The notes beneath the pieces were generated by a model. It did not search any database. It saw only the letters and a list, made by a program, of their open reading frames with translations, and had not been told where the DNA came from. A stretch of DNA of 64,000 nt, taken from an uncultured Candidatus Peribacteria bacterium. Its GTDB lineage: Bacteria; Patescibacteriota; Gracilibacteria; UBA1369; UM-FILTER-53-11. Made by a program: the position numbers and the translations under genes. Positions 1-64,000 of this stretch are shown here, piece after piece; within the stretch, counting starts at the first letter, position 1, and each line of letters opens with the position of its first letter. Location of the stretch: contig CAYHNW010000003.1 of NCBI GenBank assembly GCA_964358095.1, positions 10,306 through 74,305 on the forward strand, written 5' to 3'.

Positions 1-441
1 TTGGCTTTTGGGGAAATATTGTGAAAGCAAATCTCCGAGAAAAAATTCGCCAAGAGAACCTCTAAGTTTTGGCGCGCGCAAAATATCTTGCAAGCTCGCA
101 ATGTCTTTTCCAACATCATAAATTCGCTTGTTGGCTTCTTCTAACTTTCCAAGTTTTTCCGTAACTCCGCCGACCACTTTTGCAGCGCTATCCAGACGTT
201 CTCCAATGTTCTTATTGGATTTTTGCAAAATATCCGCATTATTCGCCAGCTGTAGGCTGACTTGCTTTGCCTGAGCTTCAAACTGCCGCGAAATTTCACG
301 CATGCGCTCGCTAAACTGCTCATTTAAAAGCGTAAGTGCGGTGGTGTCGTCCTTTTTGCCTAAACTTGCCAGACGCTGGTATAAAAGGAAGAAACCAATG
401 CCTACAACAATCGTCAGCGCAATAACAAAAATTTCCATCAT
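1..441 (-). CDS. rmuC: DNA recombination protein RmuC, N-terminal part (runs off the left edge)
   Basis: Absent from the ORF track because it has no stop in the window. My minus-strand translation from the ATG at 441 reads MMEIFVIALTIVVGIGFFLLYQRLASLGKK...LQDILRAPKLRGSLGEFFLGDLLSQYFPKSQ, open to position 1 (147 codons). It has an N-terminal TM helix, a coiled-coil stretch and the K-x-RG-x-x-GE-x-x-L segment I associate with RmuC. Confidence 0.65.
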   Translation of the reverse strand, partial: MMEIFVIALTIVVGIGFFLLYQRLASLGKKDDTTALTLLNEQFSERMREISRQFEAQAKQVSLQLANNADILQKSNKNIGERLDSAAKVVGGVTEKLGKLEEANKRIYDVGKDIASLQDILRAPKLRGSLGEFFLGDLLSQYFPKSQ

Positions 442-449
442 ATGTGCCG

Positions 450-3263
450 TCATCGTACCACCGGAGCCGCTACCGGACAAATTAAACGATAGTCGCAGAA
501 ACTGCAGACGTAGCCGGGGGTAGGGGAGAAATCAGAGGAAGAGATCTCATCCGCAAGTTTCAAAATATCATCTTTGCAAACATCCAAACTTTTATCGGTA
601 CGTTCTGTTGATATTTTTTCGCCGGTTTCCAAAAGATAAAGGCTAAGTTTTGAAACCGGAATTTGTAGTACGTCACGGCACGCCAGGGCGTAAACGGAGA
701 GTTGTAGATTGTTCTTGAGGCTTTTCCCCTGACTTTCGCCCGTTTTATAGTCAATTACCTCATACGTTCCGTCCGGCAGACGATCTATGCGGTCTATTCG
801 TCCGTCAAAAATAGTATCTTTTATCTTAAGTTTAAAGGGGACTTCTATGTGTGAGGGGATTATTGGATTTTTCATCTCATTTGCATAAAATTTTGTAAGA
901 ATTTTAAATCCGTGTTTCTTTTGGATTTCTTGCATGGCACGTGTTTCATACCCGCCAATAATCCAATTTTTTTCATAAATCTCTCGTAAAACCGGCATCA
1001 AATTCTCATTGAACCTTTTTGCATCTTTTCGTAGAAGTAGATAAAAATCGCGCAAAGTATTGTGCATCGTTATTCCAAAATTCAAAACTGCCGGCATTTC
1101 ACCCGTAATTTTTGAAATGTATCTGAATTTATATTTAAGTGGACACATTTGAAATGTATCCAGTTGGCTATAACTCAATTTTGGCAATGGCGTTTTTATT
1201 TGTCCATGAGGCCTACTTTCAAAATCCAGCACAGTTTGTCGTGACGAGGATTTTGATTTTTTTACCTTATCAACCAAGATCGCCTTACCGCTTTCTAGAG
1301 CTTCCGCCACAAAGATAGATGGTTTCCATTGTTTTTTGCCGTCGTAAAAGTCGCTATAAGACAGAATTAAATCTTGTCTTGCACGAGTGCATGCAACATA
1401 AAATAATCTGCGCTCTTCTTCTAAATGGTGATTGCCTTCAGGGAGCGGTTCCGGAATTAATTCCGGTGGGATTTCTATTGCTTCTTTTCTATCCATTCCC
1501 GGGAATTTCCACTGAGCAAGCCCTGGCACAAAGACGGCATCAAATTCTAGCCCCTTTGCGCTATGAATGGTTAGTAACTTAATTGCGGACGGATCAATGA
1601 TCTGCGAACCGATTTCACGCTGGCCAACCTGCTCTAGCATTTGTGCGTAATTCAAAAAATCCATTACTTGCTTATGTTCGTGATTCTCTTCAAATTCGCG
1701 CACTTTCTCGGAAAACATGGCTATGTCTTCTACTATTTCTTGGCTGGCATCTTTTAAATAACCACTGTCGCGCAAAAACTTTCCGATTACTTTTGAGGCT
1801 TCATTCTTGCGTGAAAATTCCAAAAGTTCAGCAAGTATTTTTTTTACATTTTCAAATGTGGAGCCTGATACAAAATCGAACAGGGAACGGTTTTCAACTC
1901 TGGCTCGTTTTGTTATTTCCAAAATGCGCTCCATTTGGATTTTCCAAAGAGGCAAAGATAAAAATCTAAACATCGCAATGTCATCCCATGGATTAGCCAA
2001 AACTTTCAAAAGGGCAAAGCAATCTTTGATGCCAGCTTTTGTAAAAAGGTTTATGGGCGAAAAATGCTGGAATGGCGCACCTACATTTCTTAGTTTTTCC
2101 AAAAAAGGAGTTGCGAGCGCGTTGGTGCGCACCAAAATTGCCGGTGAAAGCTTCTTTTTGAGTGCCGCAATCGCTGATGAAACCACAAAATCCACTTCAT
2201 CTGCCAAGTTTTCAAAATGAAATATCTGAGTTGGCTTTTCTTTGTGTTCTTTTGCGGCCACCAATTTCTTTTCGATATTTTCGGTAGATTCGAGCCGGCG
2301 CGGGTTGTTTTTTTGTATGACGCTGTATGCCATATCCAAAATTTGCTGGCTGTTGCGATAATTGTCGCTCAAAACCACGCGGCGCGCTTCTGCAAATTCT
2401 TTTTGAAAATATTGAATATTTGTGAGTGAAGCTCCGCGCCACTTGTAAATTGCCTGATCGTCATCGCCGACAACAAGTAAGTTGCGGTGGCGTCGCGCAA
2501 GCATAGTTACTATTTTGTTTTGCGCGTAATTCGTGTCTTGAAATTCGTCCACAAGAATATATTTGAAGCGTTTTTGGTACTGCGCCAGCACAGACGCTCT
2601 TTTTTCAAACAAACGAAGCGTATGAAAAAGCAATCCACCAAAATCAATGTAGTTATTTTCAATTAAGAGCTTTTCATAAATTCCATACGACTTTGCAAGT
2701 TCGAGATGCTTTTTGGCATCCTCTTGCTCTTCGTCGTTTTTGGCTGCACTTTCCATTTTTCTCGCGTGTTCCACATACTGCTCTGGTTTAATATCCTCGT
2801 CCTTTAATCGGCTAAAATATTCCTGCATAGCCATTAAAAGCCTTTGTGGATTGCCCAAACTTCTAAAATAATCGAGCTCAAAATCGGCCAAGTGACGACG
2901 CAAAAATATCCACAAGTCCACTTCTTTCAAGATTTTGTAGTCGGTAGCGAGTCCGATATTGAGTCCGCTTTCGCGCAAAACCGCATCACAGAACGCGTGG
3001 AATGTTTTTACCCATACTGCCTCCATTCCAAGCGGAAGTTCGGAATCAATGCGATCAGTCATCTCTTGCGCGGCCTTTTCCGTAAAAGTAAGCGCCAAAA
3101 TCTGATCCGGAGAAACGCCTTTTTCTAAAATCAAATATAAAATCCTGCCTACAAGAAGGTTTGTTTTACCGGTTCCGGCGCCGGAAATTACCAAAATCGA
3201 GCCACTATCGTGAGTAATTGCCTCCCTTTGTCTTTCATTATAATTTGTAAGTGAAAACGCCAT
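450..3263 (-). CDS. UvrD/PcrA-type SF1 helicase fused to a C-terminal PD-(D/E)XK (Cas4/AddB-like) nuclease
   Basis: 937 aa. Helicase motifs: ISGAGTGKTN (Walker A), VDEFQDTN (motif II), TIHSAKGLEF, YVACTRAR. The C-terminus has CPLKYKFRY, GRIDRIDRLPDGTYEVIDYKTG, QLSVYA and CSFCDYRLIC, which is the C...CxxCx5C pattern of 4Fe-4S Cas4/AddB nucleases. Confidence 0.85.
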   Translation of the reverse strand: MAFSLTNYNERQREAITHDSGSILVISGAGTGKTNLLVGRILYLILEKGVSPDQILALTFTEKAAQEMTDRIDSELPLGMEAVWVKTFHAFCDAVLRESGLNIGLATDYKILKEVDLWIFLRRHLADFELDYFRSLGNPQRLLMAMQEYFSRLKDEDIKPEQYVEHARKMESAAKNDEEQEDAKKHLELAKSYGIYEKLLIENNYIDFGGLLFHTLRLFEKRASVLAQYQKRFKYILVDEFQDTNYAQNKIVTMLARRHRNLLVVGDDDQAIYKWRGASLTNIQYFQKEFAEARRVVLSDNYRNSQQILDMAYSVIQKNNPRRLESTENIEKKLVAAKEHKEKPTQIFHFENLADEVDFVVSSAIAALKKKLSPAILVRTNALATPFLEKLRNVGAPFQHFSPINLFTKAGIKDCFALLKVLANPWDDIAMFRFLSLPLWKIQMERILEITKRARVENRSLFDFVSGSTFENVKKILAELLEFSRKNEASKVIGKFLRDSGYLKDASQEIVEDIAMFSEKVREFEENHEHKQVMDFLNYAQMLEQVGQREIGSQIIDPSAIKLLTIHSAKGLEFDAVFVPGLAQWKFPGMDRKEAIEIPPELIPEPLPEGNHHLEEERRLFYVACTRARQDLILSYSDFYDGKKQWKPSIFVAEALESGKAILVDKVKKSKSSSRQTVLDFESRPHGQIKTPLPKLSYSQLDTFQMCPLKYKFRYISKITGEMPAVLNFGITMHNTLRDFYLLLRKDAKRFNENLMPVLREIYEKNWIIGGYETRAMQEIQKKHGFKILTKFYANEMKNPIIPSHIEVPFKLKIKDTIFDGRIDRIDRLPDGTYEVIDYKTGESQGKSLKNNLQLSVYALACRDVLQIPVSKLSLYLLETGEKISTERTDKSLDVCKDDILKLADEISSSDFSPTPGYVCSFCDYRLICPVAAPVVR

Positions 3264-3275
3264 AGGGAACTCACA

Positions 3276-4316
3276 TTATCTCAAAATCTTTTCCCATTCA
3301 ATCTCCATTTTTTCTTCTTGTATTATAAATCGCTGAGATTTCATGTGATCATGCCCTACGCATGCGAACTCTTCGGCAGCTTTTGTGTCTTCAATAGGAT
3401 ATGGAGATTTGAACCATCTTCCATATTCCCCAGTTCGTTTCATTATTGTTTTTATTTCTTCAACTTTTTTAAAATACTCGTCTGGCGAATAGGGGAGATT
3501 AAGAATGTAGAACTTGCGATTTTTAAGCGCAGTACATCCAAAACAATGTTCACACTCAAAACAATACTCGCAATATTCCAGGTTTTTGCCATACCAGCAC
3601 GTACTGCAAAAGTTACAATCATGCAATCCCATTCCACTCATTATTTCATAGGAGTTAACCACCGGATCTTCACCTGCAAACGAAACATCTGTGCAATGCA
3701 TACAGCTATTCGTGTTGTTCATGTAAAGACAATTTAGGCATTTCTCAACGTCAAAACAAAACTGGCATGAATCACTATTACTAATGTAATCGCCCGTGCA
3801 AAGTCCTTCTTCGTGATTTGCACGCATATAAATGTGAGGTCTTATTTTTTTTACCTCTTTGAATAATTTTCGCAATTCGTTTGGCTGTTTTTTCTTTAAT
3901 TTTGCCACCGTCTCAAAATACGCATCCTTTGAATATAGCTTATTGTAAATAAAATATTGTTTTCTCCATAACCCTATACAGGCAAAACAGTCCCTCAAGT
4001 CTTGGCAGTCAAAACAATAGTGGCTGTTCTCACAATCTTCGCAGTCTTGCAAAAAGGATGAATCTTTGCATTTTCTGCAGTCCAAACATTCGTAACATTC
4101 TTCGCAAGAACGACAATATGAAGAGTCTACGCAGTTTTTATTGTAATAACCCCAATAGTTATAGTGCGAATTCTTTAAAAAATCACTCCCAGTGGTGCTA
4201 TAACAATCCACGCATTTATAAGTGAAATTGCAAAAAGGACTCCGCTCGTCCCTAAAGTTCATCAGGGAGAGCCGCGGTACACTTGATCTTAGTTTTTCAA
4301 ATTGCTCAAGAAACAT
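3276..4316 (-). CDS. Cysteine-lattice repeat protein, paralog A (function unknown)
   Basis: 346 aa with no signal peptide or TM. Dense CxxC runs such as CRSCEECYECLDCRKC and CEYCFECEHCFGC. Both halves end in a C-x-G/A-C-x-x-L...(F/Y)-x-I-x-N-x-x-Y-S-x-D/E-x-Y/F motif. The N-terminus FLEQFEKLRSSVPR is shared with the other paralogs. Confidence 0.8.
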   Translation of the reverse strand: MFLEQFEKLRSSVPRLSLMNFRDERSPFCNFTYKCVDCYSTTGSDFLKNSHYNYWGYYNKNCVDSSYCRSCEECYECLDCRKCKDSSFLQDCEDCENSHYCFDCQDLRDCFACIGLWRKQYFIYNKLYSKDAYFETVAKLKKKQPNELRKLFKEVKKIRPHIYMRANHEEGLCTGDYISNSDSCQFCFDVEKCLNCLYMNNTNSCMHCTDVSFAGEDPVVNSYEIMSGMGLHDCNFCSTCWYGKNLEYCEYCFECEHCFGCTALKNRKFYILNLPYSPDEYFKKVEEIKTIMKRTGEYGRWFKSPYPIEDTKAAEEFACVGHDHMKSQRFIIQEEKMEIEWEKILR

Positions 4317-4372
4317 AAAGAGCCGATACTAATCGGTGATTCTAGCCCCTTTTACGCCTAAAATCAATATTT

Positions 4373-5305
4373 TTAACCAAATACCAGCCAATCGTAATTA
4401 CCTGATTTCTTCAACCCTTCGCGGATTTCGGCAACTTCTTTGTGCCAGGCATCTTTCGTATACTGCTTATTTAAAATCAAATATTCACGTCTATTTGTAA
4501 ACGCGCACCCAAAGAGATATTTACTATTGAAACAACCTTCGCAAAACTCGCTGTCGTGAAGATGTTCACAATAATGGCAAAAATTACTGTTCCAGCCGTC
4601 GCCAACTTGGATGCATTCATAGCAACTGTGTAAATCTACGCTAAAGTAGCAATCAAACACGTCTTCGCATTTATCACCGTATGCCGTGTAAATATCGTGA
4701 AGCCATGCGCCACTGTGAATGTTTTTCGCATTAAAACAGCCGAAACAGTCGCGTGAATTTTGAATGTTGTCACCAAAACAATTCTCGGTTTGATATTGGC
4801 GTGAAGCTACGTGCGGATGACTTTTTCTTAGTCGCTCAACTTCCGTATCAATCTCTGCACGCGGCATTTTCTTTAAATCGGAAATTTTTTCGGCATACTC
4901 TTCCTGTGAGTATCTCTTATTAAAAATAAAATTCTGGCTTCTGCGTAGCCCAACGCACCCAAAACAATTCTGGCAATTTAGGCAGTCGTAGCAGTGGTTG
5001 CAATCCGAACAATTGCGCAGAAATTGAGAAAAATCGCAGTTGTAGCTCCCATAGACTTCGATACCTTCATAACAAAGTTCGCTATTCCAAATATCTTCGC
5101 AGTCGCAGCAAAATCTGCTGCTATTAACGGTGCCGCTATACATACAGCCCTCAGAAGTATCCATATCAAAACAAAGGTAACAATTTTTAGAAAGATACAT
5201 TGCGTTACCATAGGGGCAATTTTGATTCTGGTAGCCGCTCACCGAAATACGCGGCGTCTTGAAGCACAACTGCTTAAACCCGGCTATAAATTCTTCTGCA
5301 GTCAT
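4373..5305 (-). CDS. Cysteine-lattice repeat protein, paralog B (function unknown)
   Basis: 310 aa. Contains NCSDCNHCYDCLNCQNCFGCVGLRRSQNFIFNKRYSQEEY and, in the second half, CEGCFNSKYLFGCAFTNRREYLILNKQYTKDAW. Same two-module layout as 3276-4316, 5735-6667 and 59527-60471. Confidence 0.8.
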   Translation of the reverse strand: MTAEEFIAGFKQLCFKTPRISVSGYQNQNCPYGNAMYLSKNCYLCFDMDTSEGCMYSGTVNSSRFCCDCEDIWNSELCYEGIEVYGSYNCDFSQFLRNCSDCNHCYDCLNCQNCFGCVGLRRSQNFIFNKRYSQEEYAEKISDLKKMPRAEIDTEVERLRKSHPHVASRQYQTENCFGDNIQNSRDCFGCFNAKNIHSGAWLHDIYTAYGDKCEDVFDCYFSVDLHSCYECIQVGDGWNSNFCHYCEHLHDSEFCEGCFNSKYLFGCAFTNRREYLILNKQYTKDAWHKEVAEIREGLKKSGNYDWLVFG

Positions 5306-5356
5306 ACGTCTTGAGCAAAAGCGAAAAGGGTAATTATTAAATACTTTGAAGGGAAA

Positions 5357-5398
5357 GGGGATGTGCGAAGGGGAAAACCGTCAAGGTTTTCCCCTTCG
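5357..5398 (-). repeat. Conserved stem-loop element, copy 1 (14-bp stem) 3 nt after a stop codon
   Basis: Plus strand: ggggatgtg + cgaaggggaaaacc / gtcaa / ggttttccccttcg. The second copy at 56102-56144 has the same flank and outer stem, with three compensated base-pair changes. No U-run follows in either orientation. Confidence 0.6.
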
Positions 5399-5401
5399 TT
5401 A

Positions 5402-5686
5402 CTAACCGATGTTCTGCCAGAAACACTCTTGGCAATAGACGATGTACTTGGAATCAGGCGCGTAAGTGGAAATAATATCCTTTTGGCATTTATCGCACTT
5501 TCTCTTATAAAGTTTGCGTTCGTTGCGAAGCGAAAGTCTGCGTTTTTGACGGCACTCCGGACAATTTGCAGGCCATGGCAAATCTTTCTTCTTATAAAAC
5601 TCTTGTTCCTGCGGAATTATTAAAAACTGCTTTTGGCAGGTTTCGCATTTGCGAATTTCTTCTTTTAGAGCTGCTGCGTCCGCCAT
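5402..5686 (-). CDS. Small zinc-ribbon protein (four CxxC pairs; resembles the 'probable zinc-ribbon' zf-trcl type)
   Basis: 94 aa. CETCQKQFLIIPQEQEFYKKKDLPWPANCPECRQKRR matches my recollection of the C-x2-C...EQ-x-FY...P-x-x-C-x-x-CR signature. A second ribbon follows: CDKCQK...YCQEC. Confidence 0.7.
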   Translation of the reverse strand: MADAAALKEEIRKCETCQKQFLIIPQEQEFYKKKDLPWPANCPECRQKRRLSLRNERKLYKRKCDKCQKDIISTYAPDSKYIVYCQECFWQNIG

Positions 5687-5734
5687 AGATTTAAGGAGTT
5701 AATTGCTAATATATTGCCTGGGGCTAATTCTACC

Positions 5735-6667
5735 CTACTTTATTGTCTCTGCAAGAGATTTTCCGTAGACCTTAGCCTCTTTGAGATCTTTTATGATCTT
5801 TGCCGATGCCGCCAAATATTCATCTCTGGTGAACTGGCGATTCAAGATGCAGTACTCTTTATTCATCAGATAAGTGCAACCCAGGCAACTGCGGCAATTA
5901 TAACAATTAAGGCAGTATGTAGAGTCGCTGCAACCTATGCAGTTCTCCACAAAGCTACAATTATTGCAGGAATTGACATTGTGACATTCATAACAGAGTT
6001 CAATACCGGAACAGAAATCACAATCTACATTATCGGCAGAACTGGTCTGCTGATCGTTGACGTGTGAAACGTATGCAGAATCTGAAACATTGCGCACGCT
6101 AAAACATTGGAAACAATTTTTGCTGAAATATATGTAGTCGCCAAAACAGTGTTCACCGCCTTTTAGCATACGAGCATAGAGCCGTGGATGTTTATTGAAT
6201 TGAGGTGTCAAGACCTCAATAATCTTTTTTGGAGTATTCTTTTTAAATTCAGCGACGCGTTTTCTATATACGTCTTCAGGATAACTCTTGTTAAAGATGC
6301 AGAATTTTTGTTGTCGCAACCCAAATGATCCAAAGCAATCTTTGCAATTCAAACAGTCCGTGCAGAAATCGCAATTTGAACAGTTGTGGCAATCTTGAAG
6401 ATGCGAACAGCCGTAAAGTCCGCTGCAATCCACGCATTGATAGCTGAGTTCGCATGAGCCAAGATGAGCGCAGTCCACGCAATCTCTGCACTTGGTCAAA
6501 TACTCCGAGTAATAGCAATCTTCACATTCGGTTATGAAATAGCTTAGATAAATGTTTTTTGAAAGATAGACGTAATCTGAAAACTCGCAATTTTCTGCGG
6601 TACGACTGCTGGTTGCGTTCCTTGGTTTTGAAACAAGAAGATTTTTAAATTCTTTGTAAAAGTCCAT
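5735..6667 (-). CDS. Cysteine-lattice repeat protein, paralog C (function unknown)
   Basis: 310 aa, about 35 Cys by my count. Contains CHNCSNCDFCTDCLNCKDCFGSFGLRQQKFCIFNKSYPEDVY and CLNCYNCRSCLGCTYLMNKEYCILNRQFTRDEY. It starts 11 nt after the ATPase gene stop. Confidence 0.8.
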   Translation of the reverse strand: MDFYKEFKNLLVSKPRNATSSRTAENCEFSDYVYLSKNIYLSYFITECEDCYYSEYLTKCRDCVDCAHLGSCELSYQCVDCSGLYGCSHLQDCHNCSNCDFCTDCLNCKDCFGSFGLRQQKFCIFNKSYPEDVYRKRVAEFKKNTPKKIIEVLTPQFNKHPRLYARMLKGGEHCFGDYIYFSKNCFQCFSVRNVSDSAYVSHVNDQQTSSADNVDCDFCSGIELCYECHNVNSCNNCSFVENCIGCSDSTYCLNCYNCRSCLGCTYLMNKEYCILNRQFTRDEYLAASAKIIKDLKEAKVYGKSLAETIK

Positions 6668-6678
6668 TTAGCTATAAG

Positions 6679-8925
6679 CTAGATAAGAGGTTCTGCAAAT
6701 TTCTGCTCAATTGCTCCGGCTGAAGCAGCATCTGGTTCGGACGCGCTTTCGTCCCATTTTTTGAGGTCATTCTCAACCTGAGACCTAGGATTGGCGTATT
6801 TTTCGCGAGATTGGCGGATAATTTCAGTGCTGTAATGATCTTTTGGAGCAGAAACATTTAATGTGCGTCCAGAAAAGGCATCGCGCAGTTCTCCGTCAAC
6901 TGACATTTTTACGTAAAATTCGCGAACGCCGAGGTTGATGATATCGCGGACTTTAAATACCGGCGTATATTCATTTTCCAAGATCGCGGCATCTTCGGCA
7001 CCGACGCGGAAATTTATAATGGTACCGACGTTGCCGAAAGCCGTTGTGCGTATCATATGGGACAATTGACCCATATATTGGTGAGCCATTGTAAGGTTCA
7101 GGTGGTATTTGCGAGCCTCGGAAAGAATTTCTGCAAATGTGTCGGTGGCAAAATATTGGAACTCATCACAATAGAGATAAAAATCGCGGCGATTTTCCTC
7201 TGGAATACCAGTTCTGGCCATTGCTGCTTGCTGAATTTTTGTAACCACCATTGAGCCGATGAGTGCGGCGTTTTCTTCGCCCAAATTACCTTTTGAAATT
7301 CTCATCAATAAAATTTTGCCGCTATCCATTATATCTTGAATATCTATTTTATTGGTCGGTTGGCCAACTATGTTTCGGATTAGAGAAGTAGAAACGAACT
7401 GGCCGACCTTGTTCAAAATTGGCATTATCGCTTCATTATCAAATTTTTCACTCCATGCCGCGAACTCGTTTACCCAGAAATTTTTAATAACTGAATCTTG
7501 TATGCGTGACACAATTTTCTGGCGATAATTCTTATCGGAAAGCATTTTTAAAATGGAAAGCACCGTCGTATTTGGAGAATCCAAAAGAGCGAGGGTGGTG
7601 TATCTCAAAACGTGTTCAAGACGATTGGTCCAGTTGTTGCCAAAAAGTTTCTTAAAAATATCAATAAAGCCGATTGTAACGCGAACTCGCAGTTCCGGAG
7701 GCACGTGCTCGAGCGGATTAAAAGCAACTGGAAATTCAAAATCTGCAGGATTGAAATAAACTACGTCATTTATGCGGTTTTCCGGAATGTATTTCAAAAT
7801 CGAATCCACAAGATCTCCGTGAGGATCCAGAACTCCGACACCATGACCCGCCATAATGTCTTCCTTTATGAGCAATTCCAGCATTTTTGATTTACCGGTA
7901 CCGCTTTTGCCAACAACATAAAGATGGCGGCGGCGGTCTTCGCGCTTGAGTCCAAATTTAAAATTCTGATTATGAAAATTTGTGACGCCAAATATTGAAA
8001 CTTTATCAAGAGATACGTTGCCTTCACGCGGCAAATCACGCGGCGGTTCGGCTTTTTTTGCCAAAACGTGCACGATGTGGGGTACATCGTCCGGGTGGGG
8101 GAAGTGATAAATACTAGCCAATTCTATCGAGCTCAAATGAAAAGCATCTGGTGGCATCGTGCGTTCTTGGTAACTTTTCAACAAGCTCGTCATGCGCAGC
8201 ATTTTTTTTGCTTTAAATCCATTCAGGTCAATTGTATTAAACTGCATAAAGGCCTTAATGAGAACGTGCAGTTTTTGCTGTGCTTTTTCTTTTGTTTTTG
8301 CCACATACACAATTCTCACCGCAGTTTTATATGTGTGATGTTCGGCCTTGTGCTTATATGCTTCGCGCTCCATTTCGCGCATACTTTTGGCAGACTTGAG
8401 CTTGAAATAGTTTTTAATGCGGAAATAAAGTTTCACGCTATTTAACTTCATCTTCCAGCTGCGCCAGAAATTTAATCTCCAATCGTCGGCGGTTGGTTCC
8501 ACAAAGGTTTGGATCCAAATCTGCTCGTCTTCTTCAGCCTTTGTCATGATAGAGAAAATGCCAGATAGCGAGTCGCCTTCGAATTCCTTAAAAGTTTTTA
8601 TCGGAATGATGTCGGATCTCAAAAGTTTTAATTCAGTTCCCGCAAACCCGCGTTCAAGCACATCGGGCTTAACGTAATCCGTTACTTCTTCAATTTCACA
8701 GAATGGATACTGTGCGTAAATTTGTCCTTCTATGAGTTCTTTAAGTCTTCGTTCGATGCACGCAAAGAAGTAAATATGCTGGTTATATGATGTCATTTCG
8801 AAGGTGAACGCATGATGATGCAGAATTTCGTGTATGTTCACGAGAAACTGCTCAAAAGACAGCACCCTCTTTTCGATTTCTTGAGGGATCCTGATTAGAA
8901 GCAAAGCTTTATCTTTAGGCATCAT
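6679..8925 (-). CDS. VirD4/TraD/TraG-like (FtsK-HerA superfamily) P-loop ATPase, soluble form
   Basis: 748 aa. Walker A is VVGKSGTGKSKM and Walker B is FYLYCDEFQYF, followed by EARKYHLNLTMAHQY (coupling-protein-like C-terminal block). It shares ELASIYHFP and the overall layout with the paralog at 23805-26285 but lacks that protein's N-terminal TM helix. Confidence 0.75.
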   Translation of the reverse strand: MMPKDKALLLIRIPQEIEKRVLSFEQFLVNIHEILHHHAFTFEMTSYNQHIYFFACIERRLKELIEGQIYAQYPFCEIEEVTDYVKPDVLERGFAGTELKLLRSDIIPIKTFKEFEGDSLSGIFSIMTKAEEDEQIWIQTFVEPTADDWRLNFWRSWKMKLNSVKLYFRIKNYFKLKSAKSMREMEREAYKHKAEHHTYKTAVRIVYVAKTKEKAQQKLHVLIKAFMQFNTIDLNGFKAKKMLRMTSLLKSYQERTMPPDAFHLSSIELASIYHFPHPDDVPHIVHVLAKKAEPPRDLPREGNVSLDKVSIFGVTNFHNQNFKFGLKREDRRRHLYVVGKSGTGKSKMLELLIKEDIMAGHGVGVLDPHGDLVDSILKYIPENRINDVVYFNPADFEFPVAFNPLEHVPPELRVRVTIGFIDIFKKLFGNNWTNRLEHVLRYTTLALLDSPNTTVLSILKMLSDKNYRQKIVSRIQDSVIKNFWVNEFAAWSEKFDNEAIMPILNKVGQFVSTSLIRNIVGQPTNKIDIQDIMDSGKILLMRISKGNLGEENAALIGSMVVTKIQQAAMARTGIPEENRRDFYLYCDEFQYFATDTFAEILSEARKYHLNLTMAHQYMGQLSHMIRTTAFGNVGTIINFRVGAEDAAILENEYTPVFKVRDIINLGVREFYVKMSVDGELRDAFSGRTLNVSAPKDHYSTEIIRQSREKYANPRSQVENDLKKWDESASEPDAASAGAIEQKFAEPLI

Positions 8926-8948
8926 AAAAAGACCCTTATATGTTTAAT

Positions 8949-8964
8949 ATACCACAAAATCAGG
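8949..8964 (-). promoter_or_regulatory. Shared upstream 16-mer of the two ATPase paralogs (site 1), overlapping a TGgTATATT extended -10-like sequence
   Basis: Gene-sense sequence is CCTGATTTTGTGGTAT, with 23 nt between it and the ATG at 8925. It matches 14 of 16 positions of CCTGATTTTCAGGTAT upstream of the second paralog (26300-26315). Confidence 0.45.
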
Positions 8965-8998
8965 TTATGGAAAATAGTAGTTCTTGAGAACTAACAGG

Positions 8999-10132
8999 TT
9001 ATTTTTCCTCTTTTTCAGCCGCTTTTTCGTCCTCTGCAGGTGGTTCCAGTAAAGCTTTCATGGACAGTCCTATCCTGTGATCCTCTGGATCAATGGCAAT
9101 TATTTTAACTTTGATGTCTTCGCCAATCTTTACGAATTTTTGAGGCTCTTTTACGGGTTCATGAGAAAGTTCGGAGAGGTGAATAAGGCCGCTGATGTCA
9201 TCAGCCAGCTTAACAAAAACGCCAAATTGAGTAATTCTGTCTACTTTTCCTGTCACAACTTTACCGACAGTATATTTCTCGGCAGCTCTTTGCCATGGAT
9301 CCGGAGTTAGTCTCTTCATGGAGAGCGAGATTTTATCACCATCAATTCCTATAACTTGGATATCTACGGTATCTCCAATTTTTCCGTACATAATCGGATC
9401 TTTAACATGTCCCCACTCAATTTCAGAAATGTGAACAAGTCCTTCAAGTCCCTCAAAAGCAACGAAAATGCCAAATTTTACAATTCCAGAAATGACACCA
9501 TGTACTTTTTGCCCTATTGAAAGACTCTTAAGAGCTTCAACGCGTTGATCTTCCAAAGCTGCTTTCTCTGACAAAATTAATTTTCCTCCAGCTTGATCAA
9601 CATTAATTATTTTAACTTTCATTATCACCCCAACCAATCTTTGAAGTCTGGTTAGAATCTGAGAAGGGTTTGCGCTATCCACGCGTGGATAGTGCATTGG
9701 AGCGAGTTGGGAGACCGGAATAAATCCCTTGATTCCATCTACGACGACGAGCAAACCGCCTTTGTTTGCTTCGCTGATGGTTACAGCTATGACTTCTCCG
9801 GTTTCGTATGCCTTCATGAATTTTCTCCACGTTTTTTCTTGGCTTGCGCGGCGTAAAGAAAGCACGAAATATCCTTCTTCATTCTCATCTTCAATAACAT
9901 ATGCCGAAATTTTATCGCCGGTTTTAAGACCAGATAAAGTGTCTCCGGTGTCTTGTGATTCTTTCCCCGAAATCATGCCCACCGCAACTCCGTTTAAATC
10001 CAACAAAATTTTATTTCCAAAAATATCAATTACTTCTCCCTCTACGAGTGAGCCGAGACTTGGTACGTGAAGATCAGGACCATGCTCAAGGAGCTCGTCC
10101 ATTATAGAAGGGGGTGAAATAGCGGTAACCAT
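8999..10132 (-). CDS. rpsA: Ribosomal protein S1-like, four S1 RNA-binding domains
   Basis: 377 aa. Four repeats of the S1/OB pattern: G.VV.G.V..I...G..V.L..G..G.I..SE. Acidic C-terminal tail. Confidence 0.7.
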   Translation of the reverse strand: MVTAISPPSIMDELLEHGPDLHVPSLGSLVEGEVIDIFGNKILLDLNGVAVGMISGKESQDTGDTLSGLKTGDKISAYVIEDENEEGYFVLSLRRASQEKTWRKFMKAYETGEVIAVTISEANKGGLLVVVDGIKGFIPVSQLAPMHYPRVDSANPSQILTRLQRLVGVIMKVKIINVDQAGGKLILSEKAALEDQRVEALKSLSIGQKVHGVISGIVKFGIFVAFEGLEGLVHISEIEWGHVKDPIMYGKIGDTVDIQVIGIDGDKISLSMKRLTPDPWQRAAEKYTVGKVVTGKVDRITQFGVFVKLADDISGLIHLSELSHEPVKEPQKFVKIGEDIKVKIIAIDPEDHRIGLSMKALLEPPAEDEKAAEKEEK

Positions 10133-10260
10133 AGCTTAATTGTGGGTGATGAAGTTGCTTGGGATAAATATGCCTCAGCCGGTGACCTCATCAAATTAGA
10201 CCGTTGAAGCGAAGCGGATTATAGCGGAGTTTTGGCTTTGGTGTCAAATGGCCTGCTTTA

Positions 10261-12897
10261 CTAGGCCGTCACCTTTGCTTTTACACCTTTTGCACTTCCT
10301 TTAGAAATCGTAGCTCGAGCCTTTGTAAGCTCCAAACCTTCGCCTTTCTTGGCATCTATTTTAATTTTTTCACCTTCTTTAAAAGTACCATCCAAGAATT
10401 TCTGAGTGAGAGGATCTTCTACCAAATCTTGAATAGTTCTGCGAACTGGACGCGCGCCATATTTTGGATCGTAGCTTTTCTTGGCCAAAAATTCCAAACT
10501 TGCAGGCGTTAAAATAAACGAAATATTTTTGCTCTTAATTCTCTTTTCGAGCCTGGCTATGTGAAGTTTTACGATTTCTTTGATACTTTCGTGAGTTAGA
10601 GCACCAAATACCACTATCTTATCCACTCTATTTAAGAATTCAGGTCTAAAATGATCCTTCAATTCTTCTAAAATTGAGGCTTTTGCTTCTTCGTATTCGT
10701 CTGCGGCTCTTTTGAGTTCGCTACCGGCGATGTCAAAACCAATCGTGCCGGCTTTGTCGGTGAGTTTTTTTGCACCGATATTGGAAGTCATCACAATTAT
10801 TGTATTTTTAAAATCCACTTTGCGGCCTTTACCATCTGTTAGCACGCCATCTTCCAAAATTTGGAGTAGGAGATTAAAGACGTCTTGATGAGCCTTTTCA
10901 ATTTCATCAAAAAGAATTACTGAATATGGTTTTTTACGCACAGATTCCGTGAGATTTCCGCCTTCTTCGTAGCCAACGTAGCCTGCAGTCGTGCCGACTA
11001 AGCGGCTCGTATTGTGGCGTTCCATGAATTCGCTCATGTCTATTTTTATGAGCGCGGTTTCGTCGTTGTAAACCTCTTGAGCAAGCGCTTTAACAAGCTC
11101 TGTTTTACCAACGCCCGTTGGACCCATAAAAATGAATGACGCAATGGGTCTGCGCTCATCAGAAATTCCGGCACGCGATCTGCGAATTGCCTTTGAGACT
11201 TCAGTCACGGCTTCGTCTTGGCCGATTATTCTGGTTTTTAAAAGAGCTTCAAGCTTCATCAAACGATCAATGTCTGATTTAACGAGCTTGGTTGTCGGCA
11301 CGCCGGTCATATTTGAAATTACTCTCGCAATGTCATCTGCCGTTACTTGTTCGCGGCGCTGACGCGGCACAACAACTTTTTTTGATTCATCAATTTTTTG
11401 ATTCAACTCCAATTCTTTGCAACGCAATTCCGCCGCCAATTCATAATTTTGAGCAGACACGGCTTCTTCTTTCTTTTTTGTTACTTGAGCCAATTCTTGC
11501 TGCATTTTGCGCGCCGCGTCGCTTGAGCCTCTTTCTTTTGTGCGTTTAAGGGCGGAAGCTTCATCCATCAAATCAATCGCCTTATCCGGTAAAAAACGAT
11601 CATTTATGTATCTCTTAGAAAGTTCTACTGCTGCATGCAAAGCACTATCCTCAATTATCAAATTGTGATGGTCTTCATAAGTTTTTCTAATTCCTTTTAA
11701 AATTTGTAGCGTTTCATCAAAGCTCGGTTCATTTACCATAATCGGCTGAAACCTGCGCTCAAGAGCCGGATCAGCTTCCACGTGTTTGCGGTAATCCGCA
11801 GTCGTCGTAGCACCAACAACTTGCAGCTTCCCGCGAGCGAGAGCCGGTTTTAGAATATTTGCTGCGTCCAAGCTCCCTTCGGCGCTACCGGCGCCAATTA
11901 CAGTGTGCAATTCATCTATGAATAAAATTATGTTTGTTTGGCCGGATGCCTCATCTATTATTTGCTTAACACGCTCTTCAAATTCACCACGGTATTTGGT
12001 GCCTGCAACCACGGATGCCATCGAAAGCGATAAAATCTTTTTATCCAAAAGATTATTTGGCACTTGCTCCATAATAATTGCATGAACGAGTCCTTCTACG
12101 ACCGCCGTTTTGCCAACGCCGGGCTCACCGATTAGTACGGGGTTATTTTTCGTTTTGCGGTTAAGAATCGAAATCATACGATCAATTTCTTTTTGTCTGC
12201 CTATAACCGGGTCAATTTTGCCGCGCCTGCATTCTTGAGTTAGATCGGTCGTAAAATAATCCAATGCCGGTGTCTTTGATTTTTCACCTTGCTGACCTTG
12301 TTTGTGCTTATAAGCATCCTTAAAATCTTTTTCTTGTCCGGCCAAAACTCCATGCAGACCACTTAGAAAAAATTCCAGTGGGTTCATCATCTGCTGCTGC
12401 TGCTGCTGTCCGCCTGGCATTTGAGAGCCTCCCGTTCCTTGATTTCTTTTAAAAATCTGAGAGATGGCATCTTTTATGCTCTGTGGATTGATTTTCATGT
12501 TTTCCAGAATCACGGTCGCCGCCGTGTTTTCTTGTGAACAGAGAGCAAACAACAAATGCTCCGTGCCAACAAAGCTATGACCAAATTCTTGAGCGCACTT
12601 GAGCGCGTCTTCTATGACCTGTTTTGCAAAACCAGAAAGGCCGCCGCTCTTGCCGGGTGATTGCTGCGCACCGATGGTAGCTCTGCCTACGGTTTTTAAA
12701 ACCAAATAGACATTATCTAGCGAAACACCAAAATTCATTAAAACTGAGGCACCGAGCGAATGAGCTTGAGAAAGAATGCCTATGAGTAGGTGTTCTGTGC
12801 CGACATAGTTAAGACCGGCTTCCCTAGACTTATCCTGAGCAACAACCAACGCTTGCTTCGCCTCTTTTGTGAATTTTTCGAATCTTGAATCTGACAT
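10261..12897 (-). CDS. clpC: ATP-dependent Clp chaperone ClpC-type (double Clp_N, two AAA+ modules, short UVR-like linker)
   Basis: 878 aa. D1 has [14 protein letters not shown] and D2 has [15 protein letters not shown]. The middle region is short, with [13 protein letters not shown] (UVR-like), which fits ClpC rather than ClpB. There is a poly-Q insert ([10 protein letters not shown]) in the N-D1 linker. Confidence 0.85.
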
Positions 12898-13017
12898 ATT
12901 GTTGGATTCTATCTATAGAATATAGTGTTCATGGAACTATACCATATTTATCTGTAAATTTCACCTGCTTAGTCTTTACGCGCATAGGATTTATTGTCCT
13001 GTTTTTAATGCTCGAAC

Positions 13018-13043
13018 TAGCACTCACTATTTTAGAGTGCTAA
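13018..13043. promoter_or_regulatory. CIRCE-type inverted repeat (HrcA operator consensus) upstream of clpC
   Basis: The sequence is TAGCACTC-actatttta-GAGTGCTAA, against the consensus TTAGCACTC-N9-GAGTGCTAA. Both 8-9 nt arms are intact with exact N9 spacing. It lies about 120 nt upstream of the clpC ATG at 12897. Confidence 0.75.
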
Positions 13044-13068
13044 CTTCGTGCGGTCAAGATTTTTTTGA

Positions 13069-14757
13069 TTATTGTGGTTCTACGATAGTTGAAAGCATGT
13101 CTTTTGCGGCTGCTGCAGAGACCAATCCGGAGTTAACCGCTAGACAATATTTGTCCCTGGCTTGAACACATACGTCGTATTCTTCAAATACTCCGGCGCG
13201 CGTTACACTGCCGCTCGTTGCTGGTCTGCCACCAACTTCTCCATCAGAAACCATGCTTGGTGCGAGCTTGTCTACTGCAGGATTTTTCAACAAAGAGACT
13301 GTGCATACCGTATCCGCTTTAATTGGCGCTCCGCCAAAACAATACGCACCGCCTTCAAACGCCCAATAATAATTAGACGGATATTGGATTGAAATCCCAA
13401 AGGTTCGGGATTCAAGTAAACGCATGCCTTTTTTAACTGTAACGGCGAGTCCGCCGGTAGAAACCGGAACTACCGCTTTTTCGCTGGATTTGGCACTGTC
13501 TGTTCCGTCTGCGAGTTCCCAATCGCTCACTGAGCCCGGTTTAAAATATGCGACGCGAACCATGCTTGAAGGGGATAATTTGTCCGGAATATTTAATAAA
13601 ATTTTGCGTGAGTCTTTGCTGTCTCTATAAATCACATAAACTGCGTTGTATTCTTCCGGTTTGCCTTCCGGATACGCAAATTCCACAGTACTAACTGACC
13701 ACGAGCCGTTTGCCGCAGCCTCTGGAGCAAGCGTTGATATATTTTGTTTTATATAATCAATCAGTGTTTGCTTGATGCCTTGATTTGCAACGAGCGCATC
13801 TTGTTCTGCTTTTTTAGCCGCTGCGGCCGCCTCAGCTTCTTTGCGCGCCGCAAGTTCTTTTTCGGCCAAATCAGAGAGAGAAGCGTCTGGCAATTTTACC
13901 TCTGGTTTTATTTCTAGTTTCTCTGGCGTTGTTGTGATGCCGGCGGTTGCCTGTCCCGCCATAAACGGCACAAATTCAAAACTCGCGACTATGTTGAAAA
14001 AAGCGTTTCTGTACAAATCTTTGTCAGCATCGTTCACGGTTGTATGTGTAAAACGGTACATAAAAGTATCTCGCGGAACATAAAACTCCACTTTATCTCC
14101 GCTGCCAAAAGTCTTCTTGACTCCCTCAAGCTGCGCAACTCCGACTATGCTTTGTTGGTAGGTGATGTTAGTTTCGAGCGGATCTTTTGATCTGTATTGA
14201 TCGTCCAGGTTGAGCCACAGTCTCGCGGTTTGCTTGTGATTGTTTTCGCTGCGTTCAACTATAATATTATCCACGCTCGGCAATTCACTCTCGGTAACAT
14301 CGTATGGAGTTATTATTATTTTCTGCTGGCCGGCAATATTTTTTTCATTTTTCAAAATCCAAACTGATGGATATTGGAATTTTATTCCCATTTCCGTATC
14401 CATGTAGCTTTGCTTGGTTTCTGTCTCGTGCCCAAGAGAGGTTGAGTTATCAACCATAAAAACCGTGCGACCGTCATTCCACTTGCCTTCAACTTCAATT
14501 CTGCGCTTTGTGTAGCGCTTTAAATTTACGCTCACGGAATCCAGAAAAACCTTTTCTCCAAGATCGGTTACCAAAACAAATTGCGATGGTGCTGTTAGCA
14601 GTCCTTGTTCCGTTGGTGTGCTAACGAGGCCAACTTTCTTTTCTAACTGGACTTCCACCGGTGGTGCAACCGGGACTTCTTCTTTTTGCCAAAAGAACGT
14701 GCAGCCAGAGGAGGCAATTACCAAAACTATTACCAGTGAAAAAAGAATTTTTCTCAT
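13069..14757 (-). CDS. Secreted or membrane-anchored hypothetical protein (possible lipoprotein)
   Basis: 562 aa. N-terminus MRKILFSLVIVLVIASSGC is a signal-like helix followed by Cys. There is an Ala/Glu-rich linker (KEAEAAAAAKKAEQ). I recognise no catalytic motif. Confidence 0.6.
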   Translation of the reverse strand: MRKILFSLVIVLVIASSGCTFFWQKEEVPVAPPVEVQLEKKVGLVSTPTEQGLLTAPSQFVLVTDLGEKVFLDSVSVNLKRYTKRRIEVEGKWNDGRTVFMVDNSTSLGHETETKQSYMDTEMGIKFQYPSVWILKNEKNIAGQQKIIITPYDVTESELPSVDNIIVERSENNHKQTARLWLNLDDQYRSKDPLETNITYQQSIVGVAQLEGVKKTFGSGDKVEFYVPRDTFMYRFTHTTVNDADKDLYRNAFFNIVASFEFVPFMAGQATAGITTTPEKLEIKPEVKLPDASLSDLAEKELAARKEAEAAAAAKKAEQDALVANQGIKQTLIDYIKQNISTLAPEAAANGSWSVSTVEFAYPEGKPEEYNAVYVIYRDSKDSRKILLNIPDKLSPSSMVRVAYFKPGSVSDWELADGTDSAKSSEKAVVPVSTGGLAVTVKKGMRLLESRTFGISIQYPSNYYWAFEGGAYCFGGAPIKADTVCTVSLLKNPAVDKLAPSMVSDGEVGGRPATSGSVTRAGVFEEYDVCVQARDKYCLAVNSGLVSAAAAKDMLSTIVEPQ

Positions 14758-14798
14758 AAGAATGAATTAATGAATATTAAAGTAATTTTTGACAAATG

Positions 14799-14848
14799 GT
14801 GCGTCCTTCGGACGCATTAAATGCTTAGCCTCGCTGCGGCTCGGCCTG
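14799..14848. repeat. GC-rich palindromic element, short copy A, overlapping the 3' end of ruvB
   Basis: Contains gcgtccttcggacgc (6-bp stem hairpin) followed by ttaaatgcttagcctcgc-tgcggctcggcct. It is collinear with the valS copy at 52761-52844 but lacks the central roughly 35 nt. Confidence 0.7.
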
Positions 14849-15896
14849 TTGGAAGTTCAAGACCGAGGTGCAGGTATGCGCGTTCAGTGACCATGCGGCC
14901 TCGCGGTGTGCGATCCAAAAAACCAAGTTGGATCAAATAAGGCTCATAAATATCTTCAAGCGTTTCTTGCTCCTCCGAAAGAGCCGAGGAAATTGTATTT
15001 AGTCCGACTGGTCCGCCTTTAAATTTCTCAACCATCGTTCTTAAAATATTACGATCCATTTCGTCCAGCCCCAGTTCATCAACGCCAAGAGAGGCGAGGG
15101 TTTGCTCCACAATTTTCTCACTAATCGAAGGCTGTTCGTGGTACTGAGCAAAGTCGCGAGCGCGGCGAAGCAGACGGTTGGCGATTCTTGGCGTTTGTCT
15201 GCTGCATTCCGCCAGTCTCTGCGCTCCCGCCTCACTTACTTCACATTCCAGAATTTTTGCGGATCTCATTATTATTTTACGAATATCTTCAATGTCGTAA
15301 AAATTAAATTTGAATACATTGCCAAAACGATCGCGGAGAGGGGATGAAAGCATACTCACCTTTGTGGTCGCCCCAATGAGGGTGAATCTGGGCAGATTAA
15401 GGCGAACTGCCCGCGCAGAAGGCCCTTTGCCGAGCATTATATCTATCGCGTAATCTTCCATTGCCGAATACAAAACCTCCTCCACAACTGGCCGCAGCCT
15501 GTGAATTTCATCAATAAAAAGCACATCTCCCGCGGCAAGATTTGTGAGTATCGAGGCCAAATCTCCCTGGCGTTCCATAGCAGGCCCAGAAGTGAGTTTT
15601 ACGTTGGTTCCCATCTCGTTACCAATGATGTATGCAAGAGTTGTCTTTCCAAGTCCGGCAGGACCATGTAAAAGGACGTGTTCAAGCGGTTCGCCACGTT
15701 TTTTTGCCGCTTCTATAAATACAGTCAAATTGCGCTTAATCTCATTTTGCCCCACATACTCGCCAAGAGCCTTGGGTCTCAAAGTTTGGTCAAACTGCGA
15801 AGGATCCTGCGCTTGAGAAACCGGATCCACAACTCTATTTTCTTCCCGCTGAATCATATTGGGCTTAATTATAACACTCTTCAATTTACCGGCCAT
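14817..15896 (-). CDS. ruvB: Holliday junction branch migration ATPase RuvB
   Basis: [26 protein letters not shown] (Walker A), FIDEIHRL (Walker B) and C-terminal [13 protein letters not shown]. The track ORF extends to 16022, but that N-terminal extension overlaps the upstream gene. The likely start is ATG 15896 (MAGKLK) or 15857 (MIQREEN). Confidence 0.85.
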
Positions 15897-16429
15897 TTTT
15901 CCGTCTCGACAGGCGGCGGATTTTCCCGTTTTTTGTGAAAAGTCGAATACATGTGTTCCATTTTGCCAATTATGAAGTGTTTGGTTCCCTCCGGATCGGG
16001 ACAATCCTGGAAATCTATGCATGCGGATGCACTTGCGGTGTCTATTTTAATGAATCCATAATCCAAGAAACGCAATTTGGATAAAATTCCCTTTTCGGAC
16101 GTTCCTATATCTTGAATATCCATCAGCTCGGCTTCGTGTTCTTCTCTCTTAAAAAGGCTTCTCCAATTGACCCAAATTACGCGCTTATTAGTAATTATTA
16201 ATTTGTCCAACAAGTAATCAAAAGAGAAAACCGCAATAATGATACCTATAAAGAAAGATATAAAAGCAAGGAGCCCGAGTGTAACTTCTGCGGATGCTTC
16301 TCGTCCTATGTAGAAAATCAACACATAAAAGGGGATTGCTATTGCTATCACTTCTGCAAGTTTCAAAAAATACGGCGTCGGATGCCGACTGACTGTTTTT
16401 AGTACCGCTTCTCCTTCGCGTAATTGCAT
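15881..16429 (-). CDS. Membrane protein with bacterial PH-like (YdbS/YdbT-type) domain
   Basis: 182 aa. [17 protein letters not shown] is followed by two TM helices and a soluble tail. This layout is typical of bPH_2 proteins as I recall them. Confidence 0.5.
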
Positions 16430-16530
16430 AACACCTTAATTGTAAAGGCAAATAGCTGTATGCGCAATTCAAGTGGCTGGAATCGAACCATGATATTTAC
16501 ACTGAATGGGGGATACATTACAATTAGGCG

Positions 16531-23804: not shown

Positions 23805-26285
23805 TTATATGTCTGACCCTATTCTCCTGAGAATTTCCCTACTCACATATTCACGCGGTCTGCCATACTTTAACCTGGAAAGCTGTTTAAGAGCCTCACC
23901 CAGGTTCTTGTCGCCACTATCTGTATATGGATTAACCGGTGTAATGCTAAAAGGTCGGCTTGGCTGAGTATCTATGGAAAGTTTCATGCAGGCCTTATAC
24001 TTGTCCAAATTGACCAAATCCTGATCTGAGAATACAGGTGCCATTTCTTTGCCCATGTACTCCGAATCTTGAGCACCAATCTTGTAGCACATAATAGAAC
24101 CTACGTTACCGAATACAGCATCTTTCAAACTTACTTTTTTGGCACCTTTCTTTGCTTCGCCACCTTCTAGCTGAGCGAGGTATTGATGCGCCATGTTTAA
24201 GCCCAGGCGATATTTTCTAGCTTCGGACAATATCACTTCAATACTTTCAGTCACATAGTTTTGGAATTCATCAATGTATAGGAAAAAGTCACGGCGTTCG
24301 CTCTTTTCCACCTTTTGCCTCTTGAGTGCCGCCATTTGCAACTTGCTAACGGCTATAAGACCAAGCAGTTTGCTGTTGATTTCACCGGTTTCACCTTTTG
24401 CAAGATTCATAAGCAATATTTTTCCTTCCTGCATGACTTTGAAGAAATCAAAGGCAGATTTTGCTTGGCCAATGATGTTGCGCATCATGCCATTTGTGAC
24501 GAATGCGCCGAATTTTGCGGCAAAGTACGGAATCATTTCTTGCTTTTCTCTGGCGCCAGTTTTTGCCATTTGGTGCATCCAGAATGACTTAACAATCGGA
24601 TTTTTTACCTTTGTAACTTTGTATTTTTGAAAATCATCATCGGTAAAAAGACGCACTATGTCGGTAAGAGCCCCACCTTCCGGATCATCCATCAAAGTTA
24701 GACAGCCGTTGCGGAAATAGTCTTGAATGCGTGGACCAAATATTTCTTCATCAAAAAGCTTGATCATGATGTTCATGGCATCGAGCGCAACCATGTCTTT
24801 TTCTTCTTCGGTATTTGCTTCAAGCAAATTTAACCCCATCGGGCGTTCTAGATCGGCCGGATTGAAATAGATCACGTCATCAGCTCTTTCACGCGGGATA
24901 AATGGAAGAATATCTTCTATAAGAGAACCGTGCGGATCAATTACACAGAGGCCGTCGCCGTTCTTTAAATCCTGGCGAATCATAACCTGCAAAATAGAAG
25001 ACTTACCAGTACCGGTTTGACCAATGACATAGAAATGACGAAAACGATCTTCACGCTTCATGCGAATTTCTCTTGATTGACCGCGATATAAATTGTGCCC
25101 AAGAAGTATGCCTTCGTCTGGGATATTCGCCGGCGCCGGTGCAATTTTAAAGTTCTGCCATGCAATCGTAGACTGGCGATTGAAACGAATGTTTGGAAAG
25201 TGGAAAACGCTCGCAAGTTCATCGGAAGACAAAATCATAGGCATTTGGGTGAGCCTCATGAGCCATGTGCGCTTGAGCGTTCTCAAAATAAAATTATTAA
25301 CCAGCCCTTTCGTCGAATGATATTTGGTTTTTTCGAGAGAGTTGTTGTCAGTTGTACCATACTGTGCAAATGCACTGCGCACGTTTGCCAATTGTTGCGC
25401 AGCCTGATAGTAAGTCGGCGCAGCCGTTATGACTCTAATGACCGCCTCATATCCCTTCTTGGTATTCTTTTCTTCTATTGCTTTTACCTGATCATCGGTT
25501 AGCGGCGTCGTGCGAGTTGCGCCTTTATTGGTGTCCATGTTTTGTTTTAAATCTTCCGCGCCACGGACGCCTATGCCAAAAATCGTGCCGATCCATGAAA
25601 CTGGATTCCACCAATGAAATTTACTTGCGTGCGTAAAAATTTCTTCTGCTCTTTTGCGTCCTTTATCCTGCCAGCCATCAGCTTCCGGCCTTATAATAAT
25701 CTGAATCGCTCCGCCCTCATCAGGACCCAATTTTGAAAGTACATTACAGACAGTATTGATGGGATCTTGGCTCATGCGCTGAAAAGTACGCAGCGGAAAA
25801 AATGGCTCCTTTGCCATTTTCATATAAGAGGCCGCTACCTTGGAATTTGGTTTAAAAACATTATAATCCTGGACTTGTTCAATATAAGCGTCAGGATAAA
25901 AACCGGTAATTTGTTTTTCAAAAAGGGATACAAGTGACCTTGGCAAAACAATGTACTGATAAATTTGGTTATTGAAAACCGCATATTCCAGCGAGAAAAA
26001 ATCTTGGCCGATTATTTTATGTTTTATATCGGACTCATAAGTGGCATGAATTGCCTCATAAAACTGACCCATTATGGCAACAACCTCCTTAAAATCTTTT
26101 TCGCCGGCATATTGACCGCCTTCTTTTTCACGATCATCTTTTGATTCCTTCTTAGGGATAAGGACTTTTAAGAAGACCATGTTAAGAGACTTCGCCATAT
26201 TTGCGCGGACGCGAATATACCACCAGATCAGGAGCAAAAGGATTACGAACCCGACTACGCTTAGAAGACTGTATAAGAAAATCAT
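23805..26285 (-). CDS. VirD4/TraD/TraG-like P-loop ATPase, membrane-anchored paralog
   Basis: 826 aa. N-terminal TM helix MIFLYSLLSVVGFVILLLLIWWYI. Walker A is VIGQTGTGKSSI and Walker B is FFLYIDEFQNY, followed by EARKYRLGLNMAHQY. ELASVFHFP is shared with 6679-8925. Confidence 0.75.
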   Translation of the reverse strand: MIFLYSLLSVVGFVILLLLIWWYIRVRANMAKSLNMVFLKVLIPKKESKDDREKEGGQYAGEKDFKEVVAIMGQFYEAIHATYESDIKHKIIGQDFFSLEYAVFNNQIYQYIVLPRSLVSLFEKQITGFYPDAYIEQVQDYNVFKPNSKVAASYMKMAKEPFFPLRTFQRMSQDPINTVCNVLSKLGPDEGGAIQIIIRPEADGWQDKGRKRAEEIFTHASKFHWWNPVSWIGTIFGIGVRGAEDLKQNMDTNKGATRTTPLTDDQVKAIEEKNTKKGYEAVIRVITAAPTYYQAAQQLANVRSAFAQYGTTDNNSLEKTKYHSTKGLVNNFILRTLKRTWLMRLTQMPMILSSDELASVFHFPNIRFNRQSTIAWQNFKIAPAPANIPDEGILLGHNLYRGQSREIRMKREDRFRHFYVIGQTGTGKSSILQVMIRQDLKNGDGLCVIDPHGSLIEDILPFIPRERADDVIYFNPADLERPMGLNLLEANTEEEKDMVALDAMNIMIKLFDEEIFGPRIQDYFRNGCLTLMDDPEGGALTDIVRLFTDDDFQKYKVTKVKNPIVKSFWMHQMAKTGAREKQEMIPYFAAKFGAFVTNGMMRNIIGQAKSAFDFFKVMQEGKILLMNLAKGETGEINSKLLGLIAVSKLQMAALKRQKVEKSERRDFFLYIDEFQNYVTESIEVILSEARKYRLGLNMAHQYLAQLEGGEAKKGAKKVSLKDAVFGNVGSIMCYKIGAQDSEYMGKEMAPVFSDQDLVNLDKYKACMKLSIDTQPSRPFSITPVNPYTDSGDKNLGEALKQLSRLKYGRPREYVSREILRRIGSDI

Positions 26286-26299
26286 GCTCTATTAATAGG

Positions 26300-26315
26300 A
26301 TACCTGAAAATCAGG
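26300..26315 (-). promoter_or_regulatory. Shared upstream 16-mer of the two ATPase paralogs (site 2)
   Basis: Gene-sense sequence is CCTGATTTTCAGGTAT, with 14 nt between it and the ATG at 26285. It matches site 1 at 14 of 16 positions. Confidence 0.4.
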
Positions 26316-26421
26316 CAATTACCAATAACTTAGGGACATATACCGATACGGCGAGGAGCTGTGCGAAATTTGCAGCCGAAGTTTGCAAATTGCAGCAGGA
26401 AGGATGTTTTTCAGTATGTCC

Positions 26422-28206
26422 TTAGGAGGCTTTTACGCGCACATTAGCTTCTTCTATTTGTTTCTTTGGAAGTTCGGACGGAGCATCTAGCATTAAATCG
26501 CGGGCGCGGGAATCTTTTGGAAAGGCAATAACTTCGCGGATATTCGGTTCGTCGCAAAAAATCATAACTAAACGATCAAGACCCCATGCGATTCCACCGT
26601 GTGGAGGCGCTCCATAAGAAAATGCCTCTAACATATGGCCAAATCTGTGATTGACGTCTTCCCTCGAGATGTTCAAAATATCAAAAATCTTGGATTGCAG
26701 ATCTTGTTTGTGAATTCTTATAGAACCGCCGCCGACTTCGTTGCCATTCAATACAAAGTCATATGCCTTGGCGCGAACTTTTAACGGGTCTTTTTGTAAA
26801 AGCGGAACATCTTCCGCCTTCACACTACAGAAAGGATGATGAGCGGCCGTTAGACAATTATCTTCTTTGCTCCATTCAAACATAGGGAAATCCGTTACCC
26901 ATAAAAATGCAAAAACATTTGGATCTATAAGTTTTAATTCTGCGGCACACGCTAAACGAACATGTCCCAAACTTGTTGCGGCAGTTACGAACTCGTCGGC
27001 TGCAAAAAATACGATATCGCCATTTGCCATTTCGGTTTTATTTTTGACCGCATCAACTTCTTCTTTACCCAAAAATTTTAGGAGAGGGGACTTTATCTCG
27101 CCGTTTTCCATACTCATATATGCGAGACCCTTTGCCCCATATATTTTTGCAAGATCCGTGAGTTGATCAATCTTGCTGCGTGGAAATTTGCCGCCGCCCA
27201 CAACTTTTAACATTTTTACACAACCGCCTTTACTGAGCGCATCGGCAAAAACTTTAAATCCGCTATGCGCAAAGATTTCACCGCCATCCACAAATTCCAT
27301 GCCGAATCGAACATCCGGTTTATCTGAGCCGTAGGTATTCATTGCATCTTTCCACGTCATCCGCGGAAAAGGTTTTTTGAGAATCTTTTTATGCGGAACA
27401 ATTTCTTCGCACAGTTTAATCATCAACGCTTCGTTCAGGTTTATCACATCGTCCTCCTCTACAAAAGACATCTCGATATCCAATTGAGTGAATTCCGGTT
27501 GACGATCACCACGCTGATCTTCATCGCGGAAACAGCGTGCAATTTGGAAATATTTATCCAGACCGGCCACCATGCAAAGTTGCTTTAATTGCTGCGGTGA
27601 CTGTGGCAAAACGTAAAATTTGCCGGCGTACAAACGTGAAGGAACAATATATTCTCGGCTTCCCTCTGGCGTACCTTTAATCAAAATCGGAGTTTCTATC
27701 TCCAGAAAATTTTCTTCGTCCAAAAAGTCGCGAATGAATTTTATTGTCTTGTGGCGAACCTCCAAATTGCGCTTCATACGATCTTTGCGCAAATCCAAGT
27801 AGCGATATTTAAGGCGCAGTTCTTCGTTTGTAGCGTCATCGCGATCAATTTCAAATGGCGGAGTTTTTGCTTCATTCAAAACTTCAACTTCATTGCAAAT
27901 CACTTCTATATCGCCTGTTGCAAGATTCTTATTTGCGCCTCCTTCCGGACGAGCTCTAACCTTTCCGTTCACTTTTATTACGTATTCAGGGCGCACGTCG
28001 TTCAAAATCGCGTGAGCCTCTTTGTTGTGCTCCGGATCCGTGACTATTTGAGTTAGACCGTAGCGATCGCGCAAATCCACAAAAATAAGCCCGCCATGAT
28101 CTCTGCGCGTCTTAACCCATCCGCTTAGGGTTACGGTTTTTCCTATGTCCCCGGATCTAAGTTCGTTGCAAGTTTGCGTTCGATACATCGCTTCGAAAAA
28201 TACCAT
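26422..28206 (-). CDS. aspS: Aspartyl-tRNA synthetase
   Basis: 594 aa. N-terminal OB domain (GWVKTRRDHGGLIFVDLRDRYG). Class II motifs FRDEDQRGDRQPEFTQLDIEMSF and GGGSIRIH...GGIAWGLDRL. Confidence 0.9.
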   Translation of the reverse strand: MVFFEAMYRTQTCNELRSGDIGKTVTLSGWVKTRRDHGGLIFVDLRDRYGLTQIVTDPEHNKEAHAILNDVRPEYVIKVNGKVRARPEGGANKNLATGDIEVICNEVEVLNEAKTPPFEIDRDDATNEELRLKYRYLDLRKDRMKRNLEVRHKTIKFIRDFLDEENFLEIETPILIKGTPEGSREYIVPSRLYAGKFYVLPQSPQQLKQLCMVAGLDKYFQIARCFRDEDQRGDRQPEFTQLDIEMSFVEEDDVINLNEALMIKLCEEIVPHKKILKKPFPRMTWKDAMNTYGSDKPDVRFGMEFVDGGEIFAHSGFKVFADALSKGGCVKMLKVVGGGKFPRSKIDQLTDLAKIYGAKGLAYMSMENGEIKSPLLKFLGKEEVDAVKNKTEMANGDIVFFAADEFVTAATSLGHVRLACAAELKLIDPNVFAFLWVTDFPMFEWSKEDNCLTAAHHPFCSVKAEDVPLLQKDPLKVRAKAYDFVLNGNEVGGGSIRIHKQDLQSKIFDILNISREDVNHRFGHMLEAFSYGAPPHGGIAWGLDRLVMIFCDEPNIREVIAFPKDSRARDLMLDAPSELPKKQIEEANVRVKAS

Positions 28207-28214
28207 AAAAGCAC

Positions 28215-31200
28215 CTATTTTGCTATTTCGCCTATCTTCTGTCTCATTTCAGCACTGATGTCCACGCCAAAAGGTACGTTGACTACCTGTGTCGTGTCTT
28301 TGGATTTTATTTTTATAATCACTTTACGCGCTCCGCGATTTGCCATTAGCAGTGCTTTTAAATGTTGGAGCACGGTCGCGTCTGATTTTTTCGTGAGCTC
28401 TATCACAAATGGCTCTTCCTCTTTTACCTCCTCCTCCGCGACGACATTTATGATGCGTACATATTTTTCGTTCTCATTAAAGAAACCTGCTTCTTTGGCT
28501 TTGCTCACCATGGAATCCAGCGAGATTTCTTTTACCGACTGAACTATAAACTGAAAAGTATCTCTGCGTTTTTCTAGTCTGCCCGTGAATATGGCAATTT
28601 GACCTTCACGCAGCGATGCACCAAATTGCGCAAAAGTTTTCGGAAAAATCACTATTTCCAAGCGCCCTGTCAGATCCTCAAGCGTCAAATAAGCCATGTA
28701 TGCGCCACTCTTGGTTAAAACTTTTTTAACTTTCCCAACGAGCCCTGCAACCGTAACGGTTTTTCCCGCGAATTTATCATTCAACTCTCCAATCGGTGAC
28801 GCTTTTTTTGACATATATTTTTTGAGACCTTGCAGCGGATGACCGGAGACGAAAAGCCCCAAATATTCTTTCTCCCACTGAAGTTTTTCGAGCTTAGTGG
28901 ACGGAATAACTTTATTGAGCGTAAAAGCCGCCATTTCAACTTGATCGCTCGGCGACATCATTCCAAAAATGTCGGTTTGGCCGTCAGATGCCGTGGACTG
29001 GACTGACTTTGCAAATCTAACTATTTCATCCAAGCTCGAAGCAATTGCTTTTCTTTCGCCAAGATCATCCAATGCGCCGCTATATGCCAGAGCCTCAATT
29101 GATTTTTTATTTAAAATTTCTACCGGCGCGCGCCTAAAGAAATTTTCCAAATTCGTGAATTTACCTTGCGGCTCTGTGGTTTGACGCGCTTTTATTATCA
29201 TTTCGATTGACTGATCTCCAAGCCCTTTTATGGCACTTAATCCAAAGCGGATTTTGCTGTCCGAAACCACAGTAAAATCAGCCAAAGATTCGTTGACCGA
29301 CGGTGGCAAAACTTCGATTCCCATTGATTCGCACTCGTTTACTTCAATTACAACACGATCTTCATTACTGGAATCAGCGGTAAGTAATGCGGCCATAAGC
29401 GCTGCCGGATAATGCGCTTTTAAGTACGCCGTTTGGTAAGCGATCATGGCATAACAAGTCGCGTGTGATTTATTAAAGCCATACGCCGCAAACGGCTCAA
29501 TGACTTTTTCAAAAACATTTTCAGCAAATTTCTTGGAATGTCCCTGTTTAACTGCGCCATTTATAAATTTCTCACACTCGCCTGCCAAAAGTTTCGGGTC
29601 TTTCTTGCCCACAGCTTTTCTCAAAATATCAGCTTCACCAAGGCTAAAGCCTGCAAACTCGCGGGCTATTTGCAAAATTTGTTCCTGATAAACTGCAACG
29701 CCGTAAGTTTCTTTCAAAATCGGCTCGAAAGATTCGTGCAAATATGTAACCGTGCTCGCATCGTGCTTGCCCTTTATGTACATCGGAATCCAAGCCATCG
29801 GACCTGGACGATAAAGCGAAACCATGGCGATTATGTCGTTGAATTCGGTCGGTTTTAATTCTTTTAGATAGCGCTTCATACCAGCAGATTCCAACTGAAA
29901 CACGCCTGTGGTATCGCCACGCGCAAGCAGTTGAAAAGTCTTTTTATCGTCGAGCGGCAATGCTTCCAGATCAATTTTATTCCCGACGGTTCTTTCTATT
30001 ATCTGCATGGCATCCTTTATAATCGTCAGATTTTTGAGACCCAAGAAGTCCATTTTAAGAAGCCCGAGATCTTCGAGTGGCTTCATGGAATATTGCGTAA
30101 TCACGCCATCTTCGTCGTTCGTGGCACGTTGCAGCGGTGTGTGCTTACTTAGCGGTTCCTGCGAAATAACAACGGCGCAGGCGTGAGTCCCAGCGTGACG
30201 AGCGGTGCCTTCCAGGCGCGATGCATTATCCAAAACCAATCTTAATTTTGGATCCTCTTCGTAAGCTTTTTTCAGCTCCGGATCTTCTTTTATGGAAGTT
30301 GTTATTGGAACATGGCGACCCTGAATAGGCTGTGGCACCAACTTGGCCAAGTGATCCACGTCGCCATATGGGATACCCATGACGCGGCCAACATCGCGAA
30401 CCGCGGCACGCGGCGCCATCGTTCCAAAAGTAATAATTTGAGCAACTTTGTCTCGACCATATTTATTCACCACATAAGCCAAAACCTCATCTCTGTGAGC
30501 ATCATCAAAATCAATATCAATATCGGGCATAGAAACGCGCGACGGATTCAAAAATCTTTCAAAAAGAAGGCCATATTTAAGCGGATCAATGTTTGTAATC
30601 TTTAATGAGTATGCGACGAGCGAACCGGCCGCAGAGCCACGACCGGGACCCACAATGACACCGTTTTCTTTCGCAAACCTGACAAAGTCATGAACTATCA
30701 AAAAGTATGCATCAAAACCGGACTGGTGAATTACACCAAGTTCATAACTCAGTCTGTCGCGGATTTCTTGCGTTATATTTTCGCCGAATCTAATTTTAAG
30801 TCCTTCTTCGCAAAGTTCGTGCAAATACTGCTCCGGACTTTTATTTTCCGGCGTATTGAAGTGGGGGATTAAATTTCTCTTAAATTGGATCTCCACATTG
30901 CACCGCTCGGCGATTTCAACTGTCGCAGAGATGGCTTCCGGATGCTCTTTAAACGCATTCGCCATTTCCTGCGGACTTCTGATCGAATAATCGCCTACGT
31001 AATGCATCCGATCAGCATCGCTCAGTTTTTTGCCCGTTTGAATGCAAGTTAAGATGTCGTGAACGTCTCTATCGGTTTTGCGCGGATAATGGTTGTCGTT
31101 TGTTGCCACAACTCGCGCGCCGGTGGCAGCAGCTAGTCTATACATGCCTTGATTCACCAAAATCTGATTTTGTAGTTCAGGGTGATCCTGAACTTCCAAA

Positions 31201-31706
31201 TAAAAATTTTCTTTGCCCAAAATTTCTTGATATTTTCTGACAATCTCCGCGGCGCGATCTTCTTGCCCGCTCAAAACTGCCTGTGACACTTCGCCCTGCA
31301 AACAGCCGGAAAGCGCAATAATGCCCTTGGAATAAACTTTAAGCAGTCCGTGATCAATGCGCGGTTTGTAGTAAAACCCTTCCAGGTGAGCTTTACTCAC
31401 GAGCTGGATCAAATTCTCGTAACCCTCCGTAGTCTCGCACAGCAAAGTTAAGTGATAATTGCGCGTACCGACCTCCTTTTTTAATCTTCCTTCCGGCGCG
31501 GTGTAGATTTCGCAACCCAAAATTGGCTTAATGCCCTCTTCTTTTGCGGCTTTATAAAACTCTATCACTCCATACATCACGCCGTGATCAGTGATTGCTA
31601 TCGCAGGACTGCCTTGTTCACGCGCAATTTTTACACAATCCTTGGGCTTCGAAAGTCCATCCAACAGGGAATAATGGGTATGATTATGAAGATGTACAAA
31701 AGACAT
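28215..31706 (-). CDS. dnaE: DNA polymerase III alpha subunit
   Basis: 1163 aa. N-terminal PHP domain MSFVHLHNHTHYSLLDG. Also GPGRGSAAGSLVAY, MPDIDIDF, LLKMDFLGLKNLT, and a C-terminal OB region. Confidence 0.9.
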   Translation of the reverse strand: MSFVHLHNHTHYSLLDGLSKPKDCVKIAREQGSPAIAITDHGVMYGVIEFYKAAKEEGIKPILGCEIYTAPEGRLKKEVGTRNYHLTLLCETTEGYENLIQLVSKAHLEGFYYKPRIDHGLLKVYSKGIIALSGCLQGEVSQAVLSGQEDRAAEIVRKYQEILGKENFYLEVQDHPELQNQILVNQGMYRLAAATGARVVATNDNHYPRKTDRDVHDILTCIQTGKKLSDADRMHYVGDYSIRSPQEMANAFKEHPEAISATVEIAERCNVEIQFKRNLIPHFNTPENKSPEQYLHELCEEGLKIRFGENITQEIRDRLSYELGVIHQSGFDAYFLIVHDFVRFAKENGVIVGPGRGSAAGSLVAYSLKITNIDPLKYGLLFERFLNPSRVSMPDIDIDFDDAHRDEVLAYVVNKYGRDKVAQIITFGTMAPRAAVRDVGRVMGIPYGDVDHLAKLVPQPIQGRHVPITTSIKEDPELKKAYEEDPKLRLVLDNASRLEGTARHAGTHACAVVISQEPLSKHTPLQRATNDEDGVITQYSMKPLEDLGLLKMDFLGLKNLTIIKDAMQIIERTVGNKIDLEALPLDDKKTFQLLARGDTTGVFQLESAGMKRYLKELKPTEFNDIIAMVSLYRPGPMAWIPMYIKGKHDASTVTYLHESFEPILKETYGVAVYQEQILQIAREFAGFSLGEADILRKAVGKKDPKLLAGECEKFINGAVKQGHSKKFAENVFEKVIEPFAAYGFNKSHATCYAMIAYQTAYLKAHYPAALMAALLTADSSNEDRVVIEVNECESMGIEVLPPSVNESLADFTVVSDSKIRFGLSAIKGLGDQSIEMIIKARQTTEPQGKFTNLENFFRRAPVEILNKKSIEALAYSGALDDLGERKAIASSLDEIVRFAKSVQSTASDGQTDIFGMMSPSDQVEMAAFTLNKVIPSTKLEKLQWEKEYLGLFVSGHPLQGLKKYMSKKASPIGELNDKFAGKTVTVAGLVGKVKKVLTKSGAYMAYLTLEDLTGRLEIVIFPKTFAQFGASLREGQIAIFTGRLEKRRDTFQFIVQSVKEISLDSMVSKAKEAGFFNENEKYVRIINVVAEEEVKEEEPFVIELTKKSDATVLQHLKALLMANRGARKVIIKIKSKDTTQVVNVPFGVDISAEMRQKIGEIAK

Positions 31707-31712
31707 GGAGTC

Positions 31713-32021
31713 TTATTTTTTATACTGTGATATGGCCTGCTGGATCCAAAAATTTACAGCTTGGAAAAATTCTCCGACAACTGGAATATGGCTGAGTATT
31801 CTGGAAACTATAAAACCTACGACAGTAACCACTACCGCAACCCCTATTATGAATCCAAGACCGCGTGCCGTGCCCGCCAGGAAATTCGCCCAGAGTATGC
31901 GCCAAGGCGAATGGAGATAATTCGTAAATTCTTGAAGCTCAACACGCTTCAACTTTTCCAGAATCTGATCCATTTTGCGCACCTCCTTTTCGGTCTTCTT
32001 CACTATCGCAGTATCAGTCAT
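31713..32021 (-). CDS. Small membrane protein, hypothetical
   Basis: 102 aa. Charged N-terminus followed by two hydrophobic helices (WANFLAGTARGLGFIIGVAVVVTVVGFIV). Confidence 0.5.
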   Translation of the reverse strand: MTDTAIVKKTEKEVRKMDQILEKLKRVELQEFTNYLHSPWRILWANFLAGTARGLGFIIGVAVVVTVVGFIVSRILSHIPVVGEFFQAVNFWIQQAISQYKK

Positions 32022-32055
32022 GGTGAACCCACTCTACCAATCAAAGGGGTGGTAT

Positions 32056-32277
32056 TCAACCTAAAATTTCCACCACTTTTTGCTTTGAAGTGTGGCCGGA
32101 AATCACGCAGACGCAAGATGGGGCAATATCCAAATATTCCGCAACCGCACGTTCGATTGCCTTGTTTGCCCGACCTCCGATTGCGGGTTCTTTTACAAAA
32201 ACTCTAAAATGGGTCGAATCAATTTTCTCGACCTCATTGATTTTTGCTCTCGCTTTTGCGCGTATAAAGACTCTCAT
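32056..32277 (-). CDS. DUF167/YggU-like small protein
   Basis: 73 aa. The pattern V.V.A.P..G.AN.A......L......V.I..G..S..K is what I recall for YggU. Confidence 0.5.
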   Translation of the reverse strand: MRVFIRAKARAKINEVEKIDSTHFRVFVKEPAIGGRANKAIERAVAEYLDIAPSCVCVISGHTSKQKVVEILG

Positions 32278-32342
32278 GCATCTGTTATTGTAGCACTTGC
32301 CCCATTATTGATGTAAAATCTTGGCGAATTTAATCAAATTTT

Positions 32343-32969
32343 ATGAAATTGAAAAAACTTCTGGCCATATTCGCAATTGTTCCTTTGTTAAGTACTTTTT
32401 ATGCGGAGACTTCATTGTCCGCTCTCAAGAAAGATCCAAATGACAAAATCGTCGTCACCTCCTCGGCGTTTAAGAAAAACGGCATGATTCCGGACAAATA
32501 TACATATGAGAACACGTATTGCGGCCATGGAATTTCAATACCTCTTGATTGGCAAGTTGATGAGGAAACTGCGAAAAATATTCAGTCTTATGCAATTACG
32601 ATGGTAGATAAGAACCCAAGCGCAAGAAGTTTTGTGCATTTGATGGTGACAAATATACCGGCCGATACGCGCAGCGTTGTTGATGGAGCGCTTTCCGGCA
32701 GCTCGAATAACGCTCCTCACGGTACTTATTATTTCTCAAATTCCAGTAAGAGACCGGGTTATGATGGACCAAACCCGCCGCGCGGCAAAAGAGCTCACGT
32801 TTATGAAATAACCATTTACGGATTAAATACGCCAACAATCGGGATAAGTCCGTTGGATAACATCAAACTCAAAGATTTCAAAAAGGCGCTTGTGGGCAAA
32901 GTCGTGGCATTTGGAAAACTCCGCGGCAAATACAAGATGATAAAGCGAATCGTGCTGGACGCGTGCTGA
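32343..32969 (+). CDS. Secreted YbhB/YbcL (PEBP) family protein
   Basis: 208 aa. Signal peptide MKLKKLLAIFAIVPLLSTFYA. S.AF..NG.IP..YT near the N-terminus and GYDGPNPPRGKRAHVYEITIYGL (PEBP signature). Confidence 0.7.
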   Translation: MKLKKLLAIFAIVPLLSTFYAETSLSALKKDPNDKIVVTSSAFKKNGMIPDKYTYENTYCGHGISIPLDWQVDEETAKNIQSYAITMVDKNPSARSFVHLMVTNIPADTRSVVDGALSGSSNNAPHGTYYFSNSSKRPGYDGPNPPRGKRAHVYEITIYGLNTPTIGISPLDNIKLKDFKKALVGKVVAFGKLRGKYKMIKRIVLDAC

Positions 32970-32985
32970 AGCTTATATTATCACT

Positions 32986-34386
32986 ATGGCATTTGAAGAT
33001 GGTCAATTAGGAGAACTTAAAGATCTTGCTGCTGCGCATGATAAAAAAGTTGAAACCCAGCAATTTAATTTTAATGACTTAAATCGGGCAGATGAAAGGA
33101 TGAAAAGCGAAGCCCGGGATGTTTTGCGAATAGCCAGAGAGGCTTCCCCAAAGAATCCGGACAAATTTATATTGGAAGCCATCGCAGAATATGCCAAAAC
33201 GGAAAAAATCCCTTTATTAGCGGCAAAGGCACAGGTTTTGCAATATCTTTCCCCGGAATATAAGGCAAAGGTTGATGCGGAAGTGAAAGAATATTTTACA
33301 AGATTTGATCTCAATGCCTTTGTTGCACTAAAAGCTGGCAGTCCGGAAAGCAATGAAGCAATAGAAACTTTAAAAATCCTTCGGGATGAAGGATACATGC
33401 CATATTTCGTGATAGCTGTGCATTACCAGGACGATCCCGTCAAAAAAGAGGCCATACTTAAGAAATATGATAAATTCACGAAAACCATCAAGGTCACTCT
33501 CAAGAAAATTGAACGAGTGCCATTTAACACAAAAGAGGCGTTTGTGTTAAATCCGACAAACACTTTCCCTGAAGCGAGAAAGTATTTTGAAAGTATGAAG
33601 AAATCACAACCAAAAGATAAATATGAATATGCAATAGGTCTTGCTTATAGATATTTAATAATTGGACGAGATATTGAAGCGGAATTCGGAGATTTTGACT
33701 GTGATGAGACAACTCTGCTTCTTCAAAAAACAGCGCTGGATGAAAGTCTTGAAATCGGCAATTATCTGACTACTGTCGGGCATGCTGTCTTGAAACTGGA
33801 TGGATTACCCTTGGTTCTGGATACTTATGACATAAAAATTCGTTCAGTTGAAGAATGTGCGAGAGGGGAAGGATACGGGGAAAATTCCCGTGCCAACCAC
33901 TTTTGGAAAGACAATAAAGGAGAATATCTTGCTCAATACGAAGAGGGTGATAGTTATCCAAAAAAGATAACAGGATTTAGAAAAGTGGAAAATAATCCTC
34001 ATCTTGTTACTCCAGATAGTGAATTAACTGCTTTAGTATTTGAAAGAGCAGATTTACTGAAATCCATGGGAAGAAAAGAAGAAGCAAAACTTCATCGTGA
34101 AAAAGCATTGGAAATTGATCCGAATGATGCAGACGCGCATGACGGTCTTGCGATTTTACTGGAATCCATGGGGGAAAAAGAAGAAGCAAAACTTCATTAT
34201 GAAAGAGCATTGGCAATTAATCCGAATGATGCAGAAGTGCATTTCAACCTTGCGATTCTGTTATATAATATTGGGGATTATCCAAATTCCCGAATTCATT
34301 TAAATGCATTCTATAAGCTAAGAAAGGGGGGATATGAAGATTATTATAAATTCCTTGAAGAATATTTAACGAAAAAAGGTTATTAA
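32986..34386 (+). CDS. Hypothetical protein with C-terminal TPR repeats
   Basis: 466 aa. C-terminal units EEAKLHREKALEIDPNDADAHDGLAILL and EEAKLHYERALAINPNDAEVHFNLAILL. Confidence 0.7.
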   Translation: MAFEDGQLGELKDLAAAHDKKVETQQFNFNDLNRADERMKSEARDVLRIAREASPKNPDKFILEAIAEYAKTEKIPLLAAKAQVLQYLSPEYKAKVDAEVKEYFTRFDLNAFVALKAGSPESNEAIETLKILRDEGYMPYFVIAVHYQDDPVKKEAILKKYDKFTKTIKVTLKKIERVPFNTKEAFVLNPTNTFPEARKYFESMKKSQPKDKYEYAIGLAYRYLIIGRDIEAEFGDFDCDETTLLLQKTALDESLEIGNYLTTVGHAVLKLDGLPLVLDTYDIKIRSVEECARGEGYGENSRANHFWKDNKGEYLAQYEEGDSYPKKITGFRKVENNPHLVTPDSELTALVFERADLLKSMGRKEEAKLHREKALEIDPNDADAHDGLAILLESMGEKEEAKLHYERALAINPNDAEVHFNLAILLYNIGDYPNSRIHLNAFYKLRKGGYEDYYKFLEEYLTKKGY

Positions 34387-43510: not shown

Positions 43511-45052
43511 ATGAGATCTGGTATCATTTTGTTGGGATTTTCGTTTCTGATCAGTAAAGTGCTGGGGCTACTGAGAGATAATATGCTTGCGGCTCAGTTT
43601 GGCGTCGGGGTGAATAGGGCGGCAGTTTCGGCAATTCATAACCTGGATATATATTATGCGGCCTTCAGGTTACCTGATCTGTTATTTAATCTGCTCTCTT
43701 ACGGGGTGCTTTCTGCCGCATTTGTGCCACTTTTTGTAGAAGTTTTAAAAAAAGACGGGCGTGATTCCGCTTTTAAATTCGCAAACGAGATAATGCACGC
43801 GATTTGCGGAATTATAATCGGCATCAGCGTTTTAATGTTTATTTTTACTCCTCAAATTGTGCGGATTTTTGTGCCGGGTTTTGGGGCAGAGGAGTTTGCC
43901 GTCACGGTGGGACTAACTCGAATCATGCTTATCACGCCGATCTTTTTCACAATTGGGAGCATTGCCGGTGGCATTCAGAATGCTTTTCACAAATTTCTAG
44001 GGCTTTCTCTCGCACCGATTTTTTATAATATCGGCATCATTGGCGGAATTTTATTTTTATCTAAAGATTATGGAGTCTATGGTGTTGCGATTGGCGTTTC
44101 TATTGGCGCGGCTCTCAACATGCTCATTCAATTGCCAGGGATACTGCGTGCGGGCTTTAGGTTCATGATTCCGCGTGTTATTTGGAGCAACCGCATTAAA
44201 GAAATGATTATGCTTTCGTTGCCCAGAATTTTTGGAATGTCGGTTACTCAACTTTCACTGATAGTAGACACGTTTATAGCGTCTGGTCTCACAGCCGGGA
44301 GTATTACAATAATCAATTTTGCGACCAATTTGGAGACCCTACCGATGGGATTAATTGGAATTTCAGTTGCCATCGTGAGTTTCGGCACGCTTTCTGCATA
44401 TGCGGCCGAGCAGAAAATTTCGGAATTCATAAAAGAAATTTTTAATAACACGCGCCGAATTTTATTTCTATTAATTCCTCTAACTTTTGGCATGCTTGCC
44501 CTGCGCATTCAAATAGTTAGATTGCTGCTTGGACGCGGAAAATTTGACTGGAGCGACACTATTCTAACTGCAAATACCATGGGTTTTTTGCTCAGCGGTC
44601 TTGCTTTTGGCGGCCTTGTCTTTTTATTGGCGCGGGCGTTTTACGCGATGAAGAACACAAGAACCCCGGTTATAATCAGCTGCATAGCGGTTGTCTCAAA
44701 CATCGTCGGCAGCGTTGTGCTTACTAAAATATTTCACCTAGAAACCTACGGCCTGGCGATTGCAAACGCGACCGCAAACATAATCAACGCAACCTTGCTC
44801 ATAGTCTTTTTGAGTAAGCGGTTAAACGCCGCTATTTTGGACTGGAAAGAAATCTTTAAGTTCATAATTGGCGCTTTAGTAATGGTACTGGCAGTACAAT
44901 TAGCCAAGTCATCATTTGGGTATATTTTTAGAGAGATTGACACCTACCCTGAACTCATTGTACAAACTGTAAGTTCCATTCTGGTCGGCGTATTCGTATA
45001 TTTTGGGGCATGTTGGACTCTAAAGTGCAAAGACAGTATATTTAAGCCATGA
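43511..45052 (+). CDS. murJ: Lipid II flippase MurJ
   Basis: 513 aa. SKVLGLLRDNMLAAQFG near the N-terminus, about 14 TM helices, and the P.L.N.. and R..Y pattern of MurJ/MviN. Confidence 0.8.
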   Translation: MRSGIILLGFSFLISKVLGLLRDNMLAAQFGVGVNRAAVSAIHNLDIYYAAFRLPDLLFNLLSYGVLSAAFVPLFVEVLKKDGRDSAFKFANEIMHAICGIIIGISVLMFIFTPQIVRIFVPGFGAEEFAVTVGLTRIMLITPIFFTIGSIAGGIQNAFHKFLGLSLAPIFYNIGIIGGILFLSKDYGVYGVAIGVSIGAALNMLIQLPGILRAGFRFMIPRVIWSNRIKEMIMLSLPRIFGMSVTQLSLIVDTFIASGLTAGSITIINFATNLETLPMGLIGISVAIVSFGTLSAYAAEQKISEFIKEIFNNTRRILFLLIPLTFGMLALRIQIVRLLLGRGKFDWSDTILTANTMGFLLSGLAFGGLVFLLARAFYAMKNTRTPVIISCIAVVSNIVGSVVLTKIFHLETYGLAIANATANIINATLLIVFLSKRLNAAILDWKEIFKFIIGALVMVLAVQLAKSSFGYIFREIDTYPELIVQTVSSILVGVFVYFGACWTLKCKDSIFKP

Positions 45053-46101
45053 AGCAATTTCAATTTAACTTTTTGCACATTGCGATAATAGTTTCCTTCG
45101 TTTTTTTGGGAATCGTAGTGTCGCCGTTTCTTACCACCCTCGTTCTTGCGGCAATACTCGTAACCGGAACTTACCCTATATACACTTGGGTTTTAAAAAA
45201 AGTGAGGGATCGAAAAAGGGTGGCTGCTGCCATAATGGCGTTTTCCATCGGCATAATCTTCAGCATTATATTTGTGGTATTTTTCTTACTTCTTTCTCAA
45301 GAAGCGGTTTCCACTTATCAAAGTTTTGACCAATGGATACGCACCGTTAACCTAAATGAAATAATAGCAAAAGCCAGTAAATATATCGGTATACCGCCGG
45401 TTGATTTGATTTCTTCCATTACGCAAGGCGCACAAAGTTTCTCTGGAGTTTTGGTGGAGCAAAGCACTAGTTTACTAAAAAGTGTAGCCTGGCTCATTTT
45501 GAGTTTTTTCTTGCTCGTATTTGCAATGTATTTCTTTTTCAAAGACGGTAAATACATTATCGAGTCATTCGAAAAAATAATTCCGCTGCCGACACCTTAT
45601 GGTCGTGAAATCTTCAATAAATTTCGACAAGTTTCATTGGCCATGCTCTATGGAATTTTTCTCACGGCCATAGTTCAAGGTTTCCTTGGGGGAATTGGGC
45701 TCGCCATTGCAGGCGTTGGCAATCCAATATTTTGGGGTACAGTGATGGGGTTTTTGGGAATGCTTCCAATTGGAGGCACGGCTCTGGTTTGGCTACCAGC
45801 AGGTATATTTTTAATTTTTAGCGGCCACCATTATATCGCTGGCATAGGTTTATTGCTTTGGGGCGGCGCAATTGTTGCCTCAATGGATAATTTTATCAAG
45901 CCAATTGTTATTTCGAGACAGGCAAACACTTATCCTCTGGCGACATTTCTGGTTGTTGTCGGTGGACTTATGATTTTTGGGTTAAAAGGCGCCATTATGG
46001 CTCCAATGGTGCTTGCAGCCCTCGTATCTCTCCTACATATCTACGGGTTGGAATCTTACAATGACGAATGCCCACCGGCGCGTGAAGACGCTAAGGATTA
46101 G
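45049..46101 (+). CDS. AI-2E (PerM/YhhT) family transporter
   Basis: 350 aa, polytopic. GFLGMLPIGGTALVWLPAGIFL and the FIKPIVI motif. Overlaps the murJ stop by 4 nt. Confidence 0.7.
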   Translation: MKQFQFNFLHIAIIVSFVFLGIVVSPFLTTLVLAAILVTGTYPIYTWVLKKVRDRKRVAAAIMAFSIGIIFSIIFVVFFLLLSQEAVSTYQSFDQWIRTVNLNEIIAKASKYIGIPPVDLISSITQGAQSFSGVLVEQSTSLLKSVAWLILSFFLLVFAMYFFFKDGKYIIESFEKIIPLPTPYGREIFNKFRQVSLAMLYGIFLTAIVQGFLGGIGLAIAGVGNPIFWGTVMGFLGMLPIGGTALVWLPAGIFLIFSGHHYIAGIGLLLWGGAIVASMDNFIKPIVISRQANTYPLATFLVVVGGLMIFGLKGAIMAPMVLAALVSLLHIYGLESYNDECPPAREDAKD

Positions 46102-47164
46102 TAGTTATAAGAATGTCCGCGCCAATTTGCCTTACTTCCCAATGCTTTAGATGTATTGCGTTTTTAATTAAATTGACACCTTTGCCACCCACCGCCGGTT
46201 TTGCATTTTTGCCTCCGATGAGCTTTGGTGCCACGAACCAATAGAATTTATCTACCGATTTTGAATCTATGAAAGAACCAAATATTTCCGAACCTCCTTC
46301 TACAAACAAGCTGCTTATGCCAAGCTTGCCAAGGAAACGAAGAAGGGGAGTTATTAGGATTTTTTTACTAAAAACTTTGAGTCCAAATCCTCGTCGCTTA
46401 AATTCATCAATTTTTGATTTTGAAACGCTATCGGTTGTAATTATTAGAACATATTTGTCACGCAAAACTTTTGAGTTTAGAGGTGTGCAAAGATGAGAAT
46501 CCAAAACTATTCTAAGCGGCTCTTTTTTTGAGCCTGAGAGGGTTGGATTATCTTTTATAACCGTATTTACTCCGACCAATATGGCATCATAAGAATCGCG
46601 TAGTTCATGCACAAAAGCACGTGATTTTTCCGAAGTTATCCATTTTGAATCGCCGGTTCGCGTGGCTATTTTGCCATCGAGTGTCATTGCAACTTTCATT
46701 GCCACAAATGGCACACCCTTTGAAATCCATTTTATAAATTTTTCATTTAATTTTTGAGCTTGAGCCTGCAAACAACCGAATTCTGTCTTTATTCCGGCTC
46801 TTTTTAAAGCGGCAATTCCGCGTCCGCATACCAGAGGATTGGGATCTTTCATTGCCACTACAACCTTTTTAATCCCTGCCGCTATAATTTTATCCACACA
46901 CGGCGGGGTTTTACCAAAATGCGCGCACGGCTCCAAATTCACATAGAGGGTAGTCCCTTTTGCCGAGGCTTTCTTGAGTTGTCTGAGTGCCACAATCTCC
47001 GCATGATCTCCTCCGAATTCCTTGTGCCATCCTTCGGCAATAATTTTCCCATTTTTCACAAGAACTGCGCCTACCATAGGATTTGGCGAAACAAAAGATC
47101 CGCCACGCCGCGCCAACTCAATGGCGCGCTCCATAAATTCCTCATCTTGCTTGGAAAACTTCAT
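46091..47164 (-). CDS. ribD: Bifunctional riboflavin deaminase-reductase RibD
   Basis: 357 aa. The deaminase zinc motifs are HAEIVAL and LEPCAHFGKTPPC. The C-terminal reductase part includes TLDGKIATRTGDSKWIT. Confidence 0.85.
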   Translation of the reverse strand: MKFSKQDEEFMERAIELARRGGSFVSPNPMVGAVLVKNGKIIAEGWHKEFGGDHAEIVALRQLKKASAKGTTLYVNLEPCAHFGKTPPCVDKIIAAGIKKVVVAMKDPNPLVCGRGIAALKRAGIKTEFGCLQAQAQKLNEKFIKWISKGVPFVAMKVAMTLDGKIATRTGDSKWITSEKSRAFVHELRDSYDAILVGVNTVIKDNPTLSGSKKEPLRIVLDSHLCTPLNSKVLRDKYVLIITTDSVSKSKIDEFKRRGFGLKVFSKKILITPLLRFLGKLGISSLFVEGGSEIFGSFIDSKSVDKFYWFVAPKLIGGKNAKPAVGGKGVNLIKNAIHLKHWEVRQIGADILITTNP

Positions 47165-47167
47165 AAT

Positions 47168-48364
47168 CTACAGCGTTGAAAACAAATGCCCCATCTTGGT
47201 CTTCTTTGTGCGCATATATTTTTTATCTCCGGCAGAAATTGGCTCAATCTCAATCGGTACTCTCTCAATTATACGCAGCCCATAGCCTTCAAGTCCGATT
47301 ATCTTTTGCGGATTATTCGTCATAAGCCGAATATCGCGGAGTCCCAAATCAACTAGTATTTGAGCGCCGATTCCATATTCGCGCAAGTCAGCCTTGAACC
47401 CCAGTTTTTTATTTGCCTCCACAGTGTCGTAACCTTTGTCCTGCAAATTATATGCCTTTAATTTATTAATGAGTCCTATCCCGCGACCCTCTTGCCTCAT
47501 ATACAAAAAAACGCCGCTACCAGCATGTGCAATTTGGCAAAGAGCCTGCTTCAATTGACGTTGGCAATCGCAGCGCACCGAGCCAAAAACTTCTCCCGTT
47601 ATGCATTCGCTATGAACCCTTACAAGAGTTGGCTTAGACGAGATTTTGCCTTTTACAAGCGCTATATGCTCTTTAGCGTCCACCTCCGACTTATATACAA
47701 AAGCTTTAAAATCGCCGTAAATAGTTGGTAATTTTGTCTCCACTTCGCATGTCACGAGTTTTTCTTTCTTGCGACGATGCGCAATTAGCTCTTGTATTGA
47801 AATTATTTTAATGTCGTGTTCATTTGCAAAATTCTTAAGTAGTCTCCCCGAAAGCATTTTGCCGTCATCGCCCATAATTTCACAAATTACGGCCACTTCT
47901 TTTAGTTCGGCCATCTTTATTAAATCGAGTGAACCTTCCGTATGTCCAGATCTAACCAAAACGCCGCCCTCCCGCGCCACTAAAGGGAAAACGTGCCCAG
48001 GCCTCGCCAAGTCAGCCGACTTCGTGCGCTTATCCACAAGCGCTTTAATAGTCGCCGTTCTATCTTCCGCAGAGATTCCGGTTTTTACACCGCGCTTTGC
48101 GTCAACACTAACGGTAAAATTGCATTGATGCGTAGCGGTATTCTTTTGTTCCATTAAATTCAAATCCAGCTCTTTTGCGCGAGCAGCTGTAAGCGGTGCG
48201 CAAATGAGCCCTCGCCCAAACTTCGCCATAAAGGCAATTTTTTCCGGAGTTACAAATTCCGCAGCAAAAACCAGATCGCCCTCGTTTTCTCGATCCTCAT
48301 CGTCGGAAAGGATTATCATTTTTCCCGAGCTCAAGTCTTTTAAGACTGCGTCTATATTTGGCAT
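47168..48364 (-). CDS. ribBA: Bifunctional DHBP synthase / GTP cyclohydrolase II
   Basis: 398 aa. [12 protein letters not shown] and GHTEGS mark Rib[24 protein letters not shown] and RQEGRGIGL mark RibA. Confidence 0.9.
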
Positions 48365-48365
48365 G

Positions 48366-48953
48366 CTATATACCGTATCTTGTAAACCTTACGATCTTGA
48401 TGTTCTCGCCAATTCTCAACATCGCGTCAGAAACCAACTTTTCAATTGTAATTTCAGGATTCTTTACAAACGGCTGAGTGAGGAGAGCTAGTTCCTCCCT
48501 AAACTTCTTTTCTTTGCCTTCCATAATTTTGTCCCACATCTTCTCTGGTTTACCTTCTTTGGCCAACTGCGCTTTCCAAATTTCGCGTTCTTTTTCCACC
48601 AATTCCGGCAAAACATCAGATGCAGAAATCACGAGCGGATTCATTGCAGCAACCTGCATTGCAATTTCCTTTGCAAGATTTTGAAAATCCGGATTACGAG
48701 CCACGAAATCGGTTTCACACCCAAGCTGAAGCAGAACTCCAAGCTTATTATTGCCGTGAATATAAGAAACGACTATTCCTTGGCTTGTTGAACGTTCACT
48801 GCGCTCTACCGCCTTGGCTTCGCCCTTTTTGCGTAACAAATCTATCGCCTTATTTTCGTCTCCGCCACATTCTTCCAGCGCCTTTTTGCAGGACTGCATG
48901 GAAACGCCTGTTTTCTCGCGGAGCATCTTGATTTGTTCAGCTGTAACTGCCAT
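48366..48953 (-). CDS. tsf: Translation elongation factor Ts (short form)
   Basis: 195 aa. [42 protein letters not shown] and the CETDFVARN block. Confidence 0.85.
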
Positions 48954-48997
48954 GCAGAAGGACTTTAATTGTTTTGGGTCTCAGGGTCAAGAGAAAT

Positions 48998-49129
48998 TTA
49001 GGCCTTAAAATGATTTGCAACAGTAACTATATTATTTCCGGAAATTGTTAAAAACGATGCCGGCGGCTCCAGGTTAAAAGTAACGTCTGGGTCACCGTCT
49101 TTGGAGACTTCATCATATGGCTTACTCAT
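48998..49129 (-). CDS. Possible 43-aa small ORF
   Basis: Below the track cutoff. My translation is MSKPYDEVSKDGDPDVTFNLEPPASFLTISGNNIVTVANHFKA. A GAGGA sits 8 nt before the ATG, and the gene abuts the stop of 49142-49393. Confidence 0.25.
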   Translation of the reverse strand: MSKPYDEVSKDGDPDVTFNLEPPASFLTISGNNIVTVANHFKA

Positions 49130-49141
49130 GGTTGCATGTCC

Positions 49142-49393
49142 TCAGGCAGTCGTAGGCGGCTCGGTCTCTGGTTCTCCATCGGCTTGATCAATAGCACATG
49201 CTAATTGAGCCTGCGTATCACCCTGAACTGCTCCTGGAGTGACAGTTCCTATTCGCCGTGGATAGTCTACGCCATACATTGATGCTTCTGGATCAAATGG
49301 TGTTTCTGTTCGTGGGAACCTCTCATCGGCGGCTCGACGTGCTATACCTCCCAATGTTTGTAACCCACCCAGGAATTCGCTTCTATTATCCAT
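49142..49393 (-). CDS. Hypothetical 83-aa protein
   Basis: Intact ORF, visibly more GC-rich than its neighbours. Acidic, Pro/Thr-rich C-terminus. No recognisable motif. Confidence 0.35.
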   Translation of the reverse strand: MDNRSEFLGGLQTLGGIARRAADERFPRTETPFDPEASMYGVDYPRRIGTVTPGAVQGDTQAQLACAIDQADGEPETEPPTTA

Positions 49394-49480
49394 ATAAATA
49401 TAATGTTAGGTGATTAAGGCACTATTATAGTATTTCGTTAAAAACACACCTATTCCTTTTAGAGGATCTGCCTAAAAATA

Positions 49481-50014
49481 TCAAGCCTTTTGTGTGGGCT
49501 CACCTGGTTTTTCCTCCTGTTTACCCAGATTTTGAGCCGCCTGAGTGGCTTTATCTGCCAAACCTGCTGCTTTATCCTTTAAACCAGATATATTACTCAC
49601 CGCCAATCCAGATTTCTCATATAGGGCGTTCAGATCAATTTTTCCGGCAAATACAGAAACAATCGGAATTGCCCAAGCCTTACCTTGGTATGACTGATAA
49701 ATTGCTAAAACGTAAACTGCAAAAAGAGTGAGAGTCAGAAGCGATCCAATCATTGGGACTGAAGCCAAAACGATGAGTACCAAGATGGAGATAATAAAAA
49801 GCGCAATACTTTGTTTTGCGTGAAATTTACAGTATTGGCTTTTTGGCTTAACCAAGAGTGGAATCACAAACAAAGGGCCAAAATAACCAAGTGCAGCAAA
49901 AAACTTTTCGTCGTTGTCTGCAGATCCAGAGGGTGTCGGAACTTGAGTTGGATTCGGTGCAGCAGTTGGTGTAGTTGCCGACGGGATTGTTGGAACATTA
50001 GCCTGCTCAGCCAT
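49481..50014 (-). CDS. DUF4870-like membrane protein
   Basis: 177 aa. EKFFAALGYFGPLFVIPLLVKPKSQYCKFHAKQSIALFI is the typical core as I recall it. Three TM helices. Confidence 0.55.
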   Translation of the reverse strand: MAEQANVPTIPSATTPTAAPNPTQVPTPSGSADNDEKFFAALGYFGPLFVIPLLVKPKSQYCKFHAKQSIALFIISILVLIVLASVPMIGSLLTLTLFAVYVLAIYQSYQGKAWAIPIVSVFAGKIDLNALYEKSGLAVSNISGLKDKAAGLADKATQAAQNLGKQEEKPGEPTQKA

Positions 50015-50041
50015 AAGTGCTTCTGTGAAAAATTACTACGT

Positions 50042-50806
50042 CTATTGTACCACAGGAGTGGTCTGCTGGGAAGCGACAGGTTTTACCTTTTCTCGAGGAG
50101 CCTGTTGAACTCGTGCAACCTGCTTTTTGCCTTCTTCTATTGCGCCGGAGAGCTTGCCAACGAAGTACCGCAGAGATTTGATGGCATCGTCATTGCCAGG
50201 GATTGGGTAAGCGAGCAGGTCTGGATCAGCGTTTGAATCGCAAATGCCTACAGTTGCAAGTTTTAGTTTTCGAGCCTCGCGCAGAGCAAGAACATCGCGA
50301 ACACTATCTAAAACGATCACAACTTCCGGCATGCGGAGCATGTTTTCCACGCCGGAGAAAGCATCTTCCAACTTTTCAAGTACGCGACCCAATTCCACGC
50401 GTTCTTTTTTGGTGTATTTCTCCCATTCACCTTTGGCTTTCTGTTCTTTTAAATCGCGGAAATATTTGATTCTCTTGCGAATGGTATCAAAGTTAGTGAG
50501 AAGACCCGGCATCCATTTCTGGGTGACAAAAGGGCAGCCGCAGCGAATTGCGGCCTCTTGTACCAATTTTGTAGCATGAAGTTTTGTGGAAACTATCAAG
50601 ATTTCTTTGCCGGAAGCGGATGTTTCGGTCAAAAAGGCCATTGCCTTATCAAGCGCAGTTGCAGTTTTTGTAAGGTCAAAAATATGTACACCGTCACGTT
50701 TGCTGTAAATGTAAGTACTCATTTTCGGGTTCCACTTCGAAACTTTGTGGCCAAAATGGCAGGCGGCTTGGAGCAACTCCTCCAGCATTTTTTTGTCGTT
50801 TTTCAT
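50042..50806 (-). CDS. rpsB: Ribosomal protein S2
   Basis: 254 aa. LLQAACHFGHKVSKWNPKM, DGVHIFDL, ILIVSTK, and VGICDSNADPD...YPIPGNDDAIKS. Confidence 0.9.
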   Translation of the reverse strand: MKNDKKMLEELLQAACHFGHKVSKWNPKMSTYIYSKRDGVHIFDLTKTATALDKAMAFLTETSASGKEILIVSTKLHATKLVQEAAIRCGCPFVTQKWMPGLLTNFDTIRKRIKYFRDLKEQKAKGEWEKYTKKERVELGRVLEKLEDAFSGVENMLRMPEVVIVLDSVRDVLALREARKLKLATVGICDSNADPDLLAYPIPGNDDAIKSLRYFVGKLSGAIEEGKKQVARVQQAPREKVKPVASQQTTPVVQ

Positions 50807-50852
50807 AGATCCTTGGGGTTAGCGCCACTTTCGTTCGCTTCGCCCCTTTAAA

Positions 50853-50867
50853 CCCCGCTTAGCGGGG
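50853..50867. repeat. GC-rich hairpin identical to the core of the valS element (copy D, rpsB-valS intergenic)
   Basis: ccccgcttagcgggg is identical to 52797-52811. It is embedded in a wider GC-rich segment at about 50815-50880. Confidence 0.6.
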
Positions 50868-50969
50868 CAGGATGGGACGATCCGGAAAGTGACTAAGATA
50901 AAAGCGCGGTAAGAATAGGGGAAGAACCGCCGAAAGGCAAGTGGTTCTTAAATATATCTCTCTGGTATA

Positions 50970-53651
50970 ATGTTCGCTGTGGAACTCGAAAAAGCTTACC
51001 AGGCCAAACAATACGAAGACCTTATATATAAGAAGTGGGAGCAGTCCGGACTCTTTTCGCCAAAAGCAGAAAAGGGCAAAAAGCCGTTTACTATTATGAT
51101 GCCGCCGCCGAATGCCACGGGCACGCTGCATCTTGGGCATGCCGTGATGCTGGCTCTTGAAGACATTATGGTGCGCTACCATCGCATGAAGGGCGACGCC
51201 GCGCTGTGGGTGCCGGGCACAGATCATGCTGGCATTGCGACACAGAATAAAGTTGAGAAATTAATTGCGGAGGAGGGGTTGACGCGGCAAAAACTTGGAC
51301 GTGAAAAATTTCTGGAACGAGTGGAAAAATTCGTGGCCGGTTCGCGCAGCACTATTCGCAACCAAATACGAAAAATGGGATCCTCCTGCGACTGGACGCG
51401 TGAGAGATACACGCTGGATGAACAGCTTTCACGGGCAGTGCGCGAGGTTTTTGTCCGAATGTACAAGGACGGATTAATTTATCGCGGACACAGAATTGTT
51501 AACTGGTGTCCACGCTGCAGCTCAACTTTGGCTGATGATGAAGTTACTTACAAGGAAGAAAAAGCGAAATTTTATTATTTTAAATATGGGCCGTTTGTGA
51601 TTGGCACAGCACGTCCAGAAACCAAATTTTTGGACAAGGTGATCGTGGTGCATCCCGACGACAAGCGTTACAAAAAATATATTGGGAAAGAGATGGAGGT
51701 CCCGTGGATAGAGGGAACTGTGAAAGCTCGAGTTTTGGCTGACAAAAGCGCTGATCCAAAGTTTGGAACTGGTGCGATGACCATCACTCCAGCCCACGAT
51801 TTTGTGGATTTTGAATTGGCGCAGCGTCACGGGCTCGAAATCGTACAGATCATTGATGAAAAAGGGGATTTGACTTCTGCTGCCGGTGAGTTTGCGGGAC
51901 AAAATGCGCGAAAAGCGCGCGAAGGAATTGTGAAAAAACTGGAAGAAAAAGGTTTGGTTGAAAAAATTGACGATAAATATGTCCACAATGTTTCGCTCTG
52001 CTATCGCTGCGGCACGCACGTCGAACCTCTCGTCAGTGATCAGTGGTTCATAGACGTAGATAAAAAGTTCAGAGCAGGGAAGTCGCTCAAAGACATGGCG
52101 CTCGAAGTTGTTAAGAATGGCAAAGTTAAAATTGTACCGGAGCGCTTTGAAAAAACATATTTCCACTGGATGGAAAACCTGCACGATTGGTGTATTTCGC
52201 GCCAAATTTGGTTTGGACACAGGATTCCGGTCTGGTATTGCGAGAAGTGTGGCGAGGTGATGGTTAGCGGGGAATCGCCAATCAAGTGCACAAAATGTGG
52301 CTCTAATAATTTGAGGCAAGATAACGACACACTCGACACGTGGTTCTCCTCCGGACTTTGGACTTTTTCCACTCTCGGCTGGCCGGAAAAAACTGCCGAC
52401 TTGGATTTTTTTCACCCGACGAGCGTGCTGGAAACAGGCTACGACATCCTGTTTTTCTGGATTGCCCGCATGATTCTTATGACGACTTATGCGCTGGATC
52501 AAGTTCCGTTTGAGAAAGTTTATTTGCACGGCCTGGTGCGCACTCGTGAAGGCAAAAAAATGAGCAAATCCGACCCAAAAACGTGCATTGATCCGCTCGA
52601 CATGATTGATAAATACGGCGCCGACGCACTGCGGCTTTCTATGGTGATCGGCAGTACGCCTGGCAACGATATTCGGCTTTATGAAGAGAAAATCGCGAAC
52701 TACCGGAACTTTGTGAATAAAATTTGGAATGCGGCCAGGTACGCGTTAATGCAGAAGGATGCGTCCTGCGGACGCGTTGATTGCTTAGCCTCGTCGCCCC
52801 GCTTAGCGGGGGATCCCGCTGAGGCGGGACTGCGGCTCAGCCTGGCAGCGAAAACTCTCGCGGACAAATGGATTTTAACCCGCACGCAAGAACTCATAAA
52901 AGAAGTCACTGACGACATCGAGAATTTCCGTTTTTCTGACGCAGGCACAAAAATTTACAACTTCACTTGGGACGATTACTGCGCTTGGTATTTGGAAATT
53001 TCAAAAGGCGAACAGCAAAATCTGTCGGTTTTGTCTTACGTTTTAAAGACGATTCTGGCTTTACTGCACCCATTTGTGCCGTTCGTTACCGAGGCTATTT
53101 GGGAACAGATAGGCGAAAAAAATATGCTGATTGGAGAGAAATTCCCGACGGTAGATAAAAGTTTTATTTTCACAAAAGATGCAAAAACTATGTCGGTGAT
53201 GGTGGATGCCGTCACGGCGATTCGTAACTTGCGGCAAGAAAGCAAAATTGAGCCGGCAAAAAAAATTCGCGCAATTTTGGCGAGCGCAAAGTGGAAAGAG
53301 CTTTTGGAAGAAAAACGCGAGCCGATTATGCGCTTGGCTCGCCTTAGCGAACTTGAAATTCTGGAAAAATCTCAAAAGATCCATCCGTCGCTCACTCATT
53401 ATACAAATGACGGCGTTGAAATAATTCTGCCGCTTGCAGATTTGATTGATGTGAAGGCCGAAACCGCGCGCCTGACCGAAGAAAAAAAAGATTTAGAGAA
53501 GTACATCACCTCCATGGAGGCAAAATTGGAAAATCCAAATTTTGCTGCCCGCGCTCCGCGTGAAATTGTGGCGACAGAAAAAGATAAATTGCGAATTGCT
53601 AAAGAAAAACTCGAAAAAATAAATTCTCAACTCGGTGATTTTCAAGGATAA
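50970..53651 (+). CDS. valS: Valyl-tRNA synthetase (carries an in-frame repeat-element insertion)
   Basis: 893 aa. HIGH-type motif PNATGTLHLGHA, KMSKS motif GKKMSKSD, editing domain, and a C-terminal coiled coil. Confidence 0.9.
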   Translation: MFAVELEKAYQAKQYEDLIYKKWEQSGLFSPKAEKGKKPFTIMMPPPNATGTLHLGHAVMLALEDIMVRYHRMKGDAALWVPGTDHAGIATQNKVEKLIAEEGLTRQKLGREKFLERVEKFVAGSRSTIRNQIRKMGSSCDWTRERYTLDEQLSRAVREVFVRMYKDGLIYRGHRIVNWCPRCSSTLADDEVTYKEEKAKFYYFKYGPFVIGTARPETKFLDKVIVVHPDDKRYKKYIGKEMEVPWIEGTVKARVLADKSADPKFGTGAMTITPAHDFVDFELAQRHGLEIVQIIDEKGDLTSAAGEFAGQNARKAREGIVKKLEEKGLVEKIDDKYVHNVSLCYRCGTHVEPLVSDQWFIDVDKKFRAGKSLKDMALEVVKNGKVKIVPERFEKTYFHWMENLHDWCISRQIWFGHRIPVWYCEKCGEVMVSGESPIKCTKCGSNNLRQDNDTLDTWFSSGLWTFSTLGWPEKTADLDFFHPTSVLETGYDILFFWIARMILMTTYALDQVPFEKVYLHGLVRTREGKKMSKSDPKTCIDPLDMIDKYGADALRLSMVIGSTPGNDIRLYEEKIANYRNFVNKIWNAARYALMQKDASCGRVDCLASSPRLAGDPAEAGLRLSLAAKTLADKWILTRTQELIKEVTDDIENFRFSDAGTKIYNFTWDDYCAWYLEISKGEQQNLSVLSYVLKTILALLHPFVPFVTEAIWEQIGEKNMLIGEKFPTVDKSFIFTKDAKTMSVMVDAVTAIRNLRQESKIEPAKKIRAILASAKWKELLEEKREPIMRLARLSELEILEKSQKIHPSLTHYTNDGVEIILPLADLIDVKAETARLTEEKKDLEKYITSMEAKLENPNFAARAPREIVATEKDKLRIAKEKLEKINSQLGDFQG
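52761..52844. repeat. GC-rich palindromic element, full-length copy B, inside the valS reading frame
   Basis: The sequence is gcgtcctgcggacgc-gttgattgcttagcctcgtcg-ccccgcttagcgggg-gat-cccgctgaggcggg-actgcggctcagcctg. It has three short hairpins. By my boundaries it is 84 nt (28 codons) and encodes ASCGRVDCLASSPRLAGDPAEAGLRLSL. Confidence 0.75.
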
Positions 53652-53677
53652 AAAAGACCGCCCATCTGGCCGAGCGA

Positions 53678-54670
53678 TTGCAGTCCTTTGGGCGAAAAAA
53701 ATATTCTGCAAAGACAAGAAAAATATGTTATAATATTCTAATGCAAACACCTGAGCAATACATCAAAGAAGGCCTAAAAATCGTCGAAGATCTCGTGAAG
53801 CAGCACAACCTACAGGCTGCGCTAAACGTGTGCCAAGAACTTTTGAAAGTTAATCCTTACGATAAAACGCTCCACGACTACCTGCAAAAAGTCCAAGATT
53901 TGATCATTGAGGACAATGAACGACGCGTAAATGCGGACTTGGACGCAACCATGCATCTGTGGGACGAAGCCAAATATGACGAACTCGCAAAAATATATGA
54001 AAAGCTAGCCGCATACGCTCCAAATCACAAGCGCCTTCGTTCACTCATGATGAAACTGGCTTCTAAAGTGGAAAAACAAAGATCCAGGCAAAAAGAAAGT
54101 TTCATTGAAAACTTTGAGGAAGCACTCGCAAAATTAAGGATGGATGAACGTTATCCAGACATGATTCAAGCATGCAACGAAGTTTTGAGTATGGATCCAT
54201 TGAATGAGAAAGCAAAACGCCACCTGAAAGAAGCAAAAGAGGCGCTCGTAGATAAGAATTTGAGAGAAAATAATCGCCTAATCGAAGGCTCGGATTTTGA
54301 AAGAGCATTGGAATTCTTGAATACACTACTGAGCATTGACCCAGAAAATGCACGCGTTAAACAGCTCCAGACTCAAATAAAAAGCCACCTTTCCCAGCGC
54401 AGTGAAGTTAGTCAACGAATGGATTTGAATGAGAGCATTTTACGGATGAACGATCTTTTTGATAAATCTGAGTTTGAGAAAGTGGTTGAGGTATGCAACG
54501 AAATCGAGAACTTAAGTCCCGGGAATTTCACCGCAAAAGTTTTTAAAGGTAAGGCTGAGAAAATAATGCAAAAAGAGAGTAATCGGCTCATAGTCAAACA
54601 ACTAAAAGAAACTTGGGCTGCAATGAAACCCGATTACAAAAAGAATAAGGCGGCGTACGTGAGGGTATAG
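53678..54670 (+). CDS. TPR-like helical repeat protein
   Basis: 330-aa track ORF. The true start may be ATG 53741 (MQTPEQYIKEG), which lies 9 nt after a TATAAT. Repeats include CQELLKVNPYD, CNEVLSMDPLNEKA, LNTLLSIDPENARV and CNEIENLSPGN. Confidence 0.6.
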   Translation: MQSFGRKKYSAKTRKICYNILMQTPEQYIKEGLKIVEDLVKQHNLQAALNVCQELLKVNPYDKTLHDYLQKVQDLIIEDNERRVNADLDATMHLWDEAKYDELAKIYEKLAAYAPNHKRLRSLMMKLASKVEKQRSRQKESFIENFEEALAKLRMDERYPDMIQACNEVLSMDPLNEKAKRHLKEAKEALVDKNLRENNRLIEGSDFERALEFLNTLLSIDPENARVKQLQTQIKSHLSQRSEVSQRMDLNESILRMNDLFDKSEFEKVVEVCNEIENLSPGNFTAKVFKGKAEKIMQKESNRLIVKQLKETWAAMKPDYKKNKAAYVRV

Positions 54671-54673
54671 GCG

Positions 54674-55963
54674 TTAAAACCTTACAATCATCTTCTCCCG
54701 ACTTCGGCCTGTGCCTATAAACATTATCGGGCAGCCAACTAACTGCTCCAAGCGCTGAATGTATTTTTTGCAGTTTTCCGGCAGGTCTTCAAAAGTTTTT
54801 GCCGCGGAAGTATCTGCCTGCCAACCTGGCATTTCTTCATACTCAATTTCGCATTTGTCCAAAAGTGAAAGATCTGCGGGGAATTCTGTGAGACGTTTGC
54901 CGTCGGCGCATTTATACGCGATGCCGATTTTTATTGAGGGTAGGGAATTTAGCACATCAACCTTTGTGAGATTTATTGCCGTGTAGCCGTTGATTCTTTG
55001 GGAATATCGAGCGGCTACAGCGTCAAACCAGCCGCATCTGCGCGGACGACCCGTGGTTGCGCCAAATTCAGCGCCGGCTTTGCGAATGCTTTCGCCAAGT
55101 TCGTTGTCCAGTTCCGTTGGAAAAGACCCGCTGCCAACGCGAGTAAAATACGCTTTCATAATTCCAATTGCGCTCTTTAATTTGCTTGGCGCAACGCCGC
55201 TGCCGGCCAAAATTCCGCCGAGAGACGCGTTTGAAGAAGTCACAAATGGATAAGTGCCATGATCAATGTCCAATAAAACGCCATTCGCACCTTCCATCAA
55301 AATTGTTTTTCCAGCTTTGAGCGCATTATCCAGCATGAACGAAGAATCCATAATCAAAGGCAGGATCTGCGGCAAAATTTTCTTAATCTGCGCAAGTTCC
55401 GCGTCTATATCATAATTAAAAGAGTACATTTTTTGGAGCATTCCGACAGTCTGGCGAAAATGTTTTTCGAACTCCGCAAAATTCAACAACTCACCGGCGC
55501 GAATTCCAATGCGAGACGTTTTATCGCTATATGCAGGCCCAATGCCGCGGCCGGTCGTGCCAACTTTTGCGCCGCCCTTCATTTCTTCCTGCATTTTGTC
55601 CACAATTTTGTGATATTCAAAAACCAAATGCGCGCGATCAGACAAAAAGAGCCTTCCGGAAACCTCAATTCCGGCCTTAATCAAAACGTCCAACTCTTCA
55701 AGCAAAGTAGGCAAGTGCACCACCATTCCGTTTCCCATCACGCAAATCTTGCCCGGGTGCAACATTCCGGCAGGCACAAGGTGAAAAACAAATTTCTTGT
55801 CGCCAATATAAATGGTGTGTCCGGCATTTGCACCACCGGTGGCACGCGCCACAATGTCGTAGCTTTCGGCCAAAATATCCACCAATTTGCCTTTTCCTTC
55901 GTCACCCCACTGAGCGCCAACCACGGCTGTAACTTGGCCAAGTTTGCTTGTGATTTGTGTCAT
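54674..55963 (-). CDS. purA: Adenylosuccinate synthetase
   Basis: 429 aa. GAQWGDEGKGKLVD, GGANAGHT, TTGRGIGPAY and GATTGRPRRCGW. Confidence 0.9.
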   Translation of the reverse strand: MTQITSKLGQVTAVVGAQWGDEGKGKLVDILAESYDIVARATGGANAGHTIYIGDKKFVFHLVPAGMLHPGKICVMGNGMVVHLPTLLEELDVLIKAGIEVSGRLFLSDRAHLVFEYHKIVDKMQEEMKGGAKVGTTGRGIGPAYSDKTSRIGIRAGELLNFAEFEKHFRQTVGMLQKMYSFNYDIDAELAQIKKILPQILPLIMDSSFMLDNALKAGKTILMEGANGVLLDIDHGTYPFVTSSNASLGGILAGSGVAPSKLKSAIGIMKAYFTRVGSGSFPTELDNELGESIRKAGAEFGATTGRPRRCGWFDAVAARYSQRINGYTAINLTKVDVLNSLPSIKIGIAYKCADGKRLTEFPADLSLLDKCEIEYEEMPGWQADTSAAKTFEDLPENCKKYIQRLEQLVGCPIMFIGTGRSREKMIVRF

Positions 55964-56017
55964 ATGGCCGCATTATAGCAGTTAAAAAGGTGCTGTAAAA
56001 AAATTAAGCGCGTGTAG

Positions 56018-56061
56018 AAAAAACGAATTGTGGGTCTAGTGGGTTCCACAATTCGTTTTTT
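56018..56061. terminator. Bidirectional intrinsic terminator between glnA and purA
   Basis: aaaaaacgaattgtgg / 12-nt loop / ccacaattcgtttttt. This is a perfect 16-bp stem that includes the A6 and T6 runs, symmetric on both strands. Confidence 0.65.
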
Positions 56062-56101
56062 CGGAACTAGGCGAAATCTTTTTTACAGCACAACAATATT
56101 A

Positions 56102-56144
56102 GGGGATGTGCGAAGGGGAATTTCTATCAAGAAATTCCCCTTCG
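56102..56144 (-). repeat. Conserved stem-loop element, copy 2, 2 nt after the glnA stop
   Basis: ggggatgtg + cgaaggggaatttc / tatcaa / gaaattccccttcg. See copy 1 at 5357-5398. Confidence 0.6.
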
Positions 56145-56146
56145 AT

Positions 56147-57622
56147 TTAAAACTGATTCCACAAAATCTGATTGCGAACTTCATGGTGATACCAAACTTC
56201 GCCGCTCTTTACGCGGATGCCGAGCGCCGCCGGACATCTGTGCGCAGCGGATTCCTTAAGTTCGGCAAATTTATGATGATTTAATTCACCCATAACATTT
56301 TTTGCAAAATCACTGGCGCGGAAATATGCCAACGCTTCATAAATGGTTCCAGGAAGTTTTTTTACCGACCCATTAAACACGTCGCGATATCCGGCAAAAA
56401 TCTGTTCGTCCGCCTCTACTCCTCTAAAACCGGCTTTAAGAATCATATAAAACGTAAGATACGGATTTGCGTCCGGCGCCACAGTGCGAACTTCAATGCG
56501 CGCGGACTTTTCGTTGCCAATCGGAATTCTAATCATCGAACCACGATCCGACGCCGAAACTTTTATTTCATTCGGAGCTTCAAAATGCGGATCCAACCTG
56601 CGATAAGCATTCACGCTGGAATTTAAAACCAGGCAAATGTCATTTCCATAATGCAAAACGCCCGTCAAAAACTTATGCGCCTTCTCTGACAAATTATCTT
56701 TTCCGCCGGCTTCGTAAAAAATATTTCTGCCATTTTGGTTTATCGAAATATTGCTGTGCATGCCGCTGCCATTGATCCCCGGAATCGGTTTTGGCAAAAA
56801 ACAGGCTGTGTAACCAAAAGTTTTTGCGATTTGGCGAGCCAAAACTTTATAAAGCTGAACGTAATCGGCGGCGTGCAAAACTTCGGTATATTTATAATTC
56901 GTTTCAAACTGCGACGGCGCAACTTCCGGATGATCTTTCTCATTTTCAAAAGCCATCGAGCGTGTAGCCTCCGCCAAGCGATCAATAAACTGGCGCAACT
57001 TATCTTGCGGCAAAACATTAAAATATCCGCCTTCCGATGCCAATTTAAATCCAATTTTGTCGTCAAAATGCTGTTCTGAATCTTCTCCGCTGAGTAAAAA
57101 TCCCTCAATTTCCGGCGCTACGTTCACGGTCATGCCCTGCCTCCCCAGTTCTTCGGTAAATTTCTTCAAGACAACGCGGTAATCGCTGGTATATGGCGTG
57201 CCATCCTGGTCATATACATCGGCAAAAACCAAAACTTTTCCGGCACCAAAAATATCTGCCGGCAACCAGCGGAAGGTTGTCCAGTCCAGTTTTAAGCGCA
57301 AATCCGATGTGTTTTGCGTGGAAAAACCGCGAATAGACGATCCGTCAAACGTTAAATTATTCTCCGATTCCAAAACGTATTTTTTATTATAATCGAGCAT
57401 ATGGAATTTGCCTTCCAAATCAGAAAAACACACGATTAAAGCCTTCACACCATCGTCATTCGTTATCTCACTCCTCAGTTCCATTGCGAACTCATCACTT
57501 GTTTTTCCAGCCTCACGCCCTCTTTTTATTCTCAGATTTCGTTCTTCCAATTCGCTATAACTTATTGTGCGAAAAGTCGCGGAGTCTTTTAGCCGCGGTG
57601 TTGGAGTAAATGGTTCCGTCAT
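56147..57622 (-). CDS. glnA: Glutamine synthetase
   Basis: 491 aa. FDGSSIRGF, PEIEGFL, KPIPGINGSGMHSNISI, and SDRGSMIRIP...RIEVRTVAPDANPYL. Confidence 0.85.
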   Translation of the reverse strand: MTEPFTPTPRLKDSATFRTISYSELEERNLRIKRGREAGKTSDEFAMELRSEITNDDGVKALIVCFSDLEGKFHMLDYNKKYVLESENNLTFDGSSIRGFSTQNTSDLRLKLDWTTFRWLPADIFGAGKVLVFADVYDQDGTPYTSDYRVVLKKFTEELGRQGMTVNVAPEIEGFLLSGEDSEQHFDDKIGFKLASEGGYFNVLPQDKLRQFIDRLAEATRSMAFENEKDHPEVAPSQFETNYKYTEVLHAADYVQLYKVLARQIAKTFGYTACFLPKPIPGINGSGMHSNISINQNGRNIFYEAGGKDNLSEKAHKFLTGVLHYGNDICLVLNSSVNAYRRLDPHFEAPNEIKVSASDRGSMIRIPIGNEKSARIEVRTVAPDANPYLTFYMILKAGFRGVEADEQIFAGYRDVFNGSVKKLPGTIYEALAYFRASDFAKNVMGELNHHKFAELKESAAHRCPAALGIRVKSGEVWYHHEVRNQILWNQF

Positions 57623-57735
57623 AGTTTTGAATTAAGGATTAAACGCCACCAAGTTATTCAAATGTGGTGTGCCCCGCAAGGGTAAAGCATCAAGCCAAAA
57701 AAAGTGTTTAGACTTTAAACAACAGGTTCACTTCT

Positions 57736-58560
57736 TTGCACGTTGCCTTTAAAAACGCTTTGCCTTACAATTGTGTTGAAAAATTTTACACCACAATTGC
57801 CTTGAAAGACGATTTAAATCATGTTCTTACGAATTTGGGGTTTGAGCCCAAAGAAGCGGCCGTTTATTTGGCGCTGCTCGAACTTGGCAAAGGCAGCATT
57901 TTGGAAATCGCCCGCGCCTCCGGCGTCAATAGAGCATCCATTTATTACATAATTGAAGGGATGAAAAAGCGCGGTTTTGTTACGCAAATAGAAGGCAGTG
58001 GCGGCGTTCACATATATATGCCAACCGATCCGCGACTGCTTTTGGCACGTGAAAAACAGCACGTGAAAGAGCTTGAAGCCGTGGTTCCAAATTTGAAGGC
58101 GCTGGCAAACAACACGGGTCATCGCCCAAGCGTGCGGTTTTTTGAGGAACTGGAAGGCGTAAAGGCAATTTACGAAGATACGCTTTCGGCAAAAACGGAA
58201 ATATTGAATTACGCAAATTCGCAAGAAATTCGTGACCACTGGCCAAATTATGACAGCGAATATGTGGCAAAACGCGCCGAAAAAAAAATCTGGCTGCGTG
58301 GCATTGCTCCGGACGACGACGGCGGACGACGCGTGCAGGCCGAAGATCCCAAATTTCACCGCGAAATTCGCCTTATTGATCCAAAAAAACTGCCATTCAA
58401 CAACGAAATCAACATTTACGACAATAAAATCTCCATGGTTTCCTTCATCAAGCCCATTTTCGGCGTAATCATTGAAAGTAAGGCACTGGCGGAAACACAA
58501 CGCTCCATATTTGAGATGGCTTGGAGTTTTGCCGGAAAGGCTGATAAAATCGGGTCATGA
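57736..58560 (+). CDS. TrmB-family transcriptional regulator
   Basis: N-terminal winged HTH LGFEPKEAAVYLALLELGKGSILEIARASGVNRASIYYIIEGMKKRGFV. The track start is TTG 57736; the in-frame TTG at 57802 (M-KDDLNHVL) is equally plausible. The stop overlaps the purC start (ATGA). Confidence 0.7.
   Translation: MHVAFKNALPYNCVEKFYTTIALKDDLNHVLTNLGFEPKEAAVYLALLELGKGSILEIARASGVNRASIYYIIEGMKKRGFVTQIEGSGGVHIYMPTDPRLLLAREKQHVKELEAVVPNLKALANNTGHRPSVRFFEELEGVKAIYEDTLSAKTEILNYANSQEIRDHWPNYDSEYVAKRAEKKIWLRGIAPDDDGGRRVQAEDPKFHREIRLIDPKKLPFNNEINIYDNKISMVSFIKPIFGVIIESKALAETQRSIFEMAWSFAGKADKIGS
57768..57799. promoter_or_regulatory. Perfect 8-bp inverted repeat just upstream of (or within the first codons of) the TrmB-family gene; candidate operator
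   Basis: caattgtg at 57768-57775 and cacaattg at 57792-57799, separated by a 16-nt AT-rich spacer. Confidence 0.35.
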
Positions 58561-59522
58561 TTACACCGCAACAACTACAGGCACAACTGGCGTACACTTT
58601 AAAGGGCACGGATTTGCCGAGTCTTGGACACAAATATGAGGGCAAAGTGCGCGACAATTACACAAAAGCTCATCACCGCGTGATAATTGTAACGGACAGG
58701 CTTTCTGCTTTTGATCGCGTTATCACGACGATCCCTTTTAAGGGTCAAGTTCTCAACCAAATTAGTAAATTTTGGTTTGAAGAAACAAAAGATATTATAG
58801 GAAATCACGTTATTGAATTTCCTGATCCGAACGTGGTTGTTGGCCACGAGTGCAAACCGCTGATGGTAGAAATGGTTGTTCGCGGATACATCACCGGCGT
58901 TACTACGACTTCGGCTTGGTATAACTACGAAAAAGGCGTGCGAAATTTTTGCGGAAATGTTTTGCCGGAAGGGCTTAAGAAGAATCAGAAACTGGATCAT
59001 CCCATTATTACGCCATCTACAAAAGCGGAACACGGCGGGCATGACGAATCGGTGAGCGGAGAAGAAGTAATGAAGCGCGGAATTTTGACGAAGGAGCAAT
59101 GGGAGCGTTTATCTAGCGCAGTTTTGGCTTTATATAAGCGCGGAGTTGAGATTTGCGCCAAACAGGGGATTATTTTGGTTGATACAAAATATGAGCTTGG
59201 AATTGCACCAAGCGGCGAAATTATTTTGATTGATGAAATTCACACGCCGGATTCTTCTCGTTTTTGGTTTGCGAATGAATATGAAAAAAGATTGAAGGCC
59301 GGAGAAGAGCAGAAAAAAATTGATAAAGAATATTTGCGCGAGTGGTTGGCAGATCGTGGGTTCCGCGGCGAAGGCGAAATCCCGACAATTCCGGACGAAA
59401 TTCGCGTGGAGACTGGCCGCCGCTACATTGAGGCATACGAGCTAATCACCGGCCAAGAATTCCATGCGGAAGTTGGCCATGTAGAAGAAAGACTGAAGAA
59501 AAATCTGGCGAAGTATTTATAA
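58557..59522 (+). CDS. purC: SAICAR synthetase (long form)
   Basis: 321 aa. YEGKVRDNY, DRLSAFD, GYITG, LVDTKYELG and IDEIHTPDSSRFW. Confidence 0.85.
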   Translation: MITPQQLQAQLAYTLKGTDLPSLGHKYEGKVRDNYTKAHHRVIIVTDRLSAFDRVITTIPFKGQVLNQISKFWFEETKDIIGNHVIEFPDPNVVVGHECKPLMVEMVVRGYITGVTTTSAWYNYEKGVRNFCGNVLPEGLKKNQKLDHPIITPSTKAEHGGHDESVSGEEVMKRGILTKEQWERLSSAVLALYKRGVEICAKQGIILVDTKYELGIAPSGEIILIDEIHTPDSSRFWFANEYEKRLKAGEEQKKIDKEYLREWLADRGFRGEGEIPTIPDEIRVETGRRYIEAYELITGQEFHAEVGHVEERLKKNLAKYL

Positions 59523-59526
59523 TTCT

Positions 59527-60471
59527 ATGGATTTTTTCGCAGAACTTGAGCAATTGCAACTGAAGACGCCGCGAATTGGCTCCGTGCGTTTGCAGTCCAT
59601 CAACAGCGATTACAATCACAATATAGACGGCTGCAAAAATTGCTATTTGCTCTGCAATGCCGTAAAAAACGAAGACTGCATGTATGGCCGTGATTTTTAT
59701 GATAATGCCGACTGCGTTGACTGTGATCACGTTCGGCGCTGCACTCTGTGCTACGAATGCCTAAACTGCGCAGAATGTTGGAATTGCAAATATTTGCAGG
59801 ACTGCAAAAACTGCAGCGATTGTGATTTTGGATATTACCTAAAAGGCTGCAAAAACTGCATCGGATGCGTCGGACTAAATCAAAAAGAATTTTGCATATT
59901 TAATAAACCGTATTCAAAAGAAGATTTTTTGGACAAGAAAAAGTCTCTGACGGAGGAAGAAATTGCGCGTGAATTTGACGAACTAAAACACCATGTGCCG
60001 CGCACGCCTACACTGCAAATGGAAACAGAAAAATGCTTTGGTGATGCCCTTTTACATTGCAAAAATGCCTTTTACGCCTTTGATTGTGACGGATGCCAAG
60101 ACAGCGGATACGTTTATGAATGTAAAAGCCTCGAAGATTGCTTCGATATTTTTGTGCTGGAATATTCTGAGCTGTGCTACGAATGCAGCAGCAATTATAA
60201 ACTTCACAATTCTAATTTCTGTTTCATGTGCACAGGTTCCAGCAATTTGGAATATTGTGAGTTAGTGATGAACAGCAAAGATTGTTTTGGATGTATGGGG
60301 CTGAACCACAAAGAGTATTGCATATTGAACGTGCAATATTCTAAGGAGGATTATTTTAAGCGCGTGGCAGAAATTAAGGCACAGTTGCGTGCGAGCGGCG
60401 AATACGGAAAAAGGTTTTTGCCATCGAGTTATCCCATGCAAGATACGGTGGGCGTTTGGGAAAAATTGTAA
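59527..60471 (+). CDS. Cysteine-lattice repeat protein, paralog D
   Basis: 314 aa. The N-terminus FFAELEQLQLKTPR matches the other paralogs. Contains GCKNCIGCVGLNQKEFCIFNKPYSKEDF and SKDCFGCMGLNHKEYCILNVQYSKEDYF. It starts 4 nt after the purC stop. Confidence 0.8.
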   Translation: MDFFAELEQLQLKTPRIGSVRLQSINSDYNHNIDGCKNCYLLCNAVKNEDCMYGRDFYDNADCVDCDHVRRCTLCYECLNCAECWNCKYLQDCKNCSDCDFGYYLKGCKNCIGCVGLNQKEFCIFNKPYSKEDFLDKKKSLTEEEIAREFDELKHHVPRTPTLQMETEKCFGDALLHCKNAFYAFDCDGCQDSGYVYECKSLEDCFDIFVLEYSELCYECSSNYKLHNSNFCFMCTGSSNLEYCELVMNSKDCFGCMGLNHKEYCILNVQYSKEDYFKRVAEIKAQLRASGEYGKRFLPSSYPMQDTVGVWEKL

Positions 60472-60587
60472 AAAATATCCTCCAGAAACTCTTTTTTAAT
60501 CTATTCAACCCCAATTCATAGACACCAGCAAAACCTTTTGATAGTTTTAAGGCGTATTTTTCTGATTATATTTAATCAAATTCTTCT

Positions 60588-63500
60588 ATGACATACTCGC
60601 GAAGGTTTTTACTCACGGCGGGACTTTTATCCGCGGTGTTGTTTTCGTCAACGGTAATAACATTGGCAGCGCCAAGTGTACCGATCATGCTGCAAGTAGA
60701 CGAAAAAATAGCGGTGGTGGAAGAAGAGGATCCCGATACCGGAGCATCAGATCTTCCGGACTCAATATTTGAGGTCAAAAGCCCATTTCTTGATTCTGCA
60801 GACCTGCCTGACGGTAAAAAAGCTTTCCGCCTTTATACAAAGCCTCGGCCAATTTACAAAGACACAGATGGCAAACTAAAAAAACGCGCACCGGACTGGA
60901 GCGTATTCGATCAGAATCCAAAATCTCAACTTAAAGACAGTAATGATGCGGGCTACACTTATGATTTTGATTTCGGGAACAACGAAAGTATAAAAGTTTC
61001 CGCTGGCAATTACGAAGAAGATGGCATCCCTGGAAATCAGCCGCAAAAAACTACTGCCAAAAAGTACACCGCCGAGTATCAAACGGTAACGCAGTACAGT
61101 GATGTCTACCCGGGACTTGATGTAAATTTTAGAGACAGCGGTGAGAAGAGAGAAAAAGAGTATGTTTTTACGAAAAAGCCTCAGCTTAAAGAAGGAACCA
61201 AAGAATTCGTTATTTGGGAAAATTTTGATTTGCCGAAAGGTTCAAAAATATTCAATTCGGACAGTAAAGAATTGAGCAGCGGGGATAAGGTCAAACTTTC
61301 CGAGATTCACGTAAAAACTCCAACTGGAAACAATTTTATTGTTTCGCCGGCTATAATGTTTGATTCTTCCGGCCCTTCGGATTTGCAATCGAGTAGAACT
61401 TTTCGAGATATTTCTTACGTAATAAAACTGGACGCGCAAAAGAAAGTCTTATCTCTTGGTCTTGTCGTAGAGGCTGAATATTTTAATAATCAAAATCTAG
61501 TTTATCCGGTAAAAATAGACCCGACTTATTATGCTTGCAAAGATGGCTACGCAAACGAGCTTAGCTGTGCAAACTATATTGACGTGTATTTAAGATCGGC
61601 ATGGGAAGGCGGCTCAACCATTGAAAACTGGCTCACGGATTCCGGAAACACTAATGGGAATCCGATTTATGGTCTTTACACCGGCTTATATGATCCGGCA
61701 GGGGCAAACAGATATACCAGACACTCCATTATTAAATTCGATACGGCAACTCTAAACAGCCTAAATCAAGCCGCCTGGGATTACAGCGTTTATTCCGCAA
61801 AAGTTTATTTATATTATTATGGCGCAGGCAATGGAGCCTATAACGGTGATATAAACATTGCGGCAAAAGAACTTGATGTAGATTGGGCACTTAACGCAAA
61901 TTTAAAGTACCGCAATTTATTCGTAAGTGACGTGGACATCGTATCAACCGCCACTCTCAATACGAATAATGGATTTAGGTGGGTTAACTGGGACATCACC
62001 AACACTTTTGAGGGCTGGACATTTTTTCAGGGTGATAATAGAGGTTTGATATTTGAACCAACTGGCACTTGGGATGGCAGAATAGAGGCTGGTGCGCCAC
62101 CATGGCCGAATAGACTACTAACTTTTTATGCAAATTCTCCAAATACAAATTTTAATCCGTATCTGGAAGTGAGAATGGAGAAAGCTGATTTGATCAATAG
62201 TGCTTCTAGCATTAATCCCGCAAGCGTTAATCCGGGCGGCACTGTAACCGCCAATTTTAGAACCGGCAATCAGGGATGGGTTGCGTCCAATCCAAGTACT
62301 ATTTTCTATTATGTAAATCCTCAGGCCAATTGCCAAAGCACGGTAAGCAGAACAGGGCTAGTGAATCTTCCATCTATCGGATCAACTTTTATAGACGTAA
62401 GAGGTGCAAATTACATTGTTCCACAGGGAACAGCGGCAGGTAGATATTGCATGTATGTCCGGATTGATCCCGATAATACGTGCTCGGAATCGGACGAGAA
62501 CAACAACACTTACACTTTAACTTTTGACGTTGTTAACGCACCGGCGCCGGATTTAACGTACACCGGTTCTCCAACGATCAATCCAAGCCAAGTTAATCCG
62601 GGCGGACAGACAACTTTTTCAAGCACTATACAGAACATTGGAAATGCCAATGCCAACGCAACTACCATCACATATTATCTGGACGGTGGAACTCAGCTGG
62701 GCCAATACAATTTGCCGGCTTTAAGCGCAGGACAAACCAACAACGCCGTGAAAACGCTAACTATTCCGGCAGGCACTTCGGCTGGCCAACACAGCATTTC
62801 TTTTAACATCGCACCGGTCGCTGGCGAATCCAATCAAAACAATAATCAGTATTCCACCAACATCACCGTAAACGCTCTGCCGGATTTATGGGCCGAAGAT
62901 ATTGTCGTAAATACCAGCCAAATTTATTACACGGAGCATATGTATTCGGTGAATGTTGTAGTGCACAACGCAGGTCCAATTGCAGTGAATGGCGCACAGT
63001 ATTTGTTGAAATTGCGCGATAATGCCCACGGAGGCACAGTGTACGATTTCACAACGACCGGTTCATTCAATATCGGAGCAAATACGCAAACAACCGTGAA
63101 CATGAGCGGCATGATGCCGGCACTAAGCGCCTTTCTGGCTCCGTACCAGGTGTTAGTTACTCTGGATCCAGCCGGACTGGTCGCCGAATCTGATGAAAAC
63201 AACAATACAGCAGGAAGTCCTAATGAAATACAGGTTGAACGATATTATTACGGAGGATTGGATACGGATAGTGATGGCGATCCGGATGTGGCCGAGGTTT
63301 TCGCTGGAACAAATATCCTTGTTGCCGACTTAAGACCAATTGCGGACATAAATGTCGCCAACTATTCGTCTAAACAGCACGATACCATTGCAAAAAACAT
63401 CGGCGGAGATCCGGTAAATAGCAGAACCGGCGGTTTTGATTTTTCTCAAACCGATTTTGAGCTACCTGGCAGAGGATTCCCCATCAAATTCGAGCGCAGT

Positions 63501-64000
63501 TTTAGTAGTATGCTTGCCGAACGCAGAGGCCGCTTGGGCAATGGTTGGACTCATTCATATAACGTTTTTTATTATCAAGATCCGGCCACAAAAGACGTTG
63601 AGGTTTATCGCGGAGACTCGCGCATAGCATATTTTTCCACAACCGATGGCGGAGGACATTTTGTGGCACCACCGGGCGATTACGACACTCTTTATCCAGA
63701 AGGCGACTACATGGTTTATAAGACTCTGGACGGCGTGCGCTACGTTTTCTCAAAAAAACTTTCTACAAATTTGGGAATGTTAGACAGAATAATTGATACC
63801 AACGGAAATACGACGCAACTCACTTACATGAACCGCCGCGATTTACAGTTGCTTACAACAATAACCGATCCATCTGGCCGCAGTATTACGCTAACTTATG
63901 GCGCAGAGGACAATAAACTTCTCTGGGAGAAAATAGCGGAAGTCCGCGACAACGTTAATCCTGACCATCCAAGAATTGTCACTTATGAATATGACGGCAA
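60588..64000 (+). CDS. Large secreted DNRLRE-like + 3x CARDB + calcium-binding linker + RHS/YD-repeat protein (runs off the right edge)
   Basis: Not in the track because no stop occurs in the window. My translation starts MTYSRRFLLTAGLLSAVLFSSTVITLAAP (signal-like). It continues through ...PWPNRLLTFYANSPNTNFNPYLEVRM. Three units end in ESDENNN or ESNQNNN (CARDB-like), then DTDSDGDPD, then DPVNSRTGGFDFSQTDFELPGRG and YD-type repeats (YEYDG at the edge). Confidence 0.75.
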   Translation, partial: MTYSRRFLLTAGLLSAVLFSSTVITLAAPSVPIMLQVDEKIAVVEEEDPDTGASDLPDSIFEVKSPFLDSADLPDGKKAFRLYTKPRPIYKDTDGKLKKRAPDWSVFDQNPKSQLKDSNDAGYTYDFDFGNNESIKVSAGNYEEDGIPGNQPQKTTAKKYTAEYQTVTQYSDVYPGLDVNFRDSGEKREKEYVFTKKPQLKEGTKEFVIWENFDLPKGSKIFNSDSKELSSGDKVKLSEIHVKTPTGNNFIVSPAIMFDSSGPSDLQSSRTFRDISYVIKLDAQKKVLSLGLVVEAEYFNNQNLVYPVKIDPTYYACKDGYANELSCANYIDVYLRSAWEGGSTIENWLTDSGNTNGNPIYGLYTGLYDPAGANRYTRHSIIKFDTATLNSLNQAAWDYSVYSAKVYLYYYGAGNGAYNGDINIAAKELDVDWALNANLKYRNLFVSDVDIVSTATLNTNNGFRWVNWDITNTFEGWTFFQGDNRGLIFEPTGTWDGRIEAGAPPWPNRLLTFYANSPNTNFNPYLEVRMEKADLINSASSINPASVNPGGTVTANFRTGNQGWVASNPSTIFYYVNPQANCQSTVSRTGLVNLPSIGSTFIDVRGANYIVPQGTAAGRYCMYVRIDPDNTCSESDENNNTYTLTFDVVNAPAPDLTYTGSPTINPSQVNPGGQTTFSSTIQNIGNANANATTITYYLDGGTQLGQYNLPALSAGQTNNAVKTLTIPAGTSAGQHSISFNIAPVAGESNQNNNQYSTNITVNALPDLWAEDIVVNTSQIYYTEHMYSVNVVVHNAGPIAVNGAQYLLKLRDNAHGGTVYDFTTTGSFNIGANTQTTVNMSGMMPALSAFLAPYQVLVTLDPAGLVAESDENNNTAGSPNEIQVERYYYGGLDTDSDGDPDVAEVFAGTNILVADLRPIADINVANYSSKQHDTIAKNIGGDPVNSRTGGFDFSQTDFELPGRGFPIKFERSFSSMLAERRGRLGNGWTHSYNVFYYQDPATKDVEVYRGDSRIAYFSTTDGGGHFVAPPGDYDTLYPEGDYMVYKTLDGVRYVFSKKLSTNLGMLDRIIDTNGNTTQLTYMNRRDLQLLTTITDPSGRSITLTYGAEDNKLLWEKIAEVRDNVNPDHPRIVTYEYDG

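What the first reader, a model, noticed from the sequence alone, without database searches (positions are those of the whole stretch)
3276..8925. Candidate uncharacterised module: soluble VirD4/TraD-like ATPase, three tandem Cys-lattice paralogs and a zinc-ribbon protein, upstream of a helicase-nuclease and rmuC
Seen in the sequence: five co-oriented genes run from 8925 down to 3276 with short gaps (11, 48, 96 and 56 nt). They are, in order:
- a 748-aa P-loop ATPase (GKSGTGKS, DEFQYF, EARKY..HQY) that lacks the N-terminal TM anchor of its paralog at 23805-26285;
- 310-aa, 94-aa, 310-aa and 346-aa Cys-rich proteins with no signal peptide or TM segment.
The same strand continues after 12 nt into a UvrD-type helicase fused to a Cas4/AddB-type nuclease, then rmuC after 8 nt. 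A weak hairpin and the shared promoter-like motif precede the ATPase gene. No relaxase and no VirB4/B6/B8-B11-type genes are visible in this window, so the ATPase is not part of an obvious T4SS.

Inference: the ATPase and the presumably metal-binding paralogs may form a DNA- or nucleoprotein-handling unit. I cannot name a described system with this composition.
Basis: partly seen in the sequence, partly recalled or inferred. Interest (0 to 1): 0.85.

Follow-up and report, generated by a model that had tools for sequence, protein, structure and literature searches.

The report
Orphan secretion-type ATPase with cysteine-ladder protein arrays
In a group of tiny, host-dependent bacteria, a highly conserved motor ATPase of the kind that normally feeds cargo into a type IV secretion system sits next to tandem copies of a large, fast-evolving, undescribed family of zinc-finger and cysteine-ladder proteins, which gives a first lead to what this orphan motor does.

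Summary
The five genes are at the stated coordinates, with the stated gaps and motifs. The organism is a Peregrinibacteria-type Patescibacteria (CPR) MAG.

Two parts of the reading hold up:
- **ATPase and Cys-rich genes are linked.** In 80 species-level loci holding the ATPase ortholog, 61 carry Cys-family genes within 10 kb. In 35 of 57 loci with both neighbours visible, a Cys gene is the immediate neighbour, nearly always co-oriented. The genes lie upstream or downstream, in arrays of up to nine.
- **The 94-aa zinc-ribbon protein belongs to the same family.** The usual form is about 550 aa: finger module, double Cys/Ser-ladder beta-solenoid, finger module. The window carries split versions.

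The helicase-nuclease and rmuC are only local neighbours (8 and 4 of 80 loci).

The linkage is asymmetric. Only 5 of 79 Cys-centred loci hold the ATPase. The only other recurrent neighbour is a TrmB-type regulator. The window has that regulator and a fourth core paralog near 58-60 kb.

The solenoid core has no Pfam, NCBIfam or PDB relative, although its profile matches 4,413 protein clusters. I found no paper describing the association.

Best guess, at about 0.37 confidence: the soluble T4CP/VirB4-like motor handles these proteins as clients, probably for export.

The parts
6679..8925 (-). Soluble ATPase of the VirD4/VirB4 (T4CP-like) branch of FtsK-HerA motors, with an N-terminal domain of about 300 aa (DUF8128 in relatives) and no TM helix
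   Evidence: Pfam DUF87 (31.9 bits, cutoff 23.2) and T4SS-DNA_transf (23.9, cutoff 20.1). NCBIfam TraD and VirD4-like hits are far below their cutoffs. Best PDB sequence hit is TrwB at 4e-4. The AF2 model has pLDDT 80. Foldseek top hits are TrwK/VirB4 full length (1.5e-15), TrwB (TMt 0.6) and HerA. No hydrophobic segment. Orthologs are 54-90% identical in 80 listed species loci, out of 348 confirmed relatives.
5735..6667 (-). CysA: core-only member of the Cys/Ser-ladder double beta-solenoid family (310 aa, 11.3% Cys)
   Evidence: No Pfam, NCBIfam, PADLOC or PDB hit. 77 homologs found, none with a Pfam domain on record. The AF2 model (pLDDT 75) shows two lobes of 4-residue strands with period 6. 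Foldseek gives only weak beta-helix and Cys-repeat hits.
5402..5686 (-). Standalone treble-clef finger module (zf_Tbcl + zf_Tbcl_2), equivalent to the C-terminal module of full-length family members; together with CysA it looks like a gene fission
   Evidence: Pfam PF13451 (30.9 bits, cutoff 24) and PF23477 (22.6 bits, below its cutoff of 27). 43% identical (9e-24) to residues 460-555 of a long form, and 39% to its N-terminal module. Its 90%-identity cluster has 64 members.
4373..5305 (-). CysB: core-only paralog (310 aa)
   Evidence: Family HMM E = 1e-108. 35% identical to CysA.
3276..4316 (-). CysC: core plus the conserved post-core linker (GEYGRWF..SPYP), 346 aa
   Evidence: Family HMM E = 2e-101. 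Aligns to residues 111-453 of a long form.
59527..60471 (+). Fourth core paralog, unlinked to the ATPase, 4 nt downstream of purC
   Evidence: Family HMM E = 2e-105. ORF listed.
57736..58560 (+). TrmB-family regulator of the same subfamily that is embedded in Cys arrays in other genomes
   Evidence: Pfam TrmB 1.2e-15. HMM built from the array-embedded regulators gives E = 2e-64. That subfamily occurs in 30 of 80 ATPase loci and in 24-32 of 79 Cys loci, depending on the counting method.
23805..26285 (-). Membrane-anchored paralog of the ATPase. It is a candidate envelope partner by inference only; it is not adjacent to the module
   Evidence: 32% identity over 740 aa. TM helix at residues 1-28. 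Lies next to a 3D-domain/PG_binding protein. The same pairing is seen in Ca. Peribacter riflensis genes 303-304.

Best explanation
The cluster is the local, pared-down form of a lineage-wide gene partnership in Peregrinibacteria/Peribacteria-type Patescibacteria.

One partner is a very conserved soluble hexameric-type motor ATPase of the type IV coupling protein/VirB4 branch. The other is a fast-evolving multigene family of cytoplasmically synthesised proteins. The full-length family architecture is: treble-clef zinc-finger module, double Cys/Ser-ladder beta-solenoid, second finger module. In this window the architecture is split into three core genes and one finger gene.

Proposed mechanism: the ATPase uses these proteins as clients, as coupling proteins do with their substrates. 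It would recognise the conserved parts (finger modules and solenoid caps) and spend ATP to unfold or deliver them, most likely for Sec-independent export. A possible route is the membrane-anchored paralog that sits beside cell-wall hydrolases. The variable solenoid surfaces would then act on diverse external or host targets. TrmB-type regulators would control which array members are expressed.

Shown:
- gene models and homologies
- the finger-core fusion
- conserved, co-oriented adjacency in both directions of testing
- rapid divergence of the family compared with the conserved ATPase

Inferred:
- physical interaction
- client or cargo status
- export
- the regulatory role of TrmB

The UvrD-nuclease and RmuC genes are ordinary neighbours and not part of the unit.
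For: **Adjacency from the ATPase side**
- 61 of 80 species loci hold Cys genes within 10 kb, and in 46 of 80 the nearest is within 500 bp. 186 of 203 Cys ORFs are co-oriented with the ATPase.
- A Cys gene is the immediate neighbour in 35 of 57 loci with both sides visible. 43 of 45 such neighbours are co-oriented, with a median gap of 65 nt.
- The arrays lie upstream only (32 loci), downstream only (18) or on both sides (11), and no other gene family recurs in more than 9 loci apart from TrmB. The pair has therefore survived extensive rearrangement.

**Adjacency from the Cys side**
- The ATPase borders 5 of 77 visible array ends. About 1 in 1000 is expected if any gene were equally likely (P about 2e-8).
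- The ATPase and TrmB are the only recurrent non-family neighbours.

**Family architecture and evolution**
- Finger modules are fused to the core in the roughly 550-aa majority form.
- The ATPase is T4CP/VirB4-like.
- Paralogs are about 40% identical even between genomes whose ATPases are 82% identical. This fits a diversifying client repertoire served by one conserved motor.
- No signal peptide or TM helix. The nearest fold analogues for the Cys ladder are extracellular disulfide-ladder proteins: TNFR-Cys-like (1.2e-8 in BFVD) and the Tenebrio antifreeze beta-helix (not significant).

**Context**
- The complete Ca. Peribacter riflensis genome shows the same layout. Gene 657 (748 aa, COG0433) is preceded by seven genes of 550-570 aa and two TrmB-like genes.
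- The literature already notes that most Patescibacteria T4CP homologs are orphaned from virB4 and may be exapted (PMC12102498).
Against: - Only about 6% of Cys-centred loci contain the ATPase, so most family members are encoded away from it.
- Four ATPase loci with full 10-kb flanks have no Cys gene.
- Distant family members, including one in a Bdellovibrionota MAG, have no ATPase nearby.
- The ATPase has no membrane anchor, and no T4SS channel genes lie near it.
- The conserved C-terminus is a folded zinc finger, unlike the usual disordered T4SS signals (my knowledge of T4SS substrates).
[quoted passage not shown] Peribacter riflensis supplementary annotation fit an intracellular nucleic-acid role equally well.
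- There is no expression, interaction or localisation data.
- All genomes are MAGs. ORFs were called stop-to-stop with code 11, so arrays from UGA-recoding relatives may be fragmented.
Confidence: 0.37

Rival explanations
1. Intracellular nucleic-acid handling unit. The finger modules would bind DNA or RNA and recruit or load the ATPase, which would act as a DNA translocase like FtsK, HerA or a conjugative coupling protein acting on DNA. Possible roles are DNA uptake, segregation or repair.
For: - The motor belongs to the FtsK-HerA/T4CP clade, whose members translocate DNA.
- The finger modules are treble-clef and mildly basic: +7 net charge in 94 aa, with a conserved R/K stretch between the fingers.
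- An IMG label for one cluster member reads 'ssDNA-binding Zn-finger/Zn-ribbon topoisomerase 1'.
- In this clade the genes are followed by a UvrD-PD-(D/E)XK helicase-nuclease and RmuC.
Against: - Linkage to the helicase-nuclease and RmuC is confined to the closest relatives (8 and 4 of 80 loci).
- Dozens of rapidly diverging paralogs are not expected for a housekeeping DNA process.
- The closest solved relative of the C-terminal finger is a LIM domain, a protein-protein module, and that match is weak (E = 0.003).
Confidence: 0.2
2. There is no direct functional coupling. The Cys family acts on its own, for example as TrmB-controlled regulators, scaffolds or binding proteins. One array happens to be retained beside the ATPase through shared regulation or an expansion hot spot.
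For: - Most arrays lie away from the ATPase (5 of 79).
- TrmB is a more frequent neighbour than the ATPase from the Cys side (24-32 of 79).
- The window's fourth paralog sits with TrmB and purC, 50 kb from the ATPase.
- Family members occur without the ATPase nearby in other lineages.
Against: - Adjacency is enriched about 65-fold over chance from the Cys side. It holds in 61 of 80 loci from the ATPase side, despite changes of side and of every other flanking gene.
- Neighbours are nearly always co-oriented, with short gaps.
- The standalone finger protein is about as conserved as the ATPase.
Confidence: 0.2
3. Anti-phage or conflict system. A HerA-like ATPase would work with a variable set of sensor or decoy proteins, or the arrays would be immunity-type paralogs like those beside some secretion ATPases.
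For: - Weak PADLOC hits of the ATPase to mad8 (4.6e-9) and HerA models.
- Birth-and-death evolution of the arrays.
- Phage homologs of the ATPase exist: PHROG 5156 at 2.9e-72 and phage G gp156.
Against: - The ATPase is 54-90% identical across a class-level lineage, was confirmed in 348 genome stretches, and sits in housekeeping surroundings. Defence genes do not usually behave like this.
- The Cys proteins give no PADLOC hit.
- The family is almost absent from IMG/VR.
- No nuclease or other effector domain is linked to it.
Confidence: 0.08
4. Metal- or sulfur-related role, with the Cys ladder binding or storing Zn, Fe or Cu, or buffering redox state, and the ATPase unrelated or acting as a chaperone.
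For: - 7-11% Cys with strict three-residue periodicity.
- Conserved CxxCFGC caps.
- The terminal modules match zinc-finger families.
Against: - Ladder positions interchange among Cys, Ser and aliphatic residues, and only about five Cys are at least 88% conserved. This points to a packing role rather than fixed ligands.
- A conserved multi-domain architecture and diversifying surfaces are not expected of a storage protein.
Confidence: 0.05

Closest known systems
Type IV coupling proteins (VirD4/TrwB/TraD)
   Same: FtsK-HerA-type P-loop motor with a helical insertion. Pfam T4SS-DNA_transf scores above its cutoff. TrwB is the best solved sequence relative, and Foldseek gives TMt about 0.6 over about 410 columns.
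   Different: It has no N-terminal TM anchor; a soluble domain of about 300 aa (DUF8128) takes that position. No relaxase or T4SS channel genes are nearby. Scores against the NCBIfam TraD and VirD4 models are far below their cutoffs.
VirB4/TrwK ATPases of T4SS
   Same: They share a two-domain, soluble, roughly 750-800-aa layout. TrwK is the top full-length Foldseek match (E = 1.5e-15, TM 0.41-0.44).
   Different: No VirB4 Pfam family (CagE_TrbE_VirB) appears in the hit list down to E = 0.1. RMSD is 11-15 A, so only the overall architecture is similar. A separate VirB4-like gene exists in the related Ca. Peribacter riflensis genome.
Orphan T4CP homologs of Patescibacteria (PMC12102498, 2025)
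   Same: This is the same phenomenon. That paper counts 5,713 VirD4-like genes in 2,918 genomes, only 148 of them near virB4, and suggests possible exaptation.
   Different: That paper reports no linkage to a Cys-rich or zinc-finger family. The partnership described here would give these orphans a candidate partner.
Secretion ATPases flanked by variable substrate or immunity arrays, such as T7SS EssC with downstream paralog arrays (analogy from my own knowledge, not tested)
   Same: A conserved FtsK-family motor sits next to tandem, fast-diverging paralogs.
   Different: There is no homology between the array proteins, no WXG/LXG-type partners, and the ATPase belongs to a different branch. This is an analogy of logic only.
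Cys-ladder repeat folds (Tenebrio antifreeze beta-helix, TNFR-type Cys repeats) and other beta-helices (pentapeptide-repeat/Qnr, pectate-lyase-like)
   Same: Short-period beta-solenoid with a regular Cys ladder. BFVD TNFR-Cys-like hit at 1.2e-8, weak PDB beta-helix hits, and a phage ORF annotated 'insect antifreeze protein'.
   Different: No significant PDB match (best E = 1.5e-3, TM about 0.1). The period is 3/6 rather than 5 or 12. The proteins are made in the cytoplasm without a signal peptide. Each lobe is capped by a conserved CxxCFGC..N..Y(S/T)xEEY motif that none of these analogues is known to me to share.
Treble-clef zinc fingers: Pfam zf_Tbcl/zf_Tbcl_2; LIM domains
   Same: The 94-aa protein passes the PF13451 cutoff. 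The C-terminal finger of the long forms aligns weakly to the second finger of the LIM protein CRP1 (E = 0.003).
   Different: zf_Tbcl itself has no known function, and I found no paper that mentions it.

Membership tests
Type IV coupling protein (VirD4/TrwB/TraD) | FtsK/HerA-type nucleotide-binding domain with Walker A and B motifs | tested here: met
   GKSGTGKS and DEFQYF are present. Pfam T4SS-DNA_transf scores 23.9 against a cutoff of 20.1. Foldseek to TrwB gives E about 1e-12 and TMt 0.6.
Type IV coupling protein (VirD4/TrwB/TraD) | All-alpha domain inserted in the motor domain | tested here: inconclusive
   The AF2 model has a helical block at residues 410-530. The Pfam TrwB_AAD_bind score is 19.6, just under its cutoff of 20.5, and matches only residues 329-395.
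Type IV coupling protein (VirD4/TrwB/TraD) | N-terminal transmembrane anchor | tested here: not met
   No 19-residue window reaches a Kyte-Doolittle score of 1.6 (maximum 1.02). The paralog at 23805-26285 has such a segment at residues 1-28.
Type IV coupling protein (VirD4/TrwB/TraD) | Encoded with a relaxase and/or T4SS channel genes | tested here: not met
   None was found in the window. None recurs in the 80 ortholog loci.
VirB4 | VirB4-type sequence signature (Pfam CagE_TrbE_VirB) | tested here: not met
   Absent from the Pfam hit list down to E = 0.1. Only a structural resemblance to TrwK is seen.
HerA (with NurA nuclease) | HerA central domain plus a partner NurA nuclease | tested here: not met
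   DUF87/HerA central domain scores 31.9 against a cutoff of 23.2, but no NurA-like gene is present in the window or recurrent in the loci.
zf_Tbcl (PF13451) treble-clef finger | Score above the Pfam gathering cutoff | tested here: met
   The 94-aa protein scores 30.9 against a cutoff of 24. zf_Tbcl_2 scores 22.6 against 27, which is below cutoff. Long forms carry the module at both ends.
Pentapeptide-repeat / left-handed hexapeptide / antifreeze beta-helices | Significant sequence or structure match with the family's repeat period | tested here: not met
   No Pfam hit. Best PDB Foldseek hit is E = 1.5e-3 with TM about 0.1. The antifreeze protein matches at E = 5.4. The ladder period is 3/6 with Cys at i and i+3.
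AddA/RecB-type helicase-nuclease as part of the module | Conserved linkage with the ATPase and Cys genes | tested here: not met
   UvrD and PDDEXK_1 domains are present, but this gene is near the ATPase in only 8 of 80 loci, and RmuC in 4 of 80.
Known anti-phage defence systems (PADLOC) | Match of the components to defence-system models | tested here: not met
   Only weak P-loop-level hits of the ATPase to mad8 and HerA models. The Cys and finger proteins give no hit.

The most novel reading that the evidence does not exclude
Peregrinibacteria/Peribacteria-type CPR bacteria run a previously unrecognised, Sec-independent delivery pathway. In it, a dedicated soluble coupling-protein-like ATPase feeds a multigene repertoire of zinc-finger/Cys-ladder solenoid proteins, possibly a few percent of a roughly 1.2-Mb genome, to the cell surface or into host cells. 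There the Cys ladder would oxidise into a rigid disulfide-stabilised solenoid. This would be a new effector or surface-protein system central to the host-dependent lifestyle.
Probability: 0.25. Interest if true: 0.88.

Novelty: new variant of a known kind. Interest (0 to 1): 0.72.

Why it matters
Patescibacteria are a large part of bacterial diversity, yet how they interact with hosts is mostly unknown. A 2025 survey found thousands of coupling-protein homologs in these genomes that are not encoded with a secretion system, and left their role open (PMC12102498).

The association found here gives one conserved subfamily of those orphans a concrete candidate partner. It also points to a large protein family (4,413 clusters at 50% identity) whose solenoid core has no Pfam or NCBIfam model, no solved relative and no literature that I could find.

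Binding, localisation and expression experiments could now test this directly. If the proteins turn out to be cargo, this would be a new effector repertoire and export route in ultra-small bacteria.

Tried and rejected
- **Helicase-nuclease and RmuC as module members.** Rejected: they co-occur with the ATPase only in the closest clade.
- **Known family for the Cys core.** Pfam, NCBIfam, PADLOC and PDB sequence searches with both a single protein and profiles gave nothing. PHROGs gave only phrog_15341, of unknown function.
- **Structural relative for the Cys core.** Foldseek against PDB gave only weak beta-helix hits with TM about 0.1. BFVD gave Cys-repeat analogues of unknown function.
- **Phage or mobile origin.** The Cys family has one locus in IMG/VR. 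The ATPase has distant phage homologs (phage G gp156, SPO1 gp27.4), but these are not linked to Cys genes.
- **Identity with the 'cysteine-rich extracellular proteins' of the Peribacteria paper.** Rejected: those are 580-3,860-aa pappalysin/FG-GAP-like proteins, most of which the paper predicts to carry a signal peptide.
- **Positional orthology within arrays, which a fixed multi-subunit complex would predict.** Rejected: identities are about 40% both within and between genomes.
- **DNA-mimic idea for the solenoid.** The core is only mildly acidic, at -3 net charge per 100 aa.
- **Informative domain fusions.** Only one GNAT fusion was found among ten odd-length members.
- **Promoter and terminator scan.** Matches were no more frequent than in shuffled sequence.
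- **Literature searches** for DUF8128, zf_Tbcl/PF13451 and CPR cysteine-rich paralogs returned nothing relevant.

Full report
**Observation**

Five minus-strand ORFs lie at exactly the reported coordinates: 6679-8925 (748 aa), 5735-6667 (310 aa), 5402-5686 (94 aa), 4373-5305 (310 aa) and 3276-4316 (346 aa). The gaps are 11, 48, 96 and 56 nt. A UvrD+PD-(D/E)XK protein (450-3263) follows after 12 nt, and an RmuC N-terminus after 8 nt.

The three 310-346-aa proteins are 32-35% identical to each other. They are 9-11% Cys and have no hydrophobic segment. 110 of 125 consecutive Cys-Cys gaps are multiples of three.

The ATPase carries the quoted Walker motifs and has no TM segment. Its paralog at 23805-26285 is 32% identical over 740 aa and has one TM helix at residues 1-28. 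The window is core chromosome of a Patescibacteria MAG: CysA is 100% identical to NCBI protein AAB606_02470, and the surroundings encode ClpC, S1, RuvB, DnaE, tRNA synthetases and similar genes. Promoter- and terminator-like matches are no more frequent than in shuffled sequence.

**What the proteins are**

The ATPase passes the Pfam cutoffs for DUF87/HerA and T4SS-DNA_transf. TrwB is its best solved sequence relative. Its AF2 model (pLDDT 80) matches full-length TrwK/VirB4 (E = 1.5e-15), then TrwB (TMt about 0.6) and HerA. Relatives carry Pfam DUF8128 on the N-terminal 300 aa.

The 94-aa protein is a zf_Tbcl + zf_Tbcl_2 treble-clef module.

The Cys cores match nothing in Pfam, NCBIfam, PADLOC or PDB. 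The AF2 model (pLDDT 75) shows two lobes of 4-residue strands with period 6, each followed by a helix. Foldseek finds only weak beta-helix hits in PDB (TM about 0.1) and Cys-repeat analogues in BFVD. A family profile hits 4,413 clusters at 50% identity, 1,709 of them at E <= 1e-30. Database names are 'hypothetical protein' or 'zinc-ribbon domain containing protein'.

**Comparative genomics from the ATPase side**

A scan of GTDB species genomes confirmed 348 stretches encoding relatives of the ATPase. The 80 best (54-90% identity; Peregrinibacteria, Peribacteria, 'Gracilibacteria', Abawacabacteria) were fetched with 10-kb flanks. Main results:
- Cys-family ORFs occur in 61 of 80 loci, and in 46 of 80 the nearest is within 500 bp.
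- 186 of 203 Cys ORFs are co-oriented with the ATPase.
- The arrays lie upstream only (32 loci), downstream only (18) or on both sides (11), with up to nine copies.
- Where both neighbours are visible, a Cys gene is the immediate neighbour in 35 of 57 loci, with a median gap of 65 nt.
- Clustering all genes of these loci shows only one other recurrent family, a roughly 253-aa TrmB-type regulator, present in 30 loci and mostly on the opposite strand inside the arrays.
- UvrD-nuclease, RmuC, S1 and ClpC recur in only 8, 4, 8 and 6 loci. All of these belong to the window's closest relatives.

**Family architecture**

Most members are about 550 aa. Their layout is: N-terminal zf_Tbcl module, the roughly 310-aa core, a conserved 'GEWGEFFP..SPFxYN' linker, then a C-terminal zf_Tbcl/zf_Tbcl_2 module.

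The window's 94-aa protein aligns to the C-terminal module (43% identity, 9e-24) and to the N-terminal one (39%). CysC aligns to the core plus linker. The window clade therefore carries split genes, and the zinc-ribbon gene belongs with the cores.

Across 233 members the ladder positions interchange among Cys, Ser and aliphatic residues. Only the CxxCFGC caps, C262 and C271 are at least 88% conserved, and two Asn are invariant. This argues for a mostly structural ladder.

**Family dynamics**

Paralogs are about 40-44% identical within an array. They are about as different between species whose ATPases are 82% identical, with no positional orthology. The standalone finger protein, by contrast, has 64 members in its 90%-identity cluster.

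**The Cys-side test**

Of the 79 loci kept:
- only 5 contain the ATPase (3 of the 23 loci of at least 15 kb)
- 32 contain the TrmB regulator
- arrays reach 10-15 or more copies

The ATPase borders 5 of 77 visible array ends, against about 0.1% expected for any one gene (P about 2e-8). The ATPase and TrmB are the only recurrent non-family neighbours.

The linkage is therefore real but asymmetric. The ATPase usually has an array beside it, but most arrays have no ATPase. A rough ratio suggests 20-40 copies per genome; this was not measured.

In the complete Ca. Peribacter riflensis genome, gene 657 (748 aa, COG0433) is preceded by seven genes of 550-570 aa and two TrmB-like genes. [quoted passage not shown]'. 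The cysteine-rich extracellular proteins discussed in that paper are different, larger proteins. Distant family members in a Gracilibacteria MAG, a Bdellovibrionota MAG and another long contig have no ATPase nearby.

The window holds a fourth core paralog at 59527-60471. It lies just after purC and a TrmB regulator of the array-embedded subfamily (E = 2e-64).

**Interpretation**

The shown facts are:
- a conserved motor of the coupling-protein/VirB4 branch
- a fast-diversifying family made without any signal peptide
- a significant, co-oriented adjacency that survives rearrangement
- a shared regulator family

I infer that the motor acts on these proteins as clients, most likely to deliver them for Sec-independent export. 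Three points favour this. Coupling proteins are substrate receptors. One conserved motor with many diverging partners is the logic of secretion systems. The only fold analogues of the Cys ladder are extracellular disulfide-ladder proteins.

A membrane-anchored paralog beside peptidoglycan hydrolases is a candidate envelope partner. I put this mechanism at about 0.37 and a real functional partnership of some kind at about 0.7.

The rivals are nucleic-acid handling (0.2), no direct coupling (0.2), defence (0.08) and metal or sulfur storage (0.05).

**Novelty**

The orphan status of Patescibacteria coupling-protein homologs is published (PMC12102498). I found no description of the Cys/zinc-finger family or of its linkage to the ATPase.

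I rate it a new variant of a known kind: a coupling-type ATPase with an undescribed partner family. A categorically new system is not excluded.

**Caveats**

- All data come from MAGs.
- ORFs were called stop-to-stop with genetic code 11.
- The 80-locus samples were chosen by similarity to the query.
- Copy number per genome is only estimated.
- No expression or interaction data exist.

Noticed in passing
window 57736-60471 (+): A TrmB-family regulator (57736-58560), purC (58557-59522) and a fourth Cys-lattice core paralog (59527-60471, 314 aa) lie co-oriented, about 50 kb from the ATPase. The regulator belongs to the same subfamily that is embedded in Cys arrays in other genomes.
   Followed up: yes
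window 60588-63998 (+), runs off the window end: An ORF of more than 1,137 aa, with a hydrophobic N-terminal segment that looks like a signal peptide, three CARDB domains and DUF6531. From my knowledge DUF6531 is typical of the N-terminal part of Rhs-type proteins. It lies immediately downstream of the fourth Cys paralog.
   Followed up: partly
window 18607-26285 (-): The membrane-anchored paralog of the ATPase (23805-26285) sits next to a protein with a 3D domain and four PG_binding_1 domains (22037-23710) and close to an M23 peptidase with SLH domains (18607-20973). The same ATPase-plus-rlpA pairing occurs in Ca. Peribacter riflensis (genes 303-304), which suggests a conserved envelope-associated unit.
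   Followed up: partly
L088 (Bacillus phage G 90859-93336) and other Bacillus phages: Phage G gp156 is 25% identical to the ATPase over 91% of its length, including the N-terminal domain, and lies next to gp155, annotated 'VirB-like'. SPO1 gp27.4, 0305phi8-36 ORF201 and D6E ORF23 are also homologs (PHROG 5156, function unknown).
   Followed up: partly
window 5402-6667 (-): CysA (core only), followed 48 nt later by the finger gene, looks like a fission of one full-length gene. The finger protein has 64 members in its 90%-identity cluster, far more conserved than the cores (48-67% identity among close relatives).
   Followed up: partly
window 8975-8993 (-): A short inverted repeat, AGTTCT-CA-AGAACT, lies between the S1 stop codon and the promoter-like TTTCCA-16-TGgTATATT upstream of the ATPase. 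It could be a weak terminator or an operator.
   Followed up: no
window 36926-38757, 46091-48364, 54674-59522: Genes for NAD synthesis (nadA, nadC), riboflavin (ribD, ribBA), purines (purA, purC) and glutamine synthetase. This is more biosynthetic capacity than is usual for CPR bacteria, and it fits the nucleotide-synthesis capacity reported for Peribacteria (PMC4736985).
   Followed up: no
window 35497-36579 (+), 39425-43435 (-): Unusual domain combinations: Sigma70_r4 with HARE-HTH in one protein; an MFS transporter fused to HEAT repeats (849 aa); and a SpoIIE-type phosphatase next to a STAS-domain protein.
   Followed up: no
L073 (contig JBLIGW010000019.1, labelled Oceanicoccus sp.): A contig assigned to a gammaproteobacterial MAG carries the ATPase (57% identity), two Cys-family genes and the TrmB regulator. 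This is probably a binning contaminant from a Patescibacteria genome.
   Followed up: no

Follow-up and report, generated by a model that had tools for sequence, protein, structure and literature searches.

The four cysteine-rich genes in the window, the 64-kb stretch of DNA analysed here from a Patescibacteria (CPR) MAG, are best explained as coding for cytoplasmic proteins that belong to a large unnamed family, found chiefly in CPR bacteria, in which duplicated, cysteine-cored solenoids would serve as scaffolds together with zf_Tbcl zinc-finger modules and an ATPase partner. We assign this reading as a whole a probability of roughly 0.55, and its functional part was drawn solely from gene fusion and gene neighbourhood. 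The four paralogs and the neighbouring genes that enter the argument are:

3276..4316, minus strand: paralog A, 346 aa, 32 Cys
4373..5305, minus strand: paralog B, 310 aa, 29 Cys
5402..5686, minus strand: stand-alone zf_Tbcl protein, 94 aa, 8 Cys, pI 9.0, net charge +7, PF13451 and PF23477
5735..6667, minus strand: paralog C, 310 aa, 35 Cys, a short 'core-only' family member
6679..8925, minus strand: P-loop ATPase of the TrwB/VirD4/HerA clade, 748 aa, soluble, its end 11 nt from paralog C on the upstream side
57736..58560, plus strand: TrmB-family transcriptional regulator, two genes upstream of paralog D
59527..60471, plus strand: paralog D, 314 aa, 33 Cys

All four open reading frames of the first-pass annotation were found at their coordinates, and its estimate of about 35 cysteines in the 310 residues of paralog C proved to be exactly right. 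Paralogs A, B and D were 30-35% identical to paralog C, and the family profile matched each of the four at E-values of 1e-100 to 1e-125. The hydropathy of the paralogs (Kyte-Doolittle, 19-residue window) reached a maximum of 0.39-0.66 and a hydrophobic N-terminus was absent, in agreement with the earlier claim that the proteins lack an export signal.

Paralog C consists of two tandem modules of about 150 aa, each comprising a helix, a predicted 12-residue-per-turn beta-solenoid and a closing motif, as follows:

6620..6661, minus strand: N-terminal helix motif F-x3-F-x2-L-x4-P-R, residues 3-16
6317..6595, minus strand: predicted solenoid 1, residues 25-117, about eight 12-residue coils
6266..6337, minus strand: closing motif 1, residues 111-134, CFGSFGL...FCIFNKSYPEDVY
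6182..6217, minus strand: second copy of the helix motif, residues 151-162, ...FNKHPR, the start of module 2
5867..6148, minus strand: predicted solenoid 2, residues 174-267, 12-residue period
5816..5887, minus strand: closing motif 2, residues 261-284, CLGCTYLMNKEYCILNRQFTRDEY

The shared helix motif, the two cysteine-rich modules and the closing motif were borne out in all four paralogs. A, B and C carry the N-terminal motif unaltered, D has a Leu in place of its second Phe, and the proline of the motif, P15, is 99% conserved across the family. The closing-motif pattern that had been proposed was exact at five of the eight module ends, but the other ends showed one or two deviations. An internal duplication had also been suggested, and hhalign aligned the N-terminal half with the C-terminal half at an E-value of 1.8e-48 over 138 columns; the duplicated region is larger than first described, with the second copy of the helix motif falling inside this alignment. 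The best-conserved residues of module 1 sit in closing motif 1 (C111, 93%; C114, 85%; L117, 94%; N126, 99%), and in closing motif 2 the conservation of C264 and N276 is 97% and 100%. Each module would be capped by a segment of the type C-F-G-C-x-G-L...F-C-I-F-N-K-x-Y-S-x-E-E-Y and a helix. The solenoids of the family would be built on the hexapeptide x-[D/N]-[C/L/I/V]-x-x-[C/S], which solenoid 1 of paralog C follows; this solenoid has a net charge of -11.

Prediction and coevolution together indicate that each module is a rigid, narrow beta-solenoid of about eight 12-residue coils, and the solenoid-like or ladder-like fold that the first reading had suggested was thereby supported. The AF2 model of the module by itself had a pLDDT of 90.7 and a pTM of 0.83 and showed strands and turns that recur as 'EEEE--', and its Foldseek matches were exclusively beta-solenoid folds. 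The TM-scores against solved structures were all 0.30 or lower, and the predicted fold is thus without experimental template support. The AF2 model of the full-length protein reached a pTM of just 0.45, and Foldseek with this model (TM about 0.1) was uninformative because the geometry between the modules is uncertain. An alignment of 52 homologs contained 122 residues without gaps, and profile autocorrelation was at its maximum at lag 12. Mean-field DCA on 423 family sequences, which is independent of AF2, gave separation 12 for 32 of the top 80 pairs of module 1 and for 15 of the top 20 of module 2, with mean scores of 0.80 and 0.73 compared to about 0.1 elsewhere; DCA on repeat proteins may inflate at the repeat period, and the compensatory couplings argue against this here without excluding it. 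The couplings showed alternation between Asn and Asp (N-D pairs enriched; D-D pairs 21.5 observed versus 53 expected), Glu-Lys and Lys-Glu pairs, and Leu-Gly size compensation, as stacked contacts would give. The DCA contacts between the modules consisted mainly of indel and gap artefacts and were set aside. The AF2 module model and the couplings at i/i+12 thus argue for a 12-residue beta-solenoid with every third position pointing inward.

Other coil geometries were considered and rejected. The left-handed hexapeptide beta-helix (PF00132) has 18 residues per coil and a [LIV]-G-x4 hexapeptide, and no DCA signal was seen at separation 18 (0.07-0.08). It also fails because the inward positions are i, i+3 and not i, i+4, and because there was no Pfam match. 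A 24-residue quadrilateral coil was rejected as well, as the signal at separation 24 was merely a small bump. If the predicted fold is true, the module would be a cytoplasmic 12-residue-per-turn beta-helix that bears on the stabilisation of narrow solenoids and on protein design. It would then be, to our knowledge, the first case of a period-3 cysteine lattice that makes up a core with neither disulfides nor metal as an obligate pattern.

Because a helix this narrow turns every third residue towards its inside, the 'cysteine lattice' would be the core of the solenoid. The runs with a cysteine at every third residue were present in paralog C as described (CHNCSNCDFCTDCLNCKDC), and the spacing between successive cysteines was divisible by three in 32 of 34 cases in C, 28 of 31 in A, 22 of 28 in B and 28 of 32 in D, compared to about one third by chance. 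Among 423 members, the frequency of Cys was 37-47% on the lattice and 2.6% off it. The lattice was composed of 37% Cys, 16% Ser, 10% Leu, 5% Val and 4% Ile, and in single lattice columns the Cys share varied from 17 to 88%, with exchanges for Ser, Leu, Val and Ile and not for His or Asp. Conserved Leu and Val residues, for example L117, L90 and V69, hold lattice positions. The number of cysteines per core ranged from 12 to 40 among family members, a run of four consecutive lattice cysteines was missing from module 1 in 24% of members and from module 2 in 72%, and the Cys occupancy of solenoid 2 across the family was below that of solenoid 1. Conservation across the family is highest for Asn, Pro, Gly, Asp and Tyr residues and not for Cys. 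Since the core cysteines are freely swapped for Ser, Leu, Val and Ile, most of them, as far as the modelled fold and coevolution go, serve to pack the core and are neither conserved ligands of metals nor obligate partners in disulfides. Cysteine would be the preferred small apolar residue in the core of this solenoid.

The first-pass annotation had instead considered the cysteines more likely to be Zn or Fe-S ligands than disulfides. For the lattice as a whole this did not hold, given the variable columns, the substituting residues and the variable Cys counts, and the alignment of homologs showed that the Cys positions are largely unconserved. The claim may hold for the closing motif, where C108 (88%) joins C111, C114 and C264 as well-conserved cysteines, the following position alternates between Cys, His and Tyr, and residues 123 and 273 alternate between Cys and His. 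C108, C111 and C114 co-occur in 73% of members and together with a Cys or His at 123 in 49%; the module 2 equivalent was found in 30-37%. As these are the only cysteines conserved well enough, a structural metal site is possible at the closing motif, judging from the alignment. A zinc-finger or zinc-ribbon array was rejected on the same column occupancy and non-ligand replacements as for the lattice, and a ferredoxin-type Fe-S motif was rejected because the CxxCxxCxxxCP pattern is absent from the sequences.

A stronger version of the metal idea is that the inward CxxC rungs form a ladder of Zn, Cu(I) or Fe-S sites down the solenoid axis, so that the protein would be a metal store, a buffer or a redox device. 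The cytoplasmic location, the runs of up to seven consecutive C-x-x-C, and the conserved cysteines and Cys/His positions of the closing motif would all agree with such a metal-thiolate lattice. The presence of Cys showed a weak positive correlation at separations of 3, 9 and 12, which fits co-occurring stacked CxxC knuckles, and the nearly 100% Cys lattice of the phage relatives is hard to explain by packing alone. The gene neighbourhood also offers metal or redox hints, with a heavy-metal (HMA-domain) P-type ATPase as a neighbour in four loci and an Fe/Mn SOD in three. However, ligands that fill the core are difficult to reconcile with lattice columns that accept Ser, Leu, Val and Ile and hold conserved Leu and Val, with the 12 to 40 cysteines per core, with the frequent loss of four-Cys runs, and with the higher conservation of Asn, Pro, Gly, Asp and Tyr. 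In addition, C-C pairs across the core were depleted (94.5 observed versus 120.6 expected), and C-L pairs were enriched. We consider the metal-thiolate lattice unlikely. Disulfides were not supported either, since even Cys counts were not favoured over odd ones (200 of 423 even, p = 0.28) and cysteines at i/i+6 were depleted as pairs (mean phi -0.105).

The family is large, with 4,405 representatives at E <= 1e-3 after clustering at 50% identity, of which 1,716 reach E <= 1e-30. The 507 genomic relatives, found in a scan with the orthologs of paralog C, came nearly all from CPR MAGs. The family has its centre in Peregrinibacteria/Peribacteria and Gracilibacteria, and some members occur in other Patescibacteria. 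Most members are of a form of about 550 aa with zf_Tbcl fused to both ends, and the genes form tandem arrays of up to 7-8 genes. CPR bacterial genomes are roughly 1 Mb, and for those among them that carry at least seven tandem copies of this gene of about 1.6 kb in one array, it is a large investment. Paralog A retains part of the C-terminal 'GEYG..F..S.YP..DT' segment of the long forms. A Pfam/NCBIfam scan of the four paralogs and the long forms gave no match to the core (E <= 1), and a PADLOC scan also left the family core unmatched. Sequence searches of the PDB with two profiles gave no significant core match, and the insect antifreeze protein TmAFP (1EZG) alone appeared, at an E-value of 3.3; outside the core, the last zinc finger weakly matched a LIM finger. 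Relatives were not found among the IMG/VR viral contigs, and a literature search on the family in the contexts of Peregrinibacteria, Gracilibacteria and CP220 found nothing. The family has no name, no Pfam or NCBIfam model and no solved structure.

The genes around the paralogs suggest partners. The 94-aa zf_Tbcl gene lies between paralogs B and C, and its product scored 30.9 bits against PF13451, above the cut-off of 24, and 22.6 bits against PF23477 (the second finger), below the cut-off of 27. The domain was found in 69 of 82 family loci and is fused to the core in the long forms. Stand-alone zf_Tbcl proteins are basic and 60-93% identical among homologs, and a literature search on zf_Tbcl/PF13451 found nothing. 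The commonest conserved neighbour of the family genes is the TrwB/HerA-type ATPase, with full-length homologs in 21 of 82 loci (19 within 600 nt), including loci from Liptonbacteria and Levybacteria. The ATPase in the window scored 23.9 bits against PF02534 (cut-off 20.1) and matched TrwB in the PDB at an E-value of 4e-4; its hydropathy over 19 residues did not exceed 1.02, so it has no TM segment. No VirB-type or other T4SS genes were found among the neighbours examined, and in both the TM anchor and the T4SS context the ATPase differs from a classical type IV coupling protein. The literature on VirD4 in Gracilibacteria held nothing on the family. The second commonest neighbour is the TrmB-type regulator (14 non-syntenic loci, median distance 170 nt), and its frequent divergent transcription next to family genes suggests regulated expression. 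At paralog D the gene order is the TrmB regulator, purC, and then, after a further 4 nt, D. The proposed partners are missing next to paralog D and next to many homologs. The zf_Tbcl fusion, the adjacency of the ATPase across several CPR classes and the TrmB regulator are testable handles on CPR 'dark matter'.

In the scaffold reading that we prefer, the solenoids would be rigid acidic rods with one conserved and one variable face; the entropy was 1.1-2.1 bits on one face, whereas on the other it rose as high as 3.3 bits. The rods would cooperate with basic treble-clef zf_Tbcl modules, fused at both ends in the form of about 550 aa and in the window probably provided in trans by the 94-aa gene, and the soluble TrwB/HerA-type hexameric ATPase would be the likeliest functional partner. 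A further possibility, which we hold to be unlikely, is that the family comprises diversified, rigid acidic rods that serve the neighbouring motor ATPase, itself highly conserved, as substrates or adaptors. The treble-clef fingers would then dock interchangeable cysteine-cored solenoids onto a translocase in a CPR-specific machine, with host or prey cells or foreign DNA as possible targets. A variant with a metal-thiolate ladder in the core was added because the phage relatives are fully occupied by Cys.

Among known systems, the pentapeptide-repeat proteins MfpA, QnrB1 and AlbG (PF00805) resemble the family as acidic beta-solenoids with a [small]-[D/N]-[hydrophobic] pattern. They have 5 residues per repeat, 20 per coil and a core of Leu, Phe and Ala, whereas the family has 6 and 12 residues and a core of Cys and Ser. 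Membership in PF00805 was rejected on the period of 3/6/12, the absence of a Pfam match and the Foldseek TM-scores of 0.30 or lower. The resemblance raises the question of a nucleic-acid mimic, an acidic rod that imitates DNA or RNA and modulates the TrwB/HerA-type ATPase or a UvrD-nuclease helicase after docking via the basic zinc fingers. The PDB folds with the highest probability were pentapeptide DNA mimics, MfpA (prob 0.87), AlbG and QnrB1, the [small]-x-[D/N]-[C/L] pattern parallels the pentapeptide consensus, A(D/N)LXX, the solenoids have net charges of about -9.4 and -7.2, and DNA-type motor ATPases are neighbours. However, the TM-scores for these folds were only 0.2-0.3, there was no Pfam Pentapeptide match, a 12-residue coil is much thinner than B-DNA or a pentapeptide coil with its 20 residues, and many family genes have no DNA-enzyme neighbour. 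Mimicry therefore appears quite improbable.

TmAFP (1EZG; IPR016133/PF02420) and the family both have a narrow beta-helix, predicted in our case, with 12 residues per coil, a very high Cys content and a small inward residue at each third position. The PDB near-match was not significant and PF02420 was unmatched. In TmAFP the cysteines form i/i+6 disulfides, whereas in the family i/i+6 cysteines are anti-correlated, and TmAFP-style disulfides were rejected on the random Cys parity and the depletion of these pairs. TmAFP is secreted with a TCT ice-binding face, whereas the family is cytoplasmic and its strand cysteines are flanked by D/N and variable residues; unlike TmAFP, it also has two modules that include helices and caps, and zinc fingers are fused to it. 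An exported, disulfide-laced Tenebrio-type rod, moved by the coupling-protein-like ATPase and oxidised outside the cell as one of an episymbiont's diversified effectors or adhesins, could account for the 12-residue coil, for TmAFP as the sole PDB sequence near-match and for the 'insect antifreeze protein' annotation on one phage relative. The divergent tandem arrays with a variable face are like those of effector and surface-protein families, a TrwB/VirD4-like ATPase adjoins and the C-terminal domain is basic. We nevertheless regard export as highly improbable, because a signal peptide is absent, the ATPase is without the TM anchor of classical coupling proteins and without other T4SS genes nearby, the Cys parity and i/i+6 pairs do not fit TmAFP disulfide geometry, the Thr-x-Thr face is absent, and TmAFP was outside the top 50 Foldseek matches.

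The zf_Tbcl and zf_Tbcl_2 domains (PF13451, PF23477; TIGR04272) are a partner of the family and distinct from the Cys-lattice domain. The lattice itself, x-D-C-x-x-C, is common to the family and to viral relatives, namely phrog_15341, the Campylobacter phage proteins CP21_166 and CP220 gp032, Vibrio phage 1.238 NVP1238B_69 and ChoanoV1 A0A5B8IEK9. Composition may inflate the scores against these relatives: phrog_15341 matched paralog C at an E-value of 1.1e-8 over profile positions 46-139 of 276 only, in Cys-biased sequence, and the module profile matched the Vibrio phage protein in hhalign (prob 96%, E 3e-9) with the EN..FG entry motif included. The module also had a fold match in BFVD (TM 0.69, E 6e-12). 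A tblastn match to Flavobacterium phage FL-1 was rejected as an artefact, because it came from a 9-nt tandem repeat translated in a different frame. The viral proteins have a single module with Cys at nearly every lattice position, and they are without the helix motif, closing motif and zinc fingers. Cys makes up 22-27% of the Campylobacter phage proteins and 19% of the Vibrio phage protein, and almost every gap between their cysteines is 3. These denser phage and giant-virus versions suggest that the domain has a wider distribution than CPR. Peribacteria are known for an unusually Cys-rich proteome (1.67% Cys) and for large Cys-rich proteins of about 1,655 aa on average with signal peptides and a predicted extracellular location (Anantharaman et al. 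2016, PMC4736985). That extracellular set is distinct from the cytoplasmic family of 310-550 aa, and the two have the lineage in common.

The four Cys-rich genes proposed in the first-pass annotation are all present in the window:

3276-4316, minus strand, paralog A, 32 Cys
4373-5305, minus strand, paralog B, 29 Cys
5735-6667, minus strand, paralog C, exactly 35 Cys in 310 residues (about 35 had been claimed)
59527-60471, plus strand, paralog D, 33 Cys

Paralogs A, B and D share 30-35% identity with paralog C. The claimed period-3 spacing was borne out, as 32 of the 34 Cys-to-Cys gaps in paralog C, which contains the run CHNCSNCDFCTDCLNCKDC, are multiples of three. The N-terminal motif ascribed to all four is exact in A, B and C, while D has Leu replacing the second Phe, and the closing-motif pattern ascribed to each module is exact at five of the eight module ends, with near matches at the others. 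When the N-terminal half was compared with the C-terminal half, hhalign gave an E-value of 1.8e-48 over 138 columns, a region that includes the second copy of the helix motif. This agrees with the proposed internal duplication, and the two halves of the protein are a true duplication. As also claimed for export signals, the Cys-rich proteins have neither a signal peptide nor a TM segment.

The AF2 model of the full-length protein had a pLDDT of 75 and a pTM of 0.45, with a six-residue 'EEEE--' strand/turn pattern visible. The 122-residue module aligned without gaps over 52 homologs, and the AF2 model of a single module reached a pLDDT of 90.7 and a pTM of 0.83. A Foldseek search of the PDB with the module returned beta-solenoids exclusively, some of them right-handed beta-helices and others pentapeptide-repeat proteins (MfpA, AlbG and QnrB1), and gave no close solved relative (TM-scores ≤ 0.30). 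Among predicted viral structures, a giant-virus protein matched the module with a TM-score of 0.69. Mean-field DCA was then applied to 423 non-identical core sequences (Meff 383) gathered by the searches and by translating the loci in all six frames. The strongest couplings were found at a separation of exactly 12 in both solenoids (32 of the 80 highest-scoring pairs for module 1, 15 of the 20 highest-scoring for module 2), with mean scores of 0.80 and 0.73, respectively, at this separation and about 0.1 elsewhere; at 18 there was no signal, and at 24 the rise was slight. The coupled pairs were compensatory, with N-D enriched, D-D depleted (21.5 observed vs 53 expected) and E-K/K-E and L-G also represented, and thus fit stacked neighbors of adjacent coils rather than an artifact of repeat similarity. 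The profile autocorrelation was also maximal at lag 12, and together with the couplings this therefore gives 12 residues per solenoid turn. In the modeled coil, two hexapeptides x-[D/N]-[C/L/I/V]-x-x-[C/S] direct every third residue inward. The solenoid-like fold suggested earlier is backed by the module model and the separation-12 couplings and was right; as modeled, it can be refined to a tandem pair of beta-solenoids that have 12 residues per turn and a Cys/Ser/Leu core of period 3.

The Cys lattice, formed by every third residue of the solenoids, is real, as Cys accounts for 37-47% of lattice residues vs 2.6% of off-lattice residues in the same segments. The first-pass annotation had considered these cysteines more likely to be metal ligands than disulfides and asked whether their columns were invariant among homologs. 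No lattice column is invariant for Cys (17% to 88% Cys), and Cys gives way to Ser (16%), Leu (10%), Val and Ile rather than to His or Asp, which leaves the metal-ligand claim unsupported for the lattice. Some lattice positions are instead held by conserved Leu or Val (L117 in paralog C numbering, 94% conserved), a four-Cys lattice run is missing in 24% of members in module 1 and 72% in module 2, and conservation across the family is highest at N126, N276, P15, G176, D65 and D215. A conserved array of metal sites does not fit these variable columns and replacements, nor the range of 12 to 40 Cys per core. Obligate disulfides, which in TmAFP have a geometry corresponding to i/i+6, do not fit either: an even Cys count occurs in 200 of 423 members (p = 0.28), as expected for random parity, Cys at i and i+6 across the core are anticorrelated (mean phi -0.105), and C-C pairs are depleted and C-L pairs enriched. 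The observations agree with a very tight core in which cysteine is the favored small apolar residue, which is plausible in a lineage, the Peribacteria, whose proteome is Cys-rich (PMC4736985). The closing-motif cysteines are well conserved (C108, 88%; C111, 93%; C114, 85%; C264, 97%), Cys, His and Tyr alternate at residues 123 (44/22/19%) and 273 (76/7/6%), and the presence of Cys shows a weak positive correlation at separations of 3, 9 and 12. These exceptions would allow a limited metal role, and the cap formed by the closing motif may contain a metal site.

A hypothetical protein from a Patescibacteria MAG matches paralog C with 100% identity, and no Pfam, NCBIfam or PADLOC model matched in the Cys-rich core of the four paralogs or of longer homologs. 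When 1.84 billion cluster representatives were searched with a profile, 4,405 proteins passed a threshold of E ≤ 1e-3 and 1,716 passed E ≤ 1e-30; most have about 550 aa with the 300-aa core in the middle. Scanning one genome per species gave 507 relatives. The best 79 were nearly all from Peregrinibacteria/Peribacteria and Gracilibacteria, with a few of these loci in Liptonbacteria, Levybacteria, Saccharibacteria and Minisyncoccia; one homolog was located in a Bdellovibrionota MAG. The family was not found described in a literature search, and the Cys-rich proteins reported from Peribacteria differ from it in being large and exported (PMC4736985). The Cys-solenoid proteins belong to no described family. 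One 731-aa homolog from outside the window (P0151) is extended N-terminally by some 270 aa that weakly resemble GNAT acetyltransferases (E 1e-3, far below the cut-off).

Several viral proteins share the x-D-C-x-x-C lattice, with Cys at nearly every lattice position:

L088:1414-2268, Campylobacter phage CP21_166, 76 Cys in 284 aa
L089:1423-1794, Campylobacter phage CP220 gp032
L087:2483-2857, Vibrio phage 1.238 NVP1238B_69, annotated 'insect antifreeze protein'

These three consist almost throughout of C-x-x repeats (19-27% Cys, gaps nearly all 3, pI about 4.3) and form phrog_15341, a group with no assigned function; none of them had a Pfam match. Profile comparison with NVP1238B_69 gave a probability of 96% and covered the EN..FG entry motif, a score that composition bias may inflate. 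In the Campylobacter phages the gene is flanked by portal and DNA ligase genes. The best phage tblastn match, in Flavobacterium phage FL-1 (L086:2501-2941), was spurious: the region is a tandem repeat of 9 nt that is read as (APV/API)n in the annotated frame, and a different frame yields a period-3 pattern by chance.

Long forms, P0055, P0069 and P0076 among them, carry a pair of zf_Tbcl treble-clef fingers N-terminally and a second zf_Tbcl C-terminally, with a conserved 'EWGEFFP..SPF.YNET' segment between the core and the latter. The window has short core genes, with a separate 94-aa zf_Tbcl protein (8 Cys, pI 9.0, net charge +7) encoded between paralogs B and C. Fusion in the long forms and separate genes in the window make this a Rosetta-stone case for physical interaction between core and finger. 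The stand-alone finger protein, with 60-93% identity, is conserved far above the solenoids, and zf_Tbcl was found in 69 of 82 loci mapped by tblastn. Both solenoids are acidic, with net charges averaging -9.4 and -7.2, and have one conserved and one variable face.

In the same map, tandem arrays hold up to 7-8 family genes within 12 kb. Clustering of 467 flanking ORFs showed that the commonest neighbor is a homolog of the window ATPase gene 6679-8925 (minus strand), present at 21 loci, within 600 nt in 19 and usually on the same strand. The window order ClpC-S1-ATPase-core-zf-core-helicase is kept in 8 of the 21; the other 13, Liptonbacteria and Levybacteria among them, are arranged differently. 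This ATPase belongs to the TrwB/VirD4/HerA clade, and since it has no TM anchor and no T4SS genes were found nearby, it does not count as a coupling protein of the classical kind. A second TrwB/VirD4-type ATPase (826 aa, 23805-26285, minus strand), unlike the neighbor of paralog C, has an N-terminal transmembrane helix (hydropathy 2.89), and no family gene adjoins it. The helicase at 450-3263 (minus strand) is of UvrD type with a fused C-terminal PD-(D/E)XK nuclease and a Cys cluster, CSFCDYRLIC, at its extreme end; it is syntenic with family genes in orthologous loci and has strong PADLOC GajB scores, though these models are generic UvrD models. Two further window ORFs, 13069-14757 (562 aa) and 17929-18597 (222 aa), both on the minus strand, had no Pfam match at E ≤ 1e-3; in their vicinity are genes for an SLH-domain M23 peptidase (18607-20973) and for a protein that carries four peptidoglycan-binding domains (22037-23710).

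The second commonest neighbor is a TrmB-family regulator, present in 14 loci that are not syntenic, where its median distance is 170 nt and its transcription mostly divergent. In the window it lies two genes upstream of paralog D:

57736-60471, plus strand, TrmB-family regulator, purC (SAICAR synthetase) and paralog D, head to tail with a 4-nt overlap and then a 4-nt gap

The arrangement resembles a single operon in which a purine gene is mixed with a Cys-solenoid gene. HMA-domain P-type ATPases (4 loci) and Fe/Mn SOD (3 loci) recurred less often, a weak hint of a metal/redox connection from loci that are perhaps not independent. Positions for the heavy-metal P-type ATPase are L033:2129-4240, L078:359-2482 and L036:7917-10025, and for the Fe/Mn superoxide dismutase L013:8749-9330 and L062:7388-7990.

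In the best-supported model, drawn only from gene fusion and neighborhood, the solenoid would be a rigid acidic scaffold acting with the basic treble-clef fingers and the soluble TrwB/HerA-type ATPase. Of known systems, the pentapeptide-repeat proteins are beta-solenoids like the module, but at the low TM-scores noted. The family departs from the TmAFP family in the features that define the latter, namely sequence model, disulfide pairing, secretion and ice-binding face, whereas the narrow beta-helix geometry of TmAFP is its closest likeness.

What the first reader, a model, noticed from the sequence alone, without database searches (positions are those of the whole stretch)
52761..52844. GC-rich palindromic repeat element inserted in-frame inside valS
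Seen: a segment with three short GC hairpins (gcgtcc-tgc-ggacgc, ccccgc-tta-gcgggg, cccgc-tgag-gcggg) interrupts the AT-rich valS sequence. It is read through without a stop, as ...DASCGRVDCLASSPRLAGDPAEAGLRLSLAAKT.... Related copies occur at 14799-14848, 38761-38829 and 50853-50867. The insertion lies between the NKIWNAARYALM block and the LADKWIL block.

Established knowledge: that region is a length-variable loop in ValRS. In-frame survival of palindromic repeats inside essential genes is known for Rickettsia palindromic elements.

Inference: this is an analogous mobile or expanding element in this lineage.
Basis: partly seen in the sequence, partly recalled or inferred. Interest (0 to 1): 0.75.

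Follow-up and report, generated by a model that had tools for sequence, protein, structure and literature searches.

The report
In-frame hairpin repeat inside valS
A 90-base GC-rich repeat sits in frame inside the essential valyl-tRNA synthetase gene of a groundwater candidate-phyla-radiation (CPR) bacterium, and it belongs to an apparently undescribed family of about 54-60-base elements that have entered many housekeeping genes without breaking them, much as the Rickettsia palindromic elements do.

Summary
The interpretation, an analogue of the Rickettsia palindromic elements (RPE), is supported and extended.

**The valS element.** Window 52755-52844 is a 90-nt, 70% GC element read in frame inside valS. 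It has three parts:
- a GC hairpin;
- a 9-nt linker;
- a 22-nt box, TAGCCTCGCYRCGGCTCGGCCT, split here by two extra mini-hairpins.

**The family.**
- The window holds two more copies. One supplies the last 9 codons and the stop codon of ruvB.
- Four Peribacteria/Peregrinibacteria genomes hold dozens of copies.
- About half of roughly 75 copies lie inside long ORFs, in either orientation and always in an open frame.
- Hosts include ValRS, AtpG, YidC, DHFR, G6PD, PolX, a UvrD-like helicase and NadB.
- Orthologues lacking the insert exist, so there are empty sites.
- Hairpin stems covary.
- Size classes differ by 3 nt. Off-phase lengths occur only outside genes.
- No target-site duplication, terminal inverted repeats, Rfam match or transposase was found.

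**ValRS.** AlphaFold gives the element-coded 30 residues as the only low-confidence internal loop. It lies between two helices of the anticodon-binding domain.

**Verdict.** This is a new family of selfish, codon-compatible repeats, analogous to RPEs but not a member of that family. How it is mobilised is unknown; a hairpin-specific single-strand enzyme is my inference only.

The parts
50970..53651 (+). valS (valyl-tRNA synthetase, 893 aa). It is the intact host gene.
   Evidence: ORF. It is 100% identical to an NCBI MAG ValRS. It aligns end to end with T. thermophilus ValRS 1GAX, E = 5e-197. The AlphaFold model has mean pLDDT 82.7.
52755..52844 (+). Composite repeat element, 90 nt = 30 codons (K596-L625), read in the valS frame. 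This is family copy C.
   Evidence: Sequence. Covariance-model hit of 49.5 bits, E = 1e-11. GC 0.70. Codon layout.
52760..52776 (+). Hairpin 1 of the element: T GCGTCC tgc GGACGC G.
   Evidence: Copy A has the same stem. Stem covariation across the family is shown.
52786..52793 (+). 5' half of the conserved 22-nt box (TAGCCTCG).
52794..52829 (+). 36-nt (12-codon) expansion inside the box loop. It holds two mini-hairpins: CCCCGC-tta-GCGGGG at 52797-52811 and CCCGC-tgag-GCGGG at 52815-52828.
   Evidence: (family D2). It is absent from all 59 exact-box copies in other genomes.
52830..52843 (+). 3' half of the box (CTGCGGCTCAGCCT, one G-to-A change from the consensus).
14795..14848 (+). Copy A, the uninterrupted 54-nt form. 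It lies between a lipoprotein-like gene and ruvB.
   Evidence: Covariance-model hit of 73 bits.
14817..16022 (-). ruvB. Its last 9 codons (GRAAARLSI) and its stop codon are supplied by the reverse strand of copy A.
   Evidence: ORF. Homology to solved RuvB structures ends at ...[11 protein letters not shown].
38756..38829 (+). Copy B. Its box is interrupted by one mini-hairpin (CCCCGCTGAGGCGGG, 38788-38802) and is enclosed by an outer CCCCGC/GCGGGG stem. It is intergenic, upstream of nadA.
   Evidence: Covariance-model hit of 20 bits.
50853..50867 (+). Solitary mini-hairpin CCCCGCTTAGCGGGG in the rpsB-valS spacer. It is identical to the one nested in valS.

Best explanation
**What it is.** The valS segment is a copy of a dispersed repeat family found in Peribacteria/Peregrinibacteria, which belong to the candidate phyla radiation (CPR).

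**Unit structure.** The unit is about 54-60 nt:
- (A)AGG(A/T) at the 5' end;
- a 7-8-bp GC hairpin;
- a 9-nt linker;
- a 22-nt box, TAGCCTCGCYRCGGCTCGGCCT;
- G.T.GA at the 3' end.

**Shown here.**
- Copies are present in some orthologues and absent from others.
- Four of the six reading frames through the element are open.
- Every copy inside a gene is in an open frame and in phase.
- The valS copy encodes 30 residues. They are predicted to form a disordered loop between two helices of the anticodon-binding domain.

**Inferred.**
- The element is, or recently was, selfish mobile DNA that inserts without a target-site duplication.
- In a genome that is about 90% coding (my estimate), selection removes every insertion except those that keep the frame and land in permissive loops. 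The survivors are simply translated.
- In the window's lineage the loop of the box then gained one or two mini-hairpins, in multiples of three when inside the gene, and most of the native ValRS loop was lost.
- Mobilisation is most likely by a trans-acting enzyme that recognises the hairpin plus the box on single-stranded DNA, in the style of HUH/Y1 transposases (IS200/IS605, RAYT). This last step is the least supported.
For: **A real family.** One scan of genome contigs found about 57 exact-box copies in four Peribacteria genomes. The covariance model raised this to about 75, plus three in the window.

**Residence inside genes.**
- 31 of 64 copies (34 of 72 with the model) lie in ORFs that stay open for at least 40 codons on both sides, in either orientation.
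- Pfam confirms real hosts. They include a UvrD-like helicase, PolX, a P-type ATPase, NadB, DHFR, G6PD, ProC, TilS, AtpG, YidC, RsmE, GshA and GshB.

**Empty sites.** The window's UvrD-like orthologue lacks exactly 20 residues that are present in L012. Two further orthologue pairs show the same. L081 and L082 lack the valS insert.

**Structure under constraint.** 97.6% of hairpin cells are paired and 6 of 7 pairs show compensatory double changes. Controls with the partner slid by 1-3 columns give 26-50% paired (stems listed).

**Codon compatibility.** 33 of 34 in-gene copies are in phase. Every other off-phase length belongs to a non-genic copy, and size classes differ by +3.

**No split genes.** Every apparent 'restored' ORF proved to be two adjacent, distinct genes.

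**Amplification within lineages.** Outside the box, copies are 79-92% identical within a genome and 69% identical between genomes.

**Placement.** Neighbouring copies point the same way in 13 of 14 loci that hold more than one copy. No target-site duplication of 3 bp or more was found.

**Tolerance in ValRS.** The only internal segment with pLDDT below 50 is 597-623, flanked by helices 572-594 and 630-651. T. thermophilus ValRS has a 22-residue gap at this point. The same insert is present in a second assembly of the organism.
Against: - No transposase or other candidate enzyme was found in about 470 kb of sampled DNA.
- The bias against replication direction is weak: 48 of 76 copies by local GC skew, p = 0.03.
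- The invariance of the box is partly an artefact of ascertainment. The scan required an exact match, and the loci searched later were chosen by that match.
- Element boundaries are known only to within a few bases. Filled and empty sites could be compared only between proteins 46-57% identical.
- The window's genome has few copies: three in about 74 kb. Activity in this particular lineage is therefore not shown.
- There is no direct evidence that the element is translated.
Confidence: 0.78

Rival explanations
1. The conserved 22-nt box with its hairpin is a host-selected signal. It could be a DNA-uptake or recombination signal, a protein-binding site or an RNA-stability motif. On this view it spreads by recombination or gene conversion, and its residence in genes is incidental.
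For: - The box is identical across species whose ValRS proteins are only about 72-76% identical.
- Copies within one genome resemble each other more than the same-site valS copies in two genomes do. That fits concerted evolution.
- No transposase was found.
- From my own knowledge: CPR bacteria depend on DNA uptake.
Against: - Copies arise as insertions of about 54-60 nt that are absent from orthologues. Uptake sequences instead arise by point-mutation drive.
- There are only tens of copies per genome.
- Both orientations and intergenic positions are used, with no consistent position relative to genes.
- The closest relatives sampled have none.
- The conservation of the box is inflated by how the copies were found.
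Confidence: 0.12
2. The two valS copies, in the window and in Hainich H32, descend from one ancient insertion. That insertion has since been kept similar to other copies by gene conversion. On this view the window copy is a relic and not evidence of recent mobility.
For: - Both copies are in the same loop, orientation and frame.
- The L081 loop (SAPLGKAK; GCGCCTTTAGGA...) could be a decayed 5' half of the element.
Against: - Their positions relative to the flanks differ: directly after ALMQ in the window, four codons later in H32. The 3' flanks differ by 10 codons.
- Each copy carries the hairpin or linker type of its own genome. The window copy C matches window copy A, and the H32 copy matches L066:6013.
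- The ValRS tree is star-like, and lineages without the insert are interleaved with those that have it.
Confidence: 0.4
3. The segment is removed before the mature ValRS is made, as an intron-like or intein-like sequence or by translational bypassing. On this view the open frame is irrelevant.
For: None directly. From my own knowledge, CPR bacteria are known for intervening sequences in rRNA genes.
Against: - All 34 in-gene copies use one of the four open frames, and 33 of the 34 have in-phase lengths.
- No gene is split by a copy in a closed frame.
- At 54-90 nt it is far too short for an intein or a group I/II intron.
- There is no Rfam match.
Confidence: 0.03
4. It is an ordinary lineage-specific loop expansion or an assembly artefact, and the resemblance to other loci is chance.
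For: The loop is variable in length. Another homologue, P0112, has an unrelated insertion of equal length in the same loop.
Against: - The copies share a 39-nt block at 85% identity plus a 14-nt block. None of 100 shuffles reproduced the second.
- The covariance-model E-value is 1e-11.
- The sequence is identical in an independent assembly.
- Dozens of copies exist in four other genomes.
Confidence: 0.01

Closest known systems
Rickettsia palindromic elements (RPE-1 to RPE-10; Ogata et al. 2000, as summarised in PMC10969869)
   Same: - Short, GC-biased, structure-forming repeats dispersed in a small genome.
- A large fraction are inserted in frame in unrelated housekeeping genes.
- The hosts include aminoacyl-tRNA synthetases; this is from my own memory for RPEs.
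- They are read through as extra peptide, apparently in surface loops.
- No transposase is known.
   Different: - The lineage is unrelated (CPR versus Alphaproteobacteria) and there is no sequence relationship.
- The unit is 54-60 nt here, against about 100-150 bp for RPEs.
- Only a 17-23-nt hairpin is palindromic. It is joined to a non-palindromic 22-nt box.
- Four frames in both orientations are used.
- Size classes are spaced by whole codons.
- Mini-hairpins are nested inside the box.
REP / REPIN elements mobilised by RAYT (Y1/HUH) transposases, and IS200/IS605 ends
   Same: - A GC-rich imperfect hairpin of about 20 nt next to a conserved short motif.
- No terminal inverted repeats and no target-site duplication.
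- Neighbouring copies are co-oriented.
- Hairpins nest inside other hairpins. From my own memory, some IS elements likewise target REP loops.
   Different: - REPs are almost entirely extragenic and often occur as inverted doublets. Here about half of the copies are intragenic and neighbours are direct.
- The GTAG/CGTC tag described in PMC3733652 is not a consistent feature.
- No RAYT or TnpA gene was found in the sampled DNA.
Small dispersed repeats (SDR) of heterocystous cyanobacteria (Elhai et al. 2008, Genome Res 18:1484). Cited from my memory and from the reference list of PMC3116915; the paper itself could not be read.
   Same: Very small hairpin units, about 15-25 nt, that appear nested inside one another and inside genes. 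The CCCCGC-tta-GCGGGG and CCCGC-tgag-GCGGG mini-hairpins in copies B and C, and the solitary one at 50853, look similar.
   Different: - The phylum and the sequences are different.
- Only four mini-hairpins were seen here, so their status as independent mobile units is not established.
MITEs (Correia, ERIC, BOX and others; review PMC10969869)
   Same: Short, non-autonomous, multi-copy elements that are occasionally intragenic and form in-frame fusions.
   Different: No terminal inverted repeats and no target-site duplication. The element is shorter than typical MITEs and is asymmetric, with the hairpin at one end and the box at the other.

Membership tests
Rickettsia palindromic elements (RPE) | In-frame insertion into many unrelated protein-coding genes, read through without a stop. 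| tested here: met
   31-34 copies lie in long ORFs, and Pfam confirms 20 or more of the hosts.
Rickettsia palindromic elements (RPE) | Unit of about 100-150 bp that is palindromic over most of its length. | tested here: not met
   The unit is 54-60 nt. Only a 17-23-nt hairpin and a weak 4-bp stem in the box are self-complementary.
Rickettsia palindromic elements (RPE) | Sequence homology to the RPE consensus sequences, and occurrence in Rickettsia. | not tested
   No RPE consensus was available to align. The hosts here are Patescibacteria/Peribacteria, so homology is very unlikely.
REP/REPIN-RAYT | Extragenic location. | tested here: not met
   About 45-50% of copies are inside genes.
REP/REPIN-RAYT | Conserved GTAG or CGTC tetranucleotide at one end of the palindrome (PMC3733652). 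| tested here: not met
   Hairpin 1 is preceded by AAGG(A/T). The box starts with TTAGCC in most copies, and GTAGCC occurs in only a few.
REP/REPIN-RAYT | A cognate RAYT (Y1/HUH) gene in the genome, usually flanked by the repeats. | tested here: inconclusive
The genomes were only partly sampled.
REP/REPIN-RAYT | Inverted doublets (REPINs). | tested here: not met
   Neighbouring copies are direct in 13 of 14 multi-copy loci. The one tandem pair (L056) is head to tail.
MITE | Terminal inverted repeats. | tested here: not met
   The 5' end (AAGGWTGCGCC) and the 3' end (GGCCTGNTNGA) are not complementary.
MITE | Target-site duplication. | tested here: not met
   For every tested boundary pair and k = 3-6, at most 10 of 72 copies showed a flanking repeat (about 7 expected), and the largest excess over mismatched pairs was about 4 copies (7 seen, 3 expected).
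IS200/IS605-type single-strand elements | Sub-terminal hairpin, no TIR or TSD, and strand-specific orientation relative to replication. | tested here: inconclusive
   The hairpin and the lack of a target-site duplication are met. Local co-orientation is strong, but the link to GC skew is weak (p = 0.03). No closed genome was available.
Intein or self-splicing intron | Catalytic blocks or a ribozyme core, with size of at least about 130 aa or at least about 200 nt. | tested here: not met
   The insert is 18-30 codons. There is no Rfam match and no gene is split.

The most novel reading that the evidence does not exclude
Peribacteria carry a previously undescribed class of very small selfish elements, 18-20 codons long, that have adapted to living inside genes. 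Their size variants change only by whole codons. Four of their six frames are open. A 22-nt recognition box is kept identical across species by an active, sequence-specific mobilisation or conversion machinery that has not been identified. If so, these elements would be a general source of the protein-loop insertions typical of CPR proteomes, and a handle on a new DNA-transaction enzyme.
Probability: 0.35. Interest if true: 0.8.

Novelty: new variant of a known kind. Interest (0 to 1): 0.68.

Why it matters
- Selfish DNA living inside essential genes has essentially one textbook example, the RPEs of Rickettsia, and their mechanism is still unknown after 25 years.
- This is a second, independent case. 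It is much smaller and occurs in free-living or episymbiotic CPR bacteria with equally compact genomes.
- That suggests the phenomenon is a general outcome of repeat invasion in genomes with little intergenic space.
- The family has a sharply defined 22-nt box and a covarying hairpin, which gives a concrete substrate for finding the enzyme responsible.
- The size classes spaced by whole codons suggest selection acting on the element itself for compatibility with genes.
- In practice, such insertions inflate CPR protein lengths and create low-confidence loops, as in ValRS here. They can mislead alignment, phylogeny and structure prediction.

Tried and rejected
**Searches that found nothing**
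- Rfam at gathering and at E-value thresholds: only tRNAs and a chance miRNA hit.
- The single metagenome scan, using the window-type hairpin plus half-box pattern: two chance matches in a GC-rich gene that I read, without running a search, as archaeal TFB/TFIIB.
- Viral contigs: no box.
- Protein-database query with the two common element peptides: no candidates. That search was wasted.
- Y1 transposase search: negative.
- All-against-all clustering of ORFs near copies: from their sequences (no search run) the recurring families look like pilin-like and AAA-ATPase proteins, and nothing resembled a transposase.
- Literature searches for a description in CPR or Peribacteria. The Peribacteria genome paper PMC4736985 mentions only origin repeats.

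**Tests with negative results**
- Target-site duplication test.
- Intron-like 'restored ORF' test: the merged ORFs were adjacent, distinct genes, namely TruB/MraY-like, GshA/GshB and PilO-like/PilC-like.

**Attempts that fell short**
- RNAalifold on the raw MAFFT alignment missed hairpin 1, because subfamilies with longer stems were out of register. Fitting to a covariance model solved this.
- The ValRS tree could not resolve whether the two carriers are sisters.
- Extending the window's contig by 10 kb on the left gave no further copy.
Full report
**1. Observation**

- valS is the ORF at 50970-53651 (+), 893 aa.
- The segment is 70% GC, against 47% for the gene and 43% for the window.
- It is read through as ...QKDASCGRVDCLASSPRLAGDPAEAGLRLSLAAKT..., between NKIWNAARYALM and LADKWIL.
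- The related sequences at 14799-14848, 38761-38829 and 50853-50867 are real.
- The half-boxes GCTTAGCCTCG and CTGCGGCTCGGCCT each occur three times, always on the + strand. For the second, none of 100 shuffles gave three matches.
- The organism is a Patescibacteria MAG of the Peregrinibacteria/Peribacteria group. The same locus, 99.95% identical and carrying the insert, is in GCA_038078575.1.

**2. Anatomy of the family**

- I scanned one genome per GTDB species with TAGCCTCGN{0,30}CYRCGGCTCRGCCT. This returned 78 loci.
- All matches outside Peribacteria had long gaps and unrelated flanks, so they are chance matches.
- 53 of the loci come from four MAGs (CAYHVY01, JACPMA01, JBBTWV01 = Hainich H32-bin004, JACRID01). 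Between them they hold 59 uninterrupted 22-nt boxes.
- Anchored alignment shows that conservation runs from about 31 nt before the box to 6 nt after it.
- The unit is therefore (A)AGG(A/T), hairpin 1, a constant 9-nt linker, the box TAGCCTCGCYRCGGCTCGGCCT, and G.T.GA. That is about 54-60 nt.
- Hairpin 1 differs in sequence between subfamilies but stays complementary. The stems seen are TGCGCCC/GGGCGCR, TGTCCCGC/GCGGGACG, TGCCCAGC/GCTGGGCA, GCCCCGAC/GTCGGGGC and, in the window, TGCGTCC/GGACGCA.
- I built a covariance model from 26 copies. It found 82 hits at E ≤ 0.01 in 474 kb, of which about 75 are convincing.
- On that alignment 97.6% of stem cells are paired and 6 of 7 pairs show compensatory double changes. 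Controls with the partner slid give 26-50% paired. The alignment was fitted to the model, which favours the structure, but the explicit stems listed show the same thing.
- In the window the model, run with filters off, finds only copies A, C and B.

**3. Residence inside genes**

- Of the 64 copies matching the box pattern (61 with an uninterrupted box, plus the window's two interrupted copies and one partial copy at a contig end), 31 lie in reading frames open for at least 40 codons on both sides. With the model-based set the figure is 34 of 72.
- Both orientations occur.
- Frame use among the 31 in-gene copies:

| Frame | Copies | Encoded peptide |
|---|---|---|
| +2 | 16 | K[DV]APxGRxxxLAS[LP]RLGL |
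| -0 | 12 | xxRPSR[SG]EA[NK]xxxRPxGA[ST] |
| +1 | 2 | not tabulated |
| -1 | 1 | not tabulated |

- The other two frames contain stop codons.
- Pfam shows that the hosts are genuine conserved proteins, with domain matches that run across the insert:
  - ValRS, a UvrD/AddA-like helicase-nuclease and PolX;
  - a P-type ATPase and an ADH/GFO oxidoreductase;
  - NUDIX, TilS, NadB, DHFR, FemAB and G6PD;
  - YfiH, ProC, AtpG, YidC and RsmE;
  - a DHH phosphoesterase, GshA, GshB, an O-antigen ligase and SAM methyltransferases.
- Empty sites exist. The window's UvrD-like orthologue (468-3239, -) lacks exactly the 20 residues DAPRGRGTVLASPRLGLTEA that are present in L012. Two further orthologue pairs behave the same way.
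- No gene is split by a copy in a closed frame. Every ORF that was 'restored' by deleting a copy proved to be two adjacent, distinct genes.

**4. Codon compatibility**

- The span from hairpin start to box end is 48, 51 or 54 nt in nearly all copies.
- A box variant carries 3 extra nt. The valS expansion is 36 nt.
- By covariance-model span, 33 of 34 in-gene copies are in phase.
- Among non-genic copies 24 of 38 are in phase (p = 1.6e-4 against one third). Apart from one truncated in-gene copy, off-phase lengths are confined to non-genic copies.
- That in-gene copies are in phase follows from selection on the host genes.
- That whole subfamilies differ by whole codons suggests, as an inference, that gene-compatible variants are the ones that proliferate.

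**5. The valS copy**

- Codon by codon, the window reads ALMQ | element (30 codons, 52755-52844) | AAKT LADKWIL.
- Hainich H32 (P0003, 72% identical by BLASTP) reads ALMQTEE | simple 18-codon element | GEKIPENIPVKAKT LADKWIL.
- The two closest sampled relatives have ordinary loops of 14-20 residues. They are P0002 (L081, syntenic over 22 kb) and P0005 (L082). The model finds no family copy anywhere in their 39 kb.
- The window copy is therefore a composite:
  - the primary element;
  - a 36-nt insertion in the loop of the box stem, made of two mini-hairpins;
  - loss of most of the native loop.
- Copy B has one such mini-hairpin.
- An identical CCCCGCTTAGCGGGG stands alone 1.9 kb upstream of the valS copy.
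- No interrupted box was found in the other four genomes.
- Whether the window and H32 copies come from one ancient insertion or from two is open.
  - For one insertion: same loop, orientation and frame.
  - For two: the flank positions differ, and each copy carries the hairpin or linker type of its own genome.
  - The ValRS tree is star-like and does not decide the matter.

**6. Consequence for ValRS**

- Against T. thermophilus ValRS (1GAX) the alignment is continuous apart from a 22-residue gap at the insert.
- The AlphaFold model has mean pLDDT 82.7. Its only internal stretch below 50 is 597-623, which is the element-coded peptide K596-L625. It lies between helices 572-594 and 630-651 of the anticodon-binding domain.
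- The insert is thus predicted to be a disordered loop.
- I did not measure its distance to the tRNA.
- Among 116 homologues the loop spans a median of 32 residues. Only the window (49), P0003 (50) and P0112 (50, unrelated sequence) are long.

**7. Copy A and ruvB**

- Homology to solved RuvB structures ends at ...[11 protein letters not shown].
- The final GRAAARLSI and the stop codon are encoded by the reverse strand of copy A.

**8. Mechanism**

Shown:
- There is no target-site duplication of 3 bp or more.
- There are no terminal inverted repeats.
- Neighbouring copies are co-oriented in 13 of 14 multi-copy loci, and copies are clustered.
- Within-genome identity exceeds between-genome identity.

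Weak:
- The element's top strand tends to lie on the strand with negative GC skew (48 of 76, p = 0.03).

Not found:
- No Y1 transposase in the sampled DNA.
- No viral copy.
- No Rfam family.

Inference:
- A trans-acting enzyme reads a hairpin plus a fixed-distance box on single-stranded DNA and inserts the element without duplication. Selection then keeps only in-frame copies in permissive loops.
- Gene conversion between copies is an alternative, or an additional, way of keeping them uniform.

**9. Comparison with known elements and novelty**

- In behaviour this is closest to the Rickettsia palindromic elements (PMC10969869, summarising Ogata 2000). It is not a member of that family, since the lineage, length and architecture all differ.
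- It shares the hairpin and the lack of a target-site duplication with REP/RAYT and IS200/IS605 substrates. It fails their tests for extragenic location, for the 5' tag and for inverted doublets.
- The nested mini-hairpins recall the cyanobacterial small dispersed repeats. That comparison is from my memory, because the paper could not be read.
- I found no description of such elements in CPR or Peribacteria.

**10. Limits**

- Box conservation is inflated by how the copies were found.
- The genomes were sampled only around copies.
- Boundaries are known to within a few bases.
- The window's own genome was surveyed over only about 74 kb.
- Translation has not been demonstrated.

Noticed in passing
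window 34053-34256: Two tandem copies of a 102-nt unit, 84% identical. They lie about 280 nt from tRNA-Leu(tag) at 34539-34623 (-).
   Followed up: no
window 17340-17368 and 17381-17409: An exact 29-nt direct repeat (GGCGGGTGCCATCATCAAGCAGATGTGGC), 41 nt start to start, about 80 nt downstream of tRNA-Arg(tct) at 17186-17260. It could be an attachment-site-like or a regulatory repeat.
   Followed up: no
window 5356-5375 and 56101-56120; ORFs 3276-4316, 4373-5305, 5735-6667 (-) and 59527-60471 (+): An exact 20-nt repeat (AGGGGATGTGCGAAGGGGAA) at two distant sites. There is also a family of four paralogous ORFs of about 310-346 aa with no assigned function, three of them in tandem.
   Followed up: no
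L085 4636-4800 (ValRS P0112, Logan SRR22387754): A different relative has an equally long but unrelated insertion in the same ValRS loop (SERTTRARSESKNLVLPVLRRSE), with a GC-richer patch. This loop may be a recurrent landing site for insertions.
   Followed up: partly
L081 11774-11893 (ValRS P0002): The loop peptide SAPLGKAK (DNA GCGCCTTTAGGAAAAGCA) resembles the 5' hairpin half of the element (GCGCCCTTTGGGCGCA; peptide VAPFGRI). It may be a decayed remnant of an old insertion.
   Followed up: partly
L066 5505-5568, L034 2944-3007, L063 7894-7957: A box variant with 3 extra bases (TAGCCTCGCCTCGACGGCTCGGCCT) recurs in H32-bin004. One O-antigen-ligase-like protein in L066 carries two element copies in different frames.
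   Followed up: partly
L056 1198-1320: Two elements lie head to tail, with the second starting directly after GGCCTG of the first. This is the only tandem pair seen, and it helps define the unit as AAGG...GGCCTG.
   Followed up: partly
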